From a virus, in the IMG/VR virus record IMGVR_UViG_3300045988_146774, positions 107,897 through 171,896 of that record: a stretch of 64,000 nt of DNA; one strand, 5' to 3'. The notes below the pieces were generated by a model that did not search any database, had not been told where the DNA came from, and saw nothing but the letters and a program-made list of their open reading frames with translations. The position numbers were made by a program, and so were the translations under genes. The stretch's first letter is position 1. Each line of letters opens with the position of its first letter. Shown piece after piece: positions 1 to 64,000 of this stretch.

Positions 1-281
1 CCTGTGATATTAACAATGCCATAACACTCAAAATCAACATTGCCATCTTTATCAATAATTACAACATGAGCTGGTTCATTAAAATCATTATTAATTACAA
101 GATTCTGTACTTCTATAGATTCTTTCTTTTTGCGATTCGTCTCTACGCTAGGTTCTTTCGCACATCCAACGAGTAAATAAGCGATTAAACCAATAATCAC
201 ACATAATACTACGGTGAATAGAGAAGCCCATGCGAAATCCTTCATCTTTTCGATAAAACCCTTGTTTTCTTCTTCAAACAT
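1..281 (-). CDS. membrane-anchored / lipoprotein-like protein (3' end runs off the window)
   Basis: ATG at 281, 1 nt after the TAG of the upstream gene. Hand translation MFEEENKGFIEKMKDFAWASLFTVVLCVIIGLIAYLLVGCAKEPS.. shows a hydrophobic helix ending in lipobox-like LVGC. Frame stays open to nt 1. Confidence 0.5.
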   Translation of the reverse strand, partial: MFEEENKGFIEKMKDFAWASLFTVVLCVIIGLIAYLLVGCAKEPSVETNRKKKESIEVQNLVINNDFNEPAHVVIIDKDGNVDFECYGIVNIT

Positions 282-282
282 G

Positions 283-537
283 CTATTGTACCCCCACAAA
301 CCACTTTGAAATGCGTCTTTCATACGAATTTAACGAATTTTCGACCCTCGAAAAAGCCCGCAAAATAGCGGTTTTTTGAAAACACGATAAAATGCCCATG
401 ATTGACTTTCCGTCAACAATATATCTTCCGACGCAATAATCAATATTTATGTCAGAAAACGTGTTTGAAATGTCTGCAAACTCTTTAATATCGTCTAAAG
501 TCGGTAATTTGATATTATATTCTCTAATTTGAATCAC
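283..537 (-). CDS. HPr-like (PTS phosphocarrier fold) small protein
   Basis: 84 aa. Core ..IDYCVGRYIVDGKSIMGILS.. resembles the HPr-family xDAKSIMGxxxL segment. Overlaps the ligase stop by 14 nt. Confidence 0.4.
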   Translation of the reverse strand: MIQIREYNIKLPTLDDIKEFADISNTFSDINIDYCVGRYIVDGKSIMGILSCFQKTAILRAFSRVENSLNSYERRISKWFVGVQ

Positions 538-2500
538 CTCCTAAATATTTTTCAATGAAATCATCTTCAGACAAGATTGGCACTCCTAAATTTTTTGCTT
601 TTTTATTTTTGGATGACGTTGATTCCGCATCGTTATTAATAAGTGCCGTCGTTTTTGAGCTGACTGATCCAGCAACCTTACCTCCAAGAGATTCGATTTT
701 CTCCTTTAGAGCATCACGGTTTTTAAATTTATTTAGTGAGCCAGTGATTACAAATGACATTCCGGATAGGCTTGTACCATTCTTCTTGTTGTTCTGCACA
801 TTAAACTTAAATTCCTGAGACAATTCCCACATTTCCTCATAATGTTTTTCGAAATAATCATCCAAAGATTTTACAAGTGAATCGTCAATACCAGAGATTC
901 TTTTGAAATATCTTGCATGATTTACAAGCATAATCTGAATAAACTTACCAATCATTCCGTCACATTCATTAGATATTGCCTTACTTGCTGCCTTACCAAC
1001 CATAGGAATAGAAAGGCTGCATAAAAATCTATCAAATGTTGTGTGTCTACTATCTTCAATTGATTTCATGAGCTTATTTACTGATTTCGTTCCGAATCCT
1101 TCAAGAACTGACATCTTTGATTTAAAATCACTAAGATGATAGATATCTTTGATTGAGCTTAACCAACCAAGATTAATGAATTTCTGAATTGTTGCTTTTG
1201 ATAACCCATCGAGATCAAGAGCATTTTTGCTAACCGCATGTGTAAGTTTCCCAAGAAGTTTGCCCTTACAATCTAGATTAGTACAGATAAGAACCTCTGA
1301 GTCATTCTCTTTTACTATTTTTGTTTCTCCTCCACAAACAGGGCATTTGTCCGGAATGGTAAAATTGCCAGACTTATCAATGCTGTCATGAACTTTTGGA
1401 ATGACCATATTTGATCTGTAGATTCTAATTCTATCGCCAATTCCTAACATCATATCCTTAATGTATGTAATATTATGAAGTGTGGCTCTTGTTGTAATAG
1501 CCCCAGACAAATTCACTGGATCAAAAATCGCAACTGGGTTAATAAGTCCTGTCTTAGAAGTATTCCATTCAATATCTCTAAGGGTTGTCTCAAATAATTC
1601 ATCTTCATATTTATATGCTATGGAATGACGGAAGAATGTTTCTGTGCGCCCCATAGACTCTGCAATTTTGTAATCATCGGTAGCCATTACTGCACCATCA
1701 TAAGGAATATTGTATTTATCAGCTGCTTCTCTTAAGCTTTCCAACATGTCTGGTAAATTCTCTCTGTCTTCAGAAGAGTTAGAATATGTATACATTGGAA
1801 CTATTTCAAATCCAAGTTCCTCTGCCCTTTTTAAATCTTTAAATACAGATTTATGTTCGAATCCTTTGATCACTCTCCATGCAATGAATCGCATATTCCT
1901 CTCAGCAGCTTCTGCGCTATCGAATAGCTGAAGCGAACCAGACACAAGATTTCTAGGATGCTTGTATTTTTTATCTTCTGGAAGAGGTTCGTTAATTTTT
2001 CTGAAAGAATCCCACCCAATAATTGTCTCTCCATCAATAATTAATTCATCTGTATAAGGAATAGTATGTGGAATATTCTTGATTGTAAGCACGTTTTGGA
2101 GGACATTAACACCTCGTACACCATCCCCCCTAGTTTCTGCACCGGTTAATTTACCATTAGAATAGTATAGAGAAGTGGTTAATCCATCACATTTTACAGA
2201 TAAAAAACAATTTCTATTTCCTGCGAAATCTCTAAGTTCATCTATACTCTTTGTTTTGTCCAACGAAAGCATTGGGTGATTATGTACAACCTCTTCTAAA
2301 TCTTCTGCTACAGTGTATCCAACATTTTGAGTTGGACTGTTATTGTAAATGATACCTGTTTGTTCTTCCAATGCTTTTAAGTCATCGTACATTTTATCCC
2401 ATTCGTAATCAGAGATGACTGGTTCAGAATTGTAATATGCCTCAGAAGCTTTGTTAAGAGTATCAATTAAATAATTGATTCTTTTAATATCTTTTGTCAT
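524..2500 (-). CDS. ligA: NAD-dependent DNA ligase
   Basis: 658 aa. Adenylation motif KxDG in SVKCDGLT, four-Cys Zn finger CPVCGG..CTNLDCKGK, C-terminal BRCT-like FVITGSL..LGGKV. Confidence 0.95.
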   Translation of the reverse strand: MTKDIKRINYLIDTLNKASEAYYNSEPVISDYEWDKMYDDLKALEEQTGIIYNNSPTQNVGYTVAEDLEEVVHNHPMLSLDKTKSIDELRDFAGNRNCFLSVKCDGLTTSLYYSNGKLTGAETRGDGVRGVNVLQNVLTIKNIPHTIPYTDELIIDGETIIGWDSFRKINEPLPEDKKYKHPRNLVSGSLQLFDSAEAAERNMRFIAWRVIKGFEHKSVFKDLKRAEELGFEIVPMYTYSNSSEDRENLPDMLESLREAADKYNIPYDGAVMATDDYKIAESMGRTETFFRHSIAYKYEDELFETTLRDIEWNTSKTGLINPVAIFDPVNLSGAITTRATLHNITYIKDMMLGIGDRIRIYRSNMVIPKVHDSIDKSGNFTIPDKCPVCGGETKIVKENDSEVLICTNLDCKGKLLGKLTHAVSKNALDLDGLSKATIQKFINLGWLSSIKDIYHLSDFKSKMSVLEGFGTKSVNKLMKSIEDSRHTTFDRFLCSLSIPMVGKAASKAISNECDGMIGKFIQIMLVNHARYFKRISGIDDSLVKSLDDYFEKHYEEMWELSQEFKFNVQNNKKNGTSLSGMSFVITGSLNKFKNRDALKEKIESLGGKVAGSVSSKTTALINNDAESTSSKNKKAKNLGVPILSEDDFIEKYLGGDSN

Positions 2501-2701
2501 CTACTTACTCCTTCCAACAAATTCATTTATATAGATTTTTAATTTTTCATCATCTTCGACAAAGAATGGATCTAATCCCTTGTTTCGAAGAAAACTGAAG
2601 AAGTTATCAAGGAACTGGCACACTCTCATGTCAGGATAATAGATAGAATGCATACATAACAGATGCATATATAATGGTGGTAATCTTTTAGGGTTTCTCA
2701 T
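2501..2701 (-). CDS. hypothetical protein
   Basis: 66 aa ORF abutting the ligA start. Tiles with neighbours on the minus strand. Confidence 0.5.
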   Translation of the reverse strand: MRNPKRLPPLYMHLLCMHSIYYPDMRVCQFLDNFFSFLRNKGLDPFFVEDDEKLKIYINEFVGRSK

Positions 2702-2972
2702 AGATTACACCTCCTTCTGATAATCTTTGTCCACATCGGTCACAATATCTTTGGAATGGAACGTTATGATCAACCACATAATCACATTTAGGACAATGGC
2801 GGAAACCATTTTTAAATATTTTTCTCATTGGTTTTTCTCGTTCTTCTCTCTTTTTATATTCATCTATCTCTTCTTCTAATCTCCAACATTTATTGCGAAA
2901 ATAAGAGAAGTCTCTATGCCATGCTTCATATTCTTCTACTTCACGACCGGTTAATACTAATTGTTTTTGCAT
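2688..2972 (-). CDS. zinc-ribbon protein
   Basis: 94 aa. CPKCDY..(16)..CDRCGQ four-Cys ribbon after a charged helix. Confidence 0.6.
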   Translation of the reverse strand: MQKQLVLTGREVEEYEAWHRDFSYFRNKCWRLEEEIDEYKKREEREKPMRKIFKNGFRHCPKCDYVVDHNVPFQRYCDRCGQRLSEGGVIYEKP

Positions 2973-3517
2973 ACTGTTCCTCTATATTCTGAAAGTTCCT
3001 CCTGAAATGCTTCTGTTTTTGAGTATCCACATGGGAACATTTCTGGACAAAAACCTCTATAAATACATTCTCTAACCATACAAGAAGCCAACTCTGGTTC
3101 TGTTTTTGCTACATCATCTTTTACTTCTTGCCATGCTTTACGTGTTTCAGGGCTTGCACAATTACATAATCTCTTTCTACTTATATTAATAAGAGCCTGA
3201 GCATCAGCTTCACAAGCGTGATTTACTGGTGTTCCCTGTGGCGATTCATCTCTATTGACACCGGTTCTATCTGTTCTCTGAGTAGAAACCCAATGTTCAA
3301 TTCCAATTTTATGTCTTACAAAATGAACACTTACCCAACTTTTTAAATCTTTCCATCTCCAATAAAACTTCATTCTTCTAATTGGTGAATGTTCAGATAA
3401 AATAAGTCTTCTTTTCCAGTCTGATGTGGGATACTTACCAGTTGTTTTACCAATTGTATTCATTGTAGAATCCTTAATATCCTGCCAATTGTCTTCGTGT
3501 TTAAAAATGTCTATCAA
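2957..3517 (-). CDS. ThyX-like (flavin-dependent thymidylate synthase family) protein
   Basis: 186 aa. EHSPIRRMKFYWRW..HFVRHKIGIEHWVSTQR parallels the ThyX H-x-[ST]-P-F-E ... RHR-x7-S-x-R signature. The later INISRKRLCNCASPETR resembles the second ThyX helix motif. Shorter than classical ThyX. Confidence 0.5.
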   Translation of the reverse strand: MIDIFKHEDNWQDIKDSTMNTIGKTTGKYPTSDWKRRLILSEHSPIRRMKFYWRWKDLKSWVSVHFVRHKIGIEHWVSTQRTDRTGVNRDESPQGTPVNHACEADAQALINISRKRLCNCASPETRKAWQEVKDDVAKTEPELASCMVRECIYRGFCPEMFPCGYSKTEAFQEELSEYRGTVCKNN

Positions 3518-3700
3518 TTAATCTTCCTCCGCAATAACTTTTTCTTTCACTATTTTTAATAATTTTGTCGCTAACGTTGTTACGCCATCAATGAAGTTTC
3601 CAACTTCTTTACCGGATACGTTAGATTCAAAGCACCAATCTTCTACGTCCATCATGGTCTCAAAAGCCTTTTTGTAAATTACATTCTCATCAATCTCCAT
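3518..3700 (-). CDS. hypothetical protein
   Basis: ORF track starts at a GTG (3715). An ATG at 3700 sits 6 nt after GAGGAGG, so it is the preferred start. Confidence 0.55.
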   Translation of the reverse strand: MEIDENVIYKKAFETMMDVEDWCFESNVSGKEVGNFIDGVTTLATKLLKIVKEKVIAEED

Positions 3701-3911
3701 CTGAATCCTCCTCACTTCCTAAAACTTTGTCATTTGTCCATACTGAAAATCTGCCAATCCAATTGCCTAGCTTATAACTTCCAATCATTGCTAGGATCGT
3801 TGTGGAACATTTATAATAATTTGCAATCCAAAATACAATCATAAGAAATAAAATTGCAAATGTAACAAACATCACCCAGTTTCTTTTCATCCATTTCCCT
3901 ATAAGTTTCAT
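3690..3911 (-). CDS. small membrane protein
   Basis: 73 aa. Two hydrophobic segments (WVMFVTFAILFLMIVFWIANYY; TTILAMIGSYKLGNWIG). Confidence 0.6.
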   Translation of the reverse strand: MKLIGKWMKRNWVMFVTFAILFLMIVFWIANYYKCSTTILAMIGSYKLGNWIGRFSVWTNDKVLGSEEDSDGD

Positions 3912-4129
3912 CTTTTCTTTTCATCCTCCAACTGCGCTGCATATGCCGGTAAGCACATTCTCAATGCCTCATTGTCGATAAAGTCTGGTCTTCTGCAATT
4001 CAAACTTACATAATTTAAAAAGCCAATTAAAAATGAACCTATGGTACAATCCGGTAGATGTTTTTTCTGAACCTCTAATAAATCATTATAAAACGATTCC
4101 ATTTCTTCAAAATTCACTTCTGTTTTCAT
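3908..4129 (-). CDS. hypothetical protein
   Basis: 73 aa. 4-nt overlaps with both neighbours (coupled). Confidence 0.6.
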   Translation of the reverse strand: MKTEVNFEEMESFYNDLLEVQKKHLPDCTIGSFLIGFLNYVSLNCRRPDFIDNEALRMCLPAYAAQLEDEKKR

Positions 4130-4368
4130 ACAAAATCCTCCTTGATAAATTCTTTCTTTACTTCTTCTATTCTCTGTTGGAAATAATCTATCTTCTTCTG
4201 TACGAGACTGTTATATAATTTGATGCATTCTTCTTCGGTATCTGCATATTCTCTTGCTTTTGGAAAAACTTTCTTTGATCTTGACGGAGTTCCATCTTTC
4301 TTCATTGTTGTAAAATAGCATACCTTATCACCTGTTACATCGTTCCACCCGTCTGTCAGTATTCCCAA
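4126..4368 (-). CDS. hypothetical protein (start uncertain)
   Basis: 80 aa from a TTG start with no SD. The same frame is open for about 100 more nt upstream (..TRDFKPGDKIWACAYEF..) without ATG/GTG/TTG. Confidence 0.5.
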   Translation of the reverse strand: MGILTDGWNDVTGDKVCYFTTMKKDGTPSRSKKVFPKAREYADTEEECIKLYNSLVQKKIDYFQQRIEEVKKEFIKEDFV

Positions 4369-4457
4369 TATTGGTTTTATATTGCTCTTTACTATCTTTT
4401 TGTTATCAAATTCATATGCACAAGCCCAGATTTTATCTCCAGGCTTAAAGTCTCTTG

Positions 4458-4670
4458 TTATCTCTCTGCTTGTATATGTTCCTTTTCAATTGTACTGGTG
4501 AATGATAATGTTGTTTCACCTTTCTTTATATTTATATTCTCTACATTTCCAAGAATATCTCTTTCTTTAGTTGCTGAAGTCAGCGCAACTTCGTCTACAT
4601 TATCTAGCGCAAGAACATTGTTACCATCATTATCTTGAAAGAACAGTGTTCCATTTTTCATTTCGTACAT
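4458..4670 (-). CDS. hypothetical protein
   Basis: 70 aa. AAGGAG 7 nt upstream of the ATG at 4670. Confidence 0.6.
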   Translation of the reverse strand: MYEMKNGTLFFQDNDGNNVLALDNVDEVALTSATKERDILGNVENINIKKGETTLSFTSTIEKEHIQAER

Positions 4671-5007
4671 GCTATCTCCTTTTTAATGACTGACTCTCAA
4701 TTACAAGAGTCAGCCGTTGAAACCAAAATTTCATAATTAGAAGCACGTTCATTTCCGTACTTCATGAGAGCATTCTTGTTCCTCATATGTAGGATTGCGG
4801 TATGTTCTTGAGTATTATATTCTGAATGCACAGTGTCAACTCATACGCTCATCGGTTGACTGAAGTGTTACCAACAGCCTTCACCTTTACCTTTTCACCA
4901 TCTCAGGCTTTCAGTTCTTTTCACCGCATTACCGATTCATTAGTTTGATCAAGACTAATGAATGAAAATTCAATTTCACAACTAGATGTTTGCAACCATC
5001 TAATATA

Positions 5008-5160
5008 TTATTCTCTTTGCAAATCACTATTGTCGTTATCGACAGGCTTAAATTCAAAAGGATCTTTTTGTCCTGCTTCAACAGTATTTACGCAAGATCC
5101 GGCAATAAATCCACATAATACAAATCCTGCTGCAAATATAATTCCTTTAATTTTCTTCAT
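5008..5160 (-). CDS. small secreted / lipoprotein-like peptide (50 aa, below ORF-track cutoff)
   Basis: Hand translation MKKIKGIIFAAGFVLCGFIAGSCVNTVEAGQKDPFEFKPVDNDNSDLQRE. Signal-peptide-like N-terminus. ATG 5160, TAA 5008-5010. Confidence 0.45.
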   Translation of the reverse strand: MKKIKGIIFAAGFVLCGFIAGSCVNTVEAGQKDPFEFKPVDNDNSDLQRE

Positions 5161-5175
5161 AATTGTATCTCCATC

Positions 5176-5538
5176 TTAATTTATAACAGTTCCATTTTTA
5201 TCAAAGCTTATTGATATGGATCCATCCATGTTCTTATATCTTGGGATATCTTCTGCCTTAATTACAATTTTCCTTGTTTTTACAAGACAATAATATGCAA
5301 TAAAGAATTCATAATTAGATGAATTCGGAACTATTCTATATTCATCTTCTCCAGCTACTTGGATATCAAAGGGAACTTGCCTTCCAAGCTCTCCATCTCT
5401 GATTTCATATACTTGAATTGTATTTAATATGACATCATCTTTATGCAAATCAAAATAACGTCCTTTAAAGTAGTGTCTCATTAACAATCGTGTTATTTCT
5501 TTTGTATTTGTCATTTCTACCTCGTATTCTTCTTGCAA
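5176..5538 (-). CDS. hypothetical protein
   Basis: 120 aa. Tiles with neighbours. Confidence 0.65.
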   Translation of the reverse strand: MQEEYEVEMTNTKEITRLLMRHYFKGRYFDLHKDDVILNTIQVYEIRDGELGRQVPFDIQVAGEDEYRIVPNSSNYEFFIAYYCLVKTRKIVIKAEDIPRYKNMDGSISISFDKNGTVIN

Positions 5539-5714
5539 TATTTAATAATATTCTCTTTACATTTATCACAAATTCTTGCTTTGTAATTTCTTTGTACTAT
5601 ACAAGGGTCATCTCCACGGAATCCTAAGCCTTTCATGTCTGAAAAAACTATTGTAATACCATTGTACTTTGAAACTTCTTCTCTACAAATATCACAAACT
5701 TCAACTACTGCCAT
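5517..5714 (-). CDS. zinc-ribbon mini-protein
   Basis: 65 aa. CDIC..(40)..CDKC. Confidence 0.6.
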   Translation of the reverse strand: MAVVEVCDICREEVSKYNGITIVFSDMKGLGFRGDDPCIVQRNYKARICDKCKENIIKYCKKNTR

Positions 5715-6015
5715 TTACAATTTCCTCATATCTTTCGCATCTATTTTGTAATACACTAGAATAATCTTCTAATTCTGATATCTTCTCATTTAGAGTGTCC
5801 ACTTTTTCTTGCAATGCATCTACTTCATCTTCGGCATCTCGCAGATAACCGTCAGATTTTTCAAGTTCTTTCTCTAACTCATAATATTCCTCGTCTGTAT
5901 GAACCGGAAGTAATTCTACAATCTTAGCAGCAAGTTCTTTATTATATTCTCCGATAAGGTTCAGGCATTTGTCTAATGTTGAAACTGATTCCCAATTATT
6001 GTTTATGTAAATCAA
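5701..6015 (-). CDS. coiled-coil protein
   Basis: 104 aa. E/L-rich heptad-like stretch LEKELEKSDGYLRDAEDEVDALQEKVDTLNEKISELE. Confidence 0.6.
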   Translation of the reverse strand: MIYINNNWESVSTLDKCLNLIGEYNKELAAKIVELLPVHTDEEYYELEKELEKSDGYLRDAEDEVDALQEKVDTLNEKISELEDYSSVLQNRCERYEEIVNGSS

Positions 6016-6218
6016 TTAATCACCTCTGGTTCTTTCTCAATTTCTCTGCAAAATTCTAAGTAGTCATCCACCGCATCGTGAAATTTTTCTTCAATTTTTA
6101 AACAATCATCTGTATGAAAATTTACAAAATCACGTATTCCTTCAATTTTACCGTAGAAAATATTATCTTCTCGATCGAATTCTATCTTTGTCCTATATCC
6201 TTTATATTCTAAAATCAT
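6012..6218 (-). CDS. HicB-like antitoxin-family protein (orphan)
   Basis: YKGYRTKIEFDREDNIFYGKIEGIRDFVNFHTDD..AVDDYLEFC matches the HicB N-terminal domain pattern. ATG at 6218 follows GGAG by 7 nt. The track start 6248 is possible but has no SD. Confidence 0.55.
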   Translation of the reverse strand: MILEYKGYRTKIEFDREDNIFYGKIEGIRDFVNFHTDDCLKIEEKFHDAVDDYLEFCREIEKEPEVIN

Positions 6219-6248
6219 TATTTTTCTCCAATGAAAGCGCAGTTTCAT

Positions 6249-6470
6249 CTACTCAAAATAGCCACCAAGATACGTTTCGTTGCGCTCATTTAGACTTATT
6301 TCATTCACTTCAAAATAGTAATCGTATTCCTTTTGCAATTCTTTTAGTGCATCGTATACATGTTCTTCATCAAATACTCCAAACATACTAATCTGAGAAC
6401 CCCATGAATCGTTGTATGTATCTGCACTTATGACATATAATTTCATTCTTCTATTAATCCTTTCTTCCAT
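6249..6470 (-). CDS. hypothetical protein
   Basis: 73 aa. Tiles. Not HicA-like. Confidence 0.6.
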   Translation of the reverse strand: MEERINRRMKLYVISADTYNDSWGSQISMFGVFDEEHVYDALKELQKEYDYYFEVNEISLNERNETYLGGYFE

Positions 6471-6639
6471 TTAATTTCCTACCACACCACGGGCAGTATT
6501 TGATATATTCTCTCTGATGTATAAATTCATCATCATACTCATCCCATTCTGAAGTTTCGATGTCTAAGTAATATTGGTTGTCCAAGGGATCAATGAAAAT
6601 GCAGCATTCAGGAGAATTTTCTTCACAGTAATTACACAT
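6454..6639 (-). CDS. zinc-ribbon mini-protein
   Basis: 61 aa. CNYC..CC..(35)..CPWCG. Confidence 0.6.
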   Translation of the reverse strand: MCNYCEENSPECCIFIDPLDNQYYLDIETSEWDEYDDEFIHQREYIKYCPWCGRKLNGRKD

Positions 6640-6648
6640 ATGTATTCT

Positions 6649-7002
6649 CTACTCCTTCTCGCTTACAAGCTTAATCTTATATCCAAGTTTTCTTTCAATT
6701 TCTGAAATAGTCATCTCATGTTCTTTCTTACATATATTTTCATATGTAATCTTGTCATCTACGCATCTCAAATCTCCAAATCCAAGATCTACGAAAGTTC
6801 CGTAAGTTCCATAACCACACATTTCTCTAGATATTTTGATTGCATCCATATTGAACGGTAATTCAAGTTTTGCCTTACATCTATCAACAGAACTTTCTGT
6901 TTCGATAATCACGGATAAGTTAATATAATATTTATTATCTTCTTCTACAAATTCTATATTTTCTATTTCTTTGATATTTCTATTTAATATTGAAATCTGC
7001 AA
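6649..7002 (-). CDS. hypothetical protein
   Basis: 117 aa. Tiles. Confidence 0.65.
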   Translation of the reverse strand: MQISILNRNIKEIENIEFVEEDNKYYINLSVIIETESSVDRCKAKLELPFNMDAIKISREMCGYGTYGTFVDLGFGDLRCVDDKITYENICKKEHEMTISEIERKLGYKIKLVSEKE

Positions 7003-7029
7003 AATTCTCGCCTCCTTTGGAAGAATGAT

Positions 7030-7467
7030 TTACTCATTACATGCATATGTATCTCTTACAGACACTTCCTTAATGAATCTTATAATGTCATCTATTGTTT
7101 CTTCGTCCAATAATTTACCGCTTATTGCTTTACTTCCTCCGTATTTGAACATTTTATTTTTGACATAAGAATATTCCATAAGCAATTCTTTTAACCTATC
7201 GATGCTGTTGGTGAATTCGATTTTAATAGATTCTTTTGCATATTGTTTTACTAATTTTTCTACATCTTCTTTAGAAAAATCTACTTTTACGGTTGCGATA
7301 CATTGAGGTTCCGCTGTTGGTTGATCTTTAATGCGTTCAATTGCTAATAAAATTCCTTCCAAAATTTCTGGGTTGCGAACTTCTACAATGTTCATTTTCA
7401 ATTCTGTCATAAGCTTGTCAGCATCAATCAATCTCATATTATCTATTATCCCTTCATTTTTACACAT
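7030..7467 (-). CDS. hypothetical protein
   Basis: 145 aa. Tiles. Confidence 0.65.
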   Translation of the reverse strand: MCKNEGIIDNMRLIDADKLMTELKMNIVEVRNPEILEGILLAIERIKDQPTAEPQCIATVKVDFSKEDVEKLVKQYAKESIKIEFTNSIDRLKELLMEYSYVKNKMFKYGGSKAISGKLLDEETIDDIIRFIKEVSVRDTYACNE

Positions 7468-7497
7468 CGTTTATTATAGATATTCTCTATTCCTTGA

Positions 7498-8310
7498 TTA
7501 TTTCATTACGTTTTTTAACAACGTGACTCTTGTAAGCAATCCCACTCCTCCAGGCACAGGTGTTACATAACAACAATTACCAAAATAATCTTCAACATCT
7601 TTTTGATCAATATCTCCACATAACTTTCCGTTTTCATCTCTGTTTATACCAACATCTATAATAATAGTGTCGATGCCGAAACAAAATGAATCAAACTTCT
7701 TAGGCTTGCCAATTGCAGAAATAACGATGTCTGACATTTTCATGAAATTCTCCATGTGATATTTTTGTGTCTTACTATTACAACTAATAACTGTTGCACC
7801 TTTATCAATAAGCATATCTACAAGTGGTTTTCCTACTATCTCGCTTCTTCCTAATACAGTTACTAATTTACCTCTTAGATCAATGTTATTAACTTCAAGC
7901 CAGTCAATAATTCCCTGTGGCGTACATGGATTATAAAGTGAATCTTTTCTAAATCCATCAACATCTTTTTCTGGACTAATAAACTGTTGTAATATTTTTA
8001 TGTTGTATTTATCCGGAATAGGAAGTTGAATAATGATTCCATCAACTTCTTTAGAATTGTCTAGACCTTTAATAATTTGACATAAATCTGATTCATCAAG
8101 ATTTTCATAATCTGTAATATGAATATGATTAAACTTTATACCAACATATTCACAATCTTTTCTTTTACCTTTTATATAAGAGTTACTTGCTTTATTGTCT
8201 CCAATCTGAATTACTGTAAGGCAACGCTGTCTTAGTGAGTTTTTGCATAACTCTTTTAGTTCTTCTTTTAGACTGGCTGCATATTCTTTACATGAAATAA
8301 ATTCTGTCAT
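7498..8310 (-). CDS. folD: bifunctional methylenetetrahydrofolate dehydrogenase / methenyl-THF cyclohydrolase
   Basis: 270 aa. YIKGKRKDCEYVGIK, DGIIIQLPIP, PEKDVDGF, PCTPQGI, VLGRSEIVGKP, TPVPGGVGLLT are the FolD signature blocks in the right order. Confidence 0.92.
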   Translation of the reverse strand: MTEFISCKEYAASLKEELKELCKNSLRQRCLTVIQIGDNKASNSYIKGKRKDCEYVGIKFNHIHITDYENLDESDLCQIIKGLDNSKEVDGIIIQLPIPDKYNIKILQQFISPEKDVDGFRKDSLYNPCTPQGIIDWLEVNNIDLRGKLVTVLGRSEIVGKPLVDMLIDKGATVISCNSKTQKYHMENFMKMSDIVISAIGKPKKFDSFCFGIDTIIIDVGINRDENGKLCGDIDQKDVEDYFGNCCYVTPVPGGVGLLTRVTLLKNVMK

Positions 8311-8313
8311 TTT

Positions 8314-8472
8314 TTATTCTCCATCGTCGATAAACTCAGTTCGTGAATATCCATTCCAATAATGCTCGTTTCCACAATACTGTTGACACACTATATCGGA
8401 ATCACATACATGGTCACATCTATTACAATTTGGTTCTTCGTCATCGACTGTGTATATTTTTACGTTACTCAT
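8314..8472 (-). CDS. Cys-rich mini-protein (52 aa, below ORF-track cutoff)
   Basis: Hand translation MSNVKIYTVDDEEPNCNRCDHVCDSDIVCQQYCGNEHYWNGYSRTEFIDDGE. ATGA overlap with the upstream stop. Its GGAGAATAA end supplies the SD for folD. Confidence 0.45.
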   Translation of the reverse strand: MSNVKIYTVDDEEPNCNRCDHVCDSDIVCQQYCGNEHYWNGYSRTEFIDDGE

Positions 8473-8915
8473 TGTTTTTTATTCCCCTTGTAGTGTTGTG
8501 GCAATGGCATCCAAGCCTTACACTCTCCAAAAATTCTACCCCATCTCCAGATATGTTTATCTCCATAATCTTGTATTCTTTGGACTTTTGTAACTTTTCC
8601 AGTTGCTGTCGTTACTAATACATTCAGAATTTTATTGCCTTTATAATTAAAATCTTCGGGCATTTGACCATCTTTGCAAACGATCCACGGATTATCTTCA
8701 TCATTTTCACACACAATCAGTTCAAAATACTTTTTCTTATAGTCAAGTACAATACCTAAATCATAAGAACTATAACCAATGTGATAAAAATTCTCTCCTA
8801 CTTCCTTATATTTAATTTCATAATACGGCTTGTCCCCATGTATGGTTACGATAATGTCAAGACTCGTTACTTTGATTTTATTTATTTTTTCTTCTTTCTC
8901 TGAACTCTTATCCAT
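8469..8915 (-). CDS. hypothetical protein
   Basis: 148 aa. Tiles. Confidence 0.65.
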   Translation of the reverse strand: MDKSSEKEEKINKIKVTSLDIIVTIHGDKPYYEIKYKEVGENFYHIGYSSYDLGIVLDYKKKYFELIVCENDEDNPWIVCKDGQMPEDFNYKGNKILNVLVTTATGKVTKVQRIQDYGDKHIWRWGRIFGECKAWMPLPQHYKGNKKQ

Positions 8916-8952
8916 TTTTTATCACCTCGCTTGAAATCGACCTTTCTTTATA

Positions 8953-11286
8953 TTATTCTCTGTCTAATAATTCAACTAAGAAAGTATTTTTATTTATAAC
9001 TCCGCTTGTTTTTGTTGCGTTGTATAAAGCTGTGTTTTGAGCAACTGTAATACATTCTTTTTCAGCTCTTGTCCACAATGTATAAAGAAGTTCTTTTGTT
9101 CTCATCATAGGTGGCGTAGTATTATCGAAAGCACCTATAATAATTCGAGCAGAAGATCCTTGGTATTTATGAACGGTAGAAGCATAACCCAATATGACAC
9201 CATTAATTAAATCACTGGTGCTAAAAGTCATCGTGTCATGAATCATAGGGATATAAACTTTATGAAAACCATAATCGGTTATTTCTGTTAATATTCCACA
9301 CCAACCATTGAACACTCCAGTCTTGTGTTCGCCCACTACTTTATAATTATTCTTTATACACATTACTTTGTCTCCTTCACGTAATGTATAATTTTTATCT
9401 TTAGACTGTTTTACAACAATTTCTTTTTTATCTGGACTAGGTGGATTTATATAATTCTGAACGTCAAGATTTAAGTTAAATACGCTAGAATCTCCACGAT
9501 CTTTGCATGGACATAAAATTTGTATATCCATAATATTTTTAACTATTTCACTGTCGTATTTTTCTTTAAACCATTTCATAACTTTAGAACGTGTATTTTC
9601 TGTTGTGTCAGAGATATCATAATACATGTCCTGTAATTCACCATGAACTACTTCACCTACGAAATTTTTATCTAATACAGGAATTTGATTTCGAAGCTTT
9701 AGCGAATCAGTAATAATTCCTGATTTTTGTGCCTGTCTATGTACTTTAGTCAATTCTATTGTTGTAATAAAGTTGCTATTATACAAATCAAAAGCAAGAT
9801 TCATACATCCAATCGAAGGGAGCTGCCCCATATCTCCAAGGATAATCAATTTAGTACCATTTGGAATAGCTTTAAGCAGAGAAAGAAAAATTTCTCCACC
9901 TACCAATGAAATTTCATCAAGAATAATAATGTCATATGTTAATGGGTCATTTTCATTAAAAGCAAAACCATATGGAGGCTTGAATCCAAGAAGTCTATGA
10001 ATCGTATATCCTTCTTCTCCTGTTACTTCTTGTAATCTTGCCGAAGCTTTACCTGCCAAAGCAGTTTGTGCAAATGTGTAATTTTTTAATGATTCAAGAA
10101 TGCCTGATACCAAAGAACTTTTGCCTGTTCCAGCACCACCTGTAATGAAGCATACTTGCTTATCTAAACCTAATTTGATACCGGCTCTTTGTTCTTCAGT
10201 AAACGTCCAGCCTTGCTTTATTTCTTGTTGTTTTAAAATTTCTTCCCAATCATCATACTTAAATTTATTTTCTGCTTTCGCAATTCGTTTAAGGTGCTTC
10301 GCAATTTCTTCTTCTAATCGATAATATTTTGTTAAATACACTCTACGTTGAGATTTAGATTCATTTTCTTCAATTTGAATAATTCCATTATCCTTTAAGC
10401 CTTTAATTGCCTCATTAATATTATTCCCTATAATGTTGTCATTTTCATCTTTATAAACTTCAAGTATATTTTCTTTTCCACCAAACTCTTCAAAAATAAA
10501 CGATGTTAATTCTCCAGAAGTAATGAATGAATTACCTTCTTGAGCTTGTTCATTAAGGATATAGTTGATATAACCTTTAATTCTATCCGGGTCAGTTCTT
10601 TTTATCCCACCTTTTAGAGCGATATCATCTGCTGTTTTAAATCCAATTCCCTCTACATCAAAACTTAGTTGGTACGGATTATTTTTAACAATTTCAATTA
10701 CTTTTTGAGGATTGCTGTACTTTTTCACTAATTTTTGAATAAATTTAGGTGTTAATCCATATTTATCTAATTCAATATACATTTCACAATTATCACGATT
10801 TTCTTCAAAGCGTTCAATTATACAATTAGCAATATAATCTCCGACACCATGTACTTTCTTTAAAGATTCAATATCATGCTCTTTTATTACTTCTAAAGGA
10901 TTGTCTAAAACTTTATACATTTCTTTTATCTGTATATCAGAAAGGAACGTCTTTAAAAAAGCTTTTTGATTCTTTACTTTAGATAAATCTAAATTCTTTG
11001 CAAAATATAATAATTCATATTGCAAGCCACGATCCTGACTGTGAACTTCTTTAGCAATGATAATGTAATCATCAGCATATTCTATCTTTTCTTCATAGTT
11101 TCCTTTGACTACTATAGTTCCCCATGAATCAATATGAGGTTCACCTTCAATAACATCTATAGGATTCCAACTTACAATACCAAAATTGTTTCCACCCTCC
11201 CCAAGTACATCTGGATACTTAGGGAATAAGATACGATTCATTCTTGCTTGTATCTTAATGATATTAGAGTCCGTCATTTTCACCAA
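8953..11286 (-). CDS. RecD2-like SF1B DNA helicase
   Basis: 777 aa. Helix-hairpin-helix repeats (VHGVGDYIA, VEGIGFKTADDIA), Walker A GGAGTGKS, DEISLV Walker B, C-terminal TVHKYQGSSA. Confidence 0.85.
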   Translation of the reverse strand: MVKMTDSNIIKIQARMNRILFPKYPDVLGEGGNNFGIVSWNPIDVIEGEPHIDSWGTIVVKGNYEEKIEYADDYIIIAKEVHSQDRGLQYELLYFAKNLDLSKVKNQKAFLKTFLSDIQIKEMYKVLDNPLEVIKEHDIESLKKVHGVGDYIANCIIERFEENRDNCEMYIELDKYGLTPKFIQKLVKKYSNPQKVIEIVKNNPYQLSFDVEGIGFKTADDIALKGGIKRTDPDRIKGYINYILNEQAQEGNSFITSGELTSFIFEEFGGKENILEVYKDENDNIIGNNINEAIKGLKDNGIIQIEENESKSQRRVYLTKYYRLEEEIAKHLKRIAKAENKFKYDDWEEILKQQEIKQGWTFTEEQRAGIKLGLDKQVCFITGGAGTGKSSLVSGILESLKNYTFAQTALAGKASARLQEVTGEEGYTIHRLLGFKPPYGFAFNENDPLTYDIIILDEISLVGGEIFLSLLKAIPNGTKLIILGDMGQLPSIGCMNLAFDLYNSNFITTIELTKVHRQAQKSGIITDSLKLRNQIPVLDKNFVGEVVHGELQDMYYDISDTTENTRSKVMKWFKEKYDSEIVKNIMDIQILCPCKDRGDSSVFNLNLDVQNYINPPSPDKKEIVVKQSKDKNYTLREGDKVMCIKNNYKVVGEHKTGVFNGWCGILTEITDYGFHKVYIPMIHDTMTFSTSDLINGVILGYASTVHKYQGSSARIIIGAFDNTTPPMMRTKELLYTLWTRAEKECITVAQNTALYNATKTSGVINKNTFLVELLDRE

Positions 11287-14200
11287 TCCTTTCTGATTGA
11301 AGCTTTAATTCACCTTTTTCATTAATATCTGTAATTAACTGCAATGTATGTCTATAAGCAGAATCTGCATATTTCTTTGGAACGAATTGTTCTTCACGCC
11401 TATAACCGGTTACAAGAAGCTTGTTCCCTCTACCAAACCATGATTTTTCGAGAACCGTTTTTGTTCCATCTTCATTTAATTCAGATATTTGTTTGTCATA
11501 AAAACTAAATTGACCTTTGTAGAATTTAATTGTCACAACTCCTGAAGGAGTAAGTAGTGTAACCATATGTTTATTTTTATCTTTGTCTAACACTGTTCCG
11601 CAAATTCTTGTAAGCTTAAAGCGTGGTTTCTCCTGTCCACGATATACATAATATTCAGAAATTTGCGGTTCTTCAGGCAAAGTTGAGAAATCAGATATTA
11701 GATATTCTTCTTTATTAACATGAGCTAATTCGTGTTCATGATAATAATAACTAAGTGAGTCCATTTCCCATTTGGAAATATTACCTTCGACCTTTTCATT
11801 CCACTTTGTTACAAAACGATTTTCATTAACTGCTTGTAGCATTTCAGGTTTCTTTAATATATTCTCTTCAAATGATTTCATTAATTTCTTAAATTCACGA
11901 TCGATACTTCCTCTTTTTACTAGAATTCTTCCATCATCAGAATATTTGTAGTCCTTGTCTTCTTGCATGTTGGTTTCAAAATGCTCAAAGAAAAATGGTT
12001 CTGCAAATTGTTGATCAAGTTGATAAAAATAAGTATTTTGTGATTTTCCAGCTTTTTCTTTTAAGAATTTACTTTGAAGGATATATTTCCTAAATTTTAC
12101 TAATCGTAATTCATACTGCTCTTGTTCTTTCGTTAATAAACCCAGTTCATGCAGAACAAAAATTGAGTCAATCTGCAAAGTTTTTAATGGTTTTGATATT
12201 TGACGAATATAATCCTTCATAATATCTTCTCTTTTTTTATTCTCTAAATGATCAAAAGCACCTGCTTTGATAAGTGTAATTACCGCACTTTCTCCGAATT
12301 TATTCTCTTTCGCAAGTGTTTTATATTTTTCTATTTTTTCAAGGAAATTATTTAGACTTGTATATGGACGATTAGATATAATTGCTTGAGCTTCTGTATC
12401 ACCAATTCCAGAAATTCCTTTTAGACCAAAAAGAATTATATTGTCACGTTCTTCCGGTTTAAAACCAAAACCTGATTCATTAATATCCGGCACTTCAACT
12501 GTTGTTCCTGTATTTTGGAATTTTCCAATCGCTGTTGCAATTTTTCCATAATTCGTAGTTTTTTTGTTGCCTTCTAAGCTACCAGAATCTACAATTAAAT
12601 TAGCTGTGTTCCAATATATAATTGGATAACGATAGCATAAATTTAATTCTTGTAGACCTATTAATGAATATGCGAGTGTATGCGATCGATTAAATCCGTA
12701 CCCTCGCTGCGTTCTAATAAGAACATTCCACACATAATTTGTTAAATTCTCGTCCAAATGCTTGTCTTTAGCATTCTGAAAGAATTCTTTTTGCAATTGT
12801 TCGAAATCCTGTGGTTTCTTTTTTGCAACAGCTTTTCGTAATTTATCACCCCAAGCAAGTGAAAATCCTCCAATTTTGGGATGCATAGTAAGAAGAATTA
12901 AATACTCTTGAGCTTCACAAATTCCGCAAGATACACTTAATATATCTTTTAATATTTCTTGATCTTCTGGCTTTACTCCATGCTCATCCATCTCGTTATA
13001 CCATTCTGTTATATTTTTCTTGAAACGAGCATACTTTTCTAAAGGGGATTCCCCTTCGTCATCAGCCATAAGTCTCATAACCGAATTAATGGTAGCAAGA
13101 TCATCGACTGATTCCGGCTTTGTTAAAGCTACCGCTTGAATACCACTTTGTTTCTCCATCTGAAAAAATGACATAATTTCACGATTCCAAAGCATTTTCC
13201 ACATATCTTTGTTATCACGTTCAAGATTATAAATGCCTATGCAATGTTCGTAGGTTTCTTTTAAAGTGGGATATTTCTTTATTTTTCCATACTCTACCAA
13301 AAGATTTAAGCATGTATTAATCTTGTCTAATCCTTCAGTAGCAAGTAAATCTACTTTAATAAGTGATACGTCTTCACATTCGTGTAAGTCATATTGAGTA
13401 ATAATTTCTCCAGAATTCGTTTTCATTAAAGCAGTGGTTTTTGTAAAAGGCTCATCTACAATAATTACTCCACCTGCATGAGATCCACATCCATTAACCA
13501 CGCCTTCAATCTTTTGAGCAACTTCCCATAATTCCGGATATTTATTCATTTCGTTACGAAACGTAGTATCTGGAGCATAATCCTTATCACCATAATACAT
13601 TTGCGTTAAGGTTCGTAATTGTCCTCTATCCGAAATAATCAAAGACGATAAATAAATTGCAATATCATCATTAATTCCCAACCCTCTTGCAGCGGTTTGA
13701 ATTGCACTTTTACTTTTTTCAGTATTTAAGGTAAGCACTTTACTTACTCTATCATGCCCATAAGTATCTTTAATTGCATTAATTACTTCATCTCGTTTAC
13801 TACTGCATACATCGACATCAATATCAAGAACTGATGCTCTTTCCGGATTAAGGAACCTCCAACTATATGTTTTAGTTTTTTCTCGCAGAGGATTAATTTG
13901 TGTGATTCCAAGCATATACAGAAGAATGAATCCAACACCTGAGCCTCGACCAGGGCAGACTAAACTTTTCGTCCATGCTATATCAACATAATCTGCAATT
14001 TGTAAAAGATAAGCTGACCAAGGAACTTTCATTTTTTCTGAACTTGTTTTAATAGAATTAAGACACTCCGTAACTGCATCATATGTTTTTTGATTTTGAA
14101 ATTGTTTGTCTTTACTAAAGGCATTTAGAAGTCTTGACACCATATGTCTATCAGATGGTTCTTTTGATTCGCTAAAATATTTTAAGAGAGGAACTTTTTC

Positions 14201-15172
14201 ATAATAATCACTATTATTTGGCGGATCTTCCTTGTACAAAGGAATATAAGGAATATGTAATGGCTTACATAAGTCGTAATACTCAACCATATCATAAATT
14301 AACATCGTATTGTTAATCCCGGTTTCTACTGCTTCATACCCTAAATACATATCCATATATGAATGAATTTCATCTTCTGACATCATATAAGTTGTTGCGT
14401 AAAAAGAATCTACTTCTCGTTCAACATCCTGCGCCTTCAAAAATGCTGAATGCGCTTTTGCATCTTCTTTTTTTAGATAATGAACATCTGTTGTAATGAT
14501 GTAATTAATACCTGTTTTATCTGATATTTCCTTTATATATTTATTTACAAATACTTGTTCTTCACCATGAGAAGGCTGCATTTCTAAAAAGAAATTTTCT
14601 TGACCAAATAATCGAACCATTTTCTCAATCCATCTAAAGCACATATCATAATATTTTTCTTCTCCGGTATCTTTATAAAGAAGAAGCATTCTTCCCAAAG
14701 TTCCTCCAATACACGCTGTAGATGCTATCAAATGACCTTTATTTTTACTTACCACTTCAATTAAGTTATTATAATATGTAGGAACTCGCATCATTACATT
14801 CATGAAAGAGTTCTTTGTCCATGCAATATTGGACAAAATACATAGCTGTTCAAAGCCAATTCTATCTTTTGCCAGCAAAATAAAATGAGGAAATATTGAA
14901 GGCTTTTCTCCTTCTGGGACATCCTTACACAAATAAATCTCATTCCCATTAATAACTTTAAAATCTTTCCAATCTTCTTCACTCATTTTGCTAGTAATAT
15001 ATTTATTAGCTTTAAGTGAAGAAGAGATTGTTTCATGATTTGTGATTGCAACACCTTTATGTCCTAATTCATGAGCATAGTCAATTAATTCAGTTGTTCT
15101 AACCAAAGCGTCTCTGCCCCTGAAATTACTTCGTTCGTCATGACAATGACATGGAACAAACATCTTCTCCAC
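11264..15172 (-). CDS. dnaE: DNA polymerase III alpha subunit (DnaE-type)
   Basis: 1302 aa. N-terminal PHP domain (HCHDERSNFRGRDA.., ITNHE), GRGSGVGF palm motif, HhH region GISGIGDTEAQAI, C-terminal OB-like tail. No inserted exonuclease domain seen. Confidence 0.9.
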   Translation of the reverse strand: MEKMFVPCHCHDERSNFRGRDALVRTTELIDYAHELGHKGVAITNHETISSSLKANKYITSKMSEEDWKDFKVINGNEIYLCKDVPEGEKPSIFPHFILLAKDRIGFEQLCILSNIAWTKNSFMNVMMRVPTYYNNLIEVVSKNKGHLIASTACIGGTLGRMLLLYKDTGEEKYYDMCFRWIEKMVRLFGQENFFLEMQPSHGEEQVFVNKYIKEISDKTGINYIITTDVHYLKKEDAKAHSAFLKAQDVEREVDSFYATTYMMSEDEIHSYMDMYLGYEAVETGINNTMLIYDMVEYYDLCKPLHIPYIPLYKEDPPNNSDYYEKVPLLKYFSESKEPSDRHMVSRLLNAFSKDKQFQNQKTYDAVTECLNSIKTSSEKMKVPWSAYLLQIADYVDIAWTKSLVCPGRGSGVGFILLYMLGITQINPLREKTKTYSWRFLNPERASVLDIDVDVCSSKRDEVINAIKDTYGHDRVSKVLTLNTEKSKSAIQTAARGLGINDDIAIYLSSLIISDRGQLRTLTQMYYGDKDYAPDTTFRNEMNKYPELWEVAQKIEGVVNGCGSHAGGVIIVDEPFTKTTALMKTNSGEIITQYDLHECEDVSLIKVDLLATEGLDKINTCLNLLVEYGKIKKYPTLKETYEHCIGIYNLERDNKDMWKMLWNREIMSFFQMEKQSGIQAVALTKPESVDDLATINSVMRLMADDEGESPLEKYARFKKNITEWYNEMDEHGVKPEDQEILKDILSVSCGICEAQEYLILLTMHPKIGGFSLAWGDKLRKAVAKKKPQDFEQLQKEFFQNAKDKHLDENLTNYVWNVLIRTQRGYGFNRSHTLAYSLIGLQELNLCYRYPIIYWNTANLIVDSGSLEGNKKTTNYGKIATAIGKFQNTGTTVEVPDINESGFGFKPEERDNIILFGLKGISGIGDTEAQAIISNRPYTSLNNFLEKIEKYKTLAKENKFGESAVITLIKAGAFDHLENKKREDIMKDYIRQISKPLKTLQIDSIFVLHELGLLTKEQEQYELRLVKFRKYILQSKFLKEKAGKSQNTYFYQLDQQFAEPFFFEHFETNMQEDKDYKYSDDGRILVKRGSIDREFKKLMKSFEENILKKPEMLQAVNENRFVTKWNEKVEGNISKWEMDSLSYYYHEHELAHVNKEEYLISDFSTLPEEPQISEYYVYRGQEKPRFKLTRICGTVLDKDKNKHMVTLLTPSGVVTIKFYKGQFSFYDKQISELNEDGTKTVLEKSWFGRGNKLLVTGYRREEQFVPKKYADSAYRHTLQLITDINEKGELKLQSERIGENDGL

Positions 15173-15184
15173 ACCTCCTAGATT

Positions 15185-17026
15185 CTAAAATAGAAAATCA
15201 TCGTCTATTTCAAATAACTTATTATTTGTTTCATCAGGTATATATTCTCTGCTTTCATAATATTTAATCTTTACTTGTGGATATTTATTACCATTCCACT
15301 CATTTACTACAAAATTACCAATAATATTTAATTGCAGTTGTTTTTTATTTTCACCAAGAGTATTTCTATCTCTCAAAGTCATGTTTTCCCATTCATCTTT
15401 ACTGCAATATTTTTTTACATAATCTATTCCATTGTAAGTAAACTTAATAAAATTCTTATTGTCTCCGTATCCGATAATATCCTTTGCCGGAATATTAATT
15501 CCTGTAATTGCAAATGTCGGCTCTGGAATTCCTTTCCCCCAAATCTGATAAGATTGAGCTACTTTCATTACTGATAAAGGAATCAATTCATCTGCTGATA
15601 CTTCATAATCTACTTGGTGAATTGTAACTAAATCTTCCAATTTAAGTTTAGAATTACATAAAATAATTGCTTTATTGAGTTCTTCCTTTTTCAAAGAAAC
15701 TCCAAAAGCATTAGGATGCCCCATGCATTCAAATACACCTGTCTCTTCTAAAAAAGAATTAAAATTGTCAATGGTTCCTTTATCGTATCCTCGTCCTGAC
15801 CCACCATAATAATCTTTATCTTTAGCTCTTAAGATCACAATTGGTCTCCGGTACTTCTCTGCTAATTTATTCGCCACAAGACCTGTAACTGTTTTCTTAT
15901 CTACTATGTCAGTAGCATCAATAATAATTACACTGTTTTTATCTAATTCTTTTTTTTCAATTTCCTCTTCAAGCTTCTTCATAAAAGACCGAACATCTTT
16001 GTCTTGGCGATTTTTTACATTCGAGCATACTCTAGCCATTGTTTGCTGAAGTGTATGAATTTCAATAGGCGGTTTTGGATCAGAGGCATGTTTTCTTCTT
16101 GGCTGATATTCTCTATCTTCTTTTTCTCCACACAACGCCCTAAACAAATCATCTTGCTCCTCTTTTTTACCATATCGAATTGTACCATTTAATTTAGGTG
16201 CAATTACCCACCCAATACTTTCCAAAGTAAAGCCCAGTTTCATATCATCGGCATTTCTTTTGGCTAATTCTTGAATTAAAAGATTATGAATATTTTCTTC
16301 TTTTAACCCTTCTAAAGCATAATAACGAGTCTCAAAATTCCTCATATCCATAGAATCAGCAATCATACCTAAAGCAACTAAATCTAAATAATAATTACAT
16401 ACTTCTTCATTAATGCTATAAGTTTGTGCATAAGCAAGACAAAACTTGTGTACAACACCAACACCTGACAAAGTATTGTTAGGATAATATCCATCAGTAC
16501 AATTAATCACCGTTGCATATTTTAATACTTCATTGTCAATTTCATGATGGTCAAGAACTAAAATTGGAACATCATATTTTTCTTTAATTGTTTTAAATAC
16601 TTGAATGGATTCACTGCCGGAACCGGCATCCGGAATAATAATCAGACTTAAATGATCTATGTATGGTTCTATATCTTTTAAAATTAGTCCATGTTCCTTT
16701 TGATAATTTCCAACACAAACAACTTCTGTTTCTGGAGAAATATCTTCAATAAAACCTTTTATATATGCTGCGGATGTATAACCATCCACATCGGGATCTC
16801 TTTTTATTAAAATTGTTTTCCCTAAATTCTGATGTAAAAGTTCAATTCCTTTCTTCATATTTTTAAAAAGAAAGGGGTCGTAAGTATCATTTTTATTTAC
16901 ATGTAAGAAACCATAAATATCTTCAATCCCAGCTTGCGTAAGAATAGTTTCTAAAAAATCATTCTCTTTATTAAAATTGCATTTATTTAAAGTTTTCCAT
17001 AAAAGTTTTTCGTTAATCAAAATCAC
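15185..17026 (-). CDS. RecJ-like DHH/DHHA1 phosphoesterase (ssDNA exonuclease family)
   Basis: 613 aa. DPDVDG, IIPDAGSG, VLDHHE (DHH), MGHPNAFG (GGH-like DHHA1). Confidence 0.75.
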   Translation of the reverse strand: MILINEKLLWKTLNKCNFNKENDFLETILTQAGIEDIYGFLHVNKNDTYDPFLFKNMKKGIELLHQNLGKTILIKRDPDVDGYTSAAYIKGFIEDISPETEVVCVGNYQKEHGLILKDIEPYIDHLSLIIIPDAGSGSESIQVFKTIKEKYDVPILVLDHHEIDNEVLKYATVINCTDGYYPNNTLSGVGVVHKFCLAYAQTYSINEEVCNYYLDLVALGMIADSMDMRNFETRYYALEGLKEENIHNLLIQELAKRNADDMKLGFTLESIGWVIAPKLNGTIRYGKKEEQDDLFRALCGEKEDREYQPRRKHASDPKPPIEIHTLQQTMARVCSNVKNRQDKDVRSFMKKLEEEIEKKELDKNSVIIIDATDIVDKKTVTGLVANKLAEKYRRPIVILRAKDKDYYGGSGRGYDKGTIDNFNSFLEETGVFECMGHPNAFGVSLKKEELNKAIILCNSKLKLEDLVTIHQVDYEVSADELIPLSVMKVAQSYQIWGKGIPEPTFAITGINIPAKDIIGYGDNKNFIKFTYNGIDYVKKYCSKDEWENMTLRDRNTLGENKKQLQLNIIGNFVVNEWNGNKYPQVKIKYYESREYIPDETNNKLFEIDDDFLF

Positions 17027-18140
17027 CTTCTCTTTCAGTGCTTACTTCTATCTTGTTTTTCATAATTTCCTCTAATACATCTTTTCCCCTATCGAAAGGA
17101 GAATCTTTTCTTTGAAGCAACCCGTCAAAATCCCAAAGTATATAAGTTCTACAATAAGCTGTAAATTTATATGCAAGGGAATATAAACGTTTTATATACC
17201 TAAGATATTTCTTATATTCAATATTATCTTCGTCAGCGTTTTCGAAATCAGAAGGCTCGAAATCTTTATCATAACCAAGCATTACTTCTTCAACTCCAAG
17301 GCTTAGTATCATGTCTCGTTGCCAATTTGAAATATTAAATCCGCAAGTTGCAATTACAAAAGCATCATCCCCATAATAATCATGGGCAAGCATTACACTT
17401 TTTTCAGATTCTACAAGCACTACTTTTTTAATTCTCTGGATACCTTTGACATGCATATTTAAACCATAAAGATTGAAATTTAATGAATGGTTGTACTGTA
17501 TTCCCTCTATGATTTCAGGCATATATTTGTTATTCTTGTCTTTTTCTTGTAAACTACGTCTACGAATCCCGATAAGATTCCCAGCAATATCATAATGTGG
17601 AATTATAATATGTTTCTCAGACTCATACCATCTAATATTAAAAGTCTTCATTGTATCAATTGATATTCCTTCGTCAATCCACCCCTGGTAAAAAACGTCA
17701 TCCTCAAAATAGTCCAGAATTTTTCCATTGATGGGTGCTAAGTTCTTTACGGTTTTTTGCATTTTTTTGTTTTTTCGCAAAGAGATATATTTATCAATTT
17801 TATTTATTTCCTGTGTCATTTGAGAGATTTTCGTATTAAAGCCATAACGATTATTTATCCCCAATCGTTTAGCCACGAAAAGAATTGATTCTGAAAAATT
17901 ACAATCTAAGACTTTCATTATTAGATTAAATAATGACATTTTACCGCAGTTTGTATAACAGTAAAATGTTTTGGTATTTCTATAGTAACAGAGTTTGTGA
18001 CTATCACCACCATGACATATGGTATTAAACCATATCTCATTTTCTTTAGCAGCCCCATATTGTTCTGCTCCGAATTCTCGTAGTAACTCCAATATCTGAT
18101 CTTCAGTTATTGTTTGGATCAAATAATCTTTGTCAATCAT
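17013..18140 (-). CDS. dnaG: DNA primase (DnaG-like: Zn finger + TOPRIM)
   Basis: 375 aa. CHGGDSHKLCYY..FYCYTNCG zinc finger, TOPRIM VLVESEKSV and GYDKD. Confidence 0.8.
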   Translation of the reverse strand: MIDKDYLIQTITEDQILELLREFGAEQYGAAKENEIWFNTICHGGDSHKLCYYRNTKTFYCYTNCGKMSLFNLIMKVLDCNFSESILFVAKRLGINNRYGFNTKISQMTQEINKIDKYISLRKNKKMQKTVKNLAPINGKILDYFEDDVFYQGWIDEGISIDTMKTFNIRWYESEKHIIIPHYDIAGNLIGIRRRSLQEKDKNNKYMPEIIEGIQYNHSLNFNLYGLNMHVKGIQRIKKVVLVESEKSVMLAHDYYGDDAFVIATCGFNISNWQRDMILSLGVEEVMLGYDKDFEPSDFENADEDNIEYKKYLRYIKRLYSLAYKFTAYCRTYILWDFDGLLQRKDSPFDRGKDVLEEIMKNKIEVSTEREGDFD

Positions 18141-18151
18141 TAACTCACCCC

Positions 18152-19774
18152 TTAGAAATTGATTTCGTCATTAGAATTATCTGTAATGACTAATTTATCT
18201 AAAGGTTTTCTACTAGCTGTATTTGAAGCAAAGTCTTCATCATTAACATTAATATAAGTTTTCTCAATGTCTTTAATTAATTTATATTCATAATCTGTTA
18301 CAAACAAATCGTGTACTCGCATAGTCGAATACTCGATGTACATCCAAATTTTAATCTTATTCCATTTACCCCCACGATTTTTATAAAGGGAATAAATTAA
18401 ATTCGGAGTAGGTTTATTAATCATTTCACGTAAAATTGGTTCTACTTTTTTTAACTCTTTTTCTGTTGGTGGCATTGCAATTAATGCCCCATCAGCTTTA
18501 TCAATAATTGATTTCGCACCTCTTACAATAGTTTGATCACGATTGGCTTCATTCTTGAAATCTCCTGTAACCTGTGTAAAACTATCAATTGAAACATCAA
18601 ATTTACGTGTGAAATTTTTCAACTTCTTTGAAAGATTTGCTAATACTTGATCTTCTCTCACAACCATTTTAGTTTTAGATTCTGCTGCGAATTCACTATT
18701 CAATTCTACAGTAGCAGCAATATAATCAAACCATACATATTCAATGTCGTGTTCAAGCTTATGAGTTTCTATAATCTCTTCCAAGGTATTGGCATCATAT
18801 TCTGGCACATATTCAAACCAAATATTTGCTTCATGTTCTAGAATATCAATTGCTTTATCTACTCTTTCTTCTTCCCCATCTTCATACATATTGAACTCAA
18901 TATGATCCTGTGGAACATCGGCAATATATGCCCAAAGAATCGGGTCGATTTCTTCAAGTAATTCCATCTCAGTTCCTATGTATAATGCCCCATTATGTTT
19001 ACCATTAGGATTCTCACACCATTTATTTAATGACTTATCGTAGTAATATGGAGCGCAAGCATAACCAATATCTGCAATACTCGTCCTGGTTTTTCCAACC
19101 CCAGTTCCAGCAGATTTTACGTTAAATCTTCGTTTTCTAATTCCATGCAAAGCTGTGGTCAGATAAGAACTTGAATATCCGATTCCCCATGCCGTATCTT
19201 GTTTCCATCGTTCTTTTTGTTCATGACCACCCACACCAGCTTTTTTTGAATCACGACCTTCATTATTTAAAAAGGGAGCTATAATTTCAGAATGCATTCT
19301 TTTAAAATGATTAATGATATCTTGAATAGAACTGTTATCCAATTTCTTTCGCTGATTTTCGATAGTTATTGGATCAATTTCATCTGGATCAAAGAATTCT
19401 GACACGTCTATACCTTTTTCAACATATCGACGCAATAAAGAGAACTTTTTTAATTGCTCATAATAATATTTAAAGTTACAGGAAAGAGCCATTTCATATG
19501 CTTTTTCAATATAAGAAACCCCTTCATTTTTCGTAAAAACTTGATATTGAGTTTCGTAATTAGATAAATAATCATCAATTGCCACTGCATCTATAGATTC
19601 TGCTCCATTTTTGTACAAATTATTTATTGCGCTGAAAATTAACTTATGAAATTTCTCTGGAAAATCGCTCGTAACAATTTTATATTTTCGAATCAATGAA
19701 GGATCTTGCAACAAACCACCTATTACTTCTCTAATAGCTTGTTTGTTTGTATAACTATTTACTTTCTTCTTCAA
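18152..19774 (-). CDS. dnaB: replicative DNA helicase (DnaB family)
   Basis: 540 aa. DnaB-type N-terminal domain, Walker A SAGTGVGKT, position next to primase. Confidence 0.8.
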   Translation of the reverse strand: MKKKVNSYTNKQAIREVIGGLLQDPSLIRKYKIVTSDFPEKFHKLIFSAINNLYKNGAESIDAVAIDDYLSNYETQYQVFTKNEGVSYIEKAYEMALSCNFKYYYEQLKKFSLLRRYVEKGIDVSEFFDPDEIDPITIENQRKKLDNSSIQDIINHFKRMHSEIIAPFLNNEGRDSKKAGVGGHEQKERWKQDTAWGIGYSSSYLTTALHGIRKRRFNVKSAGTGVGKTRTSIADIGYACAPYYYDKSLNKWCENPNGKHNGALYIGTEMELLEEIDPILWAYIADVPQDHIEFNMYEDGEEERVDKAIDILEHEANIWFEYVPEYDANTLEEIIETHKLEHDIEYVWFDYIAATVELNSEFAAESKTKMVVREDQVLANLSKKLKNFTRKFDVSIDSFTQVTGDFKNEANRDQTIVRGAKSIIDKADGALIAMPPTEKELKKVEPILREMINKPTPNLIYSLYKNRGGKWNKIKIWMYIEYSTMRVHDLFVTDYEYKLIKDIEKTYINVNDEDFASNTASRKPLDKLVITDNSNDEINF

Positions 19775-19784
19775 TTAAGCCACC

Positions 19785-20261
19785 TCATAAATTTCCGATA
19801 TCTATTAGTGCCAAATCTTTGTAAGTCTTCTTTGCTTTTGTTTTTTTTACTTTTATGATTTTTTTATTTTTTTCTTTATAATCTTTGGCACTATCTTTTA
19901 CAGCAAGTCTATCAATATAAAATTTTTTGGCTTCTTCATATACAAAAGGAATGATCCCCACTCCCAAAGAATCAGCAGGATCATTGTGTTCTATTTCATA
20001 AAAATAATGTAAAGTTGTTTTCATCCCCTTATATGAATAATGAAACTGCTCCTTAAAATCTTTTATTTGTTTTACTATCCATCCTGTAGGTGCATCAATT
20101 TGATAAAGTTCACATATATAAGCAATTAATTGTTTATAATCATCAGCTTCTTTTTGTTTATTTTCATAGCACACAGGACAATAATATCGACCATTAAAAG
20201 TGACTGTATTTTCTTTATCATTAAATGTTCCACATTCCGGACATTTTACTTTTCTTGCCAT
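19785..20261 (-). CDS. zinc-ribbon protein, possible replication accessory factor
   Basis: 158 aa. CPECG..(17)..CPVC N-terminal ribbon and K-rich tail. Sits directly upstream of dnaB. Confidence 0.55.
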   Translation of the reverse strand: MARKVKCPECGTFNDKENTVTFNGRYYCPVCYENKQKEADDYKQLIAYICELYQIDAPTGWIVKQIKDFKEQFHYSYKGMKTTLHYFYEIEHNDPADSLGVGIIPFVYEEAKKFYIDRLAVKDSAKDYKEKNKKIIKVKKTKAKKTYKDLALIDIGNL

Positions 20262-20280
20262 ATTTTACCCTTCTAGTAAA

Positions 20281-20310
20281 GTGGGAGAAAAATCTCCCAC
20301 CACTTTTTTA
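20281..20310. terminator. GC-rich hairpin GTGGGAGA-aaaa-TCTCCCAC with flanking A/T runs
   Basis: 8-bp perfect stem at 20281-20288/20293-20300. T6 run follows on the plus strand, A6 run precedes. Only UUUAC follows on the minus strand. Confidence 0.55.
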
Positions 20311-20311
20311 T

Positions 20312-21331
20312 TTACTCAACAATAATTCCCTGTTCTTTAACAATATCGTTAAGATCATCTAAGATAAGCATAAGCAAATCAATCTGCGTTGCATCACAGT
20401 CTCTAACAAGTTTTCCTTTGCCAAGATAATGATTTGTTACAGACTGATATTTATCCATCATTCCTTGAGCATTAAGAGCTTTCGCAATCTTTCCAATGTT
20501 AGTTACTGTTTCCTTAAAATCGGCTACGCTACTCTGGTCTTTATAAACTTCAACTGGTTTATCTGAAATAACTGCCCCGTCTTCAGCTTCAAGTTTATCA
20601 ATAGCCTGTTCCATATCTGCTCTTAAAGCTTCATATGTAAATGGAATCTTAGCTGACATATACTTATTTCTTGTTCCTGCTTCAAGATACTGATTACCTC
20701 TAAGTGTAAGAACCATCTTATTTGTTCCATCGTCCTGTAATTCATTTGTTGCGAATCCAACAACATCTACAAGTCCTGCAAGAACTTCGAATCCCCTCTT
20801 ATCAACGAGTGGCTGCGTTCTCTCATATTTTTCACCATTCTCTTTAATCTGCTTTGTTTCAGAATGTGCGATAACTACAAGAGTATATCCAGCCTTTACA
20901 ATTTCCTGGAAAAACATATTAAATTCTTTTTTTACAGCTTTATAGCCACGCTTAGATTCTGTTTCATCAAGATATTCCACTCCTTCTTTTGCAAGGATAT
21001 AATCTTCACACATCATGTAAGCAAGATCTGCTGTATCTACAACAACTGTTTTAAAAGTTGTCTCTGGTTTCTCGCCTTTTTCCACTTTATTAACATCTGA
21101 GAGAAGCTGTTTTTTTACTTTTAAAGCTTCAGACCATTTATTAATTGGCTGTCCATAAACTCCAGAAAGCATGTTCCATCCTTTTTCAAATCCCATAACA
21201 AGTGGTTTTGGGAATTTTACCGCATTAGAAGTTTTTCCTGATTTTCTCGTTCCATAAATCAGAAAACTCTTTCCCGATAAATCTCTACTAATTACGCTTG
21301 GTTTAAGATTAAAAATATCAATATCTGCCAT
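20312..21331 (-). CDS. AAA_24 / Sak4-like RecA-fold ATPase
   Basis: 339 aa. FLIYGTRKSGKTS Walker A, VVVDTAD Walker B-like. Typical position next to SSB in phage recombination modules. Confidence 0.65.
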   Translation of the reverse strand: MADIDIFNLKPSVISRDLSGKSFLIYGTRKSGKTSNAVKFPKPLVMGFEKGWNMLSGVYGQPINKWSEALKVKKQLLSDVNKVEKGEKPETTFKTVVVDTADLAYMMCEDYILAKEGVEYLDETESKRGYKAVKKEFNMFFQEIVKAGYTLVVIAHSETKQIKENGEKYERTQPLVDKRGFEVLAGLVDVVGFATNELQDDGTNKMVLTLRGNQYLEAGTRNKYMSAKIPFTYEALRADMEQAIDKLEAEDGAVISDKPVEVYKDQSSVADFKETVTNIGKIAKALNAQGMMDKYQSVTNHYLGKGKLVRDCDATQIDLLMLILDDLNDIVKEQGIIVE

Positions 21332-21384
21332 TTATATTCTCCTTTTTATTAAAAATTTTTCCTTTTTTAGCGATGGGGAATGCC

Positions 21385-22293
21385 TTAGAATGGCATATCC
21401 TCATCAGAAATTGGTGCTGCTTTTGTTACAGATTTTGCTGAACTTGAATTTCCTTGATATCCTGCTTCTTTAAGTTCATTAAGTTTTGCTTTTCTTTCGG
21501 AGAGTCCAATTCGAACTGCTTCTTTAGAAAATGCATTATCTTCATCTTCATCAATTGCCGGATCTGCACCAGTAAGAATCATTTCAACATAAGATTTTCC
21601 ATCTGTTACTCTCTGTACTCCAATACCACCAGACTTTTTAGGCTTCTCTTCACCTTTATGAAGTGTATATGTAATGAATACTTTTGCTGTCTGCCCAATT
21701 TCATATCCATCCTCAAAAGCTTCTCTCAATTCTGCCGGTACAATGATATTCTTCACCGGAATAATATTTCCAAAGAAATCATTCGTCAGAATTGTGACTC
21801 TTAAACGCCCTGTCTCTTCTTTTTCTTCACCTTTAACTTCTGGTGTAATTGCTGAAATATATCCTTCAATATCCGCCTCGCCCTTGAATTCATCAAAAGG
21901 ATTAATGAAAGAAATACTACAATTTAGTGATTCAATAAGCTTTTCCTCACTATTTACATAATCATTTGTTGCAAAAGCACAAGTGAGATCGACTGCCGTT
22001 GCTTCATCCCAGCCAACTTTAGCTACAGACTGTACTTTCTCAGCCCATTCTTTAGTCGGTGCGTAAGCTTTATTTTCTTTCTTCTGACCGTCTTTAATTC
22101 GATATTCCTGTACGAATCTTTCAAAAGAACGTTCCATTGCTTTATGCTCACCAAACTGAATCTTTCCACGGATTCTAATGTATGGCGCACCTTTACTCTC
22201 GCCATTCTTAATCTCTCCAGAATTCATTTCAAATTCTGTTACCTTGCCTCCAAGTACCACTTTGTTCGTCATCTGTCTTACTTTGTCGCTCAT
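21385..22293 (-). CDS. putative ssDNA-binding protein
   Basis: 302 aa. Acidic C-terminal tip ..PISDEDMPF, like the SSB DDDIPF tail. Gene-order context. Confidence 0.5.
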   Translation of the reverse strand: MSDKVRQMTNKVVLGGKVTEFEMNSGEIKNGESKGAPYIRIRGKIQFGEHKAMERSFERFVQEYRIKDGQKKENKAYAPTKEWAEKVQSVAKVGWDEATAVDLTCAFATNDYVNSEEKLIESLNCSISFINPFDEFKGEADIEGYISAITPEVKGEEKEETGRLRVTILTNDFFGNIIPVKNIIVPAELREAFEDGYEIGQTAKVFITYTLHKGEEKPKKSGGIGVQRVTDGKSYVEMILTGADPAIDEDEDNAFSKEAVRIGLSERKAKLNELKEAGYQGNSSSAKSVTKAAPISDEDMPF

Positions 22294-22500
22294 TAAGTGT
22301 CCTCCTAGAATTAAAAATTTATTGTAAATATTGTTAATAAAACAATCTATTTAAACGCCCAACCGGACGGAACACAGAAATAAATTTATGTAAATTTCTA
22401 TGTAAAAGGTGATTTTTGAGTACAAAAACCCAAGGGTATGCCTGTCCACCCATATTTATTCTCTATTCAATTGTTCGAATATTTGGAATTGTGGATTGAA

Positions 22501-22809
22501 TTAATCCTTGATTTGTTGAGAACAAATTCTCATTTTATAAGCAAAATGTCTTGCATAAACATCATAAACGTCATCATAAATAGTACAAGATAAATGATAA
22601 TCGTCATATAACAATTCTTTTATTTTACGATTCGCCTGAATGCTATTTCCAGGCATTTGTTTTGATTTGAAACGTATTGCTCTGCCGTCATATTTTTCAA
22701 ATGCATTACAATATGTATCCCAATCTTCTACTTCTATAATTCTTGATTGATGATCATAAATTTTACTGTCATTATCGACAATTAGATTCGTTTCGATTAC
22801 TTCTACCAT
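22501..22809 (-). CDS. hypothetical protein
   Basis: 102 aa. Tiles. Confidence 0.6.
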   Translation of the reverse strand: MVEVIETNLIVDNDSKIYDHQSRIIEVEDWDTYCNAFEKYDGRAIRFKSKQMPGNSIQANRKIKELLYDDYHLSCTIYDDVYDVYARHFAYKMRICSQQIKD

Positions 22810-22842
22810 TTTTACCTTTCAAGTCCGAATGAAAGATTAGAT

Positions 22843-23337
22843 TCATCGGTTCTTATCATTTGGTGCTTTATCTGATCTAAAATTGAAGAATCTGTGTTTA
22901 TACTTATATTCTCTTTTGTAATCACAAAATTTTTTACGTAATTCATCAAGCTCATCTACACAAGCGCAATATCTATCAAAATCTTTTTCACATTTTTCTT
23001 TTGATAATTTTGTATTCTCTGTTTCGATATATTTATCTTCAATATAATATGTAAATGAACCATCTGAGTTACGACATCTTTTATGAATTTTTACCAACTT
23101 TTTTATGTCACACAGAAAAAATTCTTCTCCAACTTTTAGTGGAGGATTGTCAATATTATATTCTCCAATAATTTTTTGACTTAGTACATTATCTTTACAA
23201 GAATATCGCATATCATACTTTTTTGGTTTTTTGATATAATGTTCTCTTGAAGAAGTAGTACCATAAATCCAATCATACTTGACATAACTTTCATATATTT
23301 CTTCAACTTCTCGTTGTACAAATATACTTTTTGCCAT
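22843..23337 (-). CDS. hypothetical protein
   Basis: 164 aa. Tiles. Confidence 0.65.
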   Translation of the reverse strand: MAKSIFVQREVEEIYESYVKYDWIYGTTSSREHYIKKPKKYDMRYSCKDNVLSQKIIGEYNIDNPPLKVGEEFFLCDIKKLVKIHKRCRNSDGSFTYYIEDKYIETENTKLSKEKCEKDFDRYCACVDELDELRKKFCDYKREYKYKHRFFNFRSDKAPNDKNR

Positions 23338-23339
23338 TT

Positions 23340-23606
23340 CTATTCTCCTTCATATAATTTCAAAGTTCCATCTGAATTATAAATTGGTGTTATACCAAAA
23401 GCATTTCCAGATTCTACCATATAATACATTACATTAGTATTTTTATCATAGGCAACAGTCGTGTACCCAGCTTCATAAATATCAACAAGATCAAAATATT
23501 TATTTCCAAGCTTGTTGTTTGTTGGCGTTATGTCTCCATTACCACACCCTGTCATACAAAAACATATTGACAACCCAAGAACAATCGCTGCAATTTTCTT
23601 TTTCAA
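23340..23606 (-). CDS. lipoprotein
   Basis: 88 aa. MKKKIAAIVLGLSICFCMTGCGNG is a signal peptide plus lipobox MTGC. Confidence 0.7.
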   Translation of the reverse strand: MKKKIAAIVLGLSICFCMTGCGNGDITPTNNKLGNKYFDLVDIYEAGYTTVAYDKNTNVMYYMVESGNAFGITPIYNSDGTLKLYEGE

Positions 23607-23651
23607 AATCTCACCACCTTGTTATTCTCCAATCCAAAATGAAATCTATGT

Positions 23652-24053
23652 TTACTCTACAATCATCCAGTCTTCAGATAGCATATCTGTCTGAGACGGT
23701 GTCCACGGCACTTTATTTTTAGGCGCATAAGGATTTTCTGTCTGTAATCCAGTAGTGTTGATATATATGAACGAATGCGTCATATAATTGAATGCTTCAA
23801 TAGTTGTTCTTGCTGTAACTCTGTCGTATTCTTTCACTTCTTCACTCAGTTCAGAATACGGAATCATATCCGGGTGATCTGTAACTCCCTGTTTTTTCTT
23901 TTCTTCCCACCATGCGTTATGCACTGCTTCTGCAATAGTTTCAAGATTGACTTCTGGCGAATACATTTCCAGATAGATTCCTTTACCATTCCATCCTTTA
24001 CGTGCCACTTTCTTACCATCTTTTAATGCTTCAATTGCTTTTCCAAAATTCAT
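23652..24053 (-). CDS. DUF2829 (Tad2-family-like) protein with inserted RyR-like domain
   Basis: N-terminus MNFGKAIEALKDGKKVARKGWNGKG and C-terminus PWTPSQTDMLSEDWMIVE are the two DUF2829 hallmarks. Between them, IAEAVHNAWWEEKKKQGVTDHPDMIPYSELSEEVKEYDR matches the RyR-domain pattern. Confidence 0.6.
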   Translation of the reverse strand: MNFGKAIEALKDGKKVARKGWNGKGIYLEMYSPEVNLETIAEAVHNAWWEEKKKQGVTDHPDMIPYSELSEEVKEYDRVTARTTIEAFNYMTHSFIYINTTGLQTENPYAPKNKVPWTPSQTDMLSEDWMIVE

Positions 24054-24088
24054 ATTCTATCTCCTCCTAAAATGTCACTTTCATCCGG

Positions 24089-24433
24089 TTATTTATTCTT
24101 TGAATTCGTCGTTGTTTTAGCATTCTGAATGGATTTCATAAGCTGAAGGTTGTCATTAAGAACTAATGCCATTGCTTGATCTTCTGAGAATCCTGTTTTT
24201 ACATATGCATCATACATATTTCTTTTATTTTCTGCGACCACTTTATAATAGTCATCGTTTTTCACAAAGTCCTTCATAATCTCAAGCATTTCTTTACATA
24301 CCATATATACAGTAGGCTTATATTTGTTAATATATTCTTTAATCATATCGTCCAATGAAATATCCTTTGGTTCTTCTGTATCTAATCCCTCTGAAAGCAT
24401 TTTTCTAAGTGCCATTTTTGTCATTGCATCCAT
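24089..24433 (-). CDS. hypothetical protein
   Basis: Track ORF begins upstream. ATG at 24433 (MDAMTKM..) follows AAGGAG and avoids overlapping the 39-aa ORF. Confidence 0.55.
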   Translation of the reverse strand: MDAMTKMALRKMLSEGLDTEEPKDISLDDMIKEYINKYKPTVYMVCKEMLEIMKDFVKNDDYYKVVAENKRNMYDAYVKTGFSEDQAMALVLNDNLQLMKSIQNAKTTTNSKNK

Positions 24434-24434
24434 A

Positions 24435-24554
24435 TTATTTATTCTCCTTCTTTTCTTTATCGTGCTTCTTCTTTGCAATCGCAGCTCGATTGGCTCCTAA
24501 CTGATTATCCAGCTTTGCAAAAATACTTTTCATCTTTCCATAATGTGTTCTCAT
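24435..24554 (-). CDS. possible basic mini-protein (39 aa)
   Basis: Hand translation MRTHYGKMKSIFAKLDNQLGANRAAIAKKKHDKEKKENK. GGAG upstream. Ends 1 nt before the next start. Confidence 0.3.
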   Translation of the reverse strand: MRTHYGKMKSIFAKLDNQLGANRAAIAKKKHDKEKKENK

Positions 24555-24574
24555 AATTTTTATTCTCCTTTTCT

Positions 24575-24985
24575 TTATTTTAAATATGTTTGAATCATAT
24601 CAACGATAATTTTTTCTGGGAAAGTTCTGCATGTAATAATTGTAATAATATTACTAAAAATCATTGAAACTGAACCTATCATTCCTGCTCCAGATAATAC
24701 CCATGTAAGTGTGGCTGCAACATCCCAGTCAGTTATTTCTTCAATTTCGTCATATTTCTTTTTACAAAAAATTCCAATTTTGATTCCAATGCAACTAATA
24801 ATAAATAAGATAATTCCAAAAATTAGCCACATTGTTGCAATTGAGAATTTGTAATTTACACATTTAGCCATTAATTCTTTTAAATATGGCTGTACATTTT
24901 TACTTGACCAATCAATAGCAAGTCCAAACTTATCACATAAATTATCAAGAACTTTAATAATCTGATCTGAAACCATTTCAAGCAC
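24575..24985 (-). CDS. membrane protein
   Basis: 136 aa. Hydrophobic segments ATMWLIFGIILFIISCIGIKIGIF and LSGAGMIGSVSMIFSNIITIITC. Confidence 0.65.
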   Translation of the reverse strand: MLEMVSDQIIKVLDNLCDKFGLAIDWSSKNVQPYLKELMAKCVNYKFSIATMWLIFGIILFIISCIGIKIGIFCKKKYDEIEEITDWDVAATLTWVLSGAGMIGSVSMIFSNIITIITCRTFPEKIIVDMIQTYLK

Positions 24986-25031
24986 CTCTCTTTCTTTTCT
25001 TATATAATGTATTTAACTCTCTCTGTAGAGA

Positions 25032-25229
25032 TTATTTTTCTAATAGATTCCTGCAATACTTTATTCTCTTTTTTAATTGAGAAATATCGAGATTCATATT
25101 ATTAATTTCATCAGATATCATCTTCTTGTGAAGTTCTTCTTCCAGTTCAGACAGTCTTAGTTCTACTATATCTAAATAATCAATAATAATATCTTGCAGA
25201 TCTCTATCTGCGTTAATTGCTTTTGACAC
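25032..25229 (-). CDS. hypothetical coiled-coil mini-protein
   Basis: GTG at 25229 lies 7 nt after GGAGG. The track start 25253 would overlap the upstream ORF. Confidence 0.5.
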   Translation of the reverse strand: MSKAINADRDLQDIIIDYLDIVELRLSELEEELHKKMISDEINNMNLDISQLKKRIKYCRNLLEK

Positions 25230-25240
25230 ATATACACCTC

Positions 25241-25417
25241 CTATACAGACCAAATAGCAAAGTACGAATCGTGCTTGTTATATGGCTCTCTGCTGATAAT
25301 ATCCTTATCTGTATATTCACAATTCTTTACCATTTCTGTAGCAATTTCTTCACTATCCGCTTCGATTTTGCCATGAATCATCTGCTCGTCTTGTTCCATT
25401 TGAAATTCAAATTTCAT
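25241..25417 (-). CDS. acidic mini-protein (58 aa, below ORF-track cutoff)
   Basis: Hand translation MKFEFQMEQDEQMIHGKIEADSEEIATEMVKNCEYTDKDIISREPYNKHDSYFAIWSV. AAGGAG upstream. Confidence 0.45.
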   Translation of the reverse strand: MKFEFQMEQDEQMIHGKIEADSEEIATEMVKNCEYTDKDIISREPYNKHDSYFAIWSV

Positions 25418-25451
25418 CTTTATTTTTCACTCCTTTTTGCTTATTTTTAAG

Positions 25452-25516
25452 TGGTTGTACAGGAATCGAACCCGTTTCTCCTTATATAAGATGTGTTGCC
25501 ATTACACCAACAACCT
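25452..25516 (-). tRNA. tRNA-like element with truncated anticodon arm (65 nt)
   Basis: Reverse complement gives acceptor AGGUUGU/ACAACCA, D arm GUGU-AAUGGCA-ACAC and T arm ACGGG-UUCGAUU-CCUGU. Only 16 nt (UCUUAUAUAAGGAGAA) sit where about 22 nt of anticodon arm plus variable loop belong. Confidence 0.4.
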
Positions 25517-25568
25517 TCCGCTTAGAGGTAATTTATGAAAACTATTTTGACAACATATAGTTGCCGAT

Positions 25569-25642
25569 ACGGTTATGCAAGAATCGAACTCGCTACATAT
25601 CATATTTTCACAATGACTGCTCTACCAATGAGCTAATAACCG
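25569..25642 (-). tRNA. tRNA-Phe(GAA)-like
   Basis: Acceptor CGGUUAU/AUAACCG, D arm GCUC-AUUGGUA-GAGC, T arm GCGAG-UUCGAUU-CUUGC. Anticodon region UCAUU-GUGAAAA-UAUGA has a U-U closing mismatch (or a 9-nt loop). Confidence 0.6.
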
Positions 25643-25761
25643 TACTCTCTGTTCCAAATAATGTGCACTATTGTCTAAAAATATAAAACACCGGAGAATC
25701 ATAATTTAACGACATTTCATATAGCAATCATGGTTTCTCACGCCACTTTTGCTCAGAGAAA

Positions 25762-25908
25762 AGATGGATGGTGGATTCGAACCACCTTTATAAGATTCAT
25801 TACCTCAAATGTGCATATTCTCGATAACTTCACTTACAACCACAGCGTTCCTACTCGTACTAGAATCTGTCATGCACAACATAATTCGTTCTGTTGCTGC
25901 CACCCACC
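25762..25908 (-). ncRNA. tRNA-like 3' module (T arm + acceptor strand) with a distant complementary 5' strand
   Basis: GGUGG-UUCGAAU-CCACC plus AUCCAUC at 25763-25786. The only complementary 5' strand (GGUGGGU, two G-U pairs) lies at 25902-25908, about 120 nt away. No canonical D or anticodon arm lies between them. Confidence 0.25.
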
Positions 25909-26026
25909 AAATTTATAAGCGTACCCATGATTTCGCACATGACTGATTACGCAATGTCTTAAGCGCACTTTTCGCTAACCTTTATTACAGAGTGCTTTGG
26001 AAAAGTGTAAGGTCAAGTATCTCTCA

Positions 26027-26100
26027 TGGAGCGTGCTCGACTTGAACGGGCGATCTTATGCTTATGAGGCACATGCATTAACCAACTATGCTAACGCTCC
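26027..26100 (-). tRNA. tRNA-Met or tRNA-Ile2 (anticodon CAU)
   Basis: Acceptor GGAGCGU/ACGCUCC, D arm GCAU-AGUUGGUUA-AUGC, anticodon arm UGUGC-CUCAUAA-GCAUA, T arm GCCCG-UUCAAGU-CGAGC (one C-A mismatch). No encoded CCA. Confidence 0.8.
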
Positions 26101-26192
26101 AGAAACTTACAACTTTAAGGTAAGTTGCCAACCTGTTTTTGTGATAAAACATTAAATTTAGAAAGGAGTGTCTGATTGATAATTCAGACAAA

Positions 26193-26265
26193 CTAGGCTG
26201 GTGGGTACCGCCCCCACTGATATATGGGTCAAAGCCATATGTGTTTACTTATTCACCACAGCCCA
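26193..26265 (-). tRNA. tRNA-Gln(UUG)-like with non-canonical D and T loops
   Basis: Perfect anticodon arm UAUGG-CUUUGAC-CCAUA and T stem GUGGG/CCCAC. The T loop is GGCGGUA (no UUC) and the D loop AUAAGUAA lacks GG. Confidence 0.5.
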
Positions 26266-26550
26266 TCGTAATTTACAGTAGTTGCTTCATCTCTATATTC
26301 TCTATATTGATGCCAATCCCAACCCACTGCTTAATTAATTGGATTTTGATGTGAGAGATTTTATACTCCCCTCTCACATATTTAGTATGGAAAAATTTGT
26401 ATCCTATGTAATATCATACAGAGGAAACATTATTATTTATAATATATTCACCATTTACCAGCCCAGAGGATAACTCGAAGTCAATTACAACTATACTCTC
26501 AACCTTTTGTCTGGGATTTTGTAAATCTTTATATCTTTTATTTTTACTAT

Positions 26551-26612
26551 TTAAACTTTACATAATCAAAAACTTTGAATCTTAAACTTTGCTCTTTAAG
26601 GTTTATAACTTT
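26551..26612. repeat. AAACTTT iteron-like direct repeats
   Basis: AAACTTT at 26553, 26570 and 26584 (TTAAACTTT at 26551 and 26582), plus TAACTTT at 26606, inside a 560-nt ORF-free A+T-rich region. Confidence 0.5.
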
Positions 26613-26631
26613 TAGCTTTATGACAGTTTAT

Positions 26632-26656
26632 AGGACTCATGCTGGAGTCTTTTGTT
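26632..26656 (+). terminator. plus-strand hairpin + T tract
   Basis: AGGACTC-atgctg-GAGTCTT followed by TTTGTT. The U tract is only on the plus-strand side. Confidence 0.35.
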
Positions 26657-26859
26657 CTGTAATAATTTGGTATTTACTTTAGCATAGTAAGCCATTTGTA
26701 AACCAAAAAAGTATATTCTACCTTTAAAGTTTTTTAGATTTTATGTAGTCAGTTTGTTTAATCTTTTACATCAGAGTAACCGACAAAGCTCAGATGAGTC
26801 ATAGTTTCAAGTTTTCAATAAACAATGAATAATTATCTATTTATATATTCTCTAACGAA

Positions 26860-27501
26860 TTAATACTCAACAGTAATTTCTGTTGTTGCATTACTTACGC
26901 TAAGAGCAGCATCAATTCCAGCTTTGAATTTAGAAATTTCGTCTTCTAATTCATCGATCTTATCTTTGATGTGGATCGGATCAATGAGTTCATATGTATG
27001 TGCCTCGATATATGCCTTTCTCGTTCTTTCATATTCTTCAGTATTTGTCTTTCCTTCTTTAGACCCATATATACCAGTTACATATTTCTTAGCATCTTCC
27101 GCAAGTGAATCTCCATTCATCTTATTAATCTTGTTACAAGCTTTTGCGTACTGATCTTTCATTTCCTGTAAAAGAGATTCTTTTAATGTGATTCCATGCT
27201 GTTTCATATAGATAGCTTCCGCAACAGTATATTCTTCAAAGCCATCTTTAAGGTGTGTAACTGCATTTGAGTTTGTGATCGCCCTCTTGATTGCAATTGC
27301 TCGTTTAATCAAATCATTGGATTTATCGTATCCGGAAACGATTGTTTTCTTATATTCATCAATACTAACTCCATCAATCTTCTGGTTCGAATGAATATTC
27401 TCTTTGCAGAACGTAGATAATGCTACCGTATTGTAGATTCTACTGTTAAGAATCTTGAGCTCTGCTAACCCTTTGTGAATAGTCATAGTCTCTTTTGTCA
27501 T
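26860..27501 (-). CDS. hypothetical protein
   Basis: 213 aa. First gene after the tRNA / non-coding gap... (read on the minus strand it precedes the gap). Helical, K/E-rich. Confidence 0.7.
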   Translation of the reverse strand: MTKETMTIHKGLAELKILNSRIYNTVALSTFCKENIHSNQKIDGVSIDEYKKTIVSGYDKSNDLIKRAIAIKRAITNSNAVTHLKDGFEEYTVAEAIYMKQHGITLKESLLQEMKDQYAKACNKINKMNGDSLAEDAKKYVTGIYGSKEGKTNTEEYERTRKAYIEAHTYELIDPIHIKDKIDELEDEISKFKAGIDAALSVSNATTEITVEY

Positions 27502-27562
27502 AATAATGTCTCCTTTTCTTACCTTTGATATTTGAATTTTTAACTTTGCACTTATTTATTCT

Positions 27563-27982
27563 CTATTTTTTTAAATCTCTTCTGTACATACTTAGCAATC
27601 GAATGACAGTTTCGACTAATGTGTATTCGCCTACTTTTTCATAACAATTGCATTCCAGATCAATTGTTTCTACGTATCCATTTTCGTTCATTGTCGTATA
27701 ATAGTCACAATCTTCGTCATCAATTACAATCATTAACCTATCTTCTTCATCATCTAAAAGGATATCTCCAATGGATGCAGTTTCTACATATTCTTTAGAA
27801 AACACTTCCCAATCAATCGCTGTATAATCCGACATTTCGAATACATTTTCTAATTTCCATTCGCATCCTTTCTCTTTGAAATAAATGTACTCACCTTCAA
27901 TTTTAAAAAATATTCTTGGATCTAGTTTTCTAAAACATATCTTGCCTTTTTGCATAGCTTTAATTGCTTCCGTAAAATTCAT
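27563..27982 (-). CDS. DUF2829-like (Tad2-family-like) N-domain protein with extra C-terminal domain
   Basis: ATG at 27982 lies 9 nt after GGAGG. MNFTEAIKAMQKGKICFRK ... SDYTAIDWEVF mirrors the N- and C-terminal DUF2829 motifs, then about 70 further residues follow. Confidence 0.45.
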   Translation of the reverse strand: MNFTEAIKAMQKGKICFRKLDPRIFFKIEGEYIYFKEKGCEWKLENVFEMSDYTAIDWEVFSKEYVETASIGDILLDDEEDRLMIVIDDEDCDYYTTMNENGYVETIDLECNCYEKVGEYTLVETVIRLLSMYRRDLKK

Positions 27983-28172
27983 AGTTTTCATCCTCCTCTC
28001 TCTTATATTCTCCATCTAACAACTCTTCACAATCAGTCAATGCGTTATCATAATATTCATATGTTCTTCCACTTGGCGATAACCATTTATCTGTCTGTGA
28101 TGATTTATGTACTAAATATGGAGATAATTCGTCTAATGACATTTTTCTTATTCTGTCTATTCTTCTTAACAA
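27960..28172 (-). CDS. hypothetical protein
   Basis: 70 aa. Tiles. Confidence 0.55.
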   Translation of the reverse strand: MLRRIDRIRKMSLDELSPYLVHKSSQTDKWLSPSGRTYEYYDNALTDCEELLDGEYKREEDENYEFYGSN

Positions 28173-28176
28173 TTAC

Positions 28177-28455
28177 TTATTCTCCTATTATTAACCTTTT
28201 CATACACTTGTAAAAACTAATTAAGTATTCATTTTTTATTGAAAAGAATCCTGCACTGGCATAATAACACCAATATATTTTTGTTAATAATTTAATATCA
28301 TCGTCTGAATACCCATAAGCTTTCAACGTTAATTTGCCAATACATCCATCTGTTGATATATTATTTTTTCTCTGGAAATATTCAATTAATTCAAGTTTTT
28401 CATCAACAGATTTCATAATTATGTATTCTCCTTTCTTCTTTCTTTTGATTACCAC
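28177..28455 (-). CDS. hypothetical protein
   Basis: 92 aa. ISTDGCIGKLTLKAYGY is faintly peptidoglycan-binding-like. Confidence 0.55.
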   Translation of the reverse strand: MVIKRKKKGEYIIMKSVDEKLELIEYFQRKNNISTDGCIGKLTLKAYGYSDDDIKLLTKIYWCYYASAGFFSIKNEYLISFYKCMKRLIIGE

Positions 28456-28495
28456 ACAGAGTTTTGACGCTCTGCATGATTGGAATTATTTTTAA

Positions 28496-29362
28496 TTATT
28501 TGTTATCAGTGACAACAGTGCTCGCTCCGGTGGTCGTCACCCATCCGAACTTAAGTCTTGCTTCTGCTTCTTTCATACGAATAAGTTCATCTGTAATAGA
28601 TGAAGAAATGACTCTATTTGATTCTGCTTCAGCATTAGCTTTTGTAATCTGAATCTGAGCATCTGTCTCTGCCTGAATCTTTTCTGTCTCTTTCTGTACT
28701 TTTACTTTCTGCTGTTCTGCTTCTGCCTGCTGTTTTTCCTGTAACGCAGTTACACGATTATCGATTGCAGTTTTTAATTTATCATCTGGGTGAACATCAA
28801 TAATTGAAGCATCAAGAACCTCAATACCGTATTTTTTAGTAAAATCTTTATTCAAATATTTTGTAATATCAGAATTAATCTTAGATCTGTTTCCAGAATA
28901 GATATCCATCATGGAATAATCAGTTGTTACTTCCGAAATTTTAGATTTAAGAACCGGCTTAATTCTACTTTCTACAATATCGTCTCCATCCATGCCACGG
29001 AATTTCTTATATGTATTCACTACTGTGTCTGGATTGTATCTATAAGACATCTGAAAACTGATTGCAATACTTGCATCATCCGATGTAGCAACTTTGAAAG
29101 AATCATCATTCTCGCTACCTTCACGTTTATCCTTTGACATTACAAGAATCTCATTACTTGTTGAAAATTCTTTTACTTTTTTAAGTGGCGAAATAAAATG
29201 AATTCCTGGCTGTAATGTTTCTTTCTGTACTCCATCCTTGTAGTTATATACAATTCCTGTTTTACCAGTTTCAATAAGATCGCAAGATTTCACTCCAAAA
29301 GCTCCGCCTACGACTGCTACCGCTACAATTAACCCAACTAATCCTTTTTTTCCTTTTTTCAT
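28496..29362 (-). CDS. SPFH / band-7 (prohibitin-stomatin family) membrane protein
   Basis: 288 aa. N-terminal TM LVGLIVAVAVVGGAF, SPFH core GIVYNYKDGVQKETLQPGIHFISPL.., Q/E/A-rich coiled coil QEKQQAEAEQQKVKVQKETEKIQAE. Confidence 0.75.
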   Translation of the reverse strand: MKKGKKGLVGLIVAVAVVGGAFGVKSCDLIETGKTGIVYNYKDGVQKETLQPGIHFISPLKKVKEFSTSNEILVMSKDKREGSENDDSFKVATSDDASIAISFQMSYRYNPDTVVNTYKKFRGMDGDDIVESRIKPVLKSKISEVTTDYSMMDIYSGNRSKINSDITKYLNKDFTKKYGIEVLDASIIDVHPDDKLKTAIDNRVTALQEKQQAEAEQQKVKVQKETEKIQAETDAQIQITKANAEAESNRVISSSITDELIRMKEAEARLKFGWVTTTGASTVVTDNK

Positions 29363-29367
29363 ATAAG

Positions 29368-29520
29368 TTATTCTTCTCCTCGTTTCATTTCTTCCTCTGC
29401 TTCTTTGTTATCTTTGAGCATTTTCAGTCTAATCTTATTTGCAATCATCATTGATACACTACCAACAATTGTCACAATCAAAACTGCTAGAACTGCCCAT
29501 CCTAAAAAGATTACCCACAT
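29368..29520 (-). CDS. single-pass micro-membrane protein (50 aa) coupled to the SPFH gene
   Basis: Hand translation MWVIFLGWAVLAVLIVTIVGSVSMMIANKIRLKMLKDNKEAEEEMKRGEE. Its TAA lies 5 nt before the SPFH ATG. AAGGA upstream. Confidence 0.5.
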   Translation of the reverse strand: MWVIFLGWAVLAVLIVTIVGSVSMMIANKIRLKMLKDNKEAEEEMKRGEE

Positions 29521-29609
29521 ATATATTCTTCACATCCTTTCTATTTGTTTTAGATCATCTATAACAAAGATGAGTCAAAAATAATAATGACCATCTTAGC
29601 CATACTTAT

Positions 29610-29975
29610 TTATTCTCCATCTATAACCACATTTATCGGATATAAACGGTCTTTACAATACTCAATAAACATATCTGATGGCGCATAATGTCTTAGTTCT
29701 TCGAATGTCATATTGCCATTTATATAATAATATGAATCAAAATTTGGGTCTTTTTTATTTAATATTCTCGGGAAATGTATAACATTATAACAATCATCCC
29801 ATAAAGATACTGCGTCCTCATGAATACTATCGTAAATATTGATTGCTTCTTGGTCGCTCGATGCGAAAATAAATTCTGATTTTCCTAATATTTCATCTCT
29901 TGCTTTAAGAAATGGCAGTAATGCATTTCTTGTATTAAACGATAGTGCAAGCTGAACTCTATAAATTTTCTTCAT
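29610..29975 (-). CDS. hypothetical protein
   Basis: ATG at 29975 lies 9 nt after GGAG. The track start (29990) is a TTG inside the SD. Confidence 0.6.
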   Translation of the reverse strand: MKKIYRVQLALSFNTRNALLPFLKARDEILGKSEFIFASSDQEAINIYDSIHEDAVSLWDDCYNVIHFPRILNKKDPNFDSYYYINGNMTFEELRHYAPSDMFIEYCKDRLYPINVVIDGE

Positions 29976-30102
29976 TCTTGTATTCTCCAAATCTCTAACA
30001 AGCTGTCATTGTTTTCTTCTAAATGTTATAAAATTATTTATTATTTGCTATCTGCTACAACAATGTTTGCTCCCTGTGTAGTCACCTCTCGGTCGCATTT
30101 AT

Positions 30103-30321
30103 TTATTCTCCATTCTTATAACGAATCACAATAACGGCTATGTCTTCATTTGGATATGAAATATTCAAAATTTTTCCATTAACTGTTTCACAAGCTTTTG
30201 TTACCCTTTCTACGAATTCAATAAAATCTTCTTTAACCGTTACATAATCGTGAAACCCCATTGTGCCTTCATCTCTTTTATAGCTTTTTCTCTTTGCTAC
30301 AAATTGTTTTATTTCTTTCAT
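30103..30321 (-). CDS. hypothetical protein
   Basis: 72 aa. GAGAGGAG SD. Preceded by the hairpin at 30338-30355. Confidence 0.6.
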   Translation of the reverse strand: MKEIKQFVAKRKSYKRDEGTMGFHDYVTVKEDFIEFVERVTKACETVNGKILNISYPNEDIAVIVIRYKNGE

Positions 30322-30337
30322 TTATACTCCTCTCATT

Positions 30338-30355
30338 ATGAAATCCCGATTTCAT
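30338..30355. promoter_or_regulatory. ATGAAAT-cccg-ATTTCAT hairpin (family member E)
   Basis: 7-bp perfect stem with a tetraloop, 16 nt upstream (minus strand) of the start at 30321. Same arm sequence as the hairpin at 50739-50768. Confidence 0.5.
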
Positions 30356-30503
30356 TTTGTCTCTATACAGCCTGTTTATTTGCACCAAATCGTACCATTT
30401 TCATCCTGAATCTAACCAGCTCTCTTAATTGTATGTCTGGATTTACAATATCCAAAATAAGGTCGTTTTATTGCGCTTAAACCATCTGTATAGACAAGAA
30501 TAT

Positions 30504-31394
30504 TTACCTCGCTCTATCACATTCGTTGAAGTTCATAAGTAATTCATACTTATATTCTCCGAACCTTTTCTTCCAACGTTCCTTAATTTTTTCACTTGTC
30601 CATTGGAATGGCATCATATGATAGTTAATTAAAAAACAAACATCCATTACATCTTTACAATATAATTCAGCCATGTTTTCTAACACCAAATACGAGCCAA
30701 TAGAATCATGAGAATAAAAATGTGCCACACAGTTTTCATCAACCGTCTTACAGAATAACTTTCCATAATCATGTAATAATGCAGCAATATTGAACTTTGT
30801 TTGATATCCAAATCTGCAAAATAATTCATATGTATTTTTGCAATGATTATCTAATGTCATAGTATGATGTGGATTCTGTTGGTCATAATCTTCCATCTGA
30901 TCAAACATGTTAATCTCATTTAATCTATTCTCTTTATGGAATGTATAAATTGTGTATTGGTCGAAACCTTCTTCTGCGAATGGTACTTGAAATTTTCTAA
31001 TCTGTTTATCTAACACCCATTCAGGAACAGGATGCTCTCTAAGTAAATTATCTTTCTTACATCGCTCAAATGGTTTTGGAATTACATAAGCAATCTTGCA
31101 TACATCCAAGCCATTAATTTTCATCATAATTGCTCTACGTGCTTTCATTGTAATGTTCGTCGCATCAGCAATTACATTATGTTTATTCTCTAATCCTTTA
31201 CGGATTCTATTATGAAAGATCTTAAACACTTCTTCGTTTTTAGATTGGTCTTCTACTTTTCCGGTTAATTCTTCCCTAATTGCATCTGAAGATACTATAA
31301 TAGTATTCTCTTCTGTTTCTGCAATTTCTTTTGCAATAGTTGACTTGCCACTTCCTGATAAGCCTACCATAATATAAAGCTTTGGCTTATTCAT
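30504..31394 (-). CDS. polynucleotide kinase (P-loop) - HD phosphohydrolase fusion, RNA end-healing candidate
   Basis: ATG 31394 (ATGAATAA overlap with the ligase stop). N-terminus GLSGSGKST plus SSD..R kinase-like. C-terminus HD motifs LLHDYGK, HDSIG. Confidence 0.7.
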   Translation of the reverse strand: MNKPKLYIMVGLSGSGKSTIAKEIAETEENTIIVSSDAIREELTGKVEDQSKNEEVFKIFHNRIRKGLENKHNVIADATNITMKARRAIMMKINGLDVCKIAYVIPKPFERCKKDNLLREHPVPEWVLDKQIRKFQVPFAEEGFDQYTIYTFHKENRLNEINMFDQMEDYDQQNPHHTMTLDNHCKNTYELFCRFGYQTKFNIAALLHDYGKLFCKTVDENCVAHFYSHDSIGSYLVLENMAELYCKDVMDVCFLINYHMMPFQWTSEKIKERWKKRFGEYKYELLMNFNECDRAR

Positions 31395-32712
31395 CGTCTT
31401 CCTCCTGTGTAAATACACTAGAATAATTATCTATTCCCATATCTTTCAACCTTTTATAATGTGGAGCTTTTTTATTTCCGCTTTTAATCACATTGATTTT
31501 ATTTCCAAAATATAATGACCTACAATACCCTTGATATTCTTTTGGAACATTATCAGCTACCCAAATCATAAAAGCCTTTTTATTATCTAATGGGGCTTTA
31601 CTATAATATTCTCTAACTTGTTTCTCGGTTTTTTTGATATAATCTGTCACAATAGCAGCCACTCTTTTTACATTGTCGTGGTAAGCAATAGGAAGCTTTG
31701 AAAGTAAATCATCATATTTATCATCAGCAATAGAACGAATAATCAAATTAATAGAAGAAAGTTTAGATAACGCTTTATGTATATGCACATAATCGTTATA
31801 TTTCACCTTTGCTTTATAACCATCAATATTGATTACAAATCCTTCCGCTTCATCTGACGATTTATCATCCAACTCATTCATAACTTGATCCAATGTTTTA
31901 TCAAAAATATTCGTTGTTGGAATTCCATATATATTTGCTATTGTTATTACTGTATGATATGGTAATTCATTTCCAGTTTTATTAATCCTCATTCCAATTA
32001 AATATAATCCTTCTTGCTCTTTTTTATATTTAACTACATGAGCATCTTTTAGTGAAATATATTCAAATATAAAAGTAATACCAATGTGTTCTTTCAGCAT
32101 TTTTTCATAACCTGGCAATTTCATAATCATTCTATATCCGTCTTGCAATCTCCAAGAATTTTCAGGATTAATTGCTTGACTTCCAGCCATAATAATTTTG
32201 TTATCATACCATGTTGCTGACTGCATTGAACCATCTAACTTATTTGAGAATTCAATTGTGTATGCCTTTTCAATTCTGCTTTTTATATTCTCTAAACTTG
32301 TTTCTTCAAGTTCGTTAATATTAAAAAATTTACGAAATGGACATAACACAATACTATCTTTGAAAATATCAATTACAATACTTCTACATTCTCTGTAAAA
32401 CCCATTATATCTTTCCCACAAATCCTCCCCGGAGTTTTCTATTTCTCCGTCATAGATATTGCTATATCTACCATATCTTAAAAGAAGAAAATTCTTATAT
32501 TGATTAAGTTCTAAACAAGAAAGTAAATCTTTGTATTCAAAATATTTGTCGGAAAATTCGATGTTAGATAATTCTTCCACCCATCTTTCTAAACAAGTTT
32601 GTGATTCGTCCGTATAACCCTCTTTATAATCATACGTAACTATTCCGAATCTTTTTTTATATTCATTTTTTATTTCTATAAATTTATTTAATACAGGATT
32701 CCAACTTATCAT
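31387..32712 (-). CDS. ATP-dependent RNA ligase (Rnl-type nucleotidyltransferase)
   Basis: 441 aa. Motif I KxDG in FSNKLDGS, motif IV EGFVI, motif V KAKVK. Coupled to the kinase-HD gene. Confidence 0.7.
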   Translation of the reverse strand: MISWNPVLNKFIEIKNEYKKRFGIVTYDYKEGYTDESQTCLERWVEELSNIEFSDKYFEYKDLLSCLELNQYKNFLLLRYGRYSNIYDGEIENSGEDLWERYNGFYRECRSIVIDIFKDSIVLCPFRKFFNINELEETSLENIKSRIEKAYTIEFSNKLDGSMQSATWYDNKIIMAGSQAINPENSWRLQDGYRMIMKLPGYEKMLKEHIGITFIFEYISLKDAHVVKYKKEQEGLYLIGMRINKTGNELPYHTVITIANIYGIPTTNIFDKTLDQVMNELDDKSSDEAEGFVINIDGYKAKVKYNDYVHIHKALSKLSSINLIIRSIADDKYDDLLSKLPIAYHDNVKRVAAIVTDYIKKTEKQVREYYSKAPLDNKKAFMIWVADNVPKEYQGYCRSLYFGNKINVIKSGNKKAPHYKRLKDMGIDNYSSVFTQEEDDE

Positions 32713-33236
32713 GAGAAATCACCTCTTGTAAAATCATAACCATCCTTATCATGGAAGTATAATGGTTCTCTACTTTCATCTATCCATCTTTTCTCATTGT
32801 AAGGATCTAATTTATGATACTCTACATGGTCATATGGCATTTTAATATCATAATCATCTTCAGTAGATTCAGTAAAATAATCTTTCCCACCAAAGATTTC
32901 ATTGTAGTTTCCTTCAGGAACATACTTCATATAACGTACAGGCTGTTCGTTTCTCCAATTAATAAGCTCTTCTTTTAATTCATCGATAGAAAACTTCTCA
33001 TTATATTCATCAAAGATTTCAATATCAATCTTATGAAATTCTAAGAATTTAAGCATATCGTCCACTGATTTATAAGCATTTTCATGCCACTCAAATAAAG
33101 GTTTCCATCCACAGCTTCGCTTTCCTATATGTACTTCATATCCAAAATAAGGTAAATCTGTAAGCTCATATTCATTGTCAAAATACTTTGTTACAAGCTC
33201 CTTATCTTTCATTATCATGTAATAATTTGTTCCCAC
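32709..33236 (-). CDS. hypothetical protein (4-nt overlap with RNA ligase start)
   Basis: 175 aa. GTNYYM..HIGKRSCGWKPLF motif. No function recognised. Confidence 0.65.
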   Translation of the reverse strand: MGTNYYMIMKDKELVTKYFDNEYELTDLPYFGYEVHIGKRSCGWKPLFEWHENAYKSVDDMLKFLEFHKIDIEIFDEYNEKFSIDELKEELINWRNEQPVRYMKYVPEGNYNEIFGGKDYFTESTEDDYDIKMPYDHVEYHKLDPYNEKRWIDESREPLYFHDKDGYDFTRGDFS

Positions 33237-33262
33237 ATCACCACCTCCTACCTCTATATTCT

Positions 33263-33985
33263 CTAAACATTATCCCAATGTTTATCCATCTTTTCTAAAT
33301 TTACTTTATATATAATTTCTTTTTCATCATACAAATTATATTCTGTTCTATTCATTAATTCTTCGAATTCTCCTTCGGTGTTTTCAAAATAAATAGACTC
33401 ATATTCATCCAGTAAAGTAGACCATTCATACTTTTCTTTTTTATCTAACTTCTGGAAGCTTTTATCCAATTCCCAAAATCTAAAATATTTTTTGAGTTCA
33501 TTTTCTGAATAAGTGCAACAACATTCTCCAAAAATATAAAAGGAAACGAATTTTTTAAGCACACCAATCTTATGCAATGTCTCTAACTCTTCTACTTTTA
33601 ATCCGGCAATTGCTCCACTCTTAATACGATCTCCATTAATCACACATCTATAATTATCAGCCAACGCTCTATCGATTCTTTTCTTGTCTTCATCTGGGAT
33701 ATCAAGCTGATTAATGTCAGAGAAATACACAGCTCTCTTCAATTCTGGATACTTTTCTTCACGTTTTCTTTTAAGAATTTCTTCAAATTTAGATTCTTGT
33801 GGAAGTTCAATTCTATATTTAACTCTGTCCCACAGCCATTTAAACTTTTCATAAGACATGTTCTCCACTTCTTCCGGAGTCAATTTCTCCTCAAGAAGTC
33901 TAATTTCATTATCAAGATTATGGATATCTTTTTTCAAATCTTCCATCTTATAGAGTTTGTCCATCAAAATATTTAATGTTCCCAT
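33263..33985 (-). CDS. hypothetical protein
   Basis: 240 aa. First gene after intergenic module A. Confidence 0.65.
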   Translation of the reverse strand: MGTLNILMDKLYKMEDLKKDIHNLDNEIRLLEEKLTPEEVENMSYEKFKWLWDRVKYRIELPQESKFEEILKRKREEKYPELKRAVYFSDINQLDIPDEDKKRIDRALADNYRCVINGDRIKSGAIAGLKVEELETLHKIGVLKKFVSFYIFGECCCTYSENELKKYFRFWELDKSFQKLDKKEKYEWSTLLDEYESIYFENTEGEFEELMNRTEYNLYDEKEIIYKVNLEKMDKHWDNV

Positions 33986-34043
33986 TTATTTCACCACCTA
34001 ACCAGTTATATTTTTGTCATTTGTATCATCGCACTTATCACAT

Positions 34044-34116
34044 ACTATATATTGTGTTTATTATCATTTAAACAACAATATATAGTTATAATTTTCGAAT
34101 GAAACTCATATTTCAT
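34044..34116. promoter_or_regulatory. intergenic module A: ACTATATATTGT / ACAATATATAGT inverted repeat + ATGAAA..TTTCAT hairpin
   Basis: 12-nt perfect inverted repeat at 34044-34055 / 34075-34086. Hairpin arms at 34099-34104 / 34111-34116. Confidence 0.6.
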
Positions 34117-34123
34117 CACCCTT

Positions 34124-34528
34124 TTAAATCCATAAATGTCGGAACCATTTTGCAAATAATTGCAGTCCTTCACTAATTACAGCTTGTCTTCTCTTTCCTT
34201 CAGCAAGACACGAATTTCTAATTTTGGTTACATATTCGTCATCATACTTAGATTCAGCCCTTATATAATTATATTTAGGATCATCTAACCACCAATCATC
34301 CTGGCTAACCACATATTCAAAAGCAAGAATCATCTTATCTAAAGCTTCATCCCATTTTTCAGGTGTATCCATTTCTTCTATGCCGGGATAGCCAATATTT
34401 TCTTTCTTAAATCTTTTAAGTCTTGGAAGAACAAAATTTGCAATAGTGATATCAAGGCTCCACAAATCACTATATGGAACATACTTGCCATGTTTCTTCA
34501 ACCATTTCTTTCGTTGACGTTTTCTCAT
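34124..34528 (-). CDS. hypothetical protein
   Basis: 134 aa. Basic N-terminus MRKRQRKKWLKKHGK. Confidence 0.65.
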   Translation of the reverse strand: MRKRQRKKWLKKHGKYVPYSDLWSLDITIANFVLPRLKRFKKENIGYPGIEEMDTPEKWDEALDKMILAFEYVVSQDDWWLDDPKYNYIRAESKYDDEYVTKIRNSCLAEGKRRQAVISEGLQLFAKWFRHLWI

Positions 34529-34541
34529 AGTTATATTCTCC

Positions 34542-34985
34542 TTATTTTAGTTCTCTGAATATAAATTTCTCTCCACATTTTCCGCACTTTATAGTTCCAA
34601 TAGTACCAATAGAACATGGAATAAACTCAAATGTATAACGACCGCCAATTGCTCCGCCAATTCTTTCATTACATTCAATCAGACCGTGAACTTCTCTATC
34701 ATGCTTTTCTTTCCAAGTTTCAATAGCTTTCCATTCATCGTCTGTGATTGGGAATCCTCTATTATATTCTCGCTGCATTTTTGCTAATTCAGCTTTCATT
34801 TTTTGAAGTTTCTTGTCTTTATACTGAGAATCTGTAAGCTCTTTGATTTGATTCCGCAAGTTATTAATTGTTCTATTTTTGTCGTCGAATCTATATTGAA
34901 GCATTTTCATACACTTATCTACCGGTTCTACTTCTACGTATTTTCCATCAATAAATGTTCCATAGCTTAATTTATCTAAATCCAT
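34542..34985 (-). CDS. hypothetical protein with C-terminal Cys pair
   Basis: 147 aa. ..IKCGKCGEKF. Confidence 0.65.
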   Translation of the reverse strand: MDLDKLSYGTFIDGKYVEVEPVDKCMKMLQYRFDDKNRTINNLRNQIKELTDSQYKDKKLQKMKAELAKMQREYNRGFPITDDEWKAIETWKEKHDREVHGLIECNERIGGAIGGRYTFEFIPCSIGTIGTIKCGKCGEKFIFRELK

Positions 34986-35009
34986 ACTGTTTTCACCTCA
35001 ATTCTCGAA

Positions 35010-35390
35010 TTATCTAAACACATCAAAAATGATTAATTTATAATCCGGTGCAAATTTATCTTCATCTTCAATTACGCCAATTTCTTGCAGTCTTGAAAAT
35101 TTTTCTAATACTTCCTCTTCTATTTCATCGAAATTACGGTCTTCTTCCTCGTCAAAATTATGAATTGAATATTGAATTGAATCTATATGTTCATATTCTC
35201 CAGACACAGCAAAAATATATCCAAGAAACAACTTATCTTCGTAATCGTCAAACAACTGAATTTCTCTGTTAACTTGATTACAAGTATAATCTTCCCATTC
35301 TTTAGACCATTTCCATTCATCATATTTTTCTGTTTCATGATTTGTAAGGTCATATCCTAAAATTACATATGTCGATTTTTCCATACTCAT
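35010..35390 (-). CDS. acidic hypothetical protein
   Basis: 126 aa. D/E-rich. Confidence 0.65.
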   Translation of the reverse strand: MSMEKSTYVILGYDLTNHETEKYDEWKWSKEWEDYTCNQVNREIQLFDDYEDKLFLGYIFAVSGEYEHIDSIQYSIHNFDEEEDRNFDEIEEEVLEKFSRLQEIGVIEDEDKFAPDYKLIIFDVFR

Positions 35391-35436
35391 ATTTTTTCAC
35401 CTCTCTTGTATATTCTCTGAATGAAATGTTTCTTTC

Positions 35437-36312
35437 TTACGAATTAAAATATTTCACAATTTGATTACCAATCCATCTTCCCATAGGAACGGCAACGGCA
35501 TTTCCAATCTGTCTATATGCATCATTCTTTGTCCCACAGAATTCAAACCAATCAGGGAACCCTTGTAATCTCGCATACTCTCTAACTGTATATGGTCTTA
35601 TTCTCTTTCCGTCTTTTACAAGCCTTGTTCCTTTATCTTTTGCATAATGTGCTACACAAGTCGGAGATAAATCATCCATATCAGGATCAGATATAATCGG
35701 TTTATCTCTGTATTTACCATTAATTTTGTTATATACATATTGAGGGATATCTACTTCAGCATCTTTCTCAATAATATCTTTTAATCTTAATGGTTTCTCG
35801 TCTGGATAATCAAAATTAGTAAACGGTTTCTTACTACCAATCAAAATTAATCTTTTTCTTTCTTGTGGCAACCACATATTAGCATTTACAGGACATTCAA
35901 TTCGTACATAATAATCCGGAAGTTTTGTTAACGCTTCCATTACCACTTTGAACTTCAACATACCTGGTACGTTCTCTACAACATACATTTCAGGTTGAGC
36001 CAAAGCAATATGTCTAAAGAAATGTAAGAAAAGATCATCCCCAGTTCTTGTTCCACTAATATCTGCTGCCGTAGAATATTTTGTACATGGAAAAGTTCCA
36101 ATATAAACATCTGCGTCTTGCTGATCCAGCACGGTTATTTTTGTAATATCAGCTTCATTTACTTTATGATTAAAATTTTTTCTTAGTGTTTCACAACACT
36201 TTTTATCAATCTCATATGATTCCAAAATATTGATACCAGCTTCTTGAATTCCAAGATCCATTCCACCAGCACCACTAAAATAACTTTTAGCTGTTATTTC
36301 CATATTCTCCAA
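35437..36312 (-). CDS. dcm: DNA (cytosine-5)-methyltransferase
   Basis: 291 aa. Motif I FSGAGGMDLG, motif IV GTFPCTKYS, motif VI VVENVPG, motif X RQIGNAVAVP. Confidence 0.9.
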   Translation of the reverse strand: MENMEITAKSYFSGAGGMDLGIQEAGINILESYEIDKKCCETLRKNFNHKVNEADITKITVLDQQDADVYIGTFPCTKYSTAADISGTRTGDDLFLHFFRHIALAQPEMYVVENVPGMLKFKVVMEALTKLPDYYVRIECPVNANMWLPQERKRLILIGSKKPFTNFDYPDEKPLRLKDIIEKDAEVDIPQYVYNKINGKYRDKPIISDPDMDDLSPTCVAHYAKDKGTRLVKDGKRIRPYTVREYARLQGFPDWFEFCGTKNDAYRQIGNAVAVPMGRWIGNQIVKYFNS

Positions 36313-37180
36313 TTCCTTTCAAAATCCATTCAATAACTGGTTCTGTCCATCCATTTCCCATTAGGCTACATCTCTTTGAATACGGAAGATACCGACCATT
36401 TACTTTTACTTTTGTAAAGTTATCTGGCAACCCTTGTAGTCTTTCATATTCAATCTCTGTTAATTTTCTTGGTCTACCATGATCCATAACGGATTTTTCC
36501 TGATATCCACCATTCACGCAAGTTAAAGTACAGCACTTAAAATCTGGATTATAAATTCGTCTAAGCATTTCCATCGTATTAACCTTTAACTCTGCACAAA
36601 CACGTTTTTTCATATCAATGATTTCAAAATCTTTTTTATAGAAATATTTCTCATTTACATTATTCTCCATTACATCTTTCAAAACTAACGGAGATTCTTC
36701 CGGCAATTCACCAAGAGGAATGTTTGTCCAATAGTATCGTTCTCTCGACTGTGCGCCAAAAATCGCAGAGTCAATAAGTAAAGGGTCTACTCCAATACAC
36801 TCTGTCATTGTGTTTAAATCCTCTTCTCTACTCGGTATTACATTTTCAAACATGAAATATTTAGGCTGAATCGCCTTAAGACATTCGATAGCCTTAAAGA
36901 AAATACCTGATTTTCCTTCAAGCCCATTATTGACTTCTTTGCTTTCGATTCTACATCTGCTCAAACTTTGACAGCAGGTCGATACCAATAACAAGTCAAA
37001 TCCTTTGAATTGATCAAAATCCGCTTCGTATAAATCACCATGATGCACCACAAACGGAAAATGGTACTGAGAAACTGCGATAGCTTCTGGCAGAATCTCA
37101 TATGTATGATACTCTTTCACCGGTATACCCAATTGTTGTAATGCGTATAATCCAGTTTCTACTCCTCCACATAAACTCAA
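36287..37180 (-). CDS. DNA (cytosine-5)-methyltransferase, variant motif IV
   Basis: 297 aa from a TTG start. Motif I LSLCGGVETG, motif IV STCCQSLS (Cys in place of the usual Pro), FENV, QSRERYYW, GNGWT. Confidence 0.8.
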   Translation of the reverse strand: MSLCGGVETGLYALQQLGIPVKEYHTYEILPEAIAVSQYHFPFVVHHGDLYEADFDQFKGFDLLLVSTCCQSLSRCRIESKEVNNGLEGKSGIFFKAIECLKAIQPKYFMFENVIPSREEDLNTMTECIGVDPLLIDSAIFGAQSRERYYWTNIPLGELPEESPLVLKDVMENNVNEKYFYKKDFEIIDMKKRVCAELKVNTMEMLRRIYNPDFKCCTLTCVNGGYQEKSVMDHGRPRKLTEIEYERLQGLPDNFTKVKVNGRYLPYSKRCSLMGNGWTEPVIEWILKGIGEYGNNS

Positions 37181-37206
37181 TACTCTAAGTCCATCTGTAG
37201 AAGTTT

Positions 37207-37244
37207 TTCTTTCATTCAGTAGTCATGAATGCTGCATGAAAGAA
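37207..37244. promoter_or_regulatory. TTCTTTCAT..ATGAAAGAA hairpin upstream of the second methyltransferase
   Basis: 9-bp perfect arms at 37207-37215 / 37236-37244 with a 20-nt loop, in a 174-nt gap. Confidence 0.4.
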
Positions 37245-37354
37245 GCTAACAAATTAACTACATATGGAAGGAAAGTAGAGTAATTCTAGATAACATGCTT
37301 ACGTAAGCCTTGAAAAATAAGGCAATTGAGCAATATAAATGAAAGAAAAATTTC

Positions 37355-37759
37355 TTAACCTAACAAAGATGCAATATCATCAAGCTCAAGTTCTGTTTTC
37401 TTATCCTCAGAAAGAAGCTTGTCCAATTTTGCTTCCATCCTTTTAAGATTTGCAATTTCATTTTTCACATTCAATACTTCCATCTTATTTTTTATATCTG
37501 AAATCCAGTCATCTATACTGTATCCGGATAATTCTAAATCAGAAATTCCAAGATCATCTGATACCATCTTATATGAATGCAATCTTACTAGCATTATTTT
37601 TAAACTAATCTCATCGAAAGTATTCAAATTGTAGGTTCCACCCAATAATAAAATACAGTTTGTAATAGGCACAAATCTTGTATTTTTGCCGGATAACTCC
37701 AACTTCTTTTTCTCAATCTTTTCTTTTAGTTCTAAGATTCTATCATCGTTCTTATTCAT
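37355..37759 (-). CDS. coiled-coil hypothetical protein
   Basis: ATG at 37759 forms a GATGAATAA overlap with the upstream stop. The longer track ORF would overlap the upstream gene by 95 nt. Confidence 0.55.
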   Translation of the reverse strand: MNKNDDRILELKEKIEKKKLELSGKNTRFVPITNCILLLGGTYNLNTFDEISLKIMLVRLHSYKMVSDDLGISDLELSGYSIDDWISDIKNKMEVLNVKNEIANLKRMEAKLDKLLSEDKKTELELDDIASLLG

Positions 37760-38966
37760 CTTGTAATTCGTATACCTTTCTATATTTTCTTCCATTTGAT
37801 AAATATTTTTGAATACATTTTGGTTTGACAATATCGTATACATCATCTAAAGTTACATGCTCAAATATTGTCTTATTGTAACCAACTTTATATCCACTGC
37901 AATAAAAATCTTCTTCATTCTCACTATAAACTTTTACATCATATTTACCAGTATTCTCTCCATAGCACTCATCAGCCAAATATGATTTATACTTTCCATC
38001 GTAATTGCTAATAAATTTGAAACTATGATAACTTATTCTATCATCGTATTTATGATATCCCAGTTTTAGAAACTGGTCATATGAGATATCAATTATTTCA
38101 TCTTTCGTATCATCAATCTGAGAGAAATTAGGACAAGATTTCATTCGATCATAAATTTCAGAATATTTTTCTGTACATTTATCATCAATACATGTAATAA
38201 GCTTGTTCTTAGGAACACTTTTTATCCGTTCGTATCTGTATCCATCTTTATTTACAATGGCAAACCAATACATCTTGCCATACGGAAAATTATTAATATA
38301 CTTATACTTTATTGGATATCTACAACCATAATGATGTATTAATTCTATTGGAATATCTCTGTAATTCTTGCTCTTATAAATTTCTCCGTTTTCTTTCCAC
38401 TCATATCCTCCTCCATATGTTTCGAATCGCCCCATATAAATCCATTGCTCGTCGTCCTTTGTTAAATACGTAGCTCCAAGAACTAAATCTTTCGCTTTAA
38501 TACATTCATTGTTATGCACAATTTTATTAAATTCTGCTATCTGTTTGTAATCAGGTGACTTTACTGGCATAAGAACTAAATCTTTTCCACTCCATCCATA
38601 TACAAATTCACCTTCCAGACCTTTTCCTTTATAGCAATTAGCATTTGCCAAAATATAAAGCAGATTCTCAATTGTGATTTCGAATTCAAATCCCCTAGGG
38701 TCGTATACTCTACAATACGCCTGTCTATGATCCCAACCAGTAGAATAATCTCCGGCTTTTTTATTCAGTACGAACCCTTCAGTCGGTTCGTTATCGAATT
38801 CATCATTTGGTATATCTTCATCACGCCAACCATTCCATGATCTTTCTTTGCGAAGAACGCCTTTTTCATCATAATAAATTATGTAAGCAAGTTTACCTGT
38901 ATATGTTCCGGAACGATTTTGATATCCTACGTTTATTCTCTTTGGAATAAATATATTACTTTTCAT
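37752..38966 (-). CDS. hypothetical protein
   Basis: 404 aa. Y/W/G-rich. No motif recognised. Confidence 0.75.
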   Translation of the reverse strand: MKSNIFIPKRINVGYQNRSGTYTGKLAYIIYYDEKGVLRKERSWNGWRDEDIPNDEFDNEPTEGFVLNKKAGDYSTGWDHRQAYCRVYDPRGFEFEITIENLLYILANANCYKGKGLEGEFVYGWSGKDLVLMPVKSPDYKQIAEFNKIVHNNECIKAKDLVLGATYLTKDDEQWIYMGRFETYGGGYEWKENGEIYKSKNYRDIPIELIHHYGCRYPIKYKYINNFPYGKMYWFAIVNKDGYRYERIKSVPKNKLITCIDDKCTEKYSEIYDRMKSCPNFSQIDDTKDEIIDISYDQFLKLGYHKYDDRISYHSFKFISNYDGKYKSYLADECYGENTGKYDVKVYSENEEDFYCSGYKVGYNKTIFEHVTLDDVYDIVKPKCIQKYLSNGRKYRKVYELQDE

Positions 38967-38977
38967 TCATTCTCACC

Positions 38978-39190
38978 TCACTTCAACGCATTTAATACAT
39001 CGCAAATAAATCCGCCTATGCAACCAACTAGACCAAATACAAAATAATAATGATCAGTTGTTAATGTTATTCCATGTATAAATGGCTGCAATACTCTTAT
39101 GCATATGTCATCAACATCAAAAAGTGATAATATCCATGCCGATAACAATCCATAAAAAATTCCACCTATCAAGTTCTCACCTCTATTCAA
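38978..39190 (-). CDS. small membrane protein
   Basis: 70 aa. Two hydrophobic helices. Confidence 0.6.
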   Translation of the reverse strand: MNRGENLIGGIFYGLLSAWILSLFDVDDICIRVLQPFIHGITLTTDHYYFVFGLVGCIGGFICDVLNALK

Positions 39191-39236
39191 TTGTTATTAT
39201 TGGAAATTTTGAGCGAATTGCTCTAAGATTTTATTC

Positions 39237-39500
39237 TCAACATATAAAAGGATATGTCATAGGTCTATTGTCTTCAACAGAAATTCTATATCTTGATGTG
39301 CAATAATATATATTTTTATCTTTCGCCAACGATTTAAAATTATTAGCAAATACATCCAATATACTTTCGCACTCTTGACATATATATTTCTTTGTCTTTA
39401 CCACATTCCCATTGTCTTTGCGTTTTGGTAGATAATACTTCTTTGTTTTTGCTTTATTACCACAAATATCACAATATTCTTTAATCATCTTATATTTCAC
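39237..39500 (-). CDS. zinc-ribbon mini-protein
   Basis: 87 aa. CDICG..(27)..CQEC. Confidence 0.6.
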   Translation of the reverse strand: MKYKMIKEYCDICGNKAKTKKYYLPKRKDNGNVVKTKKYICQECESILDVFANNFKSLAKDKNIYYCTSRYRISVEDNRPMTYPFIC

Positions 39501-39521
39501 CTCCCATTGAAAGCGGAATTT

Positions 39522-39737
39522 CTACCGCCGATATAAACCAATAAATTCTTTAAAATATTCAATTGCATACCAGTCTTCTTCGTCTAAATCATTTTTAATT
39601 TTGACGCAATCTGCACCATAGCCAAGAACTGTATACTGTTTATTCTCTGTTAATGCGAATTCTTCAATTGTAATTCTTGCCGTTACTGGTTCGCCAATAG
39701 AAAAATGTATAATTGTTTTATGCTCTATTCCGTTCAT
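39522..39737 (-). CDS. hypothetical protein
   Basis: 71 aa. Tiles. Confidence 0.6.
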   Translation of the reverse strand: MNGIEHKTIIHFSIGEPVTARITIEEFALTENKQYTVLGYGADCVKIKNDLDEEDWYAIEYFKEFIGLYRR

Positions 39738-39741
39738 GATA

Positions 39742-40158
39742 TTATTCTCCTTCTATTTGCACCTCTACTACTCTTTTCTTTACATCATCCCATGATTCAA
39801 GTTTAAAATCTTCCAGAGAAATTATCCTAGGAAATAACTGTGGATATACAATCATTCGTTTAATATCATTTGAAATATCTTCATCAATCAAACAACCATT
39901 TGTTTTATTTCCCTTACTCGAATCATTTGCGACAATAATTTTCAATCTACTACCATTAGGAAACTCAATAAAAGTTTGATATTGGTTGAATACATATCGA
40001 ATATTTTTTATTGGAAACGAATTATCGAAAATATCATCCAAAATATTTTTAACACAACTTATTTTATCTTTGGATGATACATAAACCGCTGCACGAAAAT
40101 TATCCATAACATGACAATATAACAACTGTTTTTCTAACTCGTATTTTAAATTACTCAT
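39742..40158 (-). CDS. hypothetical protein
   Basis: 138 aa. Tiles. Confidence 0.65.
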   Translation of the reverse strand: MSNLKYELEKQLLYCHVMDNFRAAVYVSSKDKISCVKNILDDIFDNSFPIKNIRYVFNQYQTFIEFPNGSRLKIIVANDSSKGNKTNGCLIDEDISNDIKRMIVYPQLFPRIISLEDFKLESWDDVKKRVVEVQIEGE

Positions 40159-40447
40159 CTTCTACCTCCGAAGAAACAGATTTTTCATACGGTATTCCAA
40201 CATCCGCATCAATAAAAAGAACAGCAAATTCGTCACAATGTTCTGCACTTCTTTTTATTATATATCCTTTATCTATGAGGATTTTAATTGTTCCATCAGA
40301 TAATCCCTTATACCATTTTCCAACAAATGTAGGATCAACCACACCATATTCGATATGAGTTTTAATTTCGCCAATAATCATTTTTGCAGTATTTCTATCA
40401 GAATATTTTTTGTTAAAATATTTCTTCATTTTCTTTGCACTAATCAT
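40151..40447 (-). CDS. hypothetical protein
   Basis: 98 aa. Tiles. Confidence 0.6.
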   Translation of the reverse strand: MISAKKMKKYFNKKYSDRNTAKMIIGEIKTHIEYGVVDPTFVGKWYKGLSDGTIKILIDKGYIIKRSAEHCDEFAVLFIDADVGIPYEKSVSSEVEDE

Positions 40448-40449
40448 TT

Positions 40450-40878
40450 TTACTCACTCCAATCTAACTTTAAACCACATTTAGGACAATACTGTTCTGA
40501 TATAGATATAAGTTGTCCATTACCACAGCGAGGGCAATCGCCTTTAATAGCATATGGTTTATCATTAAAATCATACAAAATACGTCTGCGCTTGACCTTT
40601 TCTCCATTTGAATCGTCCAATTCAATTAAATCTCTAAACATTGCGAATCCGCCAACCATTGCATTCATCTCGTCGCAACTGCCATTCATACAAATATCAT
40701 TAGATACATTAGCCACTGCTATTCCACAATTAAAATAAAATTCATTATCATGATCATAAGATTTTAATCTTAACTCCAGATCTTCTATTGGAGTATCTTC
40801 GTCTACTTTCTTACTTTCTGTAATAATTCTATCTGCTTCTCTGATCATATCATCATAAGACCACTTTGGATTTCCCAT
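40450..40878 (-). CDS. hypothetical protein with C-terminal zinc ribbon
   Basis: 142 aa. CPRCGNG..(12)..CPKCG. Confidence 0.65.
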   Translation of the reverse strand: MGNPKWSYDDMIREADRIITESKKVDEDTPIEDLELRLKSYDHDNEFYFNCGIAVANVSNDICMNGSCDEMNAMVGGFAMFRDLIELDDSNGEKVKRRRILYDFNDKPYAIKGDCPRCGNGQLISISEQYCPKCGLKLDWSE

Positions 40879-40907
40879 AATCTATCACCTCCATGAAAGT
40901 AATATTT

Positions 40908-41300
40908 CTATCTAATTACAACCAACGCATACCAAGTTAATACAATCTGAATAATATGAAATAACTGATCATGAATCAGATTGATATATTTTTTATTTGC
41001 TTTGAAATTATCAATAATACTATGAGCAACCCAATTTGAGACAAAAAATAAGAAATAATCAATTGGGATATTATGACTGCACACATAATTAAATACTGCC
41101 GGAATCAACATAATCATAAATGTCCAACTAAATGCATGTTCGCACAAAGCCATAATATAATCGTGCGAATATAATTTATCCGGTGAATTCTTTTCCCACC
41201 AAGATTTTTGTTTAGCTGATGCCAGCCAACCTTGTAAATAATAATCGTCTACAAGATGTAAAAATAACATTCCTAATAGCAAAAATAATTTGAACTCCAT
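40908..41300 (-). CDS. DUF3307-like membrane protein
   Basis: ATG 41300 lies 8 nt after AGGAG. HLVDDYYLQ motif plus four hydrophobic segments. Confidence 0.55.
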   Translation of the reverse strand: MEFKLFLLLGMLFLHLVDDYYLQGWLASAKQKSWWEKNSPDKLYSHDYIMALCEHAFSWTFMIMLIPAVFNYVCSHNIPIDYFLFFVSNWVAHSIIDNFKANKKYINLIHDQLFHIIQIVLTWYALVVIR

Positions 41301-41311
41301 ATTCCTATCTC

Positions 41312-41740
41312 CTACCAATCATTTCTAAAAACAACATATTCCTTATTCCAATCAATTGTTAAGTCTTTTAAGAATTTGTATACATTTATATAAGCATGTA
41401 CAGTATAATCATCAATCTTTCCAATTGTGATATCATATAGTGTTGTGCTTTTTATTTTATCTTCAATCCATTTTAAGAAATCATCATAAATACTCTTTGG
41501 AATAATCCTAGATTCACCATTTTCAAGTGGTTTTCTTCTAAAATATTCATCAAAAACATTTTCATCTAACACATCTATACCTATTGATTTTTCATCTTCC
41601 GGTAATCCATACTCTTCTGGATATTCCCACATATACAAATAATTTTCGTATAGCTCTGAAAAAGAATATGCAACCAATAGATGTTTTACTTTTTCGACTA
41701 CCTTCTTTTTTACAATAATTATGCCACCGTCATATCCCAT
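41312..41740 (-). CDS. hypothetical protein
   Basis: 142 aa. Tiles. Confidence 0.65.
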   Translation of the reverse strand: MGYDGGIIIVKKKVVEKVKHLLVAYSFSELYENYLYMWEYPEEYGLPEDEKSIGIDVLDENVFDEYFRRKPLENGESRIIPKSIYDDFLKWIEDKIKSTTLYDITIGKIDDYTVHAYINVYKFLKDLTIDWNKEYVVFRNDW

Positions 41741-41767
41741 GCAAATTCACCTCCATGAAAGCAATAT

Positions 41768-42016
41768 TTAAACGGGCACAGCGACATCGCCATCCCCAAA
41801 TAAGCTTACAAAAAGCAAACCATTACGACGAATAATTTCACTTGATAATACATATTTCACATTATCAGTTCCCCTATTATTAAGACTATTATTTATCTTT
41901 TTTAACGCATCTTCTTTATTTTCTGCTAACACAACTAGCATTTCTGTCCGATTATTAGCTTCCCATTTCCCATTTTTAAATATCTCTCTTTTACAATCGA
42001 CTGAATAAAAATCCAT
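41768..42016 (-). CDS. hypothetical protein
   Basis: 82 aa. Tiles. Confidence 0.6.
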   Translation of the reverse strand: MDFYSVDCKREIFKNGKWEANNRTEMLVVLAENKEDALKKINNSLNNRGTDNVKYVLSSEIIRRNGLLFVSLFGDGDVAVPV

Positions 42017-42024
42017 ATACCCTC

Positions 42025-42450
42025 CTACATATCACAACCGCAAAGACATACGAAACAACTACAGTCCATACATTCTCCATGTCCTGTTTCCATACATTCT
42101 CTTGCATTGCTACATAAATCTTTGTCTTCCGATACTTTTGCTACAAAGTATCCATTATTTTCTAACAATTTAATTGCTTCTTTAATATTATTCTCCATAT
42201 TATCACTCCTTTGATGTGGGCTGATACAACAATCCCATCCGTCTCCACTTTCACAACAACAACCTACAAGAAGTTTATAATTATTGCCACACATGATTCT
42301 AGCAATTTGATCAAGATACCACACTTTGTTTTCTGGATTTTTATAATGTGCAGATTCCAATAATAAATCTTTAATCGCAATTTCTTTCTTTGTATATTCA
42401 TATATTGTCTTTTTATATGGTGCTACAATCTCTTCACAACTAAATAACAT
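42025..42450 (-). CDS. Cys-rich hypothetical protein
   Basis: 141 aa. Clusters VGCCCESGDGWDCC and GHGECMDCSCFVCLCGC. Confidence 0.65.
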   Translation of the reverse strand: MLFSCEEIVAPYKKTIYEYTKKEIAIKDLLLESAHYKNPENKVWYLDQIARIMCGNNYKLLVGCCCESGDGWDCCISPHQRSDNMENNIKEAIKLLENNGYFVAKVSEDKDLCSNARECMETGHGECMDCSCFVCLCGCDM

Positions 42451-42732
42451 TTAGTCGCCTCCTAATATAATTCTTCTATATTCTTTCCCTGAAATTTTGC
42501 CTTGTTTCATATCAATATATTCTCCAAGATGTTCATCATATAAATCTATATGAGTATCAGATAAATATTCTCTGATTTTTTCAATGGCATCTTTCTTCTC
42601 AATATGCCATTTACTTTCTTCTACAAGAGTTTCGCCAATCATAAAACAAGCATCATAATATCGTTCTATAATATACACAAGTTGTTCTTTTGAAAGTTTT
42701 AATAAATTTTCTTTGATATATTTACTTGCCAT
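42451..42732 (-). CDS. hypothetical protein
   Basis: 93 aa. Abuts the upstream stop. Confidence 0.6.
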   Translation of the reverse strand: MASKYIKENLLKLSKEQLVYIIERYYDACFMIGETLVEESKWHIEKKDAIEKIREYLSDTHIDLYDEHLGEYIDMKQGKISGKEYRRIILGGD

Positions 42733-42744
42733 AATTATTCCCTC

Positions 42745-43041
42745 CTAAAACCAACTAAACTCACCGGCAATTAACATCTTCTCAAGATTATGCGCCTGTC
42801 GAATTTCACGCTCTGTTCCTTCACATTCACCTTTTGTAATCTCATGCACTTCACCATTTGTATGCACAAAAATTCTGCCGAACTCAAACTGGCAAAAATG
42901 TGGCTGCGTAGTATGAATCACTTCTTGCTCCGCATCGATCATCACTCTAGTTTCTGCGTATGTAGTACAAAGATAGGCTGTGTTTTCAAACTCATCAAAT
43001 CCTACCTTGTCCATCCAAATATGTACTTCTCTTTCTGTCAT
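42745..43041 (-). CDS. hypothetical protein
   Basis: 98 aa. Tiles. Confidence 0.6.
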   Translation of the reverse strand: MTEREVHIWMDKVGFDEFENTAYLCTTYAETRVMIDAEQEVIHTTQPHFCQFEFGRIFVHTNGEVHEITKGECEGTEREIRQAHNLEKMLIAGEFSWF

Positions 43042-43058
43042 CTTATACTCTCCCGTTT

Positions 43059-43250
43059 TTATATAATTTTTATTATTTTACATATCACTAAAATGATCAT
43101 AAAAGTAAACAACTCGAATATTATTCCACATACAATTGAGATTAGAAATGACTCTACAATACTTCCTCCCTCTAGTATGCAATAAATAAATATAATGAAC
43201 GCTGTTGATAGAAATAATAATATGCATAGTTCTAATATAATAAGGTTCAT
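43059..43250 (-). CDS. small membrane protein
   Basis: 63 aa. Almost entirely hydrophobic (two helices). Confidence 0.55.
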   Translation of the reverse strand: MNLIILELCILLFLSTAFIIFIYCILEGGSIVESFLISIVCGIIFELFTFMIILVICKIIKII

Positions 43251-43495
43251 CTTTTTCTATCTTTCCAAATCAGTTCTTCGATATGATTCTCTACCGCCTG
43301 ATATGCATCCAGTCTGTTTTCCCATTTAATTATCCTTTTCTTGGCTTTTTCAATAATAAATTGCTCATCGTCTTCAATACATTCTTTTTCTGCTACCACT
43401 AAAAAAGTTTTTTCTTTTTCTAGATTTTCTTCGCATAAGTTGCATTGTTTATCTATCCAATTCAGAAGATCAAACAAATCTTTGTTCTTACTCAT
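43247..43495 (-). CDS. hypothetical protein
   Basis: 82 aa. 4-nt overlaps on both sides. Confidence 0.6.
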   Translation of the reverse strand: MSKNKDLFDLLNWIDKQCNLCEENLEKEKTFLVVAEKECIEDDEQFIIEKAKKRIIKWENRLDAYQAVENHIEELIWKDRKR

Positions 43496-43953
43496 GCTAT
43501 TCTCCCTCTTAATAATTCTGGATTATCGAAAATATTTCCTACAATTTTAATGTCTTCCAAACACGGTAAATATCCAAATTCTGTTCCGTAATTTTCTTTG
43601 CCGTTTGTCGCTTTAAAACCAAGTTCTTCTTTATCCCAAATTATTTGCCATGCGTACTCTTCGCAATCAATCGTAGTACAATGAATAATATCGTTCTCCC
43701 AAATCATTTCCTTGTTTTTATCTTCAAATCCAACATATTGACAAATTGTATCCGGGTCGATTTCATACTGTAACATTTGATTGGGTAGTTCCCAATCGGT
43801 CATTGTCTCATGTAATATGTAATGATGTACCGGAACTGGTGAACAATCGTCAATTGTACAATGTGTTGTTTCTGCCATTTTGTAATAATAGCCAGTTACC
43901 CATTCTCTAGTTCTAAGCGTCTTTGCTTTTACCATATATCTATTTATATCCAT
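43492..43953 (-). CDS. YopX-family protein
   Basis: ATG 43953 follows GGAGA. TREWVTGYYY.. and C-terminal GNIFDNPELL are typical YopX features. Confidence 0.7.
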   Translation of the reverse strand: MDINRYMVKAKTLRTREWVTGYYYKMAETTHCTIDDCSPVPVHHYILHETMTDWELPNQMLQYEIDPDTICQYVGFEDKNKEMIWENDIIHCTTIDCEEYAWQIIWDKEELGFKATNGKENYGTEFGYLPCLEDIKIVGNIFDNPELLRGRIA

Positions 43954-43971
43954 TTCTATCTCCAAACAAAA

Positions 43972-44136
43972 TTATTCTTCGCTCAAATATTCAGCAGCAT
44001 CCATCATTACTTGTTCGCTACAATGAATTTTCTCTACTGCATAATCAAAATCTTTATATGGACATAATTCACATGAGTTTGCATTGGCACAAATTATTAA
44101 TGCTTTTGCAACATCTTTTTTTGATTTATACACCAT
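43972..44136 (-). CDS. Cys-containing mini-protein (54 aa, below ORF-track cutoff)
   Basis: Hand translation MVYKSKKDVAKALIICANANSCELCPYKDFDYAVEKIHCSEQVMMDAAEYLSEE. GGAGGTGAG lies 3 nt upstream. Confidence 0.5.
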   Translation of the reverse strand: MVYKSKKDVAKALIICANANSCELCPYKDFDYAVEKIHCSEQVMMDAAEYLSEE

Positions 44137-44162
44137 ATACTCACCTCCAATGAAACACGCAT

Positions 44163-44567
44163 TTAGTCAATTTTCTCTAAAGCATATCTTTTAAACCAAT
44201 TAGTAAGTCCATCTTCAAATTTCAATTGATAAGACCACCCGTCTAATGTACCAATTTTAATTACTTTGCCTACCATACCCAAAAGTCTTGGAAACTTGGA
44301 ACCATCTTCGTATTTGTCCTGAAATTGAGAGTCAACTACTACCTTTGCACAGTCACCAATTTCCAACTCACGCTCTAGTTCTTTCTCATGATCTGTTCCA
44401 AACCATTCACCTGGAAAAATATCTAAAGGTCTTTTCCACCTTTTTATACTTAAAAAAGAATCTTCTTTGTCATAAACTTCTTTATAAAATTGGATATCTT
44501 GCTCTGATGCATTTTTTACTTTTTCTATTTGGCTTTGCAAAAAAGCCAGACTTTCTTTTTTGTTCAT
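44163..44567 (-). CDS. hypothetical protein
   Basis: ATG 44567 follows AGGAGGGG. 134 aa. Confidence 0.6.
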   Translation of the reverse strand: MNKKESLAFLQSQIEKVKNASEQDIQFYKEVYDKEDSFLSIKRWKRPLDIFPGEWFGTDHEKELERELEIGDCAKVVVDSQFQDKYEDGSKFPRLLGMVGKVIKIGTLDGWSYQLKFEDGLTNWFKRYALEKID

Positions 44568-44600
44568 ATTCCCCTCCTGTTGAAACCAACATTTCATTAG

Positions 44601-45110
44601 TTATTTATTCTCCAAAACTTCTTTGGGACAATAAATAATTTGTTTACCTGCTTTCTGTGCTTTGCGAATTGTAGACCATACACCGCCTGATTTAATTCCA
44701 TCCCAAACTGCAAGTAAAACATCACAATGGTCTACCATGTATTGATCTCTTACATTGTCACATCCTTTATAGAGTTCATCAGCAAGCTCAATCCATTCGT
44801 CTGCAAGAAGTTTAATATCGTTATAATATTTGTGTGAAGAATTGTAATCTTTACAAGGAAGAACGCAGTGTATCCTTAAAGGAATAACATTACCTGCTTT
44901 TAAAAATATTGAAGTCATTCCAAACAGAATATCTGATCCTGTTGCCATTCCACAATATATATCTAATGAATCATCTTCTAACAGTGTTGTCTGTAACATA
45001 TGTGTGAGATTGTTTACAATCCATCTTCTTATTTCTTCCCATCTATCGTCTAATTCATCTTCTGGAAGACTTAATCTCTGTGGTCTATGACCAGTCAATG
45101 CTATTTTCAT
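44601..45110 (-). CDS. SLOG-fold DUF1273 / YpsA-like protein
   Basis: ATG 45110 follows GGAG. ALTGHRPQRL, CGMATGSDILFG, LLAVWDGIKSGGVW match the YpsA/DUF1273 pattern. Confidence 0.6.
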   Translation of the reverse strand: MKIALTGHRPQRLSLPEDELDDRWEEIRRWIVNNLTHMLQTTLLEDDSLDIYCGMATGSDILFGMTSIFLKAGNVIPLRIHCVLPCKDYNSSHKYYNDIKLLADEWIELADELYKGCDNVRDQYMVDHCDVLLAVWDGIKSGGVWSTIRKAQKAGKQIIYCPKEVLENK

Positions 45111-45114
45111 ATTT

Positions 45115-45747
45115 CTATTCTCCAATCCTCCGATATTCCGTATATACATTGTTTTCACAGTAGTACAGATTGTAATCATTCTGTTCAATATACCACCACA
45201 ATTTCTGATGTCCTGCTTTTAAATAATCCTTACAATAATCAGTCTCTTGGTAATGATTATCTACCATCTGCCGAAAGCTTAACTCATCAATCTCATCAGA
45301 ATTATGACAATATACCGCTATTCTATTTATTAAATCTTCTGTGAAATTTTCCGTGACTACGAATACGACTCTGATTATTTCACTCATTGAACGTCTAATA
45401 GATTTTAGTTGTTCGAAATCATGCAAATGGTATACTACTCTATCGAAATATGGATATGGAGCATCTTTTACACCAACCATACTTGTATGTAATTCTATTT
45501 TTACTTTTTTCAAAGTAATATCAAAGAATTTTTTATACCAATCATAATGTTTTTCCAATTCCCATAATGGATCTCCGCCTCCTGATATTGAAACCCAGTT
45601 ACAATTATTCCTACGAATTTCTTTTCCTAGACCATCCAGCCCTTCTATTGTACTTTTCAGAATCTGCAAATTATTATTCTTTACAATACAATATGGACAG
45701 GTATAATGGCATCCGAAGTTCGTTATTACACTAATATATTTGTCCAT
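45115..45747 (-). CDS. radical SAM enzyme (small, unassigned subfamily)
   Basis: 210 aa. CxxxCxxC cluster GCHYTCPYC at residues 13-20. SAM-binding-like ISGGGDPL. Confidence 0.75.
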   Translation of the reverse strand: MDKYISVITNFGCHYTCPYCIVKNNNLQILKSTIEGLDGLGKEIRRNNCNWVSISGGGDPLWELEKHYDWYKKFFDITLKKVKIELHTSMVGVKDAPYPYFDRVVYHLHDFEQLKSIRRSMSEIIRVVFVVTENFTEDLINRIAVYCHNSDEIDELSFRQMVDNHYQETDYCKDYLKAGHQKLWWYIEQNDYNLYYCENNVYTEYRRIGE

Positions 45748-45775
45748 TTTTTCTCCTCATGAAAGCAACGTTTAG

Positions 45776-45976
45776 TTACTTATTTTTCGTTCTAACATCA
45801 ATGCCAAGAACAATAGGCTCATGCTTGTTTACAATAAACTCAATAGTTGGATCTTTCGAATGCCATCCTGCTGCCCTAGCATCGTCTATTAACTCTACGG
45901 TTTTATATCCTTCTTTTTTTTGCTCTTGTAAAAATTTTATAAGCTTGTTAATATTACAACTGATCGCCATAACCAA
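45776..45976 (-). CDS. hypothetical protein
   Basis: 66 aa. Tiles. Confidence 0.5.
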   Translation of the reverse strand: MVMAISCNINKLIKFLQEQKKEGYKTVELIDDARAAGWHSKDPTIEFIVNKHEPIVLGIDVRTKNK

Positions 45977-46235
45977 GTTCCTCTTTTAATTTCTGAATAC
46001 ACTGATTCGAAGTCAAAACAACTTCTCCCGGAAGCAATACAATACTGCCATCATACTTCGAAATAAATTCTTCTACCTTATTCTTATATTCTCTTAGTTC
46101 TCGAAGCTCTTTAATGGAATCTTTTATATAATCATCCACAGTATCATAAAAAGTAACTCCAGTATCAGTAGATATTGATTCAATATATTCATTTACAGAA
46201 TTTGTTTCTTCTTGTGTAGCATCACGCATATACAT
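45954..46235 (-). CDS. hypothetical protein
   Basis: 93 aa. Tiles. Confidence 0.6.
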   Translation of the reverse strand: MYMRDATQEETNSVNEYIESISTDTGVTFYDTVDDYIKDSIKELRELREYKNKVEEFISKYDGSIVLLPGEVVLTSNQCIQKLKEELGYGDQL

Positions 46236-46437
46236 TATCTCTTATCCCTCCAAATAGAAATTATCCATAACAACCAATGGAGAATTATCACCAACCCATA
46301 TTCCGGATCATTATCTTTACCACTTTCATAATCAAGGTATAACGATGGCAATATTCCAAATTGGTATCTTTATTATGATAAACCGATGTCTTGAATCTTA
46401 AATGCGTCCTTCTTTTTCTTTTCACTGTTTTATTTTC

Positions 46438-46809
46438 CTATCGAAAGTATTGCCATGTAGATTCGAAAATCATATCATATAAATAAGACACAATCATCTG
46501 AAAACGAACACCTTTCATCCCAGTTAATTCAATATTTTCATTTAAATCATCCATGATATAAAGAATAAAATCATTTATGCCTTTTCTTGTAATAGGAACT
46601 TTATGACGAATGTGCATATTAATGTAAATTATTAATCCATCCACATTTGTGTTCATAACATTATCGAACGTTTCTATATAGTGTTTATCCGCTGCCTTGT
46701 TCAATGCTTCCGATTCAGTCATGCCATATGCCGTCTCAAAAATGAAATCCCAAAATTCAGGTTTTACAAATTTCTTTTTTATATCTTTAACCGTAATTTC
46801 ATCCAACAT
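46438..46809 (-). CDS. hypothetical protein
   Basis: 123 aa. Tiles. Confidence 0.65.
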   Translation of the reverse strand: MLDEITVKDIKKKFVKPEFWDFIFETAYGMTESEALNKAADKHYIETFDNVMNTNVDGLIIYINMHIRHKVPITRKGINDFILYIMDDLNENIELTGMKGVRFQMIVSYLYDMIFESTWQYFR

Positions 46810-46846
46810 TTATCCTACCTCACTTAAAACTGCCGTTTAGTTACCA

Positions 46847-47062
46847 TTAAAAGATTGGAAATCGCACTTCCACATCATATGGACTAAGACATAACAAATG
46901 CCTGAAAACTCCTAATTCTTTAGTCATTTCTTCTTTCTCTTTATCGTTTAAATCAATAATCTTATTGACCTCGTTTTCTATATCACGACAAAGCATTTCT
47001 GCTCGCCAGAGCGTTCTACTCTCTTCTTCGGTTAATCTAATTGTTTTTTGTTCTACTTTCAT
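46847..47062 (-). CDS. hypothetical protein
   Basis: 71 aa. Tiles. Confidence 0.55.
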   Translation of the reverse strand: MKVEQKTIRLTEEESRTLWRAEMLCRDIENEVNKIIDLNDKEKEEMTKELGVFRHLLCLSPYDVEVRFPIF

Positions 47063-47099
47063 ATATATCTCCTAAAATATTCCATCACTTTTGTAGTCA

Positions 47100-47288
47100 T
47101 CAACTCAAATATTTTACCGTCAAATACAACAACACTAAAGTTATATATAGAGGACATGCAACATAATAGAATTTATATTCTGCATCTTTTTTCTTTGATA
47201 TAATTTCTGTTAGTCCTTCTATGAAATATATAATAGAAATCCCCATTGCCAAAGCTACTATTTGTTTTTCCATAATTACTCTCCGCAC
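47100..47288 (-). CDS. small membrane protein
   Basis: 62 aa. Two hydrophobic helices. First gene after module B. Confidence 0.55.
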   Translation of the reverse strand: MRRVIMEKQIVALAMGISIIYFIEGLTEIISKKKDAEYKFYYVACPLYITLVLLYLTVKYLS

Positions 47289-47362
47289 ACTATATATGGT
47301 ATGTTACAATGCAGTCACATGCTATATATAGTTATAAATTAACAATGAAATATCGGTTTCAT
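47289..47362. promoter_or_regulatory. intergenic module B: ACTATATAT / CTATATATAGT boxes + ATGAAA..TTTCAT hairpin
   Basis: Boxes at 47289-47297 and 47322-47332. Shares TATATATAGTTATAA with module A. Hairpin arms at 47345-47350 / 47357-47362. Confidence 0.55.
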
Positions 47363-47366
47363 CAAC

Positions 47367-47765
47367 TTAAATAATTCCGAGTGTTTCATCTTCATACCTA
47401 CACGCTTTTGCTTTTGTGAACATATCTACATATTCCGACAAATTAAACATTCCAATCGTACATTGAGAAATCATATACATAATTCTTCTATACATAACAT
47501 CCGCAAACAATTGGTTATTTTCATTTAACAATACATCCATAAAAAGAAATCTTGCTTTATCTGGATCTCTATTTATAATCTCCAATGTTAATGGTTTTAG
47601 AAACAAATGCAACGCAAATGGAATATCCATAACAATATCATCGCATCCTAAATAATGTTTATGATAATAAGCATTCATTGCTTCTAGTTCATCACCATAT
47701 AATTTCTTATTGTACCAACCTTTACAAATTAGATAGATATCTGTTAATTGTTTATTCTCTGTCAT
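47367..47765 (-). CDS. hypothetical protein
   Basis: ATG 47765 lies 9 nt after GGAG. The longer track ORF overlaps the upstream gene by 47 nt. Confidence 0.55.
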   Translation of the reverse strand: MTENKQLTDIYLICKGWYNKKLYGDELEAMNAYYHKHYLGCDDIVMDIPFALHLFLKPLTLEIINRDPDKARFLFMDVLLNENNQLFADVMYRRIMYMISQCTIGMFNLSEYVDMFTKAKACRYEDETLGII

Positions 47766-48051
47766 CTCTTTTAACTCCAAATAATTCGCATAAATCATTA
47801 CTCATATTTATTATTTTGAAGAATCTATGAGCAATTTCTTCATTCATATGAGCTTCACAGACTGCCTCGGCTGCTTTTGGATGTTCACTACAATCCACAA
47901 ATTCTTTGTAATAGTCAACCATATCTTTCCAAATACCAATTGTTTCTCCTGCAATTAAACTTGTCCGTCGGCTTCTATAACATTTCTGCAACTTATCATT
48001 TGGCATACCACAGAATAAATTTCGTAATACGTGATTTTTAAATATTCCCAT
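47752..48051 (-). CDS. hypothetical protein
   Basis: 99 aa. Tiles. Confidence 0.6.
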   Translation of the reverse strand: MGIFKNHVLRNLFCGMPNDKLQKCYRSRRTSLIAGETIGIWKDMVDYYKEFVDCSEHPKAAEAVCEAHMNEEIAHRFFKIINMSNDLCELFGVKRDDRE

Positions 48052-48053
48052 AC

Positions 48054-48953
48054 TTATTCACCAACCTCCGATACAATTTTCTTAAACATATCATCCACGG
48101 AATCAAGTAAATCATATCTCTTATCAAATGGAGCCGTAGAACTTCTAGCGAATTTACGTTCAACCATATCTATATAATATGTAGAACTTCCGTCGTCTCC
48201 TTGATAAAATTCATTCCATTCTGAATCAGACAACAATCTCTTCACGTCGAGTTGCTCAATAGCAAGATTATCAAAACTAACAACTTTGAATTTATTCAAA
48301 ATATCCTGTAGATTTTCATATAACCATTGCTGATTTTCTTCTATTTCTTTTCTGTCAGAATCAAAATACTCATTACCTCGTCTCAAATGCTTATAGCCCA
48401 AAATGAGCATCTTTAAATTATTATTCTCCATAGCTTGTACATCAGATGGTTTCAGAACTCCATTAATTACATGAATTACAATATTGGGATATTTTTTGAC
48501 CTTTTTGATAAACTCTTGCGTTGGATTTACAAGAGATACACCTAGTCCATAAATAAGCTTTTCATTAATCATCTTATCTACCAAATCAATATTCTGTTCA
48601 AAATGCACCTGGTTAAGAGTAATATTTGTGATAACTTTTAAATCTCTGAGCTTTTCTAAGAATGGGATTAAATCAGGATGCTCAAGAACGTTACCTCCTC
48701 CGATTGCCACTTCTTGATATGGATGAAGTGTCTCGATAAATTTCTCGTTTAAGATATTTCCATGTTTGCCATTTTGTGTAGAACCTTCATGGCAAAACGG
48801 ACATCTCATTGAACAAGAATTGGTAATCTTAATATCCATATTTCTTGCAAAATCAAATTTAAATTCATCATCCTCTGTTTCACAAATGCGAGTACCGTCT
48901 GAAAATATTTTGTTAATCGTGTTTCCATTCTTGTACATGCCTAATAATTCCAT
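48054..48953 (-). CDS. radical SAM enzyme (unassigned subfamily)
   Basis: 299 aa. CxxxCxxC cluster SCSMRCPFC at residues 46-53. GGGNVLEHP SAM-binding-like motif. No C-terminal SPASM Cys cluster. Confidence 0.75.
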   Translation of the reverse strand: MELLGMYKNGNTINKIFSDGTRICETEDDEFKFDFARNMDIKITNSCSMRCPFCHEGSTQNGKHGNILNEKFIETLHPYQEVAIGGGNVLEHPDLIPFLEKLRDLKVITNITLNQVHFEQNIDLVDKMINEKLIYGLGVSLVNPTQEFIKKVKKYPNIVIHVINGVLKPSDVQAMENNNLKMLILGYKHLRRGNEYFDSDRKEIEENQQWLYENLQDILNKFKVVSFDNLAIEQLDVKRLLSDSEWNEFYQGDDGSSTYYIDMVERKFARSSTAPFDKRYDLLDSVDDMFKKIVSEVGE

Positions 48954-48979
48954 TCTAAAAATCCTCCATATTTTAAAAT

Positions 48980-49351
48980 TTAATCATGACCATAATATCC
49001 AAAAGCTACAATTCCTTCACCTTTTGGTGTAGTATAACTTTGTTCAAATGTTTCATACCAATTATCGTTGAAAAATTCTTCTGATGTTTTTATTCTTTCT
49101 TCTTCAAAAATACCATCTACTACTTCTTCGTCATTCCAATCGACATAAGGATACATAAGAGATCCATTCCATGACTTCTTTTCTTGCAGTTCTTTTATTA
49201 CTTCTTCTCTTGAAACAAATTTATCCTTGTCTTCCCAATAAAGCAGCTCTCCATTTTCCCATTTTTCATATTCATCAGAACTACACATTGTTAAACTATG
49301 TACCGAACTACTATTCGTTTCAAATACTCCACGTCTAATTTGTTTTTTCAT
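48980..49351 (-). CDS. ETNSSSxH-motif paralog 1 (shortest)
   Basis: 123 aa. N-terminus MKKQIRRGVFETNSSSVHSL shared with the two upstream genes. Confidence 0.7.
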   Translation of the reverse strand: MKKQIRRGVFETNSSSVHSLTMCSSDEYEKWENGELLYWEDKDKFVSREEVIKELQEKKSWNGSLMYPYVDWNDEEVVDGIFEEERIKTSEEFFNDNWYETFEQSYTTPKGEGIVAFGYYGHD

Positions 49352-49354
49352 ATG

Positions 49355-49933
49355 TTAATTTCCTTTCTCATAAATTTCGTATTTGTCAAATTCAGGTTTT
49401 AAATCACCATATAATGTATAAGTTCCCCAATCTGTTACTTCTTTGCCCTCTGCGATAAACATTTTATCTCTATATGAATCACCATTATCATTTCCTGTAA
49501 TAATAATCGAATTGCCAAAAAGATATCTAAACAACTTGTCTGAATCAGACAATAAATCATCTAACCAAGATTTTAATTCTCCTGCATGATCGATATAATC
49601 ATAACCAATGTCATAATAATAATGTTTTTCCTTACCATATTCATATGATTTAACATTTAATTCTGGGATTGTATATGTGATTTCATACTCATCTAGAATA
49701 TCTTTTAATCGAGTAAGTTTTTCATCAGCATATTCTTTGTCCATCGAAAGAATTGCTGTAATCAAATATGAAGCTTTATTATCAAGATCTCCATATTCTT
49801 CACATTCCCATCCATATTCTCCTGTATGAAAATCAATATGGTCTTTTAGTTCGTACCCATCTTTTGCAATACAAATTGCATGAGTACTGGACGAATTGGT
49901 TTCATAAACGCTTCTGCGGATTTGTCTTCTCAT
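49355..49933 (-). CDS. ETNSSSxH-motif paralog 2
   Basis: 192 aa. N-terminus MRRQIRRSVYETNSSSTHAI. Confidence 0.7.
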   Translation of the reverse strand: MRRQIRRSVYETNSSSTHAICIAKDGYELKDHIDFHTGEYGWECEEYGDLDNKASYLITAILSMDKEYADEKLTRLKDILDEYEITYTIPELNVKSYEYGKEKHYYYDIGYDYIDHAGELKSWLDDLLSDSDKLFRYLFGNSIIITGNDNGDSYRDKMFIAEGKEVTDWGTYTLYGDLKPEFDKYEIYEKGN

Positions 49934-49949
49934 ATTTATATTTCCTTTC

Positions 49950-50663
49950 TTAATCTACTGGATATTCATAATCGATTGCATCCATATCAATTAATCCTGT
50001 GTTTTTAATATCGTCCCAATAACAATATTCATCCCCATCTTGAATAACTACATATTTTCTATTCGTCAGATATTCTTCCAACGATACATTTTCTTCTTCA
50101 AGAAAACCACTAAGCATGTCTTCATCTACGCATCCTGTATATGGTTTATCAAAATGGAAATATCCATTATCTCCTTCCCAATATTCAATTGTATCAATTC
50201 CCCAATCTCTTTCTTTTTGTTCAAGCCACTCATTAAGCTCGTCTTCTGTCTTACCATATTCCTGAGCGTATTCACTATCTTTATTTGCCGGATGATCTTT
50301 ATCTGCAAACGAATCGGAAATCATAGGAATAACAATCCTTTTAAGACCTGGAACATATTTCAATGCAAGTGATTCAAGTTCTTTATATTTCTCATCATTG
50401 TATTCTCTAACTAACGAGGCACATGCATACAGCCATTTATCATGAAAATTGCCTAATGCTCTAAATGGACTTCTACCAAAATTCATATCATGATCCCAAA
50501 TATGCCACTCACAGTCTTTTTCTCCGGTATTTCTGTCATCCCACAAATAGAAATCTTTTAATATCTCTTCCGATGTGTAATGTTCGTCCTTTTTCATAAC
50601 ACAAAGAGAATGCTGACTGGAAGAATTTGTTTCAAAAACATTTGTTCTAATTTGTCTTTTCAT
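49950..50663 (-). CDS. ETNSSSxH-motif paralog 3
   Basis: ATG 50663 lies 9 nt after AAGGA, giving MKRQIRTNVFETNSSSQHSL, in register with the other two paralogs. Confidence 0.7.
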   Translation of the reverse strand: MKRQIRTNVFETNSSSQHSLCVMKKDEHYTSEEILKDFYLWDDRNTGEKDCEWHIWDHDMNFGRSPFRALGNFHDKWLYACASLVREYNDEKYKELESLALKYVPGLKRIVIPMISDSFADKDHPANKDSEYAQEYGKTEDELNEWLEQKERDWGIDTIEYWEGDNGYFHFDKPYTGCVDEDMLSGFLEEENVSLEEYLTNRKYVVIQDGDEYCYWDDIKNTGLIDMDAIDYEYPVD

Positions 50664-50691
50664 ATTCGTTAATCCTTTCTTTTTGTCACCC

Positions 50692-50768
50692 ATATATTGT
50701 ATGTGTCAATTAATCAAAATACAATATATAGTATTCATAAACAGATGAAATTTCGATTTCATCTGTTT
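50692..50768. promoter_or_regulatory. intergenic module C: ATATATTGTAT / ATACAATATAT inverted repeat + 13-bp hairpin (terminator-like)
   Basis: Inverted repeat at 50692-50702 / 50719-50729. Perfect stem AAACAGATGAAAT-ttcg-ATTTCATCTGTTT at 50739-50768, directly after the Nudix stop. Confidence 0.65.
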
Positions 50769-50778
50769 CTATTCTTTG

Positions 50779-51354
50779 CTATTCCCCATATATAATTTCC
50801 ATTAGCATAAGAGCTGTTTTCATGCATACTTTTTCTTCTTTTAGAATTCTCTTGATCTCATCTTTACCAGCTAATACGACATTAATCTCTTCTGTTAATT
50901 CGTTTTTGCCTGTACTCACCATTCCAGATATTTCTCCACAAATGATAGAACAACTTTCATCCGTCATTCCGGCTGAGGAATAGAATGCTTTGTTAGAAAA
51001 TTTTGTCTTCATTGGTACAAAATCCAATCCGGTTTCTTCTTTCATTTCTCTTATTGCTGTTTCATAAATATCTTCTCCATCATCAACAAGACCAGCCGGA
51101 AGTTCATAAAGATAATCTCCAATTGCATATCTGTATTGTTTAATCAATACGACCTTGCAATCTTCTGTAATTCCAACCATAGCCACCGCATCTGGCTTTT
51201 CTTCATGATTAATTGCTTTCAGATCATCAACCTGCTTTGCCCTAGAAGCCACTAGATATTCTAATGGCTTCCCTTCTTTATTCTCTGCATGTAATTTATA
51301 GAGGTTTAGAAATTTCTCATCTGTCATCTTCTCCACTGCACTAATCTTACCCAT
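50779..51354 (-). CDS. Nudix hydrolase, ADP-ribose pyrophosphatase-like
   Basis: 191 aa. Complete Nudix box G-x5-E-x7-REUxEExGU in GLVDDGEDIYETAIREMKEETGL. Size and layout resemble NudF-type ADPRases. Confidence 0.8.
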   Translation of the reverse strand: MGKISAVEKMTDEKFLNLYKLHAENKEGKPLEYLVASRAKQVDDLKAINHEEKPDAVAMVGITEDCKVVLIKQYRYAIGDYLYELPAGLVDDGEDIYETAIREMKEETGLDFVPMKTKFSNKAFYSSAGMTDESCSIICGEISGMVSTGKNELTEEINVVLAGKDEIKRILKEEKVCMKTALMLMEIIYGE

Positions 51355-51357
51355 AAT

Positions 51358-52095
51358 TTATTCTCCTGTGTATTCATAATGTTCCATCGGTTTCAATTTA
51401 AAAAGATTCTTCTCATGCATCTCATCAATCTTTCTCTTTACATTCTGATCATCGATTTCGCCTGTGCGAATATATTTATCAAGAACTTCATATGAAAAAC
51501 CAAAACTTTCCTCGTCTGTCTTGCCACACAATCCATCGATCGGAGTCTTATTTACAAATTCATCTGGAAGACCAAGTTCTTTTGCAACTGCTCTTACTTC
51601 TGTTTTTGTAAGCATTTCAATCGGAGCAAAAGACCCAAATCCATCGCCTCCATATGTTGCGAATCCGATATGATCTTCACTCAGATTACAGTTGCACGTC
51701 GGAATACCATTACAACACTGTGCATAAAAGAATAATTCTGACATTCTTACTCTTGCCGGTAAATTAATATTCGCCTGTTCTGTTTCTTCAATACCTTGTT
51801 TGGTATTTTCTTTTCTAAGAGTATCGACTGTATGTCCAATATTAACGATAGAATATCTAATTCCCAAATAATGAACTAAATTTAAGCTAACATTAATATC
51901 CGGCTGAATATGATAAGGCATTAACACTCCTCGCACCCTATCTTCACCAAGAGCTTTTACACATAATGCTGCTACTGTTGACGAATCGATGCCACCAGAA
52001 ATACCGATAACTGCATTCTGATTTCCGCCTAATTCATCAAAATATTTTTTAATCCACTCAACCAATTCTTCTGTAACTTTCTTAACGTCAAACAT
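51358..52095 (-). CDS. nadE: NH3-dependent NAD+ synthetase
   Basis: ATG 52095 lies 1 nt after the pncB stop. PP-loop IGISGGIDSS. About 245 aa, i.e. the short ammonia-dependent form without a glutaminase domain. Confidence 0.85.
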   Translation of the reverse strand: MFDVKKVTEELVEWIKKYFDELGGNQNAVIGISGGIDSSTVAALCVKALGEDRVRGVLMPYHIQPDINVSLNLVHYLGIRYSIVNIGHTVDTLRKENTKQGIEETEQANINLPARVRMSELFFYAQCCNGIPTCNCNLSEDHIGFATYGGDGFGSFAPIEMLTKTEVRAVAKELGLPDEFVNKTPIDGLCGKTDEESFGFSYEVLDKYIRTGEIDDQNVKRKIDEMHEKNLFKLKPMEHYEYTGE

Positions 52096-52096
52096 A

Positions 52097-53326
52097 TTAC
52101 ACACCAGCCTTTCTTTCGTGTTCCATTCTCCAGTCAATACATCTCTGTACATAATCTACATATTCCGGATTTTTACACATGCCTTTTCCAACTGTATCAC
52201 TAATTTTAACTGCATCTTGTCCATTAATTGCAGTTACTTTCATAACAATATTTAATGGCTCTACACAAGTATCGTTAGACAAATATGTTCCAATTCCAAA
52301 TGCCACATCTGCACGATCTGAAAAATGTCTAAAAATCTTATCAGCTATTTCGAAATTAAGCGAATCGGAGAAAAGTAAGGTCTTCGTTTTGCTGTCAACT
52401 CCAAGACTTTCATAATGTTTAAGCATCTGTTCTCCCCATTCAATCGGGTCGCCAGAATCATGTCTTACACCGGAGAACAATGTGGCGAATGTTAACTGAA
52501 AATCTTTTAAGAAACAATTTGTAGTAATCGTATCTGTAAGAGCAATTCCATTGAGCACTCCATACTCTTTAACCCATGCGTTGAGTGCATACCAGTTAGA
52601 ATATGCCGGATTGTGCTTATGATTGCCTTGACCTACGCACATAATCCATTCATGTGCCATAGTTCCTACAGGTGTTACTCCATACTTTTTAGCAAGATAT
52701 ACATTAGAAGTTCCAATAAATTTCGATGCACAATGCGATGTATCATTTAAATGTGAAAATTTCTCAACTACAAGTTCCTGAGCTTCTGCTGACAGTCTTC
52801 TTCTTAGACCAAATTCTGAAAATGTACCTGCGTACCAGTGTCCTTTCTTTAGCATATCGTATTTATAATCAAGTTTTTCTCTAAAACTTTCGATCAATTT
52901 GTCATAATCATACTGCATTCTAAAATACACTTCGTTCACTATTGCAAGAACCGGAATCTCATACATGGATGTGTTAAGCCAAGTTCCTTTCGTTTCAATA
53001 GATAGTCCGCATTCCGTATTTGTTCCGATATCAAAATCTTCATAGCGTGGTTGCCACAATCTTAGAAAATCTACGTAAGATCCTTTAATCCATTTGATAC
53101 TGTCAATATATTCCAGCTCATCTTCTGTGAATCTAAGACCACAATACGTCTTAATCTGCTCTTTAATTTCATTCACCATTTCTTCTGTAAAATGCACGTC
53201 TTTATTTCTGCATTTAAAAGTCCATGTTGTTTTATAATCCGAAAACTGATGGTAAATTGCCTGTCCCATACTCAGTTTATAAAGATCTGTACTTAACAAG
53301 CTTGTAATAATCTGATGTAATTTCAT
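52097..53326 (-). CDS. pncB: nicotinate phosphoribosyltransferase
   Basis: 409 aa. Aligns by eye along its length with E. coli PncB (TDLYKLSMGQA, FGLRRR, GTSN, GTMAHEW, GIALTD, RHDSGDP, LNIVMK). Confidence 0.85.
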   Translation of the reverse strand: MKLHQIITSLLSTDLYKLSMGQAIYHQFSDYKTTWTFKCRNKDVHFTEEMVNEIKEQIKTYCGLRFTEDELEYIDSIKWIKGSYVDFLRLWQPRYEDFDIGTNTECGLSIETKGTWLNTSMYEIPVLAIVNEVYFRMQYDYDKLIESFREKLDYKYDMLKKGHWYAGTFSEFGLRRRLSAEAQELVVEKFSHLNDTSHCASKFIGTSNVYLAKKYGVTPVGTMAHEWIMCVGQGNHKHNPAYSNWYALNAWVKEYGVLNGIALTDTITTNCFLKDFQLTFATLFSGVRHDSGDPIEWGEQMLKHYESLGVDSKTKTLLFSDSLNFEIADKIFRHFSDRADVAFGIGTYLSNDTCVEPLNIVMKVTAINGQDAVKISDTVGKGMCKNPEYVDYVQRCIDWRMEHERKAGV

Positions 53327-53341
53327 AATAAAAATCTCCTT

Positions 53342-53854
53342 TTATAGAATCTTCTTTTCATATAAATATTCTCTGAATAACGGATGAATCATATCTTCGT
53401 ATTTCTTAGGATTTTTTCTAATCTCCGTTCCTGATATATCAATGTTCTCTCTATCCAACAATTCAAAAATATGTTTCGGATATAAACATCGAATCTTAGA
53501 AAAATAACTTGACTCTCCAGAATACCATGTAATGTTATTCGTCTTCACATAAGGGTTGATTCCGGCATTAACAAATAATTCTGTACACCACCAACGCCAA
53601 TTTTCCAATGTAAATGTCCCATCTAATCCTATTTTCTTATCATCTATAACAACAACTTTCACATTTTCCTTCGTATAAAGCATTTTCATTAACTGGATTC
53701 TTTTACGAAAATAGATAAAATCCTTTCCACGATCGTTATCAAATCCACACACTCCAATAATTGTGAGCTGATTTTCTTTTATAGATCGATCAATCATTGA
53801 AAGATGACCTTTATGCAATGGAATAAAACATCCAAAAGTGATACCAATATTCAT
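53342..53854 (-). CDS. nicotinamide/nicotinate mononucleotide adenylyltransferase (cytidylyltransferase-fold)
   Basis: 170 aa. (H/T)xGH motif GCFIPLHKGH near the N-terminus, ISxTxxR motif ISGTEIR near the C-terminus. Confidence 0.75.
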   Translation of the reverse strand: MNIGITFGCFIPLHKGHLSMIDRSIKENQLTIIGVCGFDNDRGKDFIYFRKRIQLMKMLYTKENVKVVVIDDKKIGLDGTFTLENWRWWCTELFVNAGINPYVKTNNITWYSGESSYFSKIRCLYPKHIFELLDRENIDISGTEIRKNPKKYEDMIHPLFREYLYEKKIL

Positions 53855-53857
53855 TTG

Positions 53858-54370
53858 TTACTCTCCAATTACATTAATCTGACAACTCTTCATTACTTCT
53901 AATGCAGCCTTGTGTTTTTCAGGAGTGACACCTGCACAACAACTTGCGTCTACTGTAATATCAATGTTAGGATAATTTGCTCTAATAATAAGCGCATTTG
54001 AAATTACACAAATATCCGTACAAAGACCACAAATTTCTACACTTTCGAATGCAAAATCTTTCCAATTTTTCCATCCAAAAGTAAACTTGTCAATTAAAAT
54101 ATCATTATTAATATCAAAATTTAATTCATTTGAAATTTGCCAACCAATAGTATCTTTTACACAATGTACAACAGGAAGGTGTATACCTTCATATGTTTCT
54201 AAATAATTATTAGAATGTGTATCTCTAGTAAAAATTACTTGTTTACCAGCTTCCTTATATTTTTTAATCTTTTCTGCCACGTTTGATACAATTGCCTGTG
54301 CTTCTTTTGTTCCAAGAGAGCCATTAATAAAATCATTTTGCATATCAACTACAATTAAAATTTCTTCCAT
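53858..54370 (-). CDS. pncA: nicotinamidase (isochorismatase family)
   Basis: ATG 54370 (TAATG overlap with the upstream stop). ILIVVDMQNDF, catalytic-Cys context CGLCTDICV. Confidence 0.75.
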   Translation of the reverse strand: MEEILIVVDMQNDFINGSLGTKEAQAIVSNVAEKIKKYKEAGKQVIFTRDTHSNNYLETYEGIHLPVVHCVKDTIGWQISNELNFDINNDILIDKFTFGWKNWKDFAFESVEICGLCTDICVISNALIIRANYPNIDITVDASCCAGVTPEKHKAALEVMKSCQINVIGE

Positions 54371-54645
54371 TACTTCCACCCATATTCTTTCTTAATCTGC
54401 TTGAATTTTTTCGTAAATAACTTTAATTCTTTATATGTAAGTCTCGCTGGTTCCTTTAATGACAATGACGATCCTTGGATAACTGAATATGCGGTAAATT
54501 GATTATGAAATATTTCTATCACTTTATATTTAACATAACTGCAAGTTATTGATACTTTTGTATAAATAACTCCACGATCATCTTTTTTGTCAAACAACCA
54601 TCCGGCTTCTTTAATTTCTCTATCTAAATTTCTATTCCATATCAT
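54370..54645 (-). CDS. hypothetical protein coupled to pncA
   Basis: 91 aa from the ATG at 54645 (the track start 54669 is a TTG). Its stop overlaps the pncA start. Confidence 0.5.
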   Translation of the reverse strand: MIWNRNLDREIKEAGWLFDKKDDRGVIYTKVSITCSYVKYKVIEIFHNQFTAYSVIQGSSLSLKEPARLTYKELKLFTKKFKQIKKEYGWK

Positions 54646-54805
54646 CTTTATCACCGCCAAATCCAACAAAATTTGTTAATGTGATCAACCCTGGAATCAA
54701 TAATACCCATGCATTATCGGCATTTTGATTAATAATCATTGATTCAATTACTACAAGCGCAGTACAAATCCATGCAGAAATCAAAACCTTATTAGAATCT
54801 TTCAT
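54632..54805 (-). CDS. small membrane protein (57 aa, below ORF-track cutoff)
   Basis: Hand translation MKDSNKVLISAWICTALVVIESMIINQNADNAWVLLIPGLITLTNFVGFGGDKDDME. GAGGTGAG upstream. Confidence 0.4.
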   Translation of the reverse strand: MKDSNKVLISAWICTALVVIESMIINQNADNAWVLLIPGLITLTNFVGFGGDKDDME

Positions 54806-54825
54806 GTTCTCACCTCATTTTTTAA

Positions 54826-54854
54826 ATATGGCGATCATTTTCAGACCGCCATAT
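54826..54854. promoter_or_regulatory. hairpin ATATGGCG-(13)-CGCCATAT between the 334-aa gene and the NAD block
   Basis: 8-bp perfect stem at 54826-54833 / 54847-54854. Only a weak U tract follows on the minus strand. Confidence 0.35.
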
Positions 54855-54862
54855 ATTGTGCA

Positions 54863-55867
54863 TTATTCTGTTGTCGCAATATTCTCTGTACTTTCTTTTG
54901 CAGCTTTCATAGCTCTCAAATAAGCTTCCGTCTGAATCTGAATCTTTTCTTCACGCTCTTTTTCTTCTTGAATTCTCTTCTTTTCAGCACGACGATCCAT
55001 CTGTCTCTGTTTTCTTTCCCATCTCTTCTGTCTACGAGCTTCGAGTAATGCTTCATATTCCGCATTTTCTTTTCCAAGTTCTTTCATTGCAGCAAGCATC
55101 TTCATTGCCTGTTCTACTTTCTTTACATACACTTTTTCATATTTTAATTCTTCAGCTTTCTTTTCGATACCTTCTGGTGTGAGCGTGTGTCCATACATTT
55201 CTTTTGCAATTGCCAAGTAAAGAACTTTCTCCATCGAGAATTCATCTCTAGGGTCGCATACCATCTCGTATTTTTTATAATAATATGTTACTTTTACAAC
55301 TCTCCCAGGAACAACTTCATCAATTAAATTAAAACCAGATTTCCATTTGTAATATTCAATCTTCTTTTTAATTTTTTCTACTCGCTTCAGATGATCTTCA
55401 TCTTTTGGATGTACTTTCTTCTTTTCAATTTCTGTTTCAATATTTTTCTTCACCATTTCTCTTGTCTCCTTTGCAATATTATTTATTAATCCTGTTGATA
55501 CTTTGAATCCATCTATACTAGATTTTGGAGCAGATATAATTGGTTGTTTCTCAAGCTGCTTTATTAATTTACTATAAGCTTCTTTATCTATAAAATCAGC
55601 CTGACGTGCAAGCGTCACTTTATATGGTTCAAACATCTCGTCTGTCCAATACCAATTTTTGTAATCTTCTTCAATAAGATAACGTTCATACTCGTTAACA
55701 ACCTTTTCAATGGTAACAACAGTCCCACAATATTTTTTCATTTCATTTTTGAACAAGCAACGATCATCTGCTTTTACAATACTGATATCACTAAAAAGCT
55801 CTCCGAATTCTTTAACCATATCATCCCATTGCCTGACACGTACTTTGTCTCCTACTTTGTATTTCAT
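54863..55867 (-). CDS. hypothetical protein with K/E-rich coiled-coil C-terminus
   Basis: ATG 55867 lies 9 nt after GGGAGG. 334 aa. Confidence 0.7.
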   Translation of the reverse strand: MKYKVGDKVRVRQWDDMVKEFGELFSDISIVKADDRCLFKNEMKKYCGTVVTIEKVVNEYERYLIEEDYKNWYWTDEMFEPYKVTLARQADFIDKEAYSKLIKQLEKQPIISAPKSSIDGFKVSTGLINNIAKETREMVKKNIETEIEKKKVHPKDEDHLKRVEKIKKKIEYYKWKSGFNLIDEVVPGRVVKVTYYYKKYEMVCDPRDEFSMEKVLYLAIAKEMYGHTLTPEGIEKKAEELKYEKVYVKKVEQAMKMLAAMKELGKENAEYEALLEARRQKRWERKQRQMDRRAEKKRIQEEKEREEKIQIQTEAYLRAMKAAKESTENIATTE

Positions 55868-55893
55868 TATGTATGTACCTCCCATTTTTATAT

Positions 55894-55966
55894 ACTATAT
55901 ATTGTATTTTATATTTTATTCACCACTATATATCGATTTATTTTGCCGTTGAAACATGCTTTTCAT
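55894..55966. promoter_or_regulatory. intergenic module D: two ACTATATAT boxes + TGAAA..TTTCA hairpin
   Basis: ACTATATATTGT at 55894-55905 (identical to module A), ACTATATAT at 55925-55933, hairpin at 55950-55965. Confidence 0.55.
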
Positions 55967-56016
55967 CTAGCTACTAATAGTGTGGCTAGTTATGAAACCA
56001 ACCACACCACATACTA

Positions 56017-56403
56017 TTAATTTAAGTCCGCAAGCAACTTGTCTAAATCTTCATCAGACATATTCTCAAGAGCTTCATCCTGTCTTTTCGCTTTAATTTC
56101 AAGAATGCGCTGTCTCTTTTCTTTGTTCTTCTTTTCATTCTCTCTTGCTTCTTTTTCTGCTAATTTTTTGTTGACGATATATTTGATAATCTCAATTTTA
56201 TTAGTTAAATCTTCATCTTCTTTGGTCTTTGCGTTTAAAAGGCTTTCTTCTTCTGATTTTTTTACTTCCGCATTAAGAGTCTTAAATACAGAATCGAGAT
56301 CTGTGAGAGATAAATTCCATAAATCGATCACATTAATCATTCCTTTGAATGGAAATAAATAGTTCTCTCTTGTTGCTACTTCAAATAAATTTACTTCACT
56401 CAT
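56017..56403 (-). CDS. charged coiled-coil protein
   Basis: 128 aa. K/E-rich. Confidence 0.65.
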   Translation of the reverse strand: MSEVNLFEVATRENYLFPFKGMINVIDLWNLSLTDLDSVFKTLNAEVKKSEEESLLNAKTKEDEDLTNKIEIIKYIVNKKLAEKEARENEKKNKEKRQRILEIKAKRQDEALENMSDEDLDKLLADLN

Positions 56404-56421
56404 GTTTATATTCTCCTTTAA

Positions 56422-58479
56422 TTAAAATTTAATCTTCATCACACGCTCTGTCGCACCCTTGACTTTTACAATCAAATCTGCTCTTTTAGTCATAGAAAAT
56501 CCAATTCCTGAAAGCTGATCTTCTGTATCTTCTACATGACATTTCGCTCCAAGAGCCTCAAATACTCTTTTGTGTTTCTGTAAATCCTGTTTTAAGAATT
56601 CATTATAGAACCCATTTGGTTCTTCAGTATTTACACAATCTTTTAAGAAAAAGAACAGATGCCTATGTCCAATTCCATCCTGACCATCAAAATAATTCGG
56701 GCTATAACTAATGACAGAAACGGGAACAAATTTATTTGTATTCACACCCCAAACCTCATGACTTGAAATTGAAGAATTTCCAGCAAGTTTCTCTTTGATA
56801 GAAAAATTACCATCTTTGTCAAGTGTCACTTCTGCAACTTGTACATTCTCTCCACTTCTCATAGATTTGTTATAATCAAATTTATACAACTCTCCATTAA
56901 ATTCAATTTCTGCTCTAAATCCTTTTCTAACAGATCCGCTAAACTGATTCACAAAAAACTTATACACACCCGGTTTCATTTTTGATAAATCAGACCAAGT
57001 AATATTTTCTACAGCCACACGACCACAAGGATTAATTACGTCAACATCTAACTCTCCTGTCATCTTAGATGGACGTGGCTTTCTACAATTGCCAAAATAA
57101 ATATGATTCTTGTCTGGCTCGATACAATGTGCATCAAGATCACAGTTATCTCGTCCGTCTTCGTTCCACTGAATAGAGAATCTTAATACCCCTTCTACAT
57201 TTCCACCAGCTGCTTTTACTTTCTGTTTCATGTCAGAATCGGTAATATTACCTGTGTATGCCCAGCTAAGTCTATTTCTCCATTTGAACATCTGTTTAGA
57301 GTCCGGATTCACAGGAGCAATCATAGATACAAAATTCTTTTCATGTTTATTCTCTACATATGCTTCGACTTCTTTTGCAGTTGGAAGTACCTTATCAATA
57401 AAATCTTGTACAGGAATCTCTTCAACCTTTGAAAATTTCTTCGGACTGGTAACTACTTCTTTTTCCATTTGACCGAAGATGTCGTCTGCTCCAAGCATTC
57501 TTCCGGTCGCACTTTTATTTGAAAACAATACATTGTTAACGGTAATATCATTCAAATTTGCAAATCTTCTCTGCAATGATTCCATATAACCAAGTTCTGT
57601 AATTGTTTTCTTGGCATCTTCAAGCATTTTCTTTGTAAAAATAGCTTTCGGTCTTTTATAATTTGCCGGAGCTACAATCTGCTCATATTTTTTAACAGCG
57701 GTATCAAGATCCATGTCATTACTTACGTTTACGAGAAGCGTTCCAATGGAATGATTTCTAATTCTTCCAATTGACATACCAGCTATTGCAGATTTCTCCC
57801 ATGCATATAATTCTTTTTCTGATTCGCTTGATAATTTGTCATATTCTTTTTTATATTTTTTGAACTCTGTAAGTACAACTTTCCACTCTTCACCCTTGTA
57901 GAGTGTATTAGAATTAATTAACTCAAGAATTGTATTAATTGAATCCATTGTAATTTCATCAAGTGATCGTTTGAATACATTTCTTGTATCTCTAAACTGT
58001 CCTTTAATCTCTTCGTTTGATCGACTTGATTCATTCACGAATTTTCTAGGAAGAGTTAAGAAGAAATGATCCCATTTATGTGGTTTTCCATTAATTTCTT
58101 CATAATTGTAATTTGTTCCAATATTTTTAAACTTACTGATATACATGTCGATAACAGAATGAGCCTTTACATATTTATCAAGTGCATCACATACAGGCTG
58201 ATATGTAGTATCTCCAAGATTTAATTCCCAAATTGTATGTATTTTATTATCTTTAATAGATACTGCTGCACCAATATTCTTAATAAAATGACGACAGCAA
58301 CTACAATCATGTTCTCTTCTTTCTCTAAAAATCTCATTTGTTCCGGCAGGAAAACTGTCAAGATATGTATTCCATAATTCATCTTTATCAACGTCTACTT
58401 CAAACAAATGTGTTGCATTCTCCTGCATCTCTTCAAAATGTTTCTGTAACTCATTCTTAAATCTTATAAAACCGTCCAT
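56422..58479 (-). CDS. large hypothetical protein
   Basis: 685 aa. N-terminal EHDCSCCRHF Cys cluster. C-terminal beta-rich region CDLDAHC..GELDVDV..ENITW. Confidence 0.8.
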   Translation of the reverse strand: MDGFIRFKNELQKHFEEMQENATHLFEVDVDKDELWNTYLDSFPAGTNEIFRERREHDCSCCRHFIKNIGAAVSIKDNKIHTIWELNLGDTTYQPVCDALDKYVKAHSVIDMYISKFKNIGTNYNYEEINGKPHKWDHFFLTLPRKFVNESSRSNEEIKGQFRDTRNVFKRSLDEITMDSINTILELINSNTLYKGEEWKVVLTEFKKYKKEYDKLSSESEKELYAWEKSAIAGMSIGRIRNHSIGTLLVNVSNDMDLDTAVKKYEQIVAPANYKRPKAIFTKKMLEDAKKTITELGYMESLQRRFANLNDITVNNVLFSNKSATGRMLGADDIFGQMEKEVVTSPKKFSKVEEIPVQDFIDKVLPTAKEVEAYVENKHEKNFVSMIAPVNPDSKQMFKWRNRLSWAYTGNITDSDMKQKVKAAGGNVEGVLRFSIQWNEDGRDNCDLDAHCIEPDKNHIYFGNCRKPRPSKMTGELDVDVINPCGRVAVENITWSDLSKMKPGVYKFFVNQFSGSVRKGFRAEIEFNGELYKFDYNKSMRSGENVQVAEVTLDKDGNFSIKEKLAGNSSISSHEVWGVNTNKFVPVSVISYSPNYFDGQDGIGHRHLFFFLKDCVNTEEPNGFYNEFLKQDLQKHKRVFEALGAKCHVEDTEDQLSGIGFSMTKRADLIVKVKGATERVMKIKF

Positions 58480-58545
58480 GTTTCTATTCCTTTCCTCTTA
58501 TATATTCTCTGTAATTTTCCAGAAAAAACTTAAAATTCATGTCTA

Positions 58546-58574
58546 TTGATTTATTCTTTCTTTAGACATATAAT
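58546..58574 (+). promoter_or_regulatory. consensus-like sigma-70 promoter on the plus strand
   Basis: TTGATT (58546-58551), 17-nt spacer, TATAAT (58569-58574). Confidence 0.55.
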
Positions 58575-58668
58575 GTATATTAATGGTAGTCACTAAGTGC
58601 AATTTCAACTTGTCCCAAGTGATCGTATGGTATTTAAACCTTAACGACACATGAAAGGAGTTGATTGT

Positions 58669-58767
58669 ATGAGTAGACCAAAGGTGCACGTACGTGCATA
58701 CAAGCGGTTCCGTCTTAACAGATGGGAACTTGTTTGTGAACACTGGCGTAATTATCCGACACGATAA
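58669..58767 (+). CDS. basic 32-aa micro-protein on the opposite strand
   Basis: GAAAGGAG lies 8 nt upstream of the ATG. Hand translation MSRPKVHVRAYKRFRLNRWELVCEHWRNYPTR. Downstream of the promoter at 58546. Confidence 0.45.
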   Translation: MSRPKVHVRAYKRFRLNRWELVCEHWRNYPTR

Positions 58768-58807
58768 TTACCCTGCTTAGTGGCTACCAGAAATATTATC
58801 TATTGAT

Positions 58808-58975
58808 TTATTTTTTCTTTTGAACAATTGTTTCCCAAAAGTATTTATAATCATTTTCTAAGCAAATCTTTCCATAATCAGCATAGCTTTGATATTTGTC
58901 TGGTTTTGCCATAGAACGATAACATTCATTCTTTTTGGGACAATCTTTACTCATACACATTGTAATATCAGGCAT
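58808..58975 (-). CDS. Cys-rich mini-protein (55 aa, below ORF-track cutoff)
   Basis: Hand translation MPDITMCMSKDCPKKNECYRSMAKPDKYQSYADYGKICLENDYKYFWETIVQKKK. 8-nt overlap with the upstream stop. Confidence 0.5.
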   Translation of the reverse strand: MPDITMCMSKDCPKKNECYRSMAKPDKYQSYADYGKICLENDYKYFWETIVQKKK

Positions 58976-59498
58976 TATTCTCACTTCCTTTCACAATATT
59001 CTTACTACACGCCTTCTTCACATCTAACGGTGTCGGGCAAAAATCTGTAGTTTGAATCGCTTTAATGATCACCGGTGACACTTTTCCTTTTGCATAACAG
59101 AAAACCATATCTCCTACGGTTATATTCTTTTTGAATTCATTCCAGTTTCCACCATTAGGAACTCTCCAGACATATAACTTTTTATCCGGAGAATTTGGAT
59201 GAACACCCCATACATATGTAGTATTCTCTGTTCTGTAGGCAGGTTCTTTTACATGGTTGTCTCTCTTTCGACCATTCTTACTGCGAATAATCTTCGCCTC
59301 GTCTACACCAAGTTCCTTCAGAACCAAATACATTACATATCCGTCAGTTAATATATTCTCTTTATCAACCACTATGTATTTACTTTGTCTTCCAGTTTTA
59401 ATCCAATGCTCTTTGCAATCATCAATCTTCTCTTTTCTTGGATGCGTTTGAGCAAAAGATTCCGGAATGATGATGTCACTCATTTTCATAGTTTTCAT
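58968..59498 (-). CDS. ParB-N-like domain protein
   Basis: 176 aa. IIIPESF..P...K......YIVVDKENILTDGYVMYLVLKELG resembles the ParB/Srx N-terminal fold pattern. Confidence 0.45.
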   Translation of the reverse strand: MKTMKMSDIIIPESFAQTHPRKEKIDDCKEHWIKTGRQSKYIVVDKENILTDGYVMYLVLKELGVDEAKIIRSKNGRKRDNHVKEPAYRTENTTYVWGVHPNSPDKKLYVWRVPNGGNWNEFKKNITVGDMVFCYAKGKVSPVIIKAIQTTDFCPTPLDVKKACSKNIVKGSENNA

Positions 59499-60940
59499 TA
59501 TGCAGTTGCTCCCTTCTGAATATAGCTATCGAAATTGTTCTTTAAGAACATATAATTGATCTTCTGACTTGGACTGAATGTTTCATCTGTTTTTTCATAT
59601 TTCTTAACCCATTCTTCAAAATCACTGTCTCTTTCTTTTTGACAAGCGTATGCCATAAGTGCCACCAACGCTTTTTGACATTGCTCATATACCGGAGAAT
59701 CAACCTTTACTGTATCCTGCACCATTGCATCGAAAAGCTCTACATCATCTTCTTCAATGTTTTCATCAACGTTTTCCTTTACAAAATCCAATGTACTTTC
59801 AACATTCTCATTATTCTCTTCTTTTTCTACTGCATCTATGTATTCTTCTTTAATATGTAAATACTCTTTCATGAGATCACAAAGTAAGTTAATTTTATCT
59901 GTTATATTCTTTTTGTTTCTTGTTCCACCAAGACTTACAAGACCATCAAAACTTACTCCATCTACTTCTCTACTATGTAATTCGTCTTCAAACGCAGCTA
60001 CAAATCTTTCAAATTCTGTATCGTCTAATTTATATTTATTGAACTCATTAAATACAGCCACCCATACAGGAATTAACACCGCCTGAAATGCATTCTGATG
60101 CTTGTCTACACATACTTTTTCAATTCTATCTAAGTAACTGCTAATAGTATCAAATTCACTGCATGAACTTTCTTCATCAAGGTACTTATTCTCTACTTCA
60201 GCTTGTCTCTTCCAGTCTTCCAAATGGAATACAGTCATTACAGAATCACAAACCGACTGTTCATATGTACCATTTTTACTCATTGCTTTTTTGCAAGGGA
60301 CACAATTTTTATAAAACTCTCCCTGGGTAATATTTTTTATTCTTCTCGCATATTCCGGAACCCATGTAAGCCCCTTCTGATTTGTAGACATTCCTTTGCT
60401 TCTGTTATATCTACGTACATATTTACTTACTTGCTTCATAGAATTGCATTTCTGAATGGCTAATTCAATTTGGTAATTATCGAATATTTTTTTCAATTCT
60501 TTTGGAAGTTGCTCGTACGTTTTTCCTTTGATATTAAATTCAAGCATATCGTATACAACTTCATTATTATCATCTCTAACAATCTTCCCATTCTCATCCC
60601 GACGTTTTGCCTGATAATGAATGATACTGTCTTCTACTTTGGTATTCACTTTCCAATTCATAGTTTTGAATGAATTAAGAGCAAATGTCCGCTGATTTCC
60701 ATCTGATACATACCGTTTTGTAATTCCATCCTCAGATTCAATTTCTCCAAGAATAATAGGAGGAATGTAATCTTCTGTAAGAACAGTAATTACAAGTTCA
60801 TCAACAAACTTTTTATCCTGACAGAAAACCCTCTGTACATCCTGGTCTGTAGATATATCCTCTTCATTTACATCATTTAAATATGTCTCCAACGCCATTG
60901 ACATTTTTCTTACTTTCTTCGTCATTTCACATTCCTCCAT
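59498..60940 (-). CDS. DUF262-domain protein (GmrSD N-terminal-like), no DUF1524/HNH half
   Basis: 480 aa. DVQRVFCQ (QR motif) and SDGNQRT (DGQQR-type motif). Acidic C-terminal half. Confidence 0.65.
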   Translation of the reverse strand: MEECEMTKKVRKMSMALETYLNDVNEEDISTDQDVQRVFCQDKKFVDELVITVLTEDYIPPIILGEIESEDGITKRYVSDGNQRTFALNSFKTMNWKVNTKVEDSIIHYQAKRRDENGKIVRDDNNEVVYDMLEFNIKGKTYEQLPKELKKIFDNYQIELAIQKCNSMKQVSKYVRRYNRSKGMSTNQKGLTWVPEYARRIKNITQGEFYKNCVPCKKAMSKNGTYEQSVCDSVMTVFHLEDWKRQAEVENKYLDEESSCSEFDTISSYLDRIEKVCVDKHQNAFQAVLIPVWVAVFNEFNKYKLDDTEFERFVAAFEDELHSREVDGVSFDGLVSLGGTRNKKNITDKINLLCDLMKEYLHIKEEYIDAVEKEENNENVESTLDFVKENVDENIEEDDVELFDAMVQDTVKVDSPVYEQCQKALVALMAYACQKERDSDFEEWVKKYEKTDETFSPSQKINYMFLKNNFDSYIQKGATA

Positions 60941-60946
60941 TGTTTT

Positions 60947-61603
60947 TTAAATCAAAAATTTTATATTTCTATAATCTTGTATAACTCCTAAGTTATTTAT
61001 ATATTCCTTTTCTGTAATATGTAATCTAATGATAATTTCACTTTTCTTATATCCGGCACTCAACAGATCTACAATTTTTCTTTGCAATATTGAAAGCTGG
61101 GCAAGATATTTTTCTATTTTTTCATCCACATATTTTTCAGAAGTAACTTCTTCAAAAACATCGAATGAAGATTTTAAGCTATCTTCTATTGTTACCCCCT
61201 CTGTTATCTCCGAATGTATGGAGACATTTTCTATGAGAATATATCTTTCCTTCCCATTTACTACTTCTTCAACAATTTTGTTTCCATTCTCATCCCTTGC
61301 ATACTGTTGACGTTTGTCTCTATTGCACCAAGTACATGTTTGCTTCATCTTTCTAACAAGCATTGTTTTAAGATAATCATCAAACGAATCATTCTCTTCC
61401 TCATTAAAGCTTTCAAGAATCTTCCAAAGTTGCATATTTGCCATGCTAAGAAATTCGTCATAATCTTTGTCAACCCATTTATATCCGCACCCCTTACCGA
61501 ATCTGGTAGTCTGATAACCTATCAGTTTCCTCAGTTTTTTCATATTGTCAGCCGAATATTCACGATATATCTCTTCTTTTTGCTCTTGATCCATCGGTAT
61601 CAC
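60947..61603 (-). CDS. sigma-70 family (ECF-sized) RNA polymerase sigma factor
   Basis: 218 aa. Region-2-like DEFLSMANMQLWKILESF..DDYLKTMLVRK. Region-4 HTH LSILQRKIVDLLSAGYKKSEIIIRLHITEKEY. Confidence 0.65.
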   Translation of the reverse strand: MIPMDQEQKEEIYREYSADNMKKLRKLIGYQTTRFGKGCGYKWVDKDYDEFLSMANMQLWKILESFNEEENDSFDDYLKTMLVRKMKQTCTWCNRDKRQQYARDENGNKIVEEVVNGKERYILIENVSIHSEITEGVTIEDSLKSSFDVFEEVTSEKYVDEKIEKYLAQLSILQRKIVDLLSAGYKKSEIIIRLHITEKEYINNLGVIQDYRNIKFLI

Positions 61604-62424
61604 TCTCCCTCACACAATTTATCAAGCCATTCTATGTCTTCTGTTTCTCTTACTTTAAAAACTCTATTCTCCAAATGTTTTACACTTCCTAGTATTTTTT
61701 GTGACGAAGGAATTTTATGTTCACCAGTTGGTTTCGCAAGAATTACATCTAATATGTACATTTCGTCTTTTACGATTCTTCTGCGACGAAGACATTCTCT
61801 TATCTTTTTGTATTGCATAAAACCCATACAAGCATTTATATCATCCTCAAGCTCAATTTTATGCAATATATTCGATAGATTCTTATCCGTATTTGATAAG
61901 CAGTCTAGCAATTCACGCCTTCTCTCTTCAGCATCTAAGAACAAATCGTTGTATTGCGTTACTCTATCGACCCAATTCATAACATTTAATGGTGCTTTGT
62001 AAGAAGTATTTTTGATAATTTCCTTTTTCTTCTTATTATAAGAAGTGTTTTTCACCACAGTTTTTTCAACAATTACTGTCTTTTTGCTTGGAATTTCTTC
62101 TTCATCAGAAATATTAAGCTCAGATTGTACTACCGGCTCTTTTACAAAATTCATCTTTTGTAATACTTTTGGCAGATGATCTAAAACATTCTGTGCTTTT
62201 ATGTCATCGAAGACTTTTGCTTCATTTTTGCCACAAACAATAGGACTTCCACCTTCGCCAATGCGTAGATAGAGCTTCTTTTTGCGACAAACGAGCAGAA
62301 AATAACCCAATGAAATCACCCTTTCATAAAAATATTTTCGAGAAATAATCCTCGATTTCGATAAAATGACACAAGAAATAAACCTTGTACGTCTTTTATC
62401 GTTCAAGAACGTATTCTCTTTCAC
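61600..62424 (-). CDS. hypothetical protein (start uncertain), 4-nt overlap with the sigma gene
   Basis: 274 aa as tracked. The N-terminal 60 aa look low-complexity. Internal Met candidates exist. Confidence 0.55.
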   Translation of the reverse strand: MKENTFLNDKRRTRFISCVILSKSRIISRKYFYERVISLGYFLLVCRKKKLYLRIGEGGSPIVCGKNEAKVFDDIKAQNVLDHLPKVLQKMNFVKEPVVQSELNISDEEEIPSKKTVIVEKTVVKNTSYNKKKKEIIKNTSYKAPLNVMNWVDRVTQYNDLFLDAEERRRELLDCLSNTDKNLSNILHKIELEDDINACMGFMQYKKIRECLRRRRIVKDEMYILDVILAKPTGEHKIPSSQKILGSVKHLENRVFKVRETEDIEWLDKLCEGE

Positions 62425-62475
62425 AGAGTTACAATATTTAATTATTACATTTGCGAAAAATTGGCAGAATTTGCC

Positions 62476-62516
62476 TTGACTATATTCTTGATAATATGTA
62501 ATAATATAGTTATAGT
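62476..62516 (+). promoter_or_regulatory. two overlapping plus-strand promoter candidates
   Basis: TTGACT(62476)-17-TAATAA and TTGATA(62488)-17-TATAGT(62511-62516). Confidence 0.5.
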
Positions 62517-62589
62517 CGTTAACGGCTATGGTGTTAATTCACTAGACAAGTTCACGGGTGGCAGCCCATTATGTGAACTTGTCTTTTTT
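62511..62589 (+). ncRNA. candidate small RNA (promoter-to-terminator unit, about 65-80 nt)
   Basis: No ORF longer than 5 codons. Bounded by the promoters at 62476-62516 and the strong terminator at 62545-62589. Antisense to the leader of the 61600-62424 / sigma operon. Confidence 0.45.
62545..62589 (+). terminator. rho-independent terminator (plus strand)
   Basis: GACAAGTTCAC-(17)-GTGAACTTGTC, an 11-bp perfect stem followed by TTTTTT. Confidence 0.75.
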
Positions 62590-62647
62590 ATTCTGTTATT
62601 TTCGACATGTTTATTATAGCTTCGAACAAATGTTCTTGTCAACATCT

Positions 62648-62938
62648 TTACGAACATTTGTTTGTTTTATTCCATTTAGGGAAAAGAATATTTCTTAGAA
62701 TATCACGATTACTTTTCAATTCTCCATCAAGCGAGAGAATTCCAAAAATATCATTTTCATCATAAGAAATGCTTTTCGCAATTTCTACTAATTCTTTTCC
62801 ATATTTTTTTTCTCTTCTTTCTGGTTTCTCATGTATAAGTGTTTTTCTATCCAAGCAGATTATTGTAATTTTGTCTACAGGTGCATTATCTATTATTTGT
62901 TTAGCTGTTTTTTTATCTACAATATTAATACTCATCAT
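62648..62938 (-). CDS. hypothetical protein coupled downstream of the MazF-like gene
   Basis: ATG 62938 overlaps the toxin TGA (ATGA). 96 aa (MMSINIVDKK..). No motif recognised. Confidence 0.55.
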   Translation of the reverse strand: MMSINIVDKKTAKQIIDNAPVDKITIICLDRKTLIHEKPERREKKYGKELVEIAKSISYDENDIFGILSLDGELKSNRDILRNILFPKWNKTNKCS

Positions 62939-63336
62939 GCTAACACTTCCTCCCATTTAATATTTTCACCGTAAAACAATGTATTAAAGCAAACTTTATT
63001 TACAATATCTCTTTGTTTTTGATCTGCAATATTACCAAGTTTTTTGATGATTTCATGATTTTTGTCCAATGTCTGAGGTTGTTCGCCAAGAACCATCGAG
63101 TACAGATGTAATCCATTTCCTTCTTTAGCTTCAATACAACCATGCACCGGCATATTTTTTCTTTTTATTACATGAGTTAAAGGCATAGCAATTACAGTTG
63201 GAGCAGTTGCTGTGCCTAACTCATTGCCAACTATCACATATGGACGTTTTTTCTTCTGTATTGATCCAGATGTTTCTTTCATTATAATTTCTGCTTCAAT
63301 TATATCGTAGCGATGTAAATTTCTTTTACTTTCCAT
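62935..63336 (-). CDS. MazF/PemK-family endoribonuclease toxin-like protein
   Basis: 133 aa. Aligns by eye with B. subtilis EndoA/MazF: YDIIEAEI..GSIQKKKRPYVIVGN..APTVIAMPLT..HGCIEAK..SMVLGEQPQTLDK. Confidence 0.75.
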   Translation of the reverse strand: MESKRNLHRYDIIEAEIIMKETSGSIQKKKRPYVIVGNELGTATAPTVIAMPLTHVIKRKNMPVHGCIEAKEGNGLHLYSMVLGEQPQTLDKNHEIIKKLGNIADQKQRDIVNKVCFNTLFYGENIKWEEVLA

Positions 63337-63382
63337 ATGTATTCCTCCTTTCGTTATGTATTGCTTACCTTTGAATGTATTG
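63337..63382. promoter_or_regulatory. three ATGTATT(G) direct repeats in the divergent control region
   Basis: ATGTATT at 63337, ATGTATTG at 63356 and 63375 (19-nt spacing), between the MazF-like start and the XRE promoter. Confidence 0.4.
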
Positions 63383-63460
63383 TACGATATTTCAGACTGT
63401 TTGTCAAGTATTTTGTCTTATATAACGTACTTTTTATCATTTTTAGTTCGTTTTTAATAC

Positions 63461-63489
63461 TTTCCAATATGTTTAGTATATGTTATAAT
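63461..63489 (+). promoter_or_regulatory. extended -10 promoter for the XRE gene
   Basis: TTTCCA (63461-63466), 17-nt spacer, TGtTATAAT (-10 at 63484-63489). Confidence 0.5.
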
Positions 63490-63529
63490 AATTCGAGCAT
63501 CCTTTTACATATATAAAGGAGGTATGAAG

Positions 63530-63871
63530 ATGAAGATAAATATTTCTGAATTTATTAACGACTGTGAATTATCAAAAGGAGAAATAATAAAATATCTTGG
63601 GATATCAAGATCTACTTTCTATGCATTATATAAAGGAGAGGCAACAAGTATTCAATTTGAAACTCTTCAAAAACTTTGTGTTTTATTCCATTGTACACCC
63701 AATGACTTATTCACAGATTATAGCAAATCAAAAAAGGATAATTCTCAATTACCAAAAGAAGAATTCGCTAAAGATGCACACGTTAGTTTTGGAGAAATTA
63801 TAGATGAAGTATTTTCAGAACGAGTAAAGGCTTTAATAAAAGAATATAACGAAAAAGACGATACCAAATAA
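63530..63871 (+). CDS. XRE-family helix-turn-helix transcriptional regulator
   Basis: ATG 63530 lies 7 nt after AAGGAGG (the track ATG 63524 is only 1 nt from the SD). HTH LSKGEIIKYLGISRSTFYALYKG..LQKLCVLFHCTPNDLF. Confidence 0.8.
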   Translation: MKINISEFINDCELSKGEIIKYLGISRSTFYALYKGEATSIQFETLQKLCVLFHCTPNDLFTDYSKSKKDNSQLPKEEFAKDAHVSFGEIIDEVFSERVKALIKEYNEKDDTK

Positions 63872-63886
63872 GTATCGTCTTTTCTA
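63854..63886 (+). terminator. rho-independent terminator of the XRE gene
   Basis: AAAGACGATAC-caaataa-GTATCGTCTTT followed by a T-rich stretch. The stop codon lies in the loop. Confidence 0.7.
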
Positions 63887-63925
63887 TATATAAGGATTCT
63901 TCGGGAGTATCCCAAAGTTTGTGTA

Positions 63926-63969
63926 AACCTCCAAACTGATGTAAGATAGAATTACTCAGTTTGGAGGTT
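63926..63969 (+). promoter_or_regulatory. 14-bp hairpin whose 3' arm contains the SD of the next gene
   Basis: AACCTCCAAACTGA-(16)-TCAGTTTGGAGGTT then TATTTT and the ATG at 63976. Confidence 0.5.
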
Positions 63970-63975
63970 TATTTT

Positions 63976-64000
63976 ATGGCAAGAAAAAAGGATTCACCAC
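63976..64000 (+). CDS. start of a plus-strand gene (5' fragment only)
   Basis: ATG 8 nt after GGAGG. MARKKDSP.. runs off the window. Confidence 0.4.

What the first reader, a model, noticed from the sequence alone, without database searches (positions are those of the whole stretch)
47367..50663. Radical SAM enzyme followed by three tandem paralogs sharing a strictly conserved N-terminal M-[KR]-[KR]-Q-I-R-x-x-V-[FY]-E-T-N-S-S-S-x-H motif
**Seen.**
- Genes at 49950-50663, 49355-49933 and 48980-49351 start MKRQIRTNVFETNSSSQHSL / MRRQIRRSVYETNSSSTHAI / MKKQIRRGVFETNSSSVHSL, then diverge in length (237, 192, 123 aa).
- They are spaced 3-16 nt apart.
- They are immediately followed by a 299-aa radical SAM gene (SCSMRCPFC cluster).
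- The unit is bracketed by intergenic modules C and B.

I cannot assign the ETNSSSxH family to any characterised function. The conserved polar Ser/His run at the extreme N-terminus looks like a catalytic or metal/nucleotide-binding strand, or a recognition tag for the adjacent radical SAM enzyme. A conserved head with variable bodies, next to a radical SAM, directly upstream of the NAD operon, suggests a modification or small-molecule pathway not yet described.
Basis: partly seen in the sequence, partly recalled or inferred. Interest (0 to 1): 0.65.

Follow-up and report, generated by a model that had tools for sequence, protein, structure and literature searches.

The report
Phage radical-SAM enzyme with tagged partner proteins
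A radical SAM enzyme gene of large phages always sits beside one to five genes for very acidic proteins of unknown fold that share only an invariant 23-residue N-terminal "ETNSSSxH" head, which most likely marks them as the enzyme's protein clients, a pairing nobody has characterised.

Summary
Three adjacent minus-strand genes (237, 192 and 123 aa) begin M-[KR]-[KR]-Q-I-R-x-x-V-[FY]-E-T-N-S-S-S-x-H. A 299-aa single-cluster radical SAM (rSAM) gene follows them.

The pairing is not local.
- All 112 rSAM loci analysed carry 1-5 head genes on the same strand. They come from gut phages, Lak megaphages and Microcystis phage Ma-LMM01.
- No other gene is shared across the distant loci.
- Among 50,697 phage genomes, the rSAM and the 24-residue head consensus hit the same 24 records.
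- About 90% of head-anchored loci have the rSAM next door. A few lineages lack it within 10 kb.

The head proteins have these properties.
- They form a large unannotated superfamily with no Pfam, NCBIfam or PDB match.
- A confident AlphaFold model matches no known fold.
- The head always sits 8-10 residues from the start Met.
- Its tail co-varies by genome rather than by body family.
- The bodies are very acidic.

The Ma-LMM01 homologues are co-transcribed as middle genes. The neighbouring NAD operon is a strain-variable cassette and is unrelated.

Best reading, at moderate confidence: a two-component module in which the rSAM docks on, and probably modifies, the head of several client proteins. 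The chemistry and the biological role remain unknown.

The parts
49950..50663 (-). Head protein A (237 aa), 'long' family. Head = residues 1-24 (nt 50663-50592).
   Evidence: ORF. Own SD. Motif. Orthologues of 214-283 aa occur in many loci. pI 4.44, net charge -29.
49355..49933 (-). Head protein B (192 aa), 'long' family and member of phrog_28997. Motifs: GE[FY]GW, KASYL, DH, TGNDN, C-terminal KGN.
   Evidence: phrog_28997 at 1.9e-19. 1408 cluster representatives. Conserved columns. AF2 pLDDT 94, with residues 1-15 coil and strand 1 at residues 16-23. No fold match.
48980..49351 (-). Head protein C (123 aa), 'short' family, the type that most often lies next to the rSAM. Conserved W31 and C-terminal AFGxYG.
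   Evidence: 1366 homologues, none named. Lak orthologue at 44% identity.
48054..48953 (-). Single-cluster radical SAM enzyme (299 aa). CX3CX2C at C47/C51/C54, no other conserved Cys. Conserved N-terminal three-strand beta-meander.
   Evidence: Pfam PF04055 and phrog_16999 at 5e-38. Invariant columns. 7072 homologues. AF2 pLDDT 68. Best rSAM structural neighbours are SuiB, PqqE, SkfB and EpeE, all weak.
50664..50778 (-). Upstream intergenic region: a 13-bp perfect hairpin (50739-50768) after the Nudix gene, then an AT-rich stretch and the SD of gene A. Probable 5' boundary of the unit.
   Evidence: In Ma-LMM01 a middle promoter is predicted only before the head gene gp130.
47367..48051 (-). 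Two small ORFs (99 aa and 143 aa) downstream of the rSAM. Co-oriented, but not part of the conserved module.
   Evidence: No Pfam or PHROG hit. Found only in near-identical strains. Not among the families shared across loci.

Best explanation
This is a two-component phage module: one small radical SAM enzyme with a single [4Fe-4S] cluster, plus one to five client proteins.

Each client starts with the same 23-residue head. The head has two parts:
- a basic, flexible tail (M-K-R-Q-I-R-R-G-V-F);
- an invariant E-T-N-S-S-S-x-H that leads into the first beta-strand of an otherwise variable, very acidic body.

I propose that the tail docks each client on the co-encoded rSAM, possibly against the enzyme's conserved N-terminal beta-meander. 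The 5'-deoxyadenosyl radical would then act on a residue of the invariant ETNSSSxH stretch, most plausibly one of the three serines. This would install a stable post-translational change that the clients need for their own activity, which is unknown. The logic is one maturase serving many clients that carry a common recognition and modification site.

Shown:
- the gene pairing;
- the architecture of the head;
- its fixed N-terminal position;
- genome-wise co-variation of the tails;
- co-transcription in Ma-LMM01.

Inferred:
- physical docking;
- that the head is the substrate;
- the residue attacked;
- the chemistry.
For: 1. rSAM to head. All 112 loci in which the rSAM ORF was identified carry head genes. 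Head proteins and the rSAM are the only families shared by all of them, and no other family recurs across the distant loci. The regex scan gave 111/118. The apparent exceptions are truncated contigs or carry the variant ETNSSI[DE]H.

2. Complete genomes. Of 50,697 phage records, the rSAM is in 24 (15 Lak, 9 Microcystis phages), apart from one weak partial hit in Salmonella phage Arash (26% identity over 55% of the query). The 192-aa head protein is in the same 24. The bare 24-residue head consensus, at E<=10, also hits exactly those 24.

3. Head to rSAM. Among loci fetched by a head DNA pattern, 40/45 with >=2 kb flanks and 25/28 with >=3 kb flanks have the rSAM, and one more (L181) has a divergent rSAM. 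The rSAM is on the same strand in 81/81 loci. The median distance is 395 nt.

4. One enzyme, variable clients. There are 1-5 head genes per rSAM. The bodies fall into a 'long' family (186 unique sequences), a 'short' family (112) and 26 small groups, with no body-only similarity between the window's three types by hhalign. Lak-C1 has five head genes after its rSAM.

5. N-terminal position. The head lies 8-10 residues from the Met in 454 of 462 ORFs.

6. Structure. In the AF2 model (pLDDT 94), residues 1-15 are coil at lower confidence and strand 1 starts at residue 16.

7. Tail co-variation. Tails of different body families within one genome are more alike than tails of orthologues in different genomes (938 of 1310 quartets against 166 the other way). 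The window shows no sign of gene conversion.

8. Enzyme features. The rSAM is compact. Its only conserved cysteines are the three of the cluster. Its closest solved rSAM structures are peptide-modifying enzymes (SuiB E 7.7e-4, PqqE, SkfB, EpeE), though the matches are weak.

9. Expression. Ma-LMM01 gp130 (head), gp129 and gp128 (rSAM) are all in middle class B5, with a predicted promoter only before gp130 (PMC5780444 Table S3).
Against: - No direct evidence of binding or modification exists. A complex could not be predicted with the tools at hand.
- The rSAM model is mediocre (pLDDT 68) and its structural matches are weak.
- The rSAM lacks an RRE or SPASM domain. It also lacks the auxiliary clusters and extra cysteines that most known peptide-oxidising, cross-linking or epimerising rSAMs use.
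- In the long family the invariant head sits beside other conserved polar motifs (DH, GNDN). That pattern would also fit an active site of the head proteins themselves.
- Some head arrays have no rSAM within 10 kb (L241, L242, L244-L247), so modification cannot be universally required unless the enzyme is encoded elsewhere.
- One ORF (L158) has a second, internal head.
- The quartets in the co-variation test are not independent.
Confidence: 0.45

Rival explanations
1. The head proteins are enzymes or ligand-binding subunits in their own right. ETNSSSxH, together with DH and GNDN in the long family, forms a metal- or phosphate-binding active site. The proteins work with the rSAM in a shared pathway on a non-protein substrate (nucleotide, nucleic acid or small molecule). 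They may act as specificity or accessory subunits. They are not themselves modified.
For: - The near-invariant polar residues E11, N13, S14-16, H18, D115, H116 and N148-D149-N150 look like a catalytic or binding pocket.
- The fold is well ordered (pLDDT 94).
- Each body type has orthologues across very distant phages.
- Head genes can occur without an adjacent rSAM, so they have a function of their own.
- In some rSAM-less loci they follow a metallophosphoesterase gene and lie near RNA-repair genes.
Against: - The short family (95-156 aa) keeps the head but none of the DH or GNDN motifs. Only the head is common to all types.
- The fixed N-terminal position and the genome-wise co-variation of the flexible tail are not expected of an internal active-site strand.
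- No third gene, such as a substrate-supplying enzyme, is conserved.
- The very acidic bodies (median pI 4.35) argue against nucleic-acid binding.
Confidence: 0.3
2. The head is a targeting or processing signal, comparable to the T4 capsid-targeting sequence of internal proteins (an N-terminal ~10 residues ending hydrophobic-x-Glu, cut by the prohead protease). It would direct diverse acidic effector proteins, for example DNA mimics or anti-defence proteins, to the capsid or to a protease. The rSAM would be one more cargo-related or independently linked gene.
For: - The tail ends V-F-E at residues 9-11, at a fixed distance from the Met.
- The arrays are tandem and copy-number-variable, with divergent bodies.
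- The bodies are very acidic, as in many phage anti-restriction proteins.
- The comparison with the T4 sequence rests on my own knowledge of T4 and was not tested.
Against: - The strongest conservation lies after the putative cut site (T-N-S-S-S-x-H) and runs into the first core strand.
- This reading does not explain the near-obligate, same-strand adjacency to an rSAM across unrelated phage lineages.
- The Ma-LMM01 homologues are in middle class B5, with the replication genes but also lysozyme and terminase. They are not among the five late genes, which include two major head proteins and the tail sheath.
Confidence: 0.08
3. The rSAM is an activase of the PFL-AE/NrdG type. It would place a stable backbone radical on the head proteins, for example on the conserved [FY]-G of the GE[FY]GW and AFGxYG motifs, making them a new class of radical enzymes.
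For: - The rSAM is small, has a single cluster and has no auxiliary cysteines.
- Its best NCBIfam hit is NrdG2, at E 2.5e-6.
- One source names a homologue 'organic radical activating enzyme'.
- An aromatic-Gly motif is conserved in the long and short families.
Against: - The NrdG2 score is 27 bits against a cut-off of 131.
- There is no RVxG[FWY] glycyl-radical motif and no glycyl-radical-enzyme fold.
- The element shared by all clients is the head, not the Gly motif.
- The module occurs in phages of the oxygenic cyanobacterium Microcystis, where oxygen-labile protein radicals are unlikely. This last point rests on my own knowledge.
Confidence: 0.07

Closest known systems
Radical SAM protein and peptide maturases with dedicated substrates (anSME-sulfatase; RiPP maturases such as SuiB, PqqE, SkfB and EpeE; ProcM-like 'one enzyme, many precursors' logic)
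   Same: - An rSAM is encoded next to its presumed protein substrates.
- Several paralogous clients share a conserved recognition sequence and differ elsewhere.
- The weak best structural neighbours of the rSAM are peptide-modifying rSAMs.
   Different: - There is no SPASM or twitch auxiliary cluster and no RRE/PqqD domain.
- The clients are folded, acidic proteins of 95-283 aa with their own conserved motifs. They are not short leader-core peptides.
- No protease or exporter is conserved.
- The conserved element is at the extreme N-terminus and is itself nearly invariant.
- There is no (C/S)xPxR motif.
Glycyl-radical-enzyme activases (PFL-AE, NrdG)
   Same: It is a compact single-cluster rSAM that would act on a folded protein partner encoded beside it. 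It gives weak NrdG2 and PFL-AE profile hits.
   Different: - The scores are far below the family cut-offs.
- The partners lack the glycyl-radical motif and fold.
- There are several unrelated partner bodies per enzyme.
phrog_16999 ('Fe-S oxidoreductase', e.g. Ma-LMM01 gp128) and phrog_28997 (unknown function, e.g. Ma-LMM01 gp130)
   Same: The window's rSAM and its 192-aa head protein are members (5.3e-38 and 1.9e-19). The gene order matches Ma-LMM01.
   Different: These PHROGs carry no tested function. The 237-aa protein matches no PHROG, and the 123-aa protein matches phrog_28997 only through its head.
T4 internal proteins with a capsid-targeting sequence
   Same: Tandem genes for divergent proteins share only a short N-terminal sequence that ends hydrophobic-x-Glu.
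   Different: - Conservation continues past the Glu into the fold.
- The genes are obligately linked to an rSAM.
- The Ma-LMM01 homologue is in the middle expression class, not among the five late genes.

Membership tests
Radical SAM superfamily (PF04055) | CX3CX2C motif that binds the [4Fe-4S] cluster | tested here: met
   C47-x3-C51-x2-C54 (CSMRCPFC). Invariant across the window, Lak and Ma-LMM01 homologues.
Radical SAM superfamily (PF04055) | Profile score above the curated cut-off, and a (beta/alpha) partial-barrel core | tested here: met
   32.3 bits against a cut-off of 29.5. The AF2 core has alternating strands and helices at pLDDT 77-93 for residues 80-180. The best Foldseek hits include the rSAMs SuiB, PqqE, SkfB, EpeE, DesII and QueE.
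SPASM/twitch peptide-modifying rSAMs (anSME, SuiB, PqqE, SkfB) | C-terminal cysteine-rich auxiliary Fe-S cluster domain | tested here: not met
   The protein has only 4 Cys, and only the three cluster Cys are conserved. There is no SPASM or Fer4 hit above cut-off.
SPASM/twitch peptide-modifying rSAMs (anSME, SuiB, PqqE, SkfB) | RRE (PqqD-like) leader-binding domain or partner | tested here: not met
   No Pfam or NCBIfam hit in the rSAM or its neighbours. The N-terminus is a ~26-residue three-strand meander.
Glycyl-radical activases (NrdG, PFL-AE) | Family profile above cut-off, and a cognate protein with an RVxG[FWY] glycyl-radical domain | tested here: not met
   NrdG2 scores 27 bits against 131, and PFLA 12.8 against 231. 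The head proteins have no Gly_radical Pfam hit.
RiPP precursor peptides | Short precursor (usually under 100 aa) with an N-terminal leader and a C-terminal core, plus a leader protease or exporter | tested here: not met
   The clients are 95-283 aa and well folded. The only families conserved across loci are the heads and the rSAM.
anSME-sulfatase system | (C/S)-x-P-x-R modification motif in an alkaline-phosphatase-fold client | tested here: not met
   The motif is E-T-N-S-S-S-x-H. There is no sulfatase Pfam hit and no alkaline-phosphatase-superfamily fold match.
Ntn-hydrolase and pyruvoyl autoprocessing enzymes (considered because a flexible propeptide-like tail precedes Ser at the start of strand 1) | alpha-beta-beta-alpha or double-psi barrel fold, with self-cleavage before Ser/Thr/Cys | tested here: inconclusive
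   Foldseek found no such fold (best E 0.3, TM<0.2). Cleavage itself cannot be tested in silico.
T4-type capsid-targeting sequence proteins | N-terminal ~10 residues removed by the prohead protease after hydrophobic-x-Glu, and the protein is packaged in the virion | not testable with these tools
   V-F-E is present at residues 9-11. Processing and packaging need proteomics. The middle-class (B5) expression of the Ma-LMM01 homologue argues weakly against.
phrog_28997 / phrog_16999 | Significant profile match over most of the protein | tested here: met
   192-aa protein: 1.9e-19, residues 4-154. rSAM: 5.3e-38, residues 32-292.

The most novel reading that the evidence does not exclude
A phage-specific protein-maturation system of a new type. 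A minimal rSAM with no auxiliary cluster would install a so-far-undescribed modification, a protein-derived cofactor or warhead, on the invariant N-terminal E-T-N-S-S-S-x-H motif. The motif belongs to a new-fold, highly acidic protein superfamily whose paralogs are deployed in arrays. Possible roles are host-takeover or anti-defence effectors.
Probability: 0.3. Interest if true: 0.85.

Novelty: new variant of a known kind. Interest (0 to 1): 0.68.

Why it matters
- **Scale.** The module has thousands of members in metagenomes: 7072 rSAM homologues, and 1324 and 1366 homologues of two of the head proteins.
- **Distribution.** It occurs in Lak megaphages of the human and animal gut, in large phages whose contigs are binned with gut Clostridia genomes, and in the bloom-controlling Microcystis phage Ma-LMM01.
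- **Annotation gap.** None of the listed head-protein hits carries a name beyond 'hypothetical protein', and none has a Pfam family or a structural relative.
- **Tractability.** The strict two-gene coupling makes an unknown rSAM reaction directly testable, because the likely substrate, a 23-residue invariant head, is already in hand. Ma-LMM01 gives a cultured system in which the genes are known to be expressed.
- **Payoff.** If the head is modified, this would add a new rSAM chemistry on folded proteins and a function for a large phage protein superfamily.

Tried and rejected
**Searches that returned nothing useful**
- Pfam, NCBIfam and PHROG scans of all three head proteins, plus Pfam on 131 family members. 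Only phrog_28997 (unknown function) matched.
- PDB searches by sequence and by profile: nothing. The rSAM profile against PDB: nothing relevant.
- Foldseek of the confident B-type model against PDB and BFVD: only a family member matched.
- Literature searches for the motif, and for rSAM together with Lak, Ma-LMM01 or anti-defence: nothing on this module.
- The head proteins were not scanned against the defence-system library (PADLOC).

**Technical failures**
- The first DNA pattern had too few fixed bases.

**Ideas considered and dropped**
- A link to the NAD operon, rejected.
- The downstream 99-aa and 143-aa ORFs as module members, rejected.
- A metallophosphoesterase as an alternative obligate partner in rSAM-less loci. 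It is directly adjacent in only three loci and scattered elsewhere.
- HAD-like, alkaline-phosphatase-like, Tat-signal and bacterial N-glycosylation-sequon (E-x-N-x-S) readings of the head. I considered these from memory. None has fold or context support, and none was pursued.
- A Cys at head position 21 or 23 as a cross-link partner. It is not conserved.
- Recent gene conversion as the cause of head identity in the window, rejected on synonymous differences.

**Could not be run**
- Prediction of the rSAM-client complex. The structure tool takes single chains of window sequences only.


Full report
**1. What is in the window**

The region lies in the replication and nucleotide-metabolism part of a large AT-rich phage genome (GC about 0.31-0.35). 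Nearly all long ORFs in the window are on the minus strand. The window also encodes a large DNA polymerase, a DnaB-like helicase, a primase, RecJ, an NAD-dependent ligase, an RNA ligase, a PNK and NAD-salvage genes. It has no close DNA relative among deposited phage genomes. It is identical over the rSAM gene to IMG/VR contig UViG_3300045988_122193. Related contigs are binned with Lachnospiraceae and other Clostridia genomes.

- 49950-50663, 237 aa, called A here;
- 49355-49933, 192 aa, called B;
- 48980-49351, 123 aa, called C;
- 48054-48953, 299 aa, the rSAM with CSMRCPFC.

Each head gene has its own AAGAAAGGA Shine-Dalgarno sequence. The paralogs resemble each other only over their first ~24-29 residues. 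The motif occurs exactly three times in the window, against zero expected by chance. The serine codons differ between copies, so the identity is maintained at protein level.

**2. The pairing with the rSAM is general**

Ma-LMM01 has gp130 (head protein), gp129 and gp128 ('Fe-S oxidoreductase', an rSAM homologue) in the same order. Lak-C1 has the rSAM followed by five tandem head genes.

I fetched 116 further rSAM-anchored loci, 80 from IMG/VR and 36 from genome contigs, and added the Ma-LMM01 and Lak-C1 loci.
- 111 of the 118 loci contain 1-5 head ORFs on the same strand.
- The rest are truncated contigs or carry the variant ETNSSI[DE]H.
- In the 112 loci where the rSAM ORF could be delimited, head proteins are present in all.
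- No other gene family is shared among the distant loci.

In the 50,697 deposited phage genomes the rSAM, the B-type protein and the bare 24-residue head consensus (at E<=10) each hit the same 24 records: 15 Lak and 9 Microcystis phages. The rSAM also gave one weak partial hit in Salmonella phage Arash.

I then searched in the other direction, using a DNA pattern for the head.
- 40 of 45 loci with >=2 kb on both sides have the rSAM, as do 25 of 28 with >=3 kb. One further locus, L181, has a divergent rSAM.
- The rSAM is always on the same strand.
- A few lineages have head arrays with no rSAM within 10 kb.

The rSAM therefore never occurs without head genes, while head genes occasionally occur without an adjacent rSAM.

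**3. The head proteins**

The B-type family alone has 1408 cluster representatives at 50% identity. The C-type has 1366 homologues. None of the listed hits carries a name beyond 'hypothetical protein'.

No Pfam, NCBIfam or PDB sequence relative exists. An AlphaFold model of B built on 131 sequences is confident (pLDDT 94, pTM 0.88). It matches nothing in the PDB (best E 0.3) and only a family member in BFVD.

In that model residues 1-15 are coil at lower confidence, and the first strand starts at residue 16. The head is thus a flexible basic tail, followed by E-T-N-S-S-S at the junction, then x-H-S-L-x-h-x as strand 1.

Across 156 unique heads, R6, E11, N13, S14, S15, S16 and H18 are essentially invariant. 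The selection regex fixes part of this.

The head lies 8-10 residues after the start codon in 454 of 462 ORFs. One ORF, in L158, is a tandem fusion with an internal second head.

The bodies differ between types.
- hhalign on body-only alignments finds no similarity between A, B and C.
- With 359 unique sequences, A, B and related types link into one 'long' superfamily. Its members share [FY]G[WR], KASYL, DH and F[IL]FNP...GNDN/DGDEY motifs.
- The C-type forms a separate 'short' family, which keeps only W31 and a C-terminal AFGxYG.

All bodies are very acidic (median pI 4.35), while the tails carry +2.5 to +3.5.

**4. Evidence for a shared partner**

Tails of different body families within one genome are more similar to each other than tails of orthologous bodies in different genomes. 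This holds for 938 of 1310 quartets, against 166 the other way (mean difference +0.12). For example, position 3 is hydrophobic in all five Lak heads and basic in all three window heads.

The quartets are not independent, and gene conversion cannot be excluded elsewhere. In the window, however, the codons differ. This pattern is what co-evolution with one genome-specific partner would produce.

**5. The rSAM**

It belongs to phrog_16999, with 7072 homologues. Its only conserved cysteines are the three cluster ligands, and it has a conserved N-terminal beta-meander (Y7, N9, G10, D19, G20, T21).

It is not close to any curated NCBIfam family (best NrdG2, 27 bits against 131) or to any PDB sequence. 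Its AF2 model is mediocre (pLDDT 68). The best rSAM neighbours by Foldseek are peptide-modifying enzymes (SuiB, PqqE, SkfB, EpeE), at weak significance.

**6. Expression**

In Ma-LMM01, gp128, gp129 and gp130 are all in middle class B5. Their values are 0 in the first two columns and about 9-10 in the last two. A predicted middle promoter lies before gp130 only (PMC5780444, section 17 and Table S3). This is consistent with one operon.

**7. What is not linked**

The NAD cassette (Nudix, NadE, NAMPT, NMNAT) is absent from strains that carry a 100%-identical rSAM (L238-L240) and from almost all other loci. A perfect 13-bp hairpin separates it from gene A. The two small ORFs downstream of the rSAM are strain-specific.

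**8. Interpretation**

The most economical account is a two-component module. The rSAM recognises the common N-terminal head of several client proteins and most likely modifies it. This account explains:
- the obligate dependence of the rSAM on head genes;
- the one-to-many arrangement;
- the fixed N-terminal position;
- the flexible tail;
- the genome-wise co-variation.

I put this at about 0.45.

The chemistry is open. With no auxiliary cluster, no cobalamin domain and no extra conserved cysteine, many known peptide chemistries would need an unusual mechanism. Attack on one of the three serines is a guess by analogy with anSME, and I hold it at low confidence.

The main rival, at about 0.3, is that the head is part of an active or binding site of the head proteins, which would cooperate with the rSAM on a non-protein substrate. 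Two further rivals are less likely: a targeting or processing signal of the T4 type, and a PFL-AE-like radical activase.

**9. Novelty**

By logic the module resembles known rSAM maturase-substrate pairs. It fails the defining features of each specific family tested: SPASM and RRE maturases, activases, RiPP precursors and anSME-sulfatase. The client fold has no known relative. I therefore class it as a new variant of a known kind. There is a real chance, about 0.3, that it is a new kind of protein-maturation system.

Noticed in passing
window 50779-54379: The NAD-salvage cassette (Nudix, NadE, NAMPT, NMNAT) is strain-variable. In contigs that carry a 100%-identical rSAM (L239, L240) three small ORFs occupy its place between the DUF8224 gene and the head genes.
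   Followed up: partly
window 45115-45747 and 44601-45188: A second small rSAM-like ORF (210 aa, CHYTCPYC near the N-terminus, phrog_17662 at 1.9e-72, weak NrdG2 similarity) overlaps a YpsA/SLOG-like ORF. The rSAM-like gene lies within 6 kb of the module in 12 rSAM-anchored loci.
   Followed up: partly
window 50739-50768: A perfect 13-bp inverted repeat (AAACAGATGAAAT-4 nt-ATTTCATCTGTTT) lies between the Nudix gene and the first head gene. It may be the terminator or boundary of the NAD cassette.
   Followed up: no
L158 11827-12819 (-): A single ORF of about 330 aa contains two head motifs (around residues 14 and 178). It is a tandem fusion of two head proteins, so the second head is internal.
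   Followed up: no
L143 970-1722, L241 8286-9041, L233 893-1471: In head arrays that lack an rSAM, a calcineurin-like metallophosphoesterase gene lies directly upstream and overlaps the first head gene. L241 also has an RNA ligase and a CCA-adding enzyme nearby. Elsewhere the phosphoesterase is scattered.
   Followed up: partly
window 49355-49369 / 49352-49366 region: The last codons of protein B (K-G-N: AAA GGA AAT) double as the Shine-Dalgarno sequence of gene C, which starts 3 nt after B's stop. Even so, the C-terminal KGN is conserved family-wide, including where the next gene is 49 nt away (Ma-LMM01).
   Followed up: no
L001 3971-4771 (Ma-LMM01 gp131): A 266-aa ORF annotated 'histidyl tRNA synthetase' sits immediately upstream of the head gene gp130. 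From its sequence I read it as a class II aminoacyl-tRNA-synthetase-like protein; I did not test this. It is not conserved next to the module in other lineages.
   Followed up: no
L241, L242, L244-L247, L125, L229, L143: Head proteins in the rSAM-less neighbourhoods mostly have the 8-residue tail (MKTIRxxVFE). Many have Cys at the variable head position (ETNSSSCH). They may form a distinct subfamily.
   Followed up: no

What the first reader, a model, noticed from the sequence alone, without database searches (positions are those of the whole stretch)
50779..54645. Five-gene, translationally coupled Preiss-Handler NAD+ rebuilding operon (PncA - NMN/NaMN adenylyltransferase - PncB - NadE - Nudix) in a phage gene block: candidate counter-defence against NAD+-depleting immunity
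**Seen.** Five consecutive minus-strand genes are separated by 1-15 nt (or a TAATG overlap) and carry diagnostic motifs:
- nicotinamidase: VVDMQNDF, CGLCTDICV
- adenylyltransferase: GCFIPLHKGH, ISGTEIR
- PncB: full-length resemblance to E. coli PncB
- ammonia-type NadE: ISGGIDSS
- Nudix: a complete Nudix box

The block is bracketed by intergenic modules D (55894) and C (50692, a 13-bp hairpin right after the Nudix stop), so it looks like one transcription unit.

**Established.** PncA, PncB, NaMN adenylyltransferase and NadE together convert nicotinamide to NAD+. Nicotinamide and ADP-ribose are the products left by TIR/SIR2 NADase effectors (Thoeris, DSR, some CBASS/Pycsar/Ago systems).

**Inference.** The phage carries a complete four-step route from the NADase waste product back to NAD+, plus an ADPR-cleaving enzyme. 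To my knowledge, the phage NAD+ reconstitution routes described so far use either an ADPR-pyrophosphate route or a Nampt + Nmnat route. A PncA/PncB/NadE deamidated route would be a third architecture.
Basis: partly seen in the sequence, partly recalled or inferred. Interest (0 to 1): 0.85.

Follow-up and report, generated by a model that had tools for sequence, protein, structure and literature searches.

The report
Phage-borne nicotinamide-to-NAD+ salvage operon
A large gut phage carries a working-looking four-enzyme operon, copied from its likely Lachnospiraceae hosts, that should turn nicotinamide back into NAD+; in sister phages the same genomic slot holds a proven anti-immunity NAD+-rebuilding pathway, so this is probably a new version of a known phage trick.

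Summary
Window 50779-54370 (minus strand) encodes PncA, a stand-alone NadR-type adenylyltransferase, PncB, ammonia-type NadE and an ADP-ribose-pyrophosphatase-like Nudix. The gaps are 3, 15, 1 and 3 nt, and the catalytic motifs are intact. The DNA is phage: unidirectional genes, a phage replication module, and IMG/VR relatives.

Three corrections:
- The TAATG overlap joins PncA to an unnamed 91-aa backbone ORF.
- The four-enzyme core is a host-type operon. Butyrivibrio chromosomes carry NrtR-PncA-NMNAT-PncB-NadE in the same order.
- The Nudix has a separate history. It is more divergent, and one relative has it without the cassette.

The "third architecture" claim is dated. NARP3 (PnuC+NadR) was published in 2026, and Preiss-Handler clusters (pncB-nadD-nadE) in gut jumbo phages were reported in silico in 2024.

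New here: in sibling phages, homologous PncA and NadE bracket alternative middles. These are DUF5662-PncB-NadD, or a NARP1-like pair (a PRPS-like protein plus a Namat homologue, E 1.7e-114 to SPbetaL1 Namat) followed by Macro and NADAR proteins. That positional equivalence favours a counter-defence role, which remains untested. The order of the last two steps (NaAD or NMN intermediate) is unresolved.

Verdict: new variant of a known kind; moderate interest.

The parts
53858..54370 (-). PncA-type nicotinamidase (170 aa). Predicted step: nicotinamide -> nicotinate + NH3.
   Evidence: PF00857, E 2e-28. Best solved relative is P. horikoshii PncA 1ilw, E 6.5e-17. Catalytic D9, K95 and C121 and the nicotinamidase metal site D50/H52/H69 are present. 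dN/dS against L001/L002 is 0.14-0.18.
53342..53854 (-). Stand-alone NadR-type nucleotide adenylyltransferase (170 aa), with no HTH and no RNK domain. Predicted step: adenylylates NaMN or NMN.
   Evidence: PF01467. TIGR01526 nadR_NMN_Atrans, E 2.4e-18. phrog_3462 NMNAT, E 1.6e-21. PDB 6gye NadR, E 1.2e-19. The AF2 model (pLDDT 92.4) matches the NadR NMNAT domain best (TMq 0.74-0.77, 30% identity), while NadD ranks only 28th. Motifs H14-x-G-H17 and ISGTEIR 140-146 are invariant in 27 homologues.
52097..53326 (-). PncB nicotinate phosphoribosyltransferase (409 aa). Predicted step: nicotinate + PRPP (+ATP) -> NaMN.
   Evidence: NF003704, 470.7 bits (cut-off 379); TIGR01514, 406.6 bits (cut-off 269.55). 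PDB 1yir, E 7e-91. GTMAHEW with His225, RHDSGD and GIGT are conserved. It is 74-83% identical to chromosomal PncB of Lachnospiraceae.
51358..52095 (-). Single-domain, ammonia-type NadE (245 aa). Predicted step: amidates NaAD to NAD+, or NaMN to NMN.
   Evidence: PF02540, E 2e-48. TIGR00552, 165.9 bits (cut-off 63.65). PDB 2e18, E 1e-36; 3fiu (Francisella enzyme) is third. PP-loop SGGIDS at residues 33-38; no glutaminase domain. It belongs to a divergent 'IPTCNCN...TYGGDGFGSFAP' subtype that is also found in bacteria.
50779..51354 (-). NudF/NUDT5-like Nudix hydrolase (191 aa). Probably an ADP-ribose or ADP-sugar pyrophosphatase. Last gene of the run, but with its own evolutionary history.
   Evidence: PF00293. 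Best solved relatives are all ADPR pyrophosphatases. The AF2 model (pLDDT 84) gives a top 50 in Foldseek PDB made up entirely of ADPR/ADP-sugar pyrophosphatases. The Nudix box is complete in 19/19 phage homologues; the signature Pro is replaced by Ala. It occurs without the cassette in L167.
54370..54645 (-). Unnamed 91-aa ORF whose stop overlaps the PncA start (TAATG). A backbone gene, not part of the NAD cassette.
   Evidence: No Pfam, NCBIfam or PHROG match. Present in close relatives L171-L173 that lack the NAD genes at this position. Only 63-69% identical where the flanking genes are 88-99% identical.
54632..54805 (-). 57-aa hydrophobic small ORF; its end overlaps the start of the 91-aa ORF. 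A backbone gene that is probably co-transcribed.
   Evidence: Conserved at 88-96% in L001, L002 and L171-L173. No family match.
50739..50768 (.). 13-bp perfect hairpin 11 nt after the Nudix stop; candidate end of the transcription unit.
   Evidence: I25. The U-tract on the coding strand is weak.
54849..54861 (-). Copy (2 mismatches) of the intergenic motif ATACAATATATRG; candidate promoter element upstream of the small ORFs and the NAD genes.
   Evidence: Exact copies lie at 55895-55907 and 50690-50702. Enrichment is only modest (20 matches against 10.7 expected at up to 2 mismatches).
524..2500 (-). NAD+-dependent DNA ligase of the same phage: an NAD+ consumer and the basis of the rival 'own-demand' explanation.
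   Evidence: phrog_3869, E 7e-173. A 97% identical copy is present both in a relative with the cassette and in one without it at the island.

Best explanation
Window 54370-51358 is an accessory, horizontally exchanged cassette in a large gut phage (related contigs are about 90-200 kb) that probably infects Lachnospiraceae. It encodes a host-derived, deamidated (Preiss-Handler-type) salvage route.

**Predicted route**
1. PncA deamidates nicotinamide to nicotinate.
2. PncB joins nicotinate to PRPP to give NaMN.
3. The stand-alone NadR-type adenylyltransferase and the ammonia-dependent NadE complete NAD+.

The last two steps run either as NaMN -> NaAD -> NAD+ (canonical order, slightly favoured) or as NaMN -> NMN -> NAD+ (Francisella-like order).

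The adjacent Nudix is a separate backbone gene of the ADP-ribose-pyrophosphatase type. It would split ADP-ribose into AMP and ribose-5-phosphate, which can feed PRPP synthesis.

**Proposed role**
The genes are tightly packed and probably co-transcribed. They would raise flux from nicotinamide to NAD+ in the infected cell. The most likely selective benefit is to restore NAD+ when TIR/SIR2-type NADase defences cleave it. A secondary benefit is to supply the phage's own NAD+-dependent ligase.

**Shown:** gene identities, intact motifs, purifying selection, phage context, host origin, cassette swapping, and positional equivalence to NARP1-like genes.
**Inferred:** enzyme activities, order of steps, co-transcription, and any effect on defence.
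For: **Enzyme identities and motifs:**

**Purifying selection:** dN/dS is 0.05-0.29 for all five genes.

**Phage context:**

**Host origin**
- PncB is 74-83% identical to Lachnospiraceae PncB.
- The same gene order occurs in four Butyrivibrio loci. One is next to NrtR and Rnf genes.
- NMNAT-PncB-NadE lies next to BioY/BirA in a Butyrivibrio MAG.

**Accessory nature**
- Closest relatives L171-L173 (backbone 96-98% identical) carry three unrelated small genes at the same junction.
- The four-gene core is 96-99% nt identical to L001/L002, whereas the flanks are 86-93%.

**Counter-defence**
- In 23 of 80 sibling loci, PncA is followed by a PRPS-like protein and a Namat homologue, usually plus Macro, NADAR and NadE. 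The Namat homologue scores E 1.7e-114 to SPbetaL1 Namat 9W5X, against about 1e-55 to human Nampt.
- L180 and L186 are collinear at the DNA level through PncA (90.5%) and NadE (85%). They differ only in the middle: NARP1-like versus DUF5662-PncB-NadD.
- No fetched locus has both PncB and Namat.
- NARP1, NARP2 and NARP3 are experimentally shown counter-defences (10.1101/2024.02.11.579819; PMC13464706).
Against: - No experiment exists for this route. Li et al. 2024 only predicted it.
- The likely hosts already have the same pathway, so the phage copy may simply boost supply.
- The phage encodes an NAD+-dependent ligase. A related phage-like contig has a PARP-domain protein next to the cassette. 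Own demand for NAD+ is therefore a sufficient rationale.
- The route costs PRPP and several ATP and has four steps. It is slower than NARP1.
- NadR-type adenylyltransferases are, from my recollection of the E. coli and Haemophilus literature, NMN-preferring. No sequence feature found here shows NaMN use or NMN-synthetase activity of NadE.
- The Nudix lacks the ADPRase signature proline and falls below every NCBIfam cut-off.
- Positional equivalence is suggestive, not proof. PncA and NadE also accompany the NARP1-like genes, which is unexplained.
Confidence: 0.6

Rival explanations
1. General auxiliary metabolic cassette. The phage raises NAD+ supply for its own NAD+-dependent DNA ligase and for host metabolism during replication, independent of any NADase defence.
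For: - An NAD+-dependent ligase lies in the same window.
- Li et al. 2024 report that more than 50% of NAD-jumbo phages carry such ligases.
- NARP2 raises NAD+ even without a defence system.
- The cassette is a plain copy of a host housekeeping operon.
- A PARP-domain gene sits near the cassette in L161.
Against: - A near-identical relative keeps the ligase (97%) but lacks the cassette at this island. The cassette is therefore not needed for the ligase.
- The same slot holds NARP1-like genes plus Macro and NADAR, which are typical of NAD+/ADP-ribose conflict systems.
- NARP1 uses ADP-ribose and nicotinamide, the NADase products, and does not overproduce NAD+ without a defence system.
Confidence: 0.3
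2. Francisella-like order of the last two steps. NadE acts as an NMN synthetase (NaMN -> NMN) and the NadR-type enzyme then adenylylates NMN, because NadR-type enzymes prefer NMN.
For: - The adenylyltransferase is NadR-type, not NadD.
- De Ingeniis 2012 (PMC3376133) states that in F. tularensis replacement of NadD by NadM goes with a NadE adapted to NMN synthesis.
- F. tularensis NadE (3fiu) is the third-best solved relative.
- L045/L070 pair a Nudix-NrtR-NMNAT fusion with PncA-PncB-NadE.
Against: - At the positions I recalled as specificity determinants of the Francisella enzyme, all phage NadEs read G/Q/K (rarely F or A at the first position), whether the partner is NadD or NadR-type. There is no covariation.
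- The window's NadE subtype also occurs in a NadD-linked phage locus, L030.
- Archaeal NadM is bifunctional for NMN and NaMN, and M. jannaschii NadE is a plain NAD synthetase. An NMN-type fold therefore does not force this order.
Confidence: 0.3
3. The block is ordinary bacterial chromosome, or a mis-binned or chimeric assembly, rather than phage DNA.
For: PncB is 74-83% identical to Lachnospiraceae chromosomal genes, and the gene order matches Butyrivibrio operons.
Against: - The flanks are phage genes on both sides and all lie on one strand: phrog_1735 protein, replication module, tail fibre, RNA ligase.
- At least 150 IMG/VR contigs carry a PncB relative.
- The cassette has the same junctions in independent contigs L001 and L002.
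- The bacterial loci have quite different flanks (Rnf, BioY, BirA) and an NrtR regulator that is absent here.
Confidence: 0.03
4. The Nudix does not serve NAD+ recycling. It is a backbone enzyme with another job, for example degrading ADP-ribose-derived immune signals or other nucleotide-diphosphate compounds.
For: - It occurs without the cassette in L167/L168, with conserved downstream synteny.
- It is more diverged than the core.
- The signature Pro is replaced by Ala, and it falls below family cut-offs.
- Phages are known to degrade ADPR-based signals (PMC13232231).
Against: - It follows NadE directly in two different phage contexts: the window lineage and 14-15 PncB-NadE-Nudix-Macro loci.
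- Fold and sequence point to ADPR/ADP-sugar pyrophosphatases.
- NadM-type phage enzymes fuse the same activity to NMNAT.
Confidence: 0.3

Closest known systems
Chromosomal NrtR-PncA-NMNAT-PncB-NadE salvage operon of Butyrivibrio (Lachnospiraceae)
   Same: Same four enzyme families in the same order, including the unusual 170-aa stand-alone NadR-type adenylyltransferase. PncB is 77% identical, PncA about 50%, NadE 47%.
   Different: The bacterial operon sits among housekeeping genes and is preceded by an NrtR-like Nudix regulator. The phage copy has no regulator, is followed by an active-looking Nudix hydrolase, and lies in a swappable phage island. The adenylyltransferase is only 25-32% identical to those in the four Butyrivibrio loci. 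A Butyrivibrio MAG homologue is 54% identical.
Phage Preiss-Handler gene clusters (pncB-nadD-nadE) in gut jumbo phages, Li et al. 2024 (PMC11662467)
   Same: A phage-encoded deamidated NAD+ route with clustered genes. A counter-defence role was proposed but not tested.
   Different: Here NadD is replaced by a NadR-type enzyme. PncA (the entry step from nicotinamide) and a Nudix are in the run. The phage is not shown to be a jumbo phage (related contigs about 90-200 kb), and its likely host is Lachnospiraceae rather than Bacteroidota.
NARP2 (Nampt + NMNAT/Nudix of Vibrio phage KVP40; Osterman et al. 2024)
   Same: Starts from nicotinamide, consumes PRPP and ATP, uses classical salvage chemistry, and has a Nudix ADPRase-type module associated.
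   Different: NARP2 is a two-step amidated route through NMN using Nampt. The window has NAPRTase (PncB) plus nicotinamidase and NadE, giving four steps. Its adenylyltransferase is NadR-type and is not fused to the Nudix.
NARP1 (Adps + Namat)
   Same: Occupies the equivalent position between homologous PncA and NadE genes in sibling phages. It also uses nicotinamide.
   Different: The chemistry is different (ADPR -> ADPR-PP -> NAD+). No Adps or Namat is present in the window.
NARP3 (PnuC + bifunctional NadR; PMC13464706)
   Same: A NadR-family adenylyltransferase fold. There is a weak sequence match to Bas30_86 (9x6f, E 8e-4).
   Different: There is no PnuC transporter and no ribosylnicotinamide kinase domain. 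The precursor is nicotinamide, not imported nicotinamide riboside.
Francisella tularensis NadE* (NMN synthetase) + NadM route
   Same: An NMN-type adenylyltransferase together with a short single-domain NadE and an ADPRase-type Nudix.
   Different: The adenylyltransferase is NadR-type rather than NadM-type and is unfused. There is no evidence that this NadE prefers NaMN.

Membership tests
Nicotinamidase (PncA, isochorismatase-like hydrolase) | Asp-Lys-Cys catalytic triad | tested here: met
   D9, K95 and C121 were found by motif and by alignment to P. horikoshii PncA. The Lys placement rests on the strand-end 'IDK' motif, because phmmer put a gap nearby.
Nicotinamidase (PncA, isochorismatase-like hydrolase) | Metal site Asp-x-His ... 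His-Cys-Val, which separates nicotinamidases from other isochorismatase-fold enzymes | tested here: met
   TRD50-T-H52 and H69-C-V align with D52/H54/H71 of 1ilw.
Nicotinamidase (PncA, isochorismatase-like hydrolase) | Score above the NCBIfam equivalog cut-off (PRK11609) | tested here: not met
   35.9 bits against a cut-off of 174. That model is built on the longer enterobacterial type. Pfam PF00857 is met (100 bits against 27).
Nicotinate phosphoribosyltransferase (PncB) | Score above the curated cut-offs of NF003704 and TIGR01514 | tested here: met
   470.7 bits against 379, and 406.6 against 269.55.
Nicotinate phosphoribosyltransferase (PncB) | Conserved autophosphorylated His in GTxAHE, and the PRPP-binding motifs | tested here: met
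   GTMAH225EW, RHDSGD and GIGT are present and conserved in 84/84 phage and 81/81 bacterial homologues. The residue's role is taken from my knowledge of Salmonella PncB.
NH3-dependent NAD+ synthetase (NadE) | PP-loop SGGxDS; single synthetase domain without a glutaminase domain; score above the TIGR00552 cut-off | tested here: met
   SGGIDS at residues 33-38; 245 aa; 165.9 bits against 63.65.
NH3-dependent NAD+ synthetase (NadE) | Substrate is NaAD rather than NaMN | tested here: inconclusive
   The residue comparison with the F. tularensis enzyme did not discriminate. Kinetics are needed.
NadR-type NMN adenylyltransferase | HxGH and ISxTxxR nucleotidyltransferase motifs, and a fold closest to the NadR NMNAT domain | tested here: met
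   H14-K-G-H17 and ISGTEIR. Foldseek's top six hits are L. lactis NadR, TMq 0.71-0.77.
NadR-type NMN adenylyltransferase | Full NadR architecture (NMNAT + ribosylnicotinamide kinase, with or without an HTH) | tested here: not met
   Only 170 aa, matching residues 15-179 of 6gye. TIGR01526 scores 66.5 bits against 341.15. It is a domain-only relative, not a NadR.
NadD (NaMN adenylyltransferase) | Match to NadD models or structures better than to other adenylyltransferases | tested here: not met
   NadD models score only 16-24 bits, far below their cut-offs. B. subtilis NadD ranks 28th in the fold search. The majority phage lineage has a separate NadD-like gene instead.
ADP-ribose pyrophosphatase (NudF/NUDT5 subfamily of Nudix) | Complete Nudix box and the ADPRase-type fold, including the N-terminal beta domain | tested here: met
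   The box is complete. All of the top 50 Foldseek matches are ADPR/ADP-sugar pyrophosphatases aligned over the full length.
ADP-ribose pyrophosphatase (NudF/NUDT5 subfamily of Nudix) | Signature proline about 15-16 residues after the Nudix box (rule recalled from Dunn et al. 1999), and a score above family cut-offs | tested here: not met
   The aligned position is Ala ('YSSAGMTDE' against 'TSPGFADE') in all 19 phage homologues. NudE scores 47.5 bits against 169, and TIGR00052 scores 39 against 79.55.
NARP1 | Adps (PRPS-like) plus Namat | tested here: not met
   No hit to the sibling-phage Adps-like or Namat-like proteins anywhere in the 64-kb window.
NARP2 | Nampt plus NMNAT | tested here: not met
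   The phosphoribosyltransferase is NAPRTase by curated cut-offs, not Nampt. An NMNAT-type enzyme is present.
NARP3 | PnuC transporter plus bifunctional NadR | tested here: not met
   No PnuC match among the flanking ORFs that were scanned, and the 57-aa hydrophobic ORF has no family match. The RNK domain is absent.
Any NAD+ reconstitution counter-defence pathway | Restores NAD+ and phage plating in cells with an NADase defence | not testable with these tools
   This requires the experiments listed under next steps.

The most novel reading that the evidence does not exclude
The PncA...NadE locus of this gut-phage family is a modular NAD+-reconstitution hot spot. A deamidated Preiss-Handler cassette (PncB with NadD, or with a stand-alone NadR-type adenylyltransferase as in the window) is functionally interchangeable with NARP1. 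On this reading the window's operon is a fourth, mechanistically distinct counter-defence pathway that starts from the NADase product nicotinamide. It would require either a NadR-type enzyme that accepts NaMN or a Francisella-like NMN-synthetase step.
Probability: 0.4. Interest if true: 0.7.

Novelty: new variant of a known kind. Interest (0 to 1): 0.55.

Why it matters
NAD+ depletion is a common end-point of bacterial immunity (Thoeris, DSR, SIR2-HerA and others). Phages that rebuild NAD+ escape many such systems at once. The three pathways proven so far use other chemistry.

If this route works, it would show that phages can simply borrow the host's own nicotinamide-recycling operon for the same purpose. 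It would also extend the phenomenon to abundant phages of the human gut Firmicutes.

The alternative cassettes found between the same two flanking genes give a natural experiment. They also give a ready set of constructs for testing which NAD+ routes can substitute for each other.

In addition, the stand-alone NadR-type adenylyltransferase embedded in a nicotinate pathway is an uncharacterised enzyme class in bacteria as well as phages.

Tried and rejected
1. **DNA similarity to GenBank phages.** Only short 67-80% matches to unannotated human faecal phage records, so no annotation could be borrowed.
2. **NadE specificity by sequence.** I compared three positions recalled from the F. tularensis NMN synthetase work with phage and bacterial NadEs, sorted by partner adenylyltransferase. 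There was no covariation, so this is not informative. The original paper (PMC2651253) is not held.
3. **Possible loss of NadE function.** The K->Y and D->S changes in the 'TKxGDGxxD' region looked suspicious. The same subtype occurs in a bacterial Lachnospiraceae locus and in a NadD-linked phage locus, and H. pylori NadE has Leu at the Lys position. I therefore reject it as evidence of inactivation.
4. **Riboswitch or other RNA element around the operon.** No Rfam match at E <= 1.
5. **Counting '41 of 80 sibling loci without NAD genes' as absence.** Rejected, because at least one such contig has PncB 20 kb from the anchor. Only the synteny-defined replacements (L171-L173, L180 against L186) are used.
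6. **Supplementary tables of Li et al. 2024**, to see whether pncA-containing clusters were tabulated. They are not held.
7. **Nudix as a degenerate NrtR.** Rejected: there is no significant similarity to Butyrivibrio NrtR, and the catalytic box is complete.
8. **Sigma-70 promoter scan.** Fewer hits than in shuffled sequence, so it is uninformative.

Full report
**1. What is in the sequence**

All long ORFs of the window but one lie on the minus strand. Between 54805 and 50779 there are seven tightly packed genes:
- a 57-aa hydrophobic ORF, 54805-54632;
- a 91-aa ORF, 54645-54370;
- PncA, 54370-53858;
- a 170-aa adenylyltransferase, 53854-53342;
- PncB, 53326-52097;
- NadE, 52095-51358;
- a Nudix protein, 51354-50779.

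The gaps between the five enzyme genes are 3, 15, 1 and 3 nt. AGGAG-like ribosome-binding sites are clear upstream of NMNAT, PncB and Nudix and weaker before PncA and NadE. A perfect 13-bp hairpin follows the Nudix stop, but it has no clear U-tract on the coding strand. Its description is otherwise accurate.

**2. Enzyme identities**

- **PncA.** It matches the isochorismatase domain (E 2e-28) and P. horikoshii nicotinamidase (E 6.5e-17). It keeps D9, K95 and C121. It also keeps the nicotinamidase-specific metal ligands D50, H52 and H69.
- **PncB.** It passes two curated NCBIfam cut-offs (470.7 against 379; 406.6 against 269.55). It matches P. aeruginosa PncB at E 7e-91, with His225 in GTMAHEW.
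- **NadE.** It is a single-domain enzyme above the TIGR00552 cut-off, with the PP-loop SGGIDS.
- **Adenylyltransferase.** It is not NadD. Its best relatives by sequence and by predicted structure are the NMNAT domain of NadR (6gye, E 1e-19; model pLDDT 92.4; TMq 0.74-0.77). It lacks the kinase domain.
- **Nudix.** It has a complete Nudix box, and its model (pLDDT 84) matches only ADP-ribose/ADP-sugar pyrophosphatases in the top 50. However, the signature proline is replaced by alanine, and it is below all NCBIfam cut-offs.

dN/dS against two close relatives is 0.05-0.29 for all five genes.

**3. Phage or host?**

The window holds a phage-type replication module, an RNA ligase, a polynucleotide-kinase-like protein, DNA methyltransferases, a tail-fibre protein and a large protein of a phage-only family (phrog_1735, E 3e-263). 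At least 150 IMG/VR contigs encode a relative of this PncB. The best 80, which were fetched, are at least 80% identical and are mostly contigs of 90-200 kb. Two of them carry the whole block. The block is phage DNA.

**4. Origin of the cassette**

The phage PncB is 74-83% identical to PncB of Lachnospiraceae and other Clostridia.
- In 60 of 80 bacterial loci PncA lies directly upstream, and in about 26 NadE follows.
- Four Butyrivibrio loci have PncA, a 170-aa NadR-type adenylyltransferase, PncB and NadE in exactly the window's order.
- In B. hungatei this run is preceded by an NrtR-like regulator and Rnf genes, so it is chromosomal.
- A Butyrivibrio MAG has NMNAT-PncB-NadE next to BioY and BirA.

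The four-gene core is therefore a host-type salvage operon captured by phages, and the likely host group is Lachnospiraceae (inference).

**5. The cassette is accessory and modular**

- The closest relatives by backbone genes (L171-L173, 96-98% identical) keep the 57-aa and 91-aa ORFs.
- Exactly at the 91-aa stop / next-gene start junction they carry three unrelated small genes. Synteny resumes at window position 48051.
- Window 54370-48054 is therefore a swappable island, and the two small ORFs are backbone genes.
- Against L001/L002 the four-gene core is 96-99% identical in DNA. The flanking 57-aa ORF (90-92%) and the Nudix (86-93%) are more diverged.
- In L167 the Nudix occurs with the window's downstream genes but without PncA-NadE.
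- The Nudix nevertheless follows NadE directly in a second phage lineage, which reads PncB-NadE-Nudix-Macro in 14 loci.

**6. Alternative cassettes at the same locus**

Most related phages read PncA - DUF5662 - PncB - NadD-like - NadE.

In 23 of 80 loci anchored on the neighbouring backbone gene, the run after PncA instead contains:
- a PRPS-like 278-aa protein;
- a 500-aa protein that matches SPbetaL1 Namat, the second enzyme of NARP1, at E 1.7e-114, against about 1e-55 for human Nampt;
- in most of these loci, a Macro-domain protein, a NADAR-domain protein and NadE as well.

L180 and L186 are collinear in DNA through PncA (90.5%) and NadE (85%), and they differ only in the middle. No fetched locus has both PncB and Namat. 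The window's arrangement (NadR-type enzyme + PncB) is a third allele. A fourth, in L045/L070, pairs a Nudix-NrtR-NMNAT fusion with PncA-PncB-NadE. A phage-like 223-kb contig has the window's four-gene order next to a PARP-domain gene.

**7. Mechanism**

- *Established biochemistry:* PncA, PncB, an adenylyltransferase and NadE convert nicotinamide to NAD+.
- *Inferred:* the phage proteins are active.
- *Unresolved:* whether the NadR-type enzyme adenylylates NaMN (canonical order), or whether NadE first makes NMN as in Francisella (PMC3376133).

The residue comparison was uninformative. Because the same NadE types occur with NadD partners, I slightly favour the canonical order.

The Nudix probably turns ADP-ribose into AMP and ribose-5-phosphate, a PRPP precursor. 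This is by analogy with NadM/NatV-type phage enzymes.

**8. Purpose**

The counter-defence reading rests on four points:
- the precedent of NARP1-3;
- the use of nicotinamide, which is the NADase product;
- the accessory nature of the cassette;
- its positional equivalence to NARP1-like genes accompanied by Macro and NADAR, which are domains of NAD+/ADP-ribose conflicts.

The main rival is supply for the phage's own NAD+-dependent ligase. That rival is weakened because a relative with a 97% identical ligase lacks the cassette at this island. Neither reading has been tested.

**9. Novelty**

- The survey of 21,191 viral proteomes by Iyer et al. 2022 names only NadV, NadM and NadR as the principal phage NAD+-synthesis enzymes.
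- Li et al. 2024 reported pncB-nadD-nadE clusters in gut jumbo phages and suggested counter-defence, without experiments.
- NARP3 is PnuC+NadR.
- I found no paper on a validated deamidated route and no 'NARP4'.

The window is thus a new variant of a known kind. The variant features are the nicotinamidase entry step, the NadR-type adenylyltransferase in place of NadD, and the neighbouring ADPRase-like Nudix. The allelic relation to NARP1 appears not to have been described in the papers I could search.

Noticed in passing
L180:16542-20966 (and 22 further loci among L171-L250): Sibling phages carry PncA, a PRPS-like (Adps-like) protein, a Namat homologue, a Macro protein, a NADAR protein and NadE. 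It is unexplained why a NARP1-like pair should be bracketed by a nicotinamidase, which would compete for nicotinamide, and an NAD synthetase.
   Followed up: partly
window 48054-54370, compared with L171:13271-14512 and L172:14098-15337: The whole 6.3-kb stretch is replaced in near-identical relatives by three small genes of unknown function (106-120, 189 and 101 aa; no Pfam match). The stretch holds the NAD genes, the Nudix, three paralogous small genes and a radical-SAM protein. The break lies exactly at the shared 'GWK*/MEVM' stop-start junction.
   Followed up: partly
window 54370-54645 (-): The 91-aa ORF upstream of PncA is only 63-69% identical among relatives whose neighbouring genes are 88-99% identical. 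It evolves fast, has no family match, and is translationally coupled to whatever cassette follows it.
   Followed up: partly
window 48980-50693 (-): Three tandem genes (247, 192 and 123 aa) share a conserved N-terminus (RQIRxxVxETNSSSxH), seen as direct repeats at 49313-49368, 49895-49950 and 50625-50680. They are followed by a radical-SAM protein (48054-48953). Their function is unknown, and they travel with the Nudix in L167.
   Followed up: no
L003-L079 (58 loci), for example L039:5445-5999: A DUF5662 protein (about 184 aa, His-rich) is conserved between PncA and PncB in the majority phage lineage. It is an uncharacterised gene embedded in the NAD operon. Some loci also insert a radical-SAM-like gene or an AP2-domain (homing-endonuclease-like) gene.
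   Followed up: no
L045 and L070, for example L070:3930-5384: A 484-aa fusion of a Nudix domain, an NrtR winged-helix domain and an NMNAT-type adenylyltransferase lies directly upstream of PncA-PncB-NadE in another phage lineage.
   Followed up: no
L161:12020-12561: A PARP-catalytic-domain (plus faint WGR) protein lies a few genes downstream of a PncA-NMNAT-PncB-NadE cassette on a 223-kb phage-like contig. An adenylosuccinate synthetase gene lies upstream.
   Followed up: no
window 524-2500, 7498-8310, 30504-32712, 35437-37180 (all -): Other auxiliary genes in the window: an NAD+-dependent DNA ligase, a FolD-like dehydrogenase/cyclohydrolase, a polynucleotide-kinase-like protein next to an RNA ligase (a possible tRNA-repair pair), and two adjacent DNA methyltransferases.
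   Followed up: no
window 55895-55907, 54849-54861, 50690-50734, 47287-47331, 34042-34085: A partly palindromic AT-rich motif (ATACAATATATRG) recurs, mostly in intergenic gaps of the minus-strand gene array. It may be a phage promoter or regulatory site. Enrichment over shuffles is only about two-fold.
   Followed up: partly
L167:829-2626: A relative with the Nudix but no NAD cassette carries an integrase, an HTH repressor-like gene and a PemK toxin nearby, on a 580-kb contig. This hints that some family members may be integrated or temperate.
   Followed up: no
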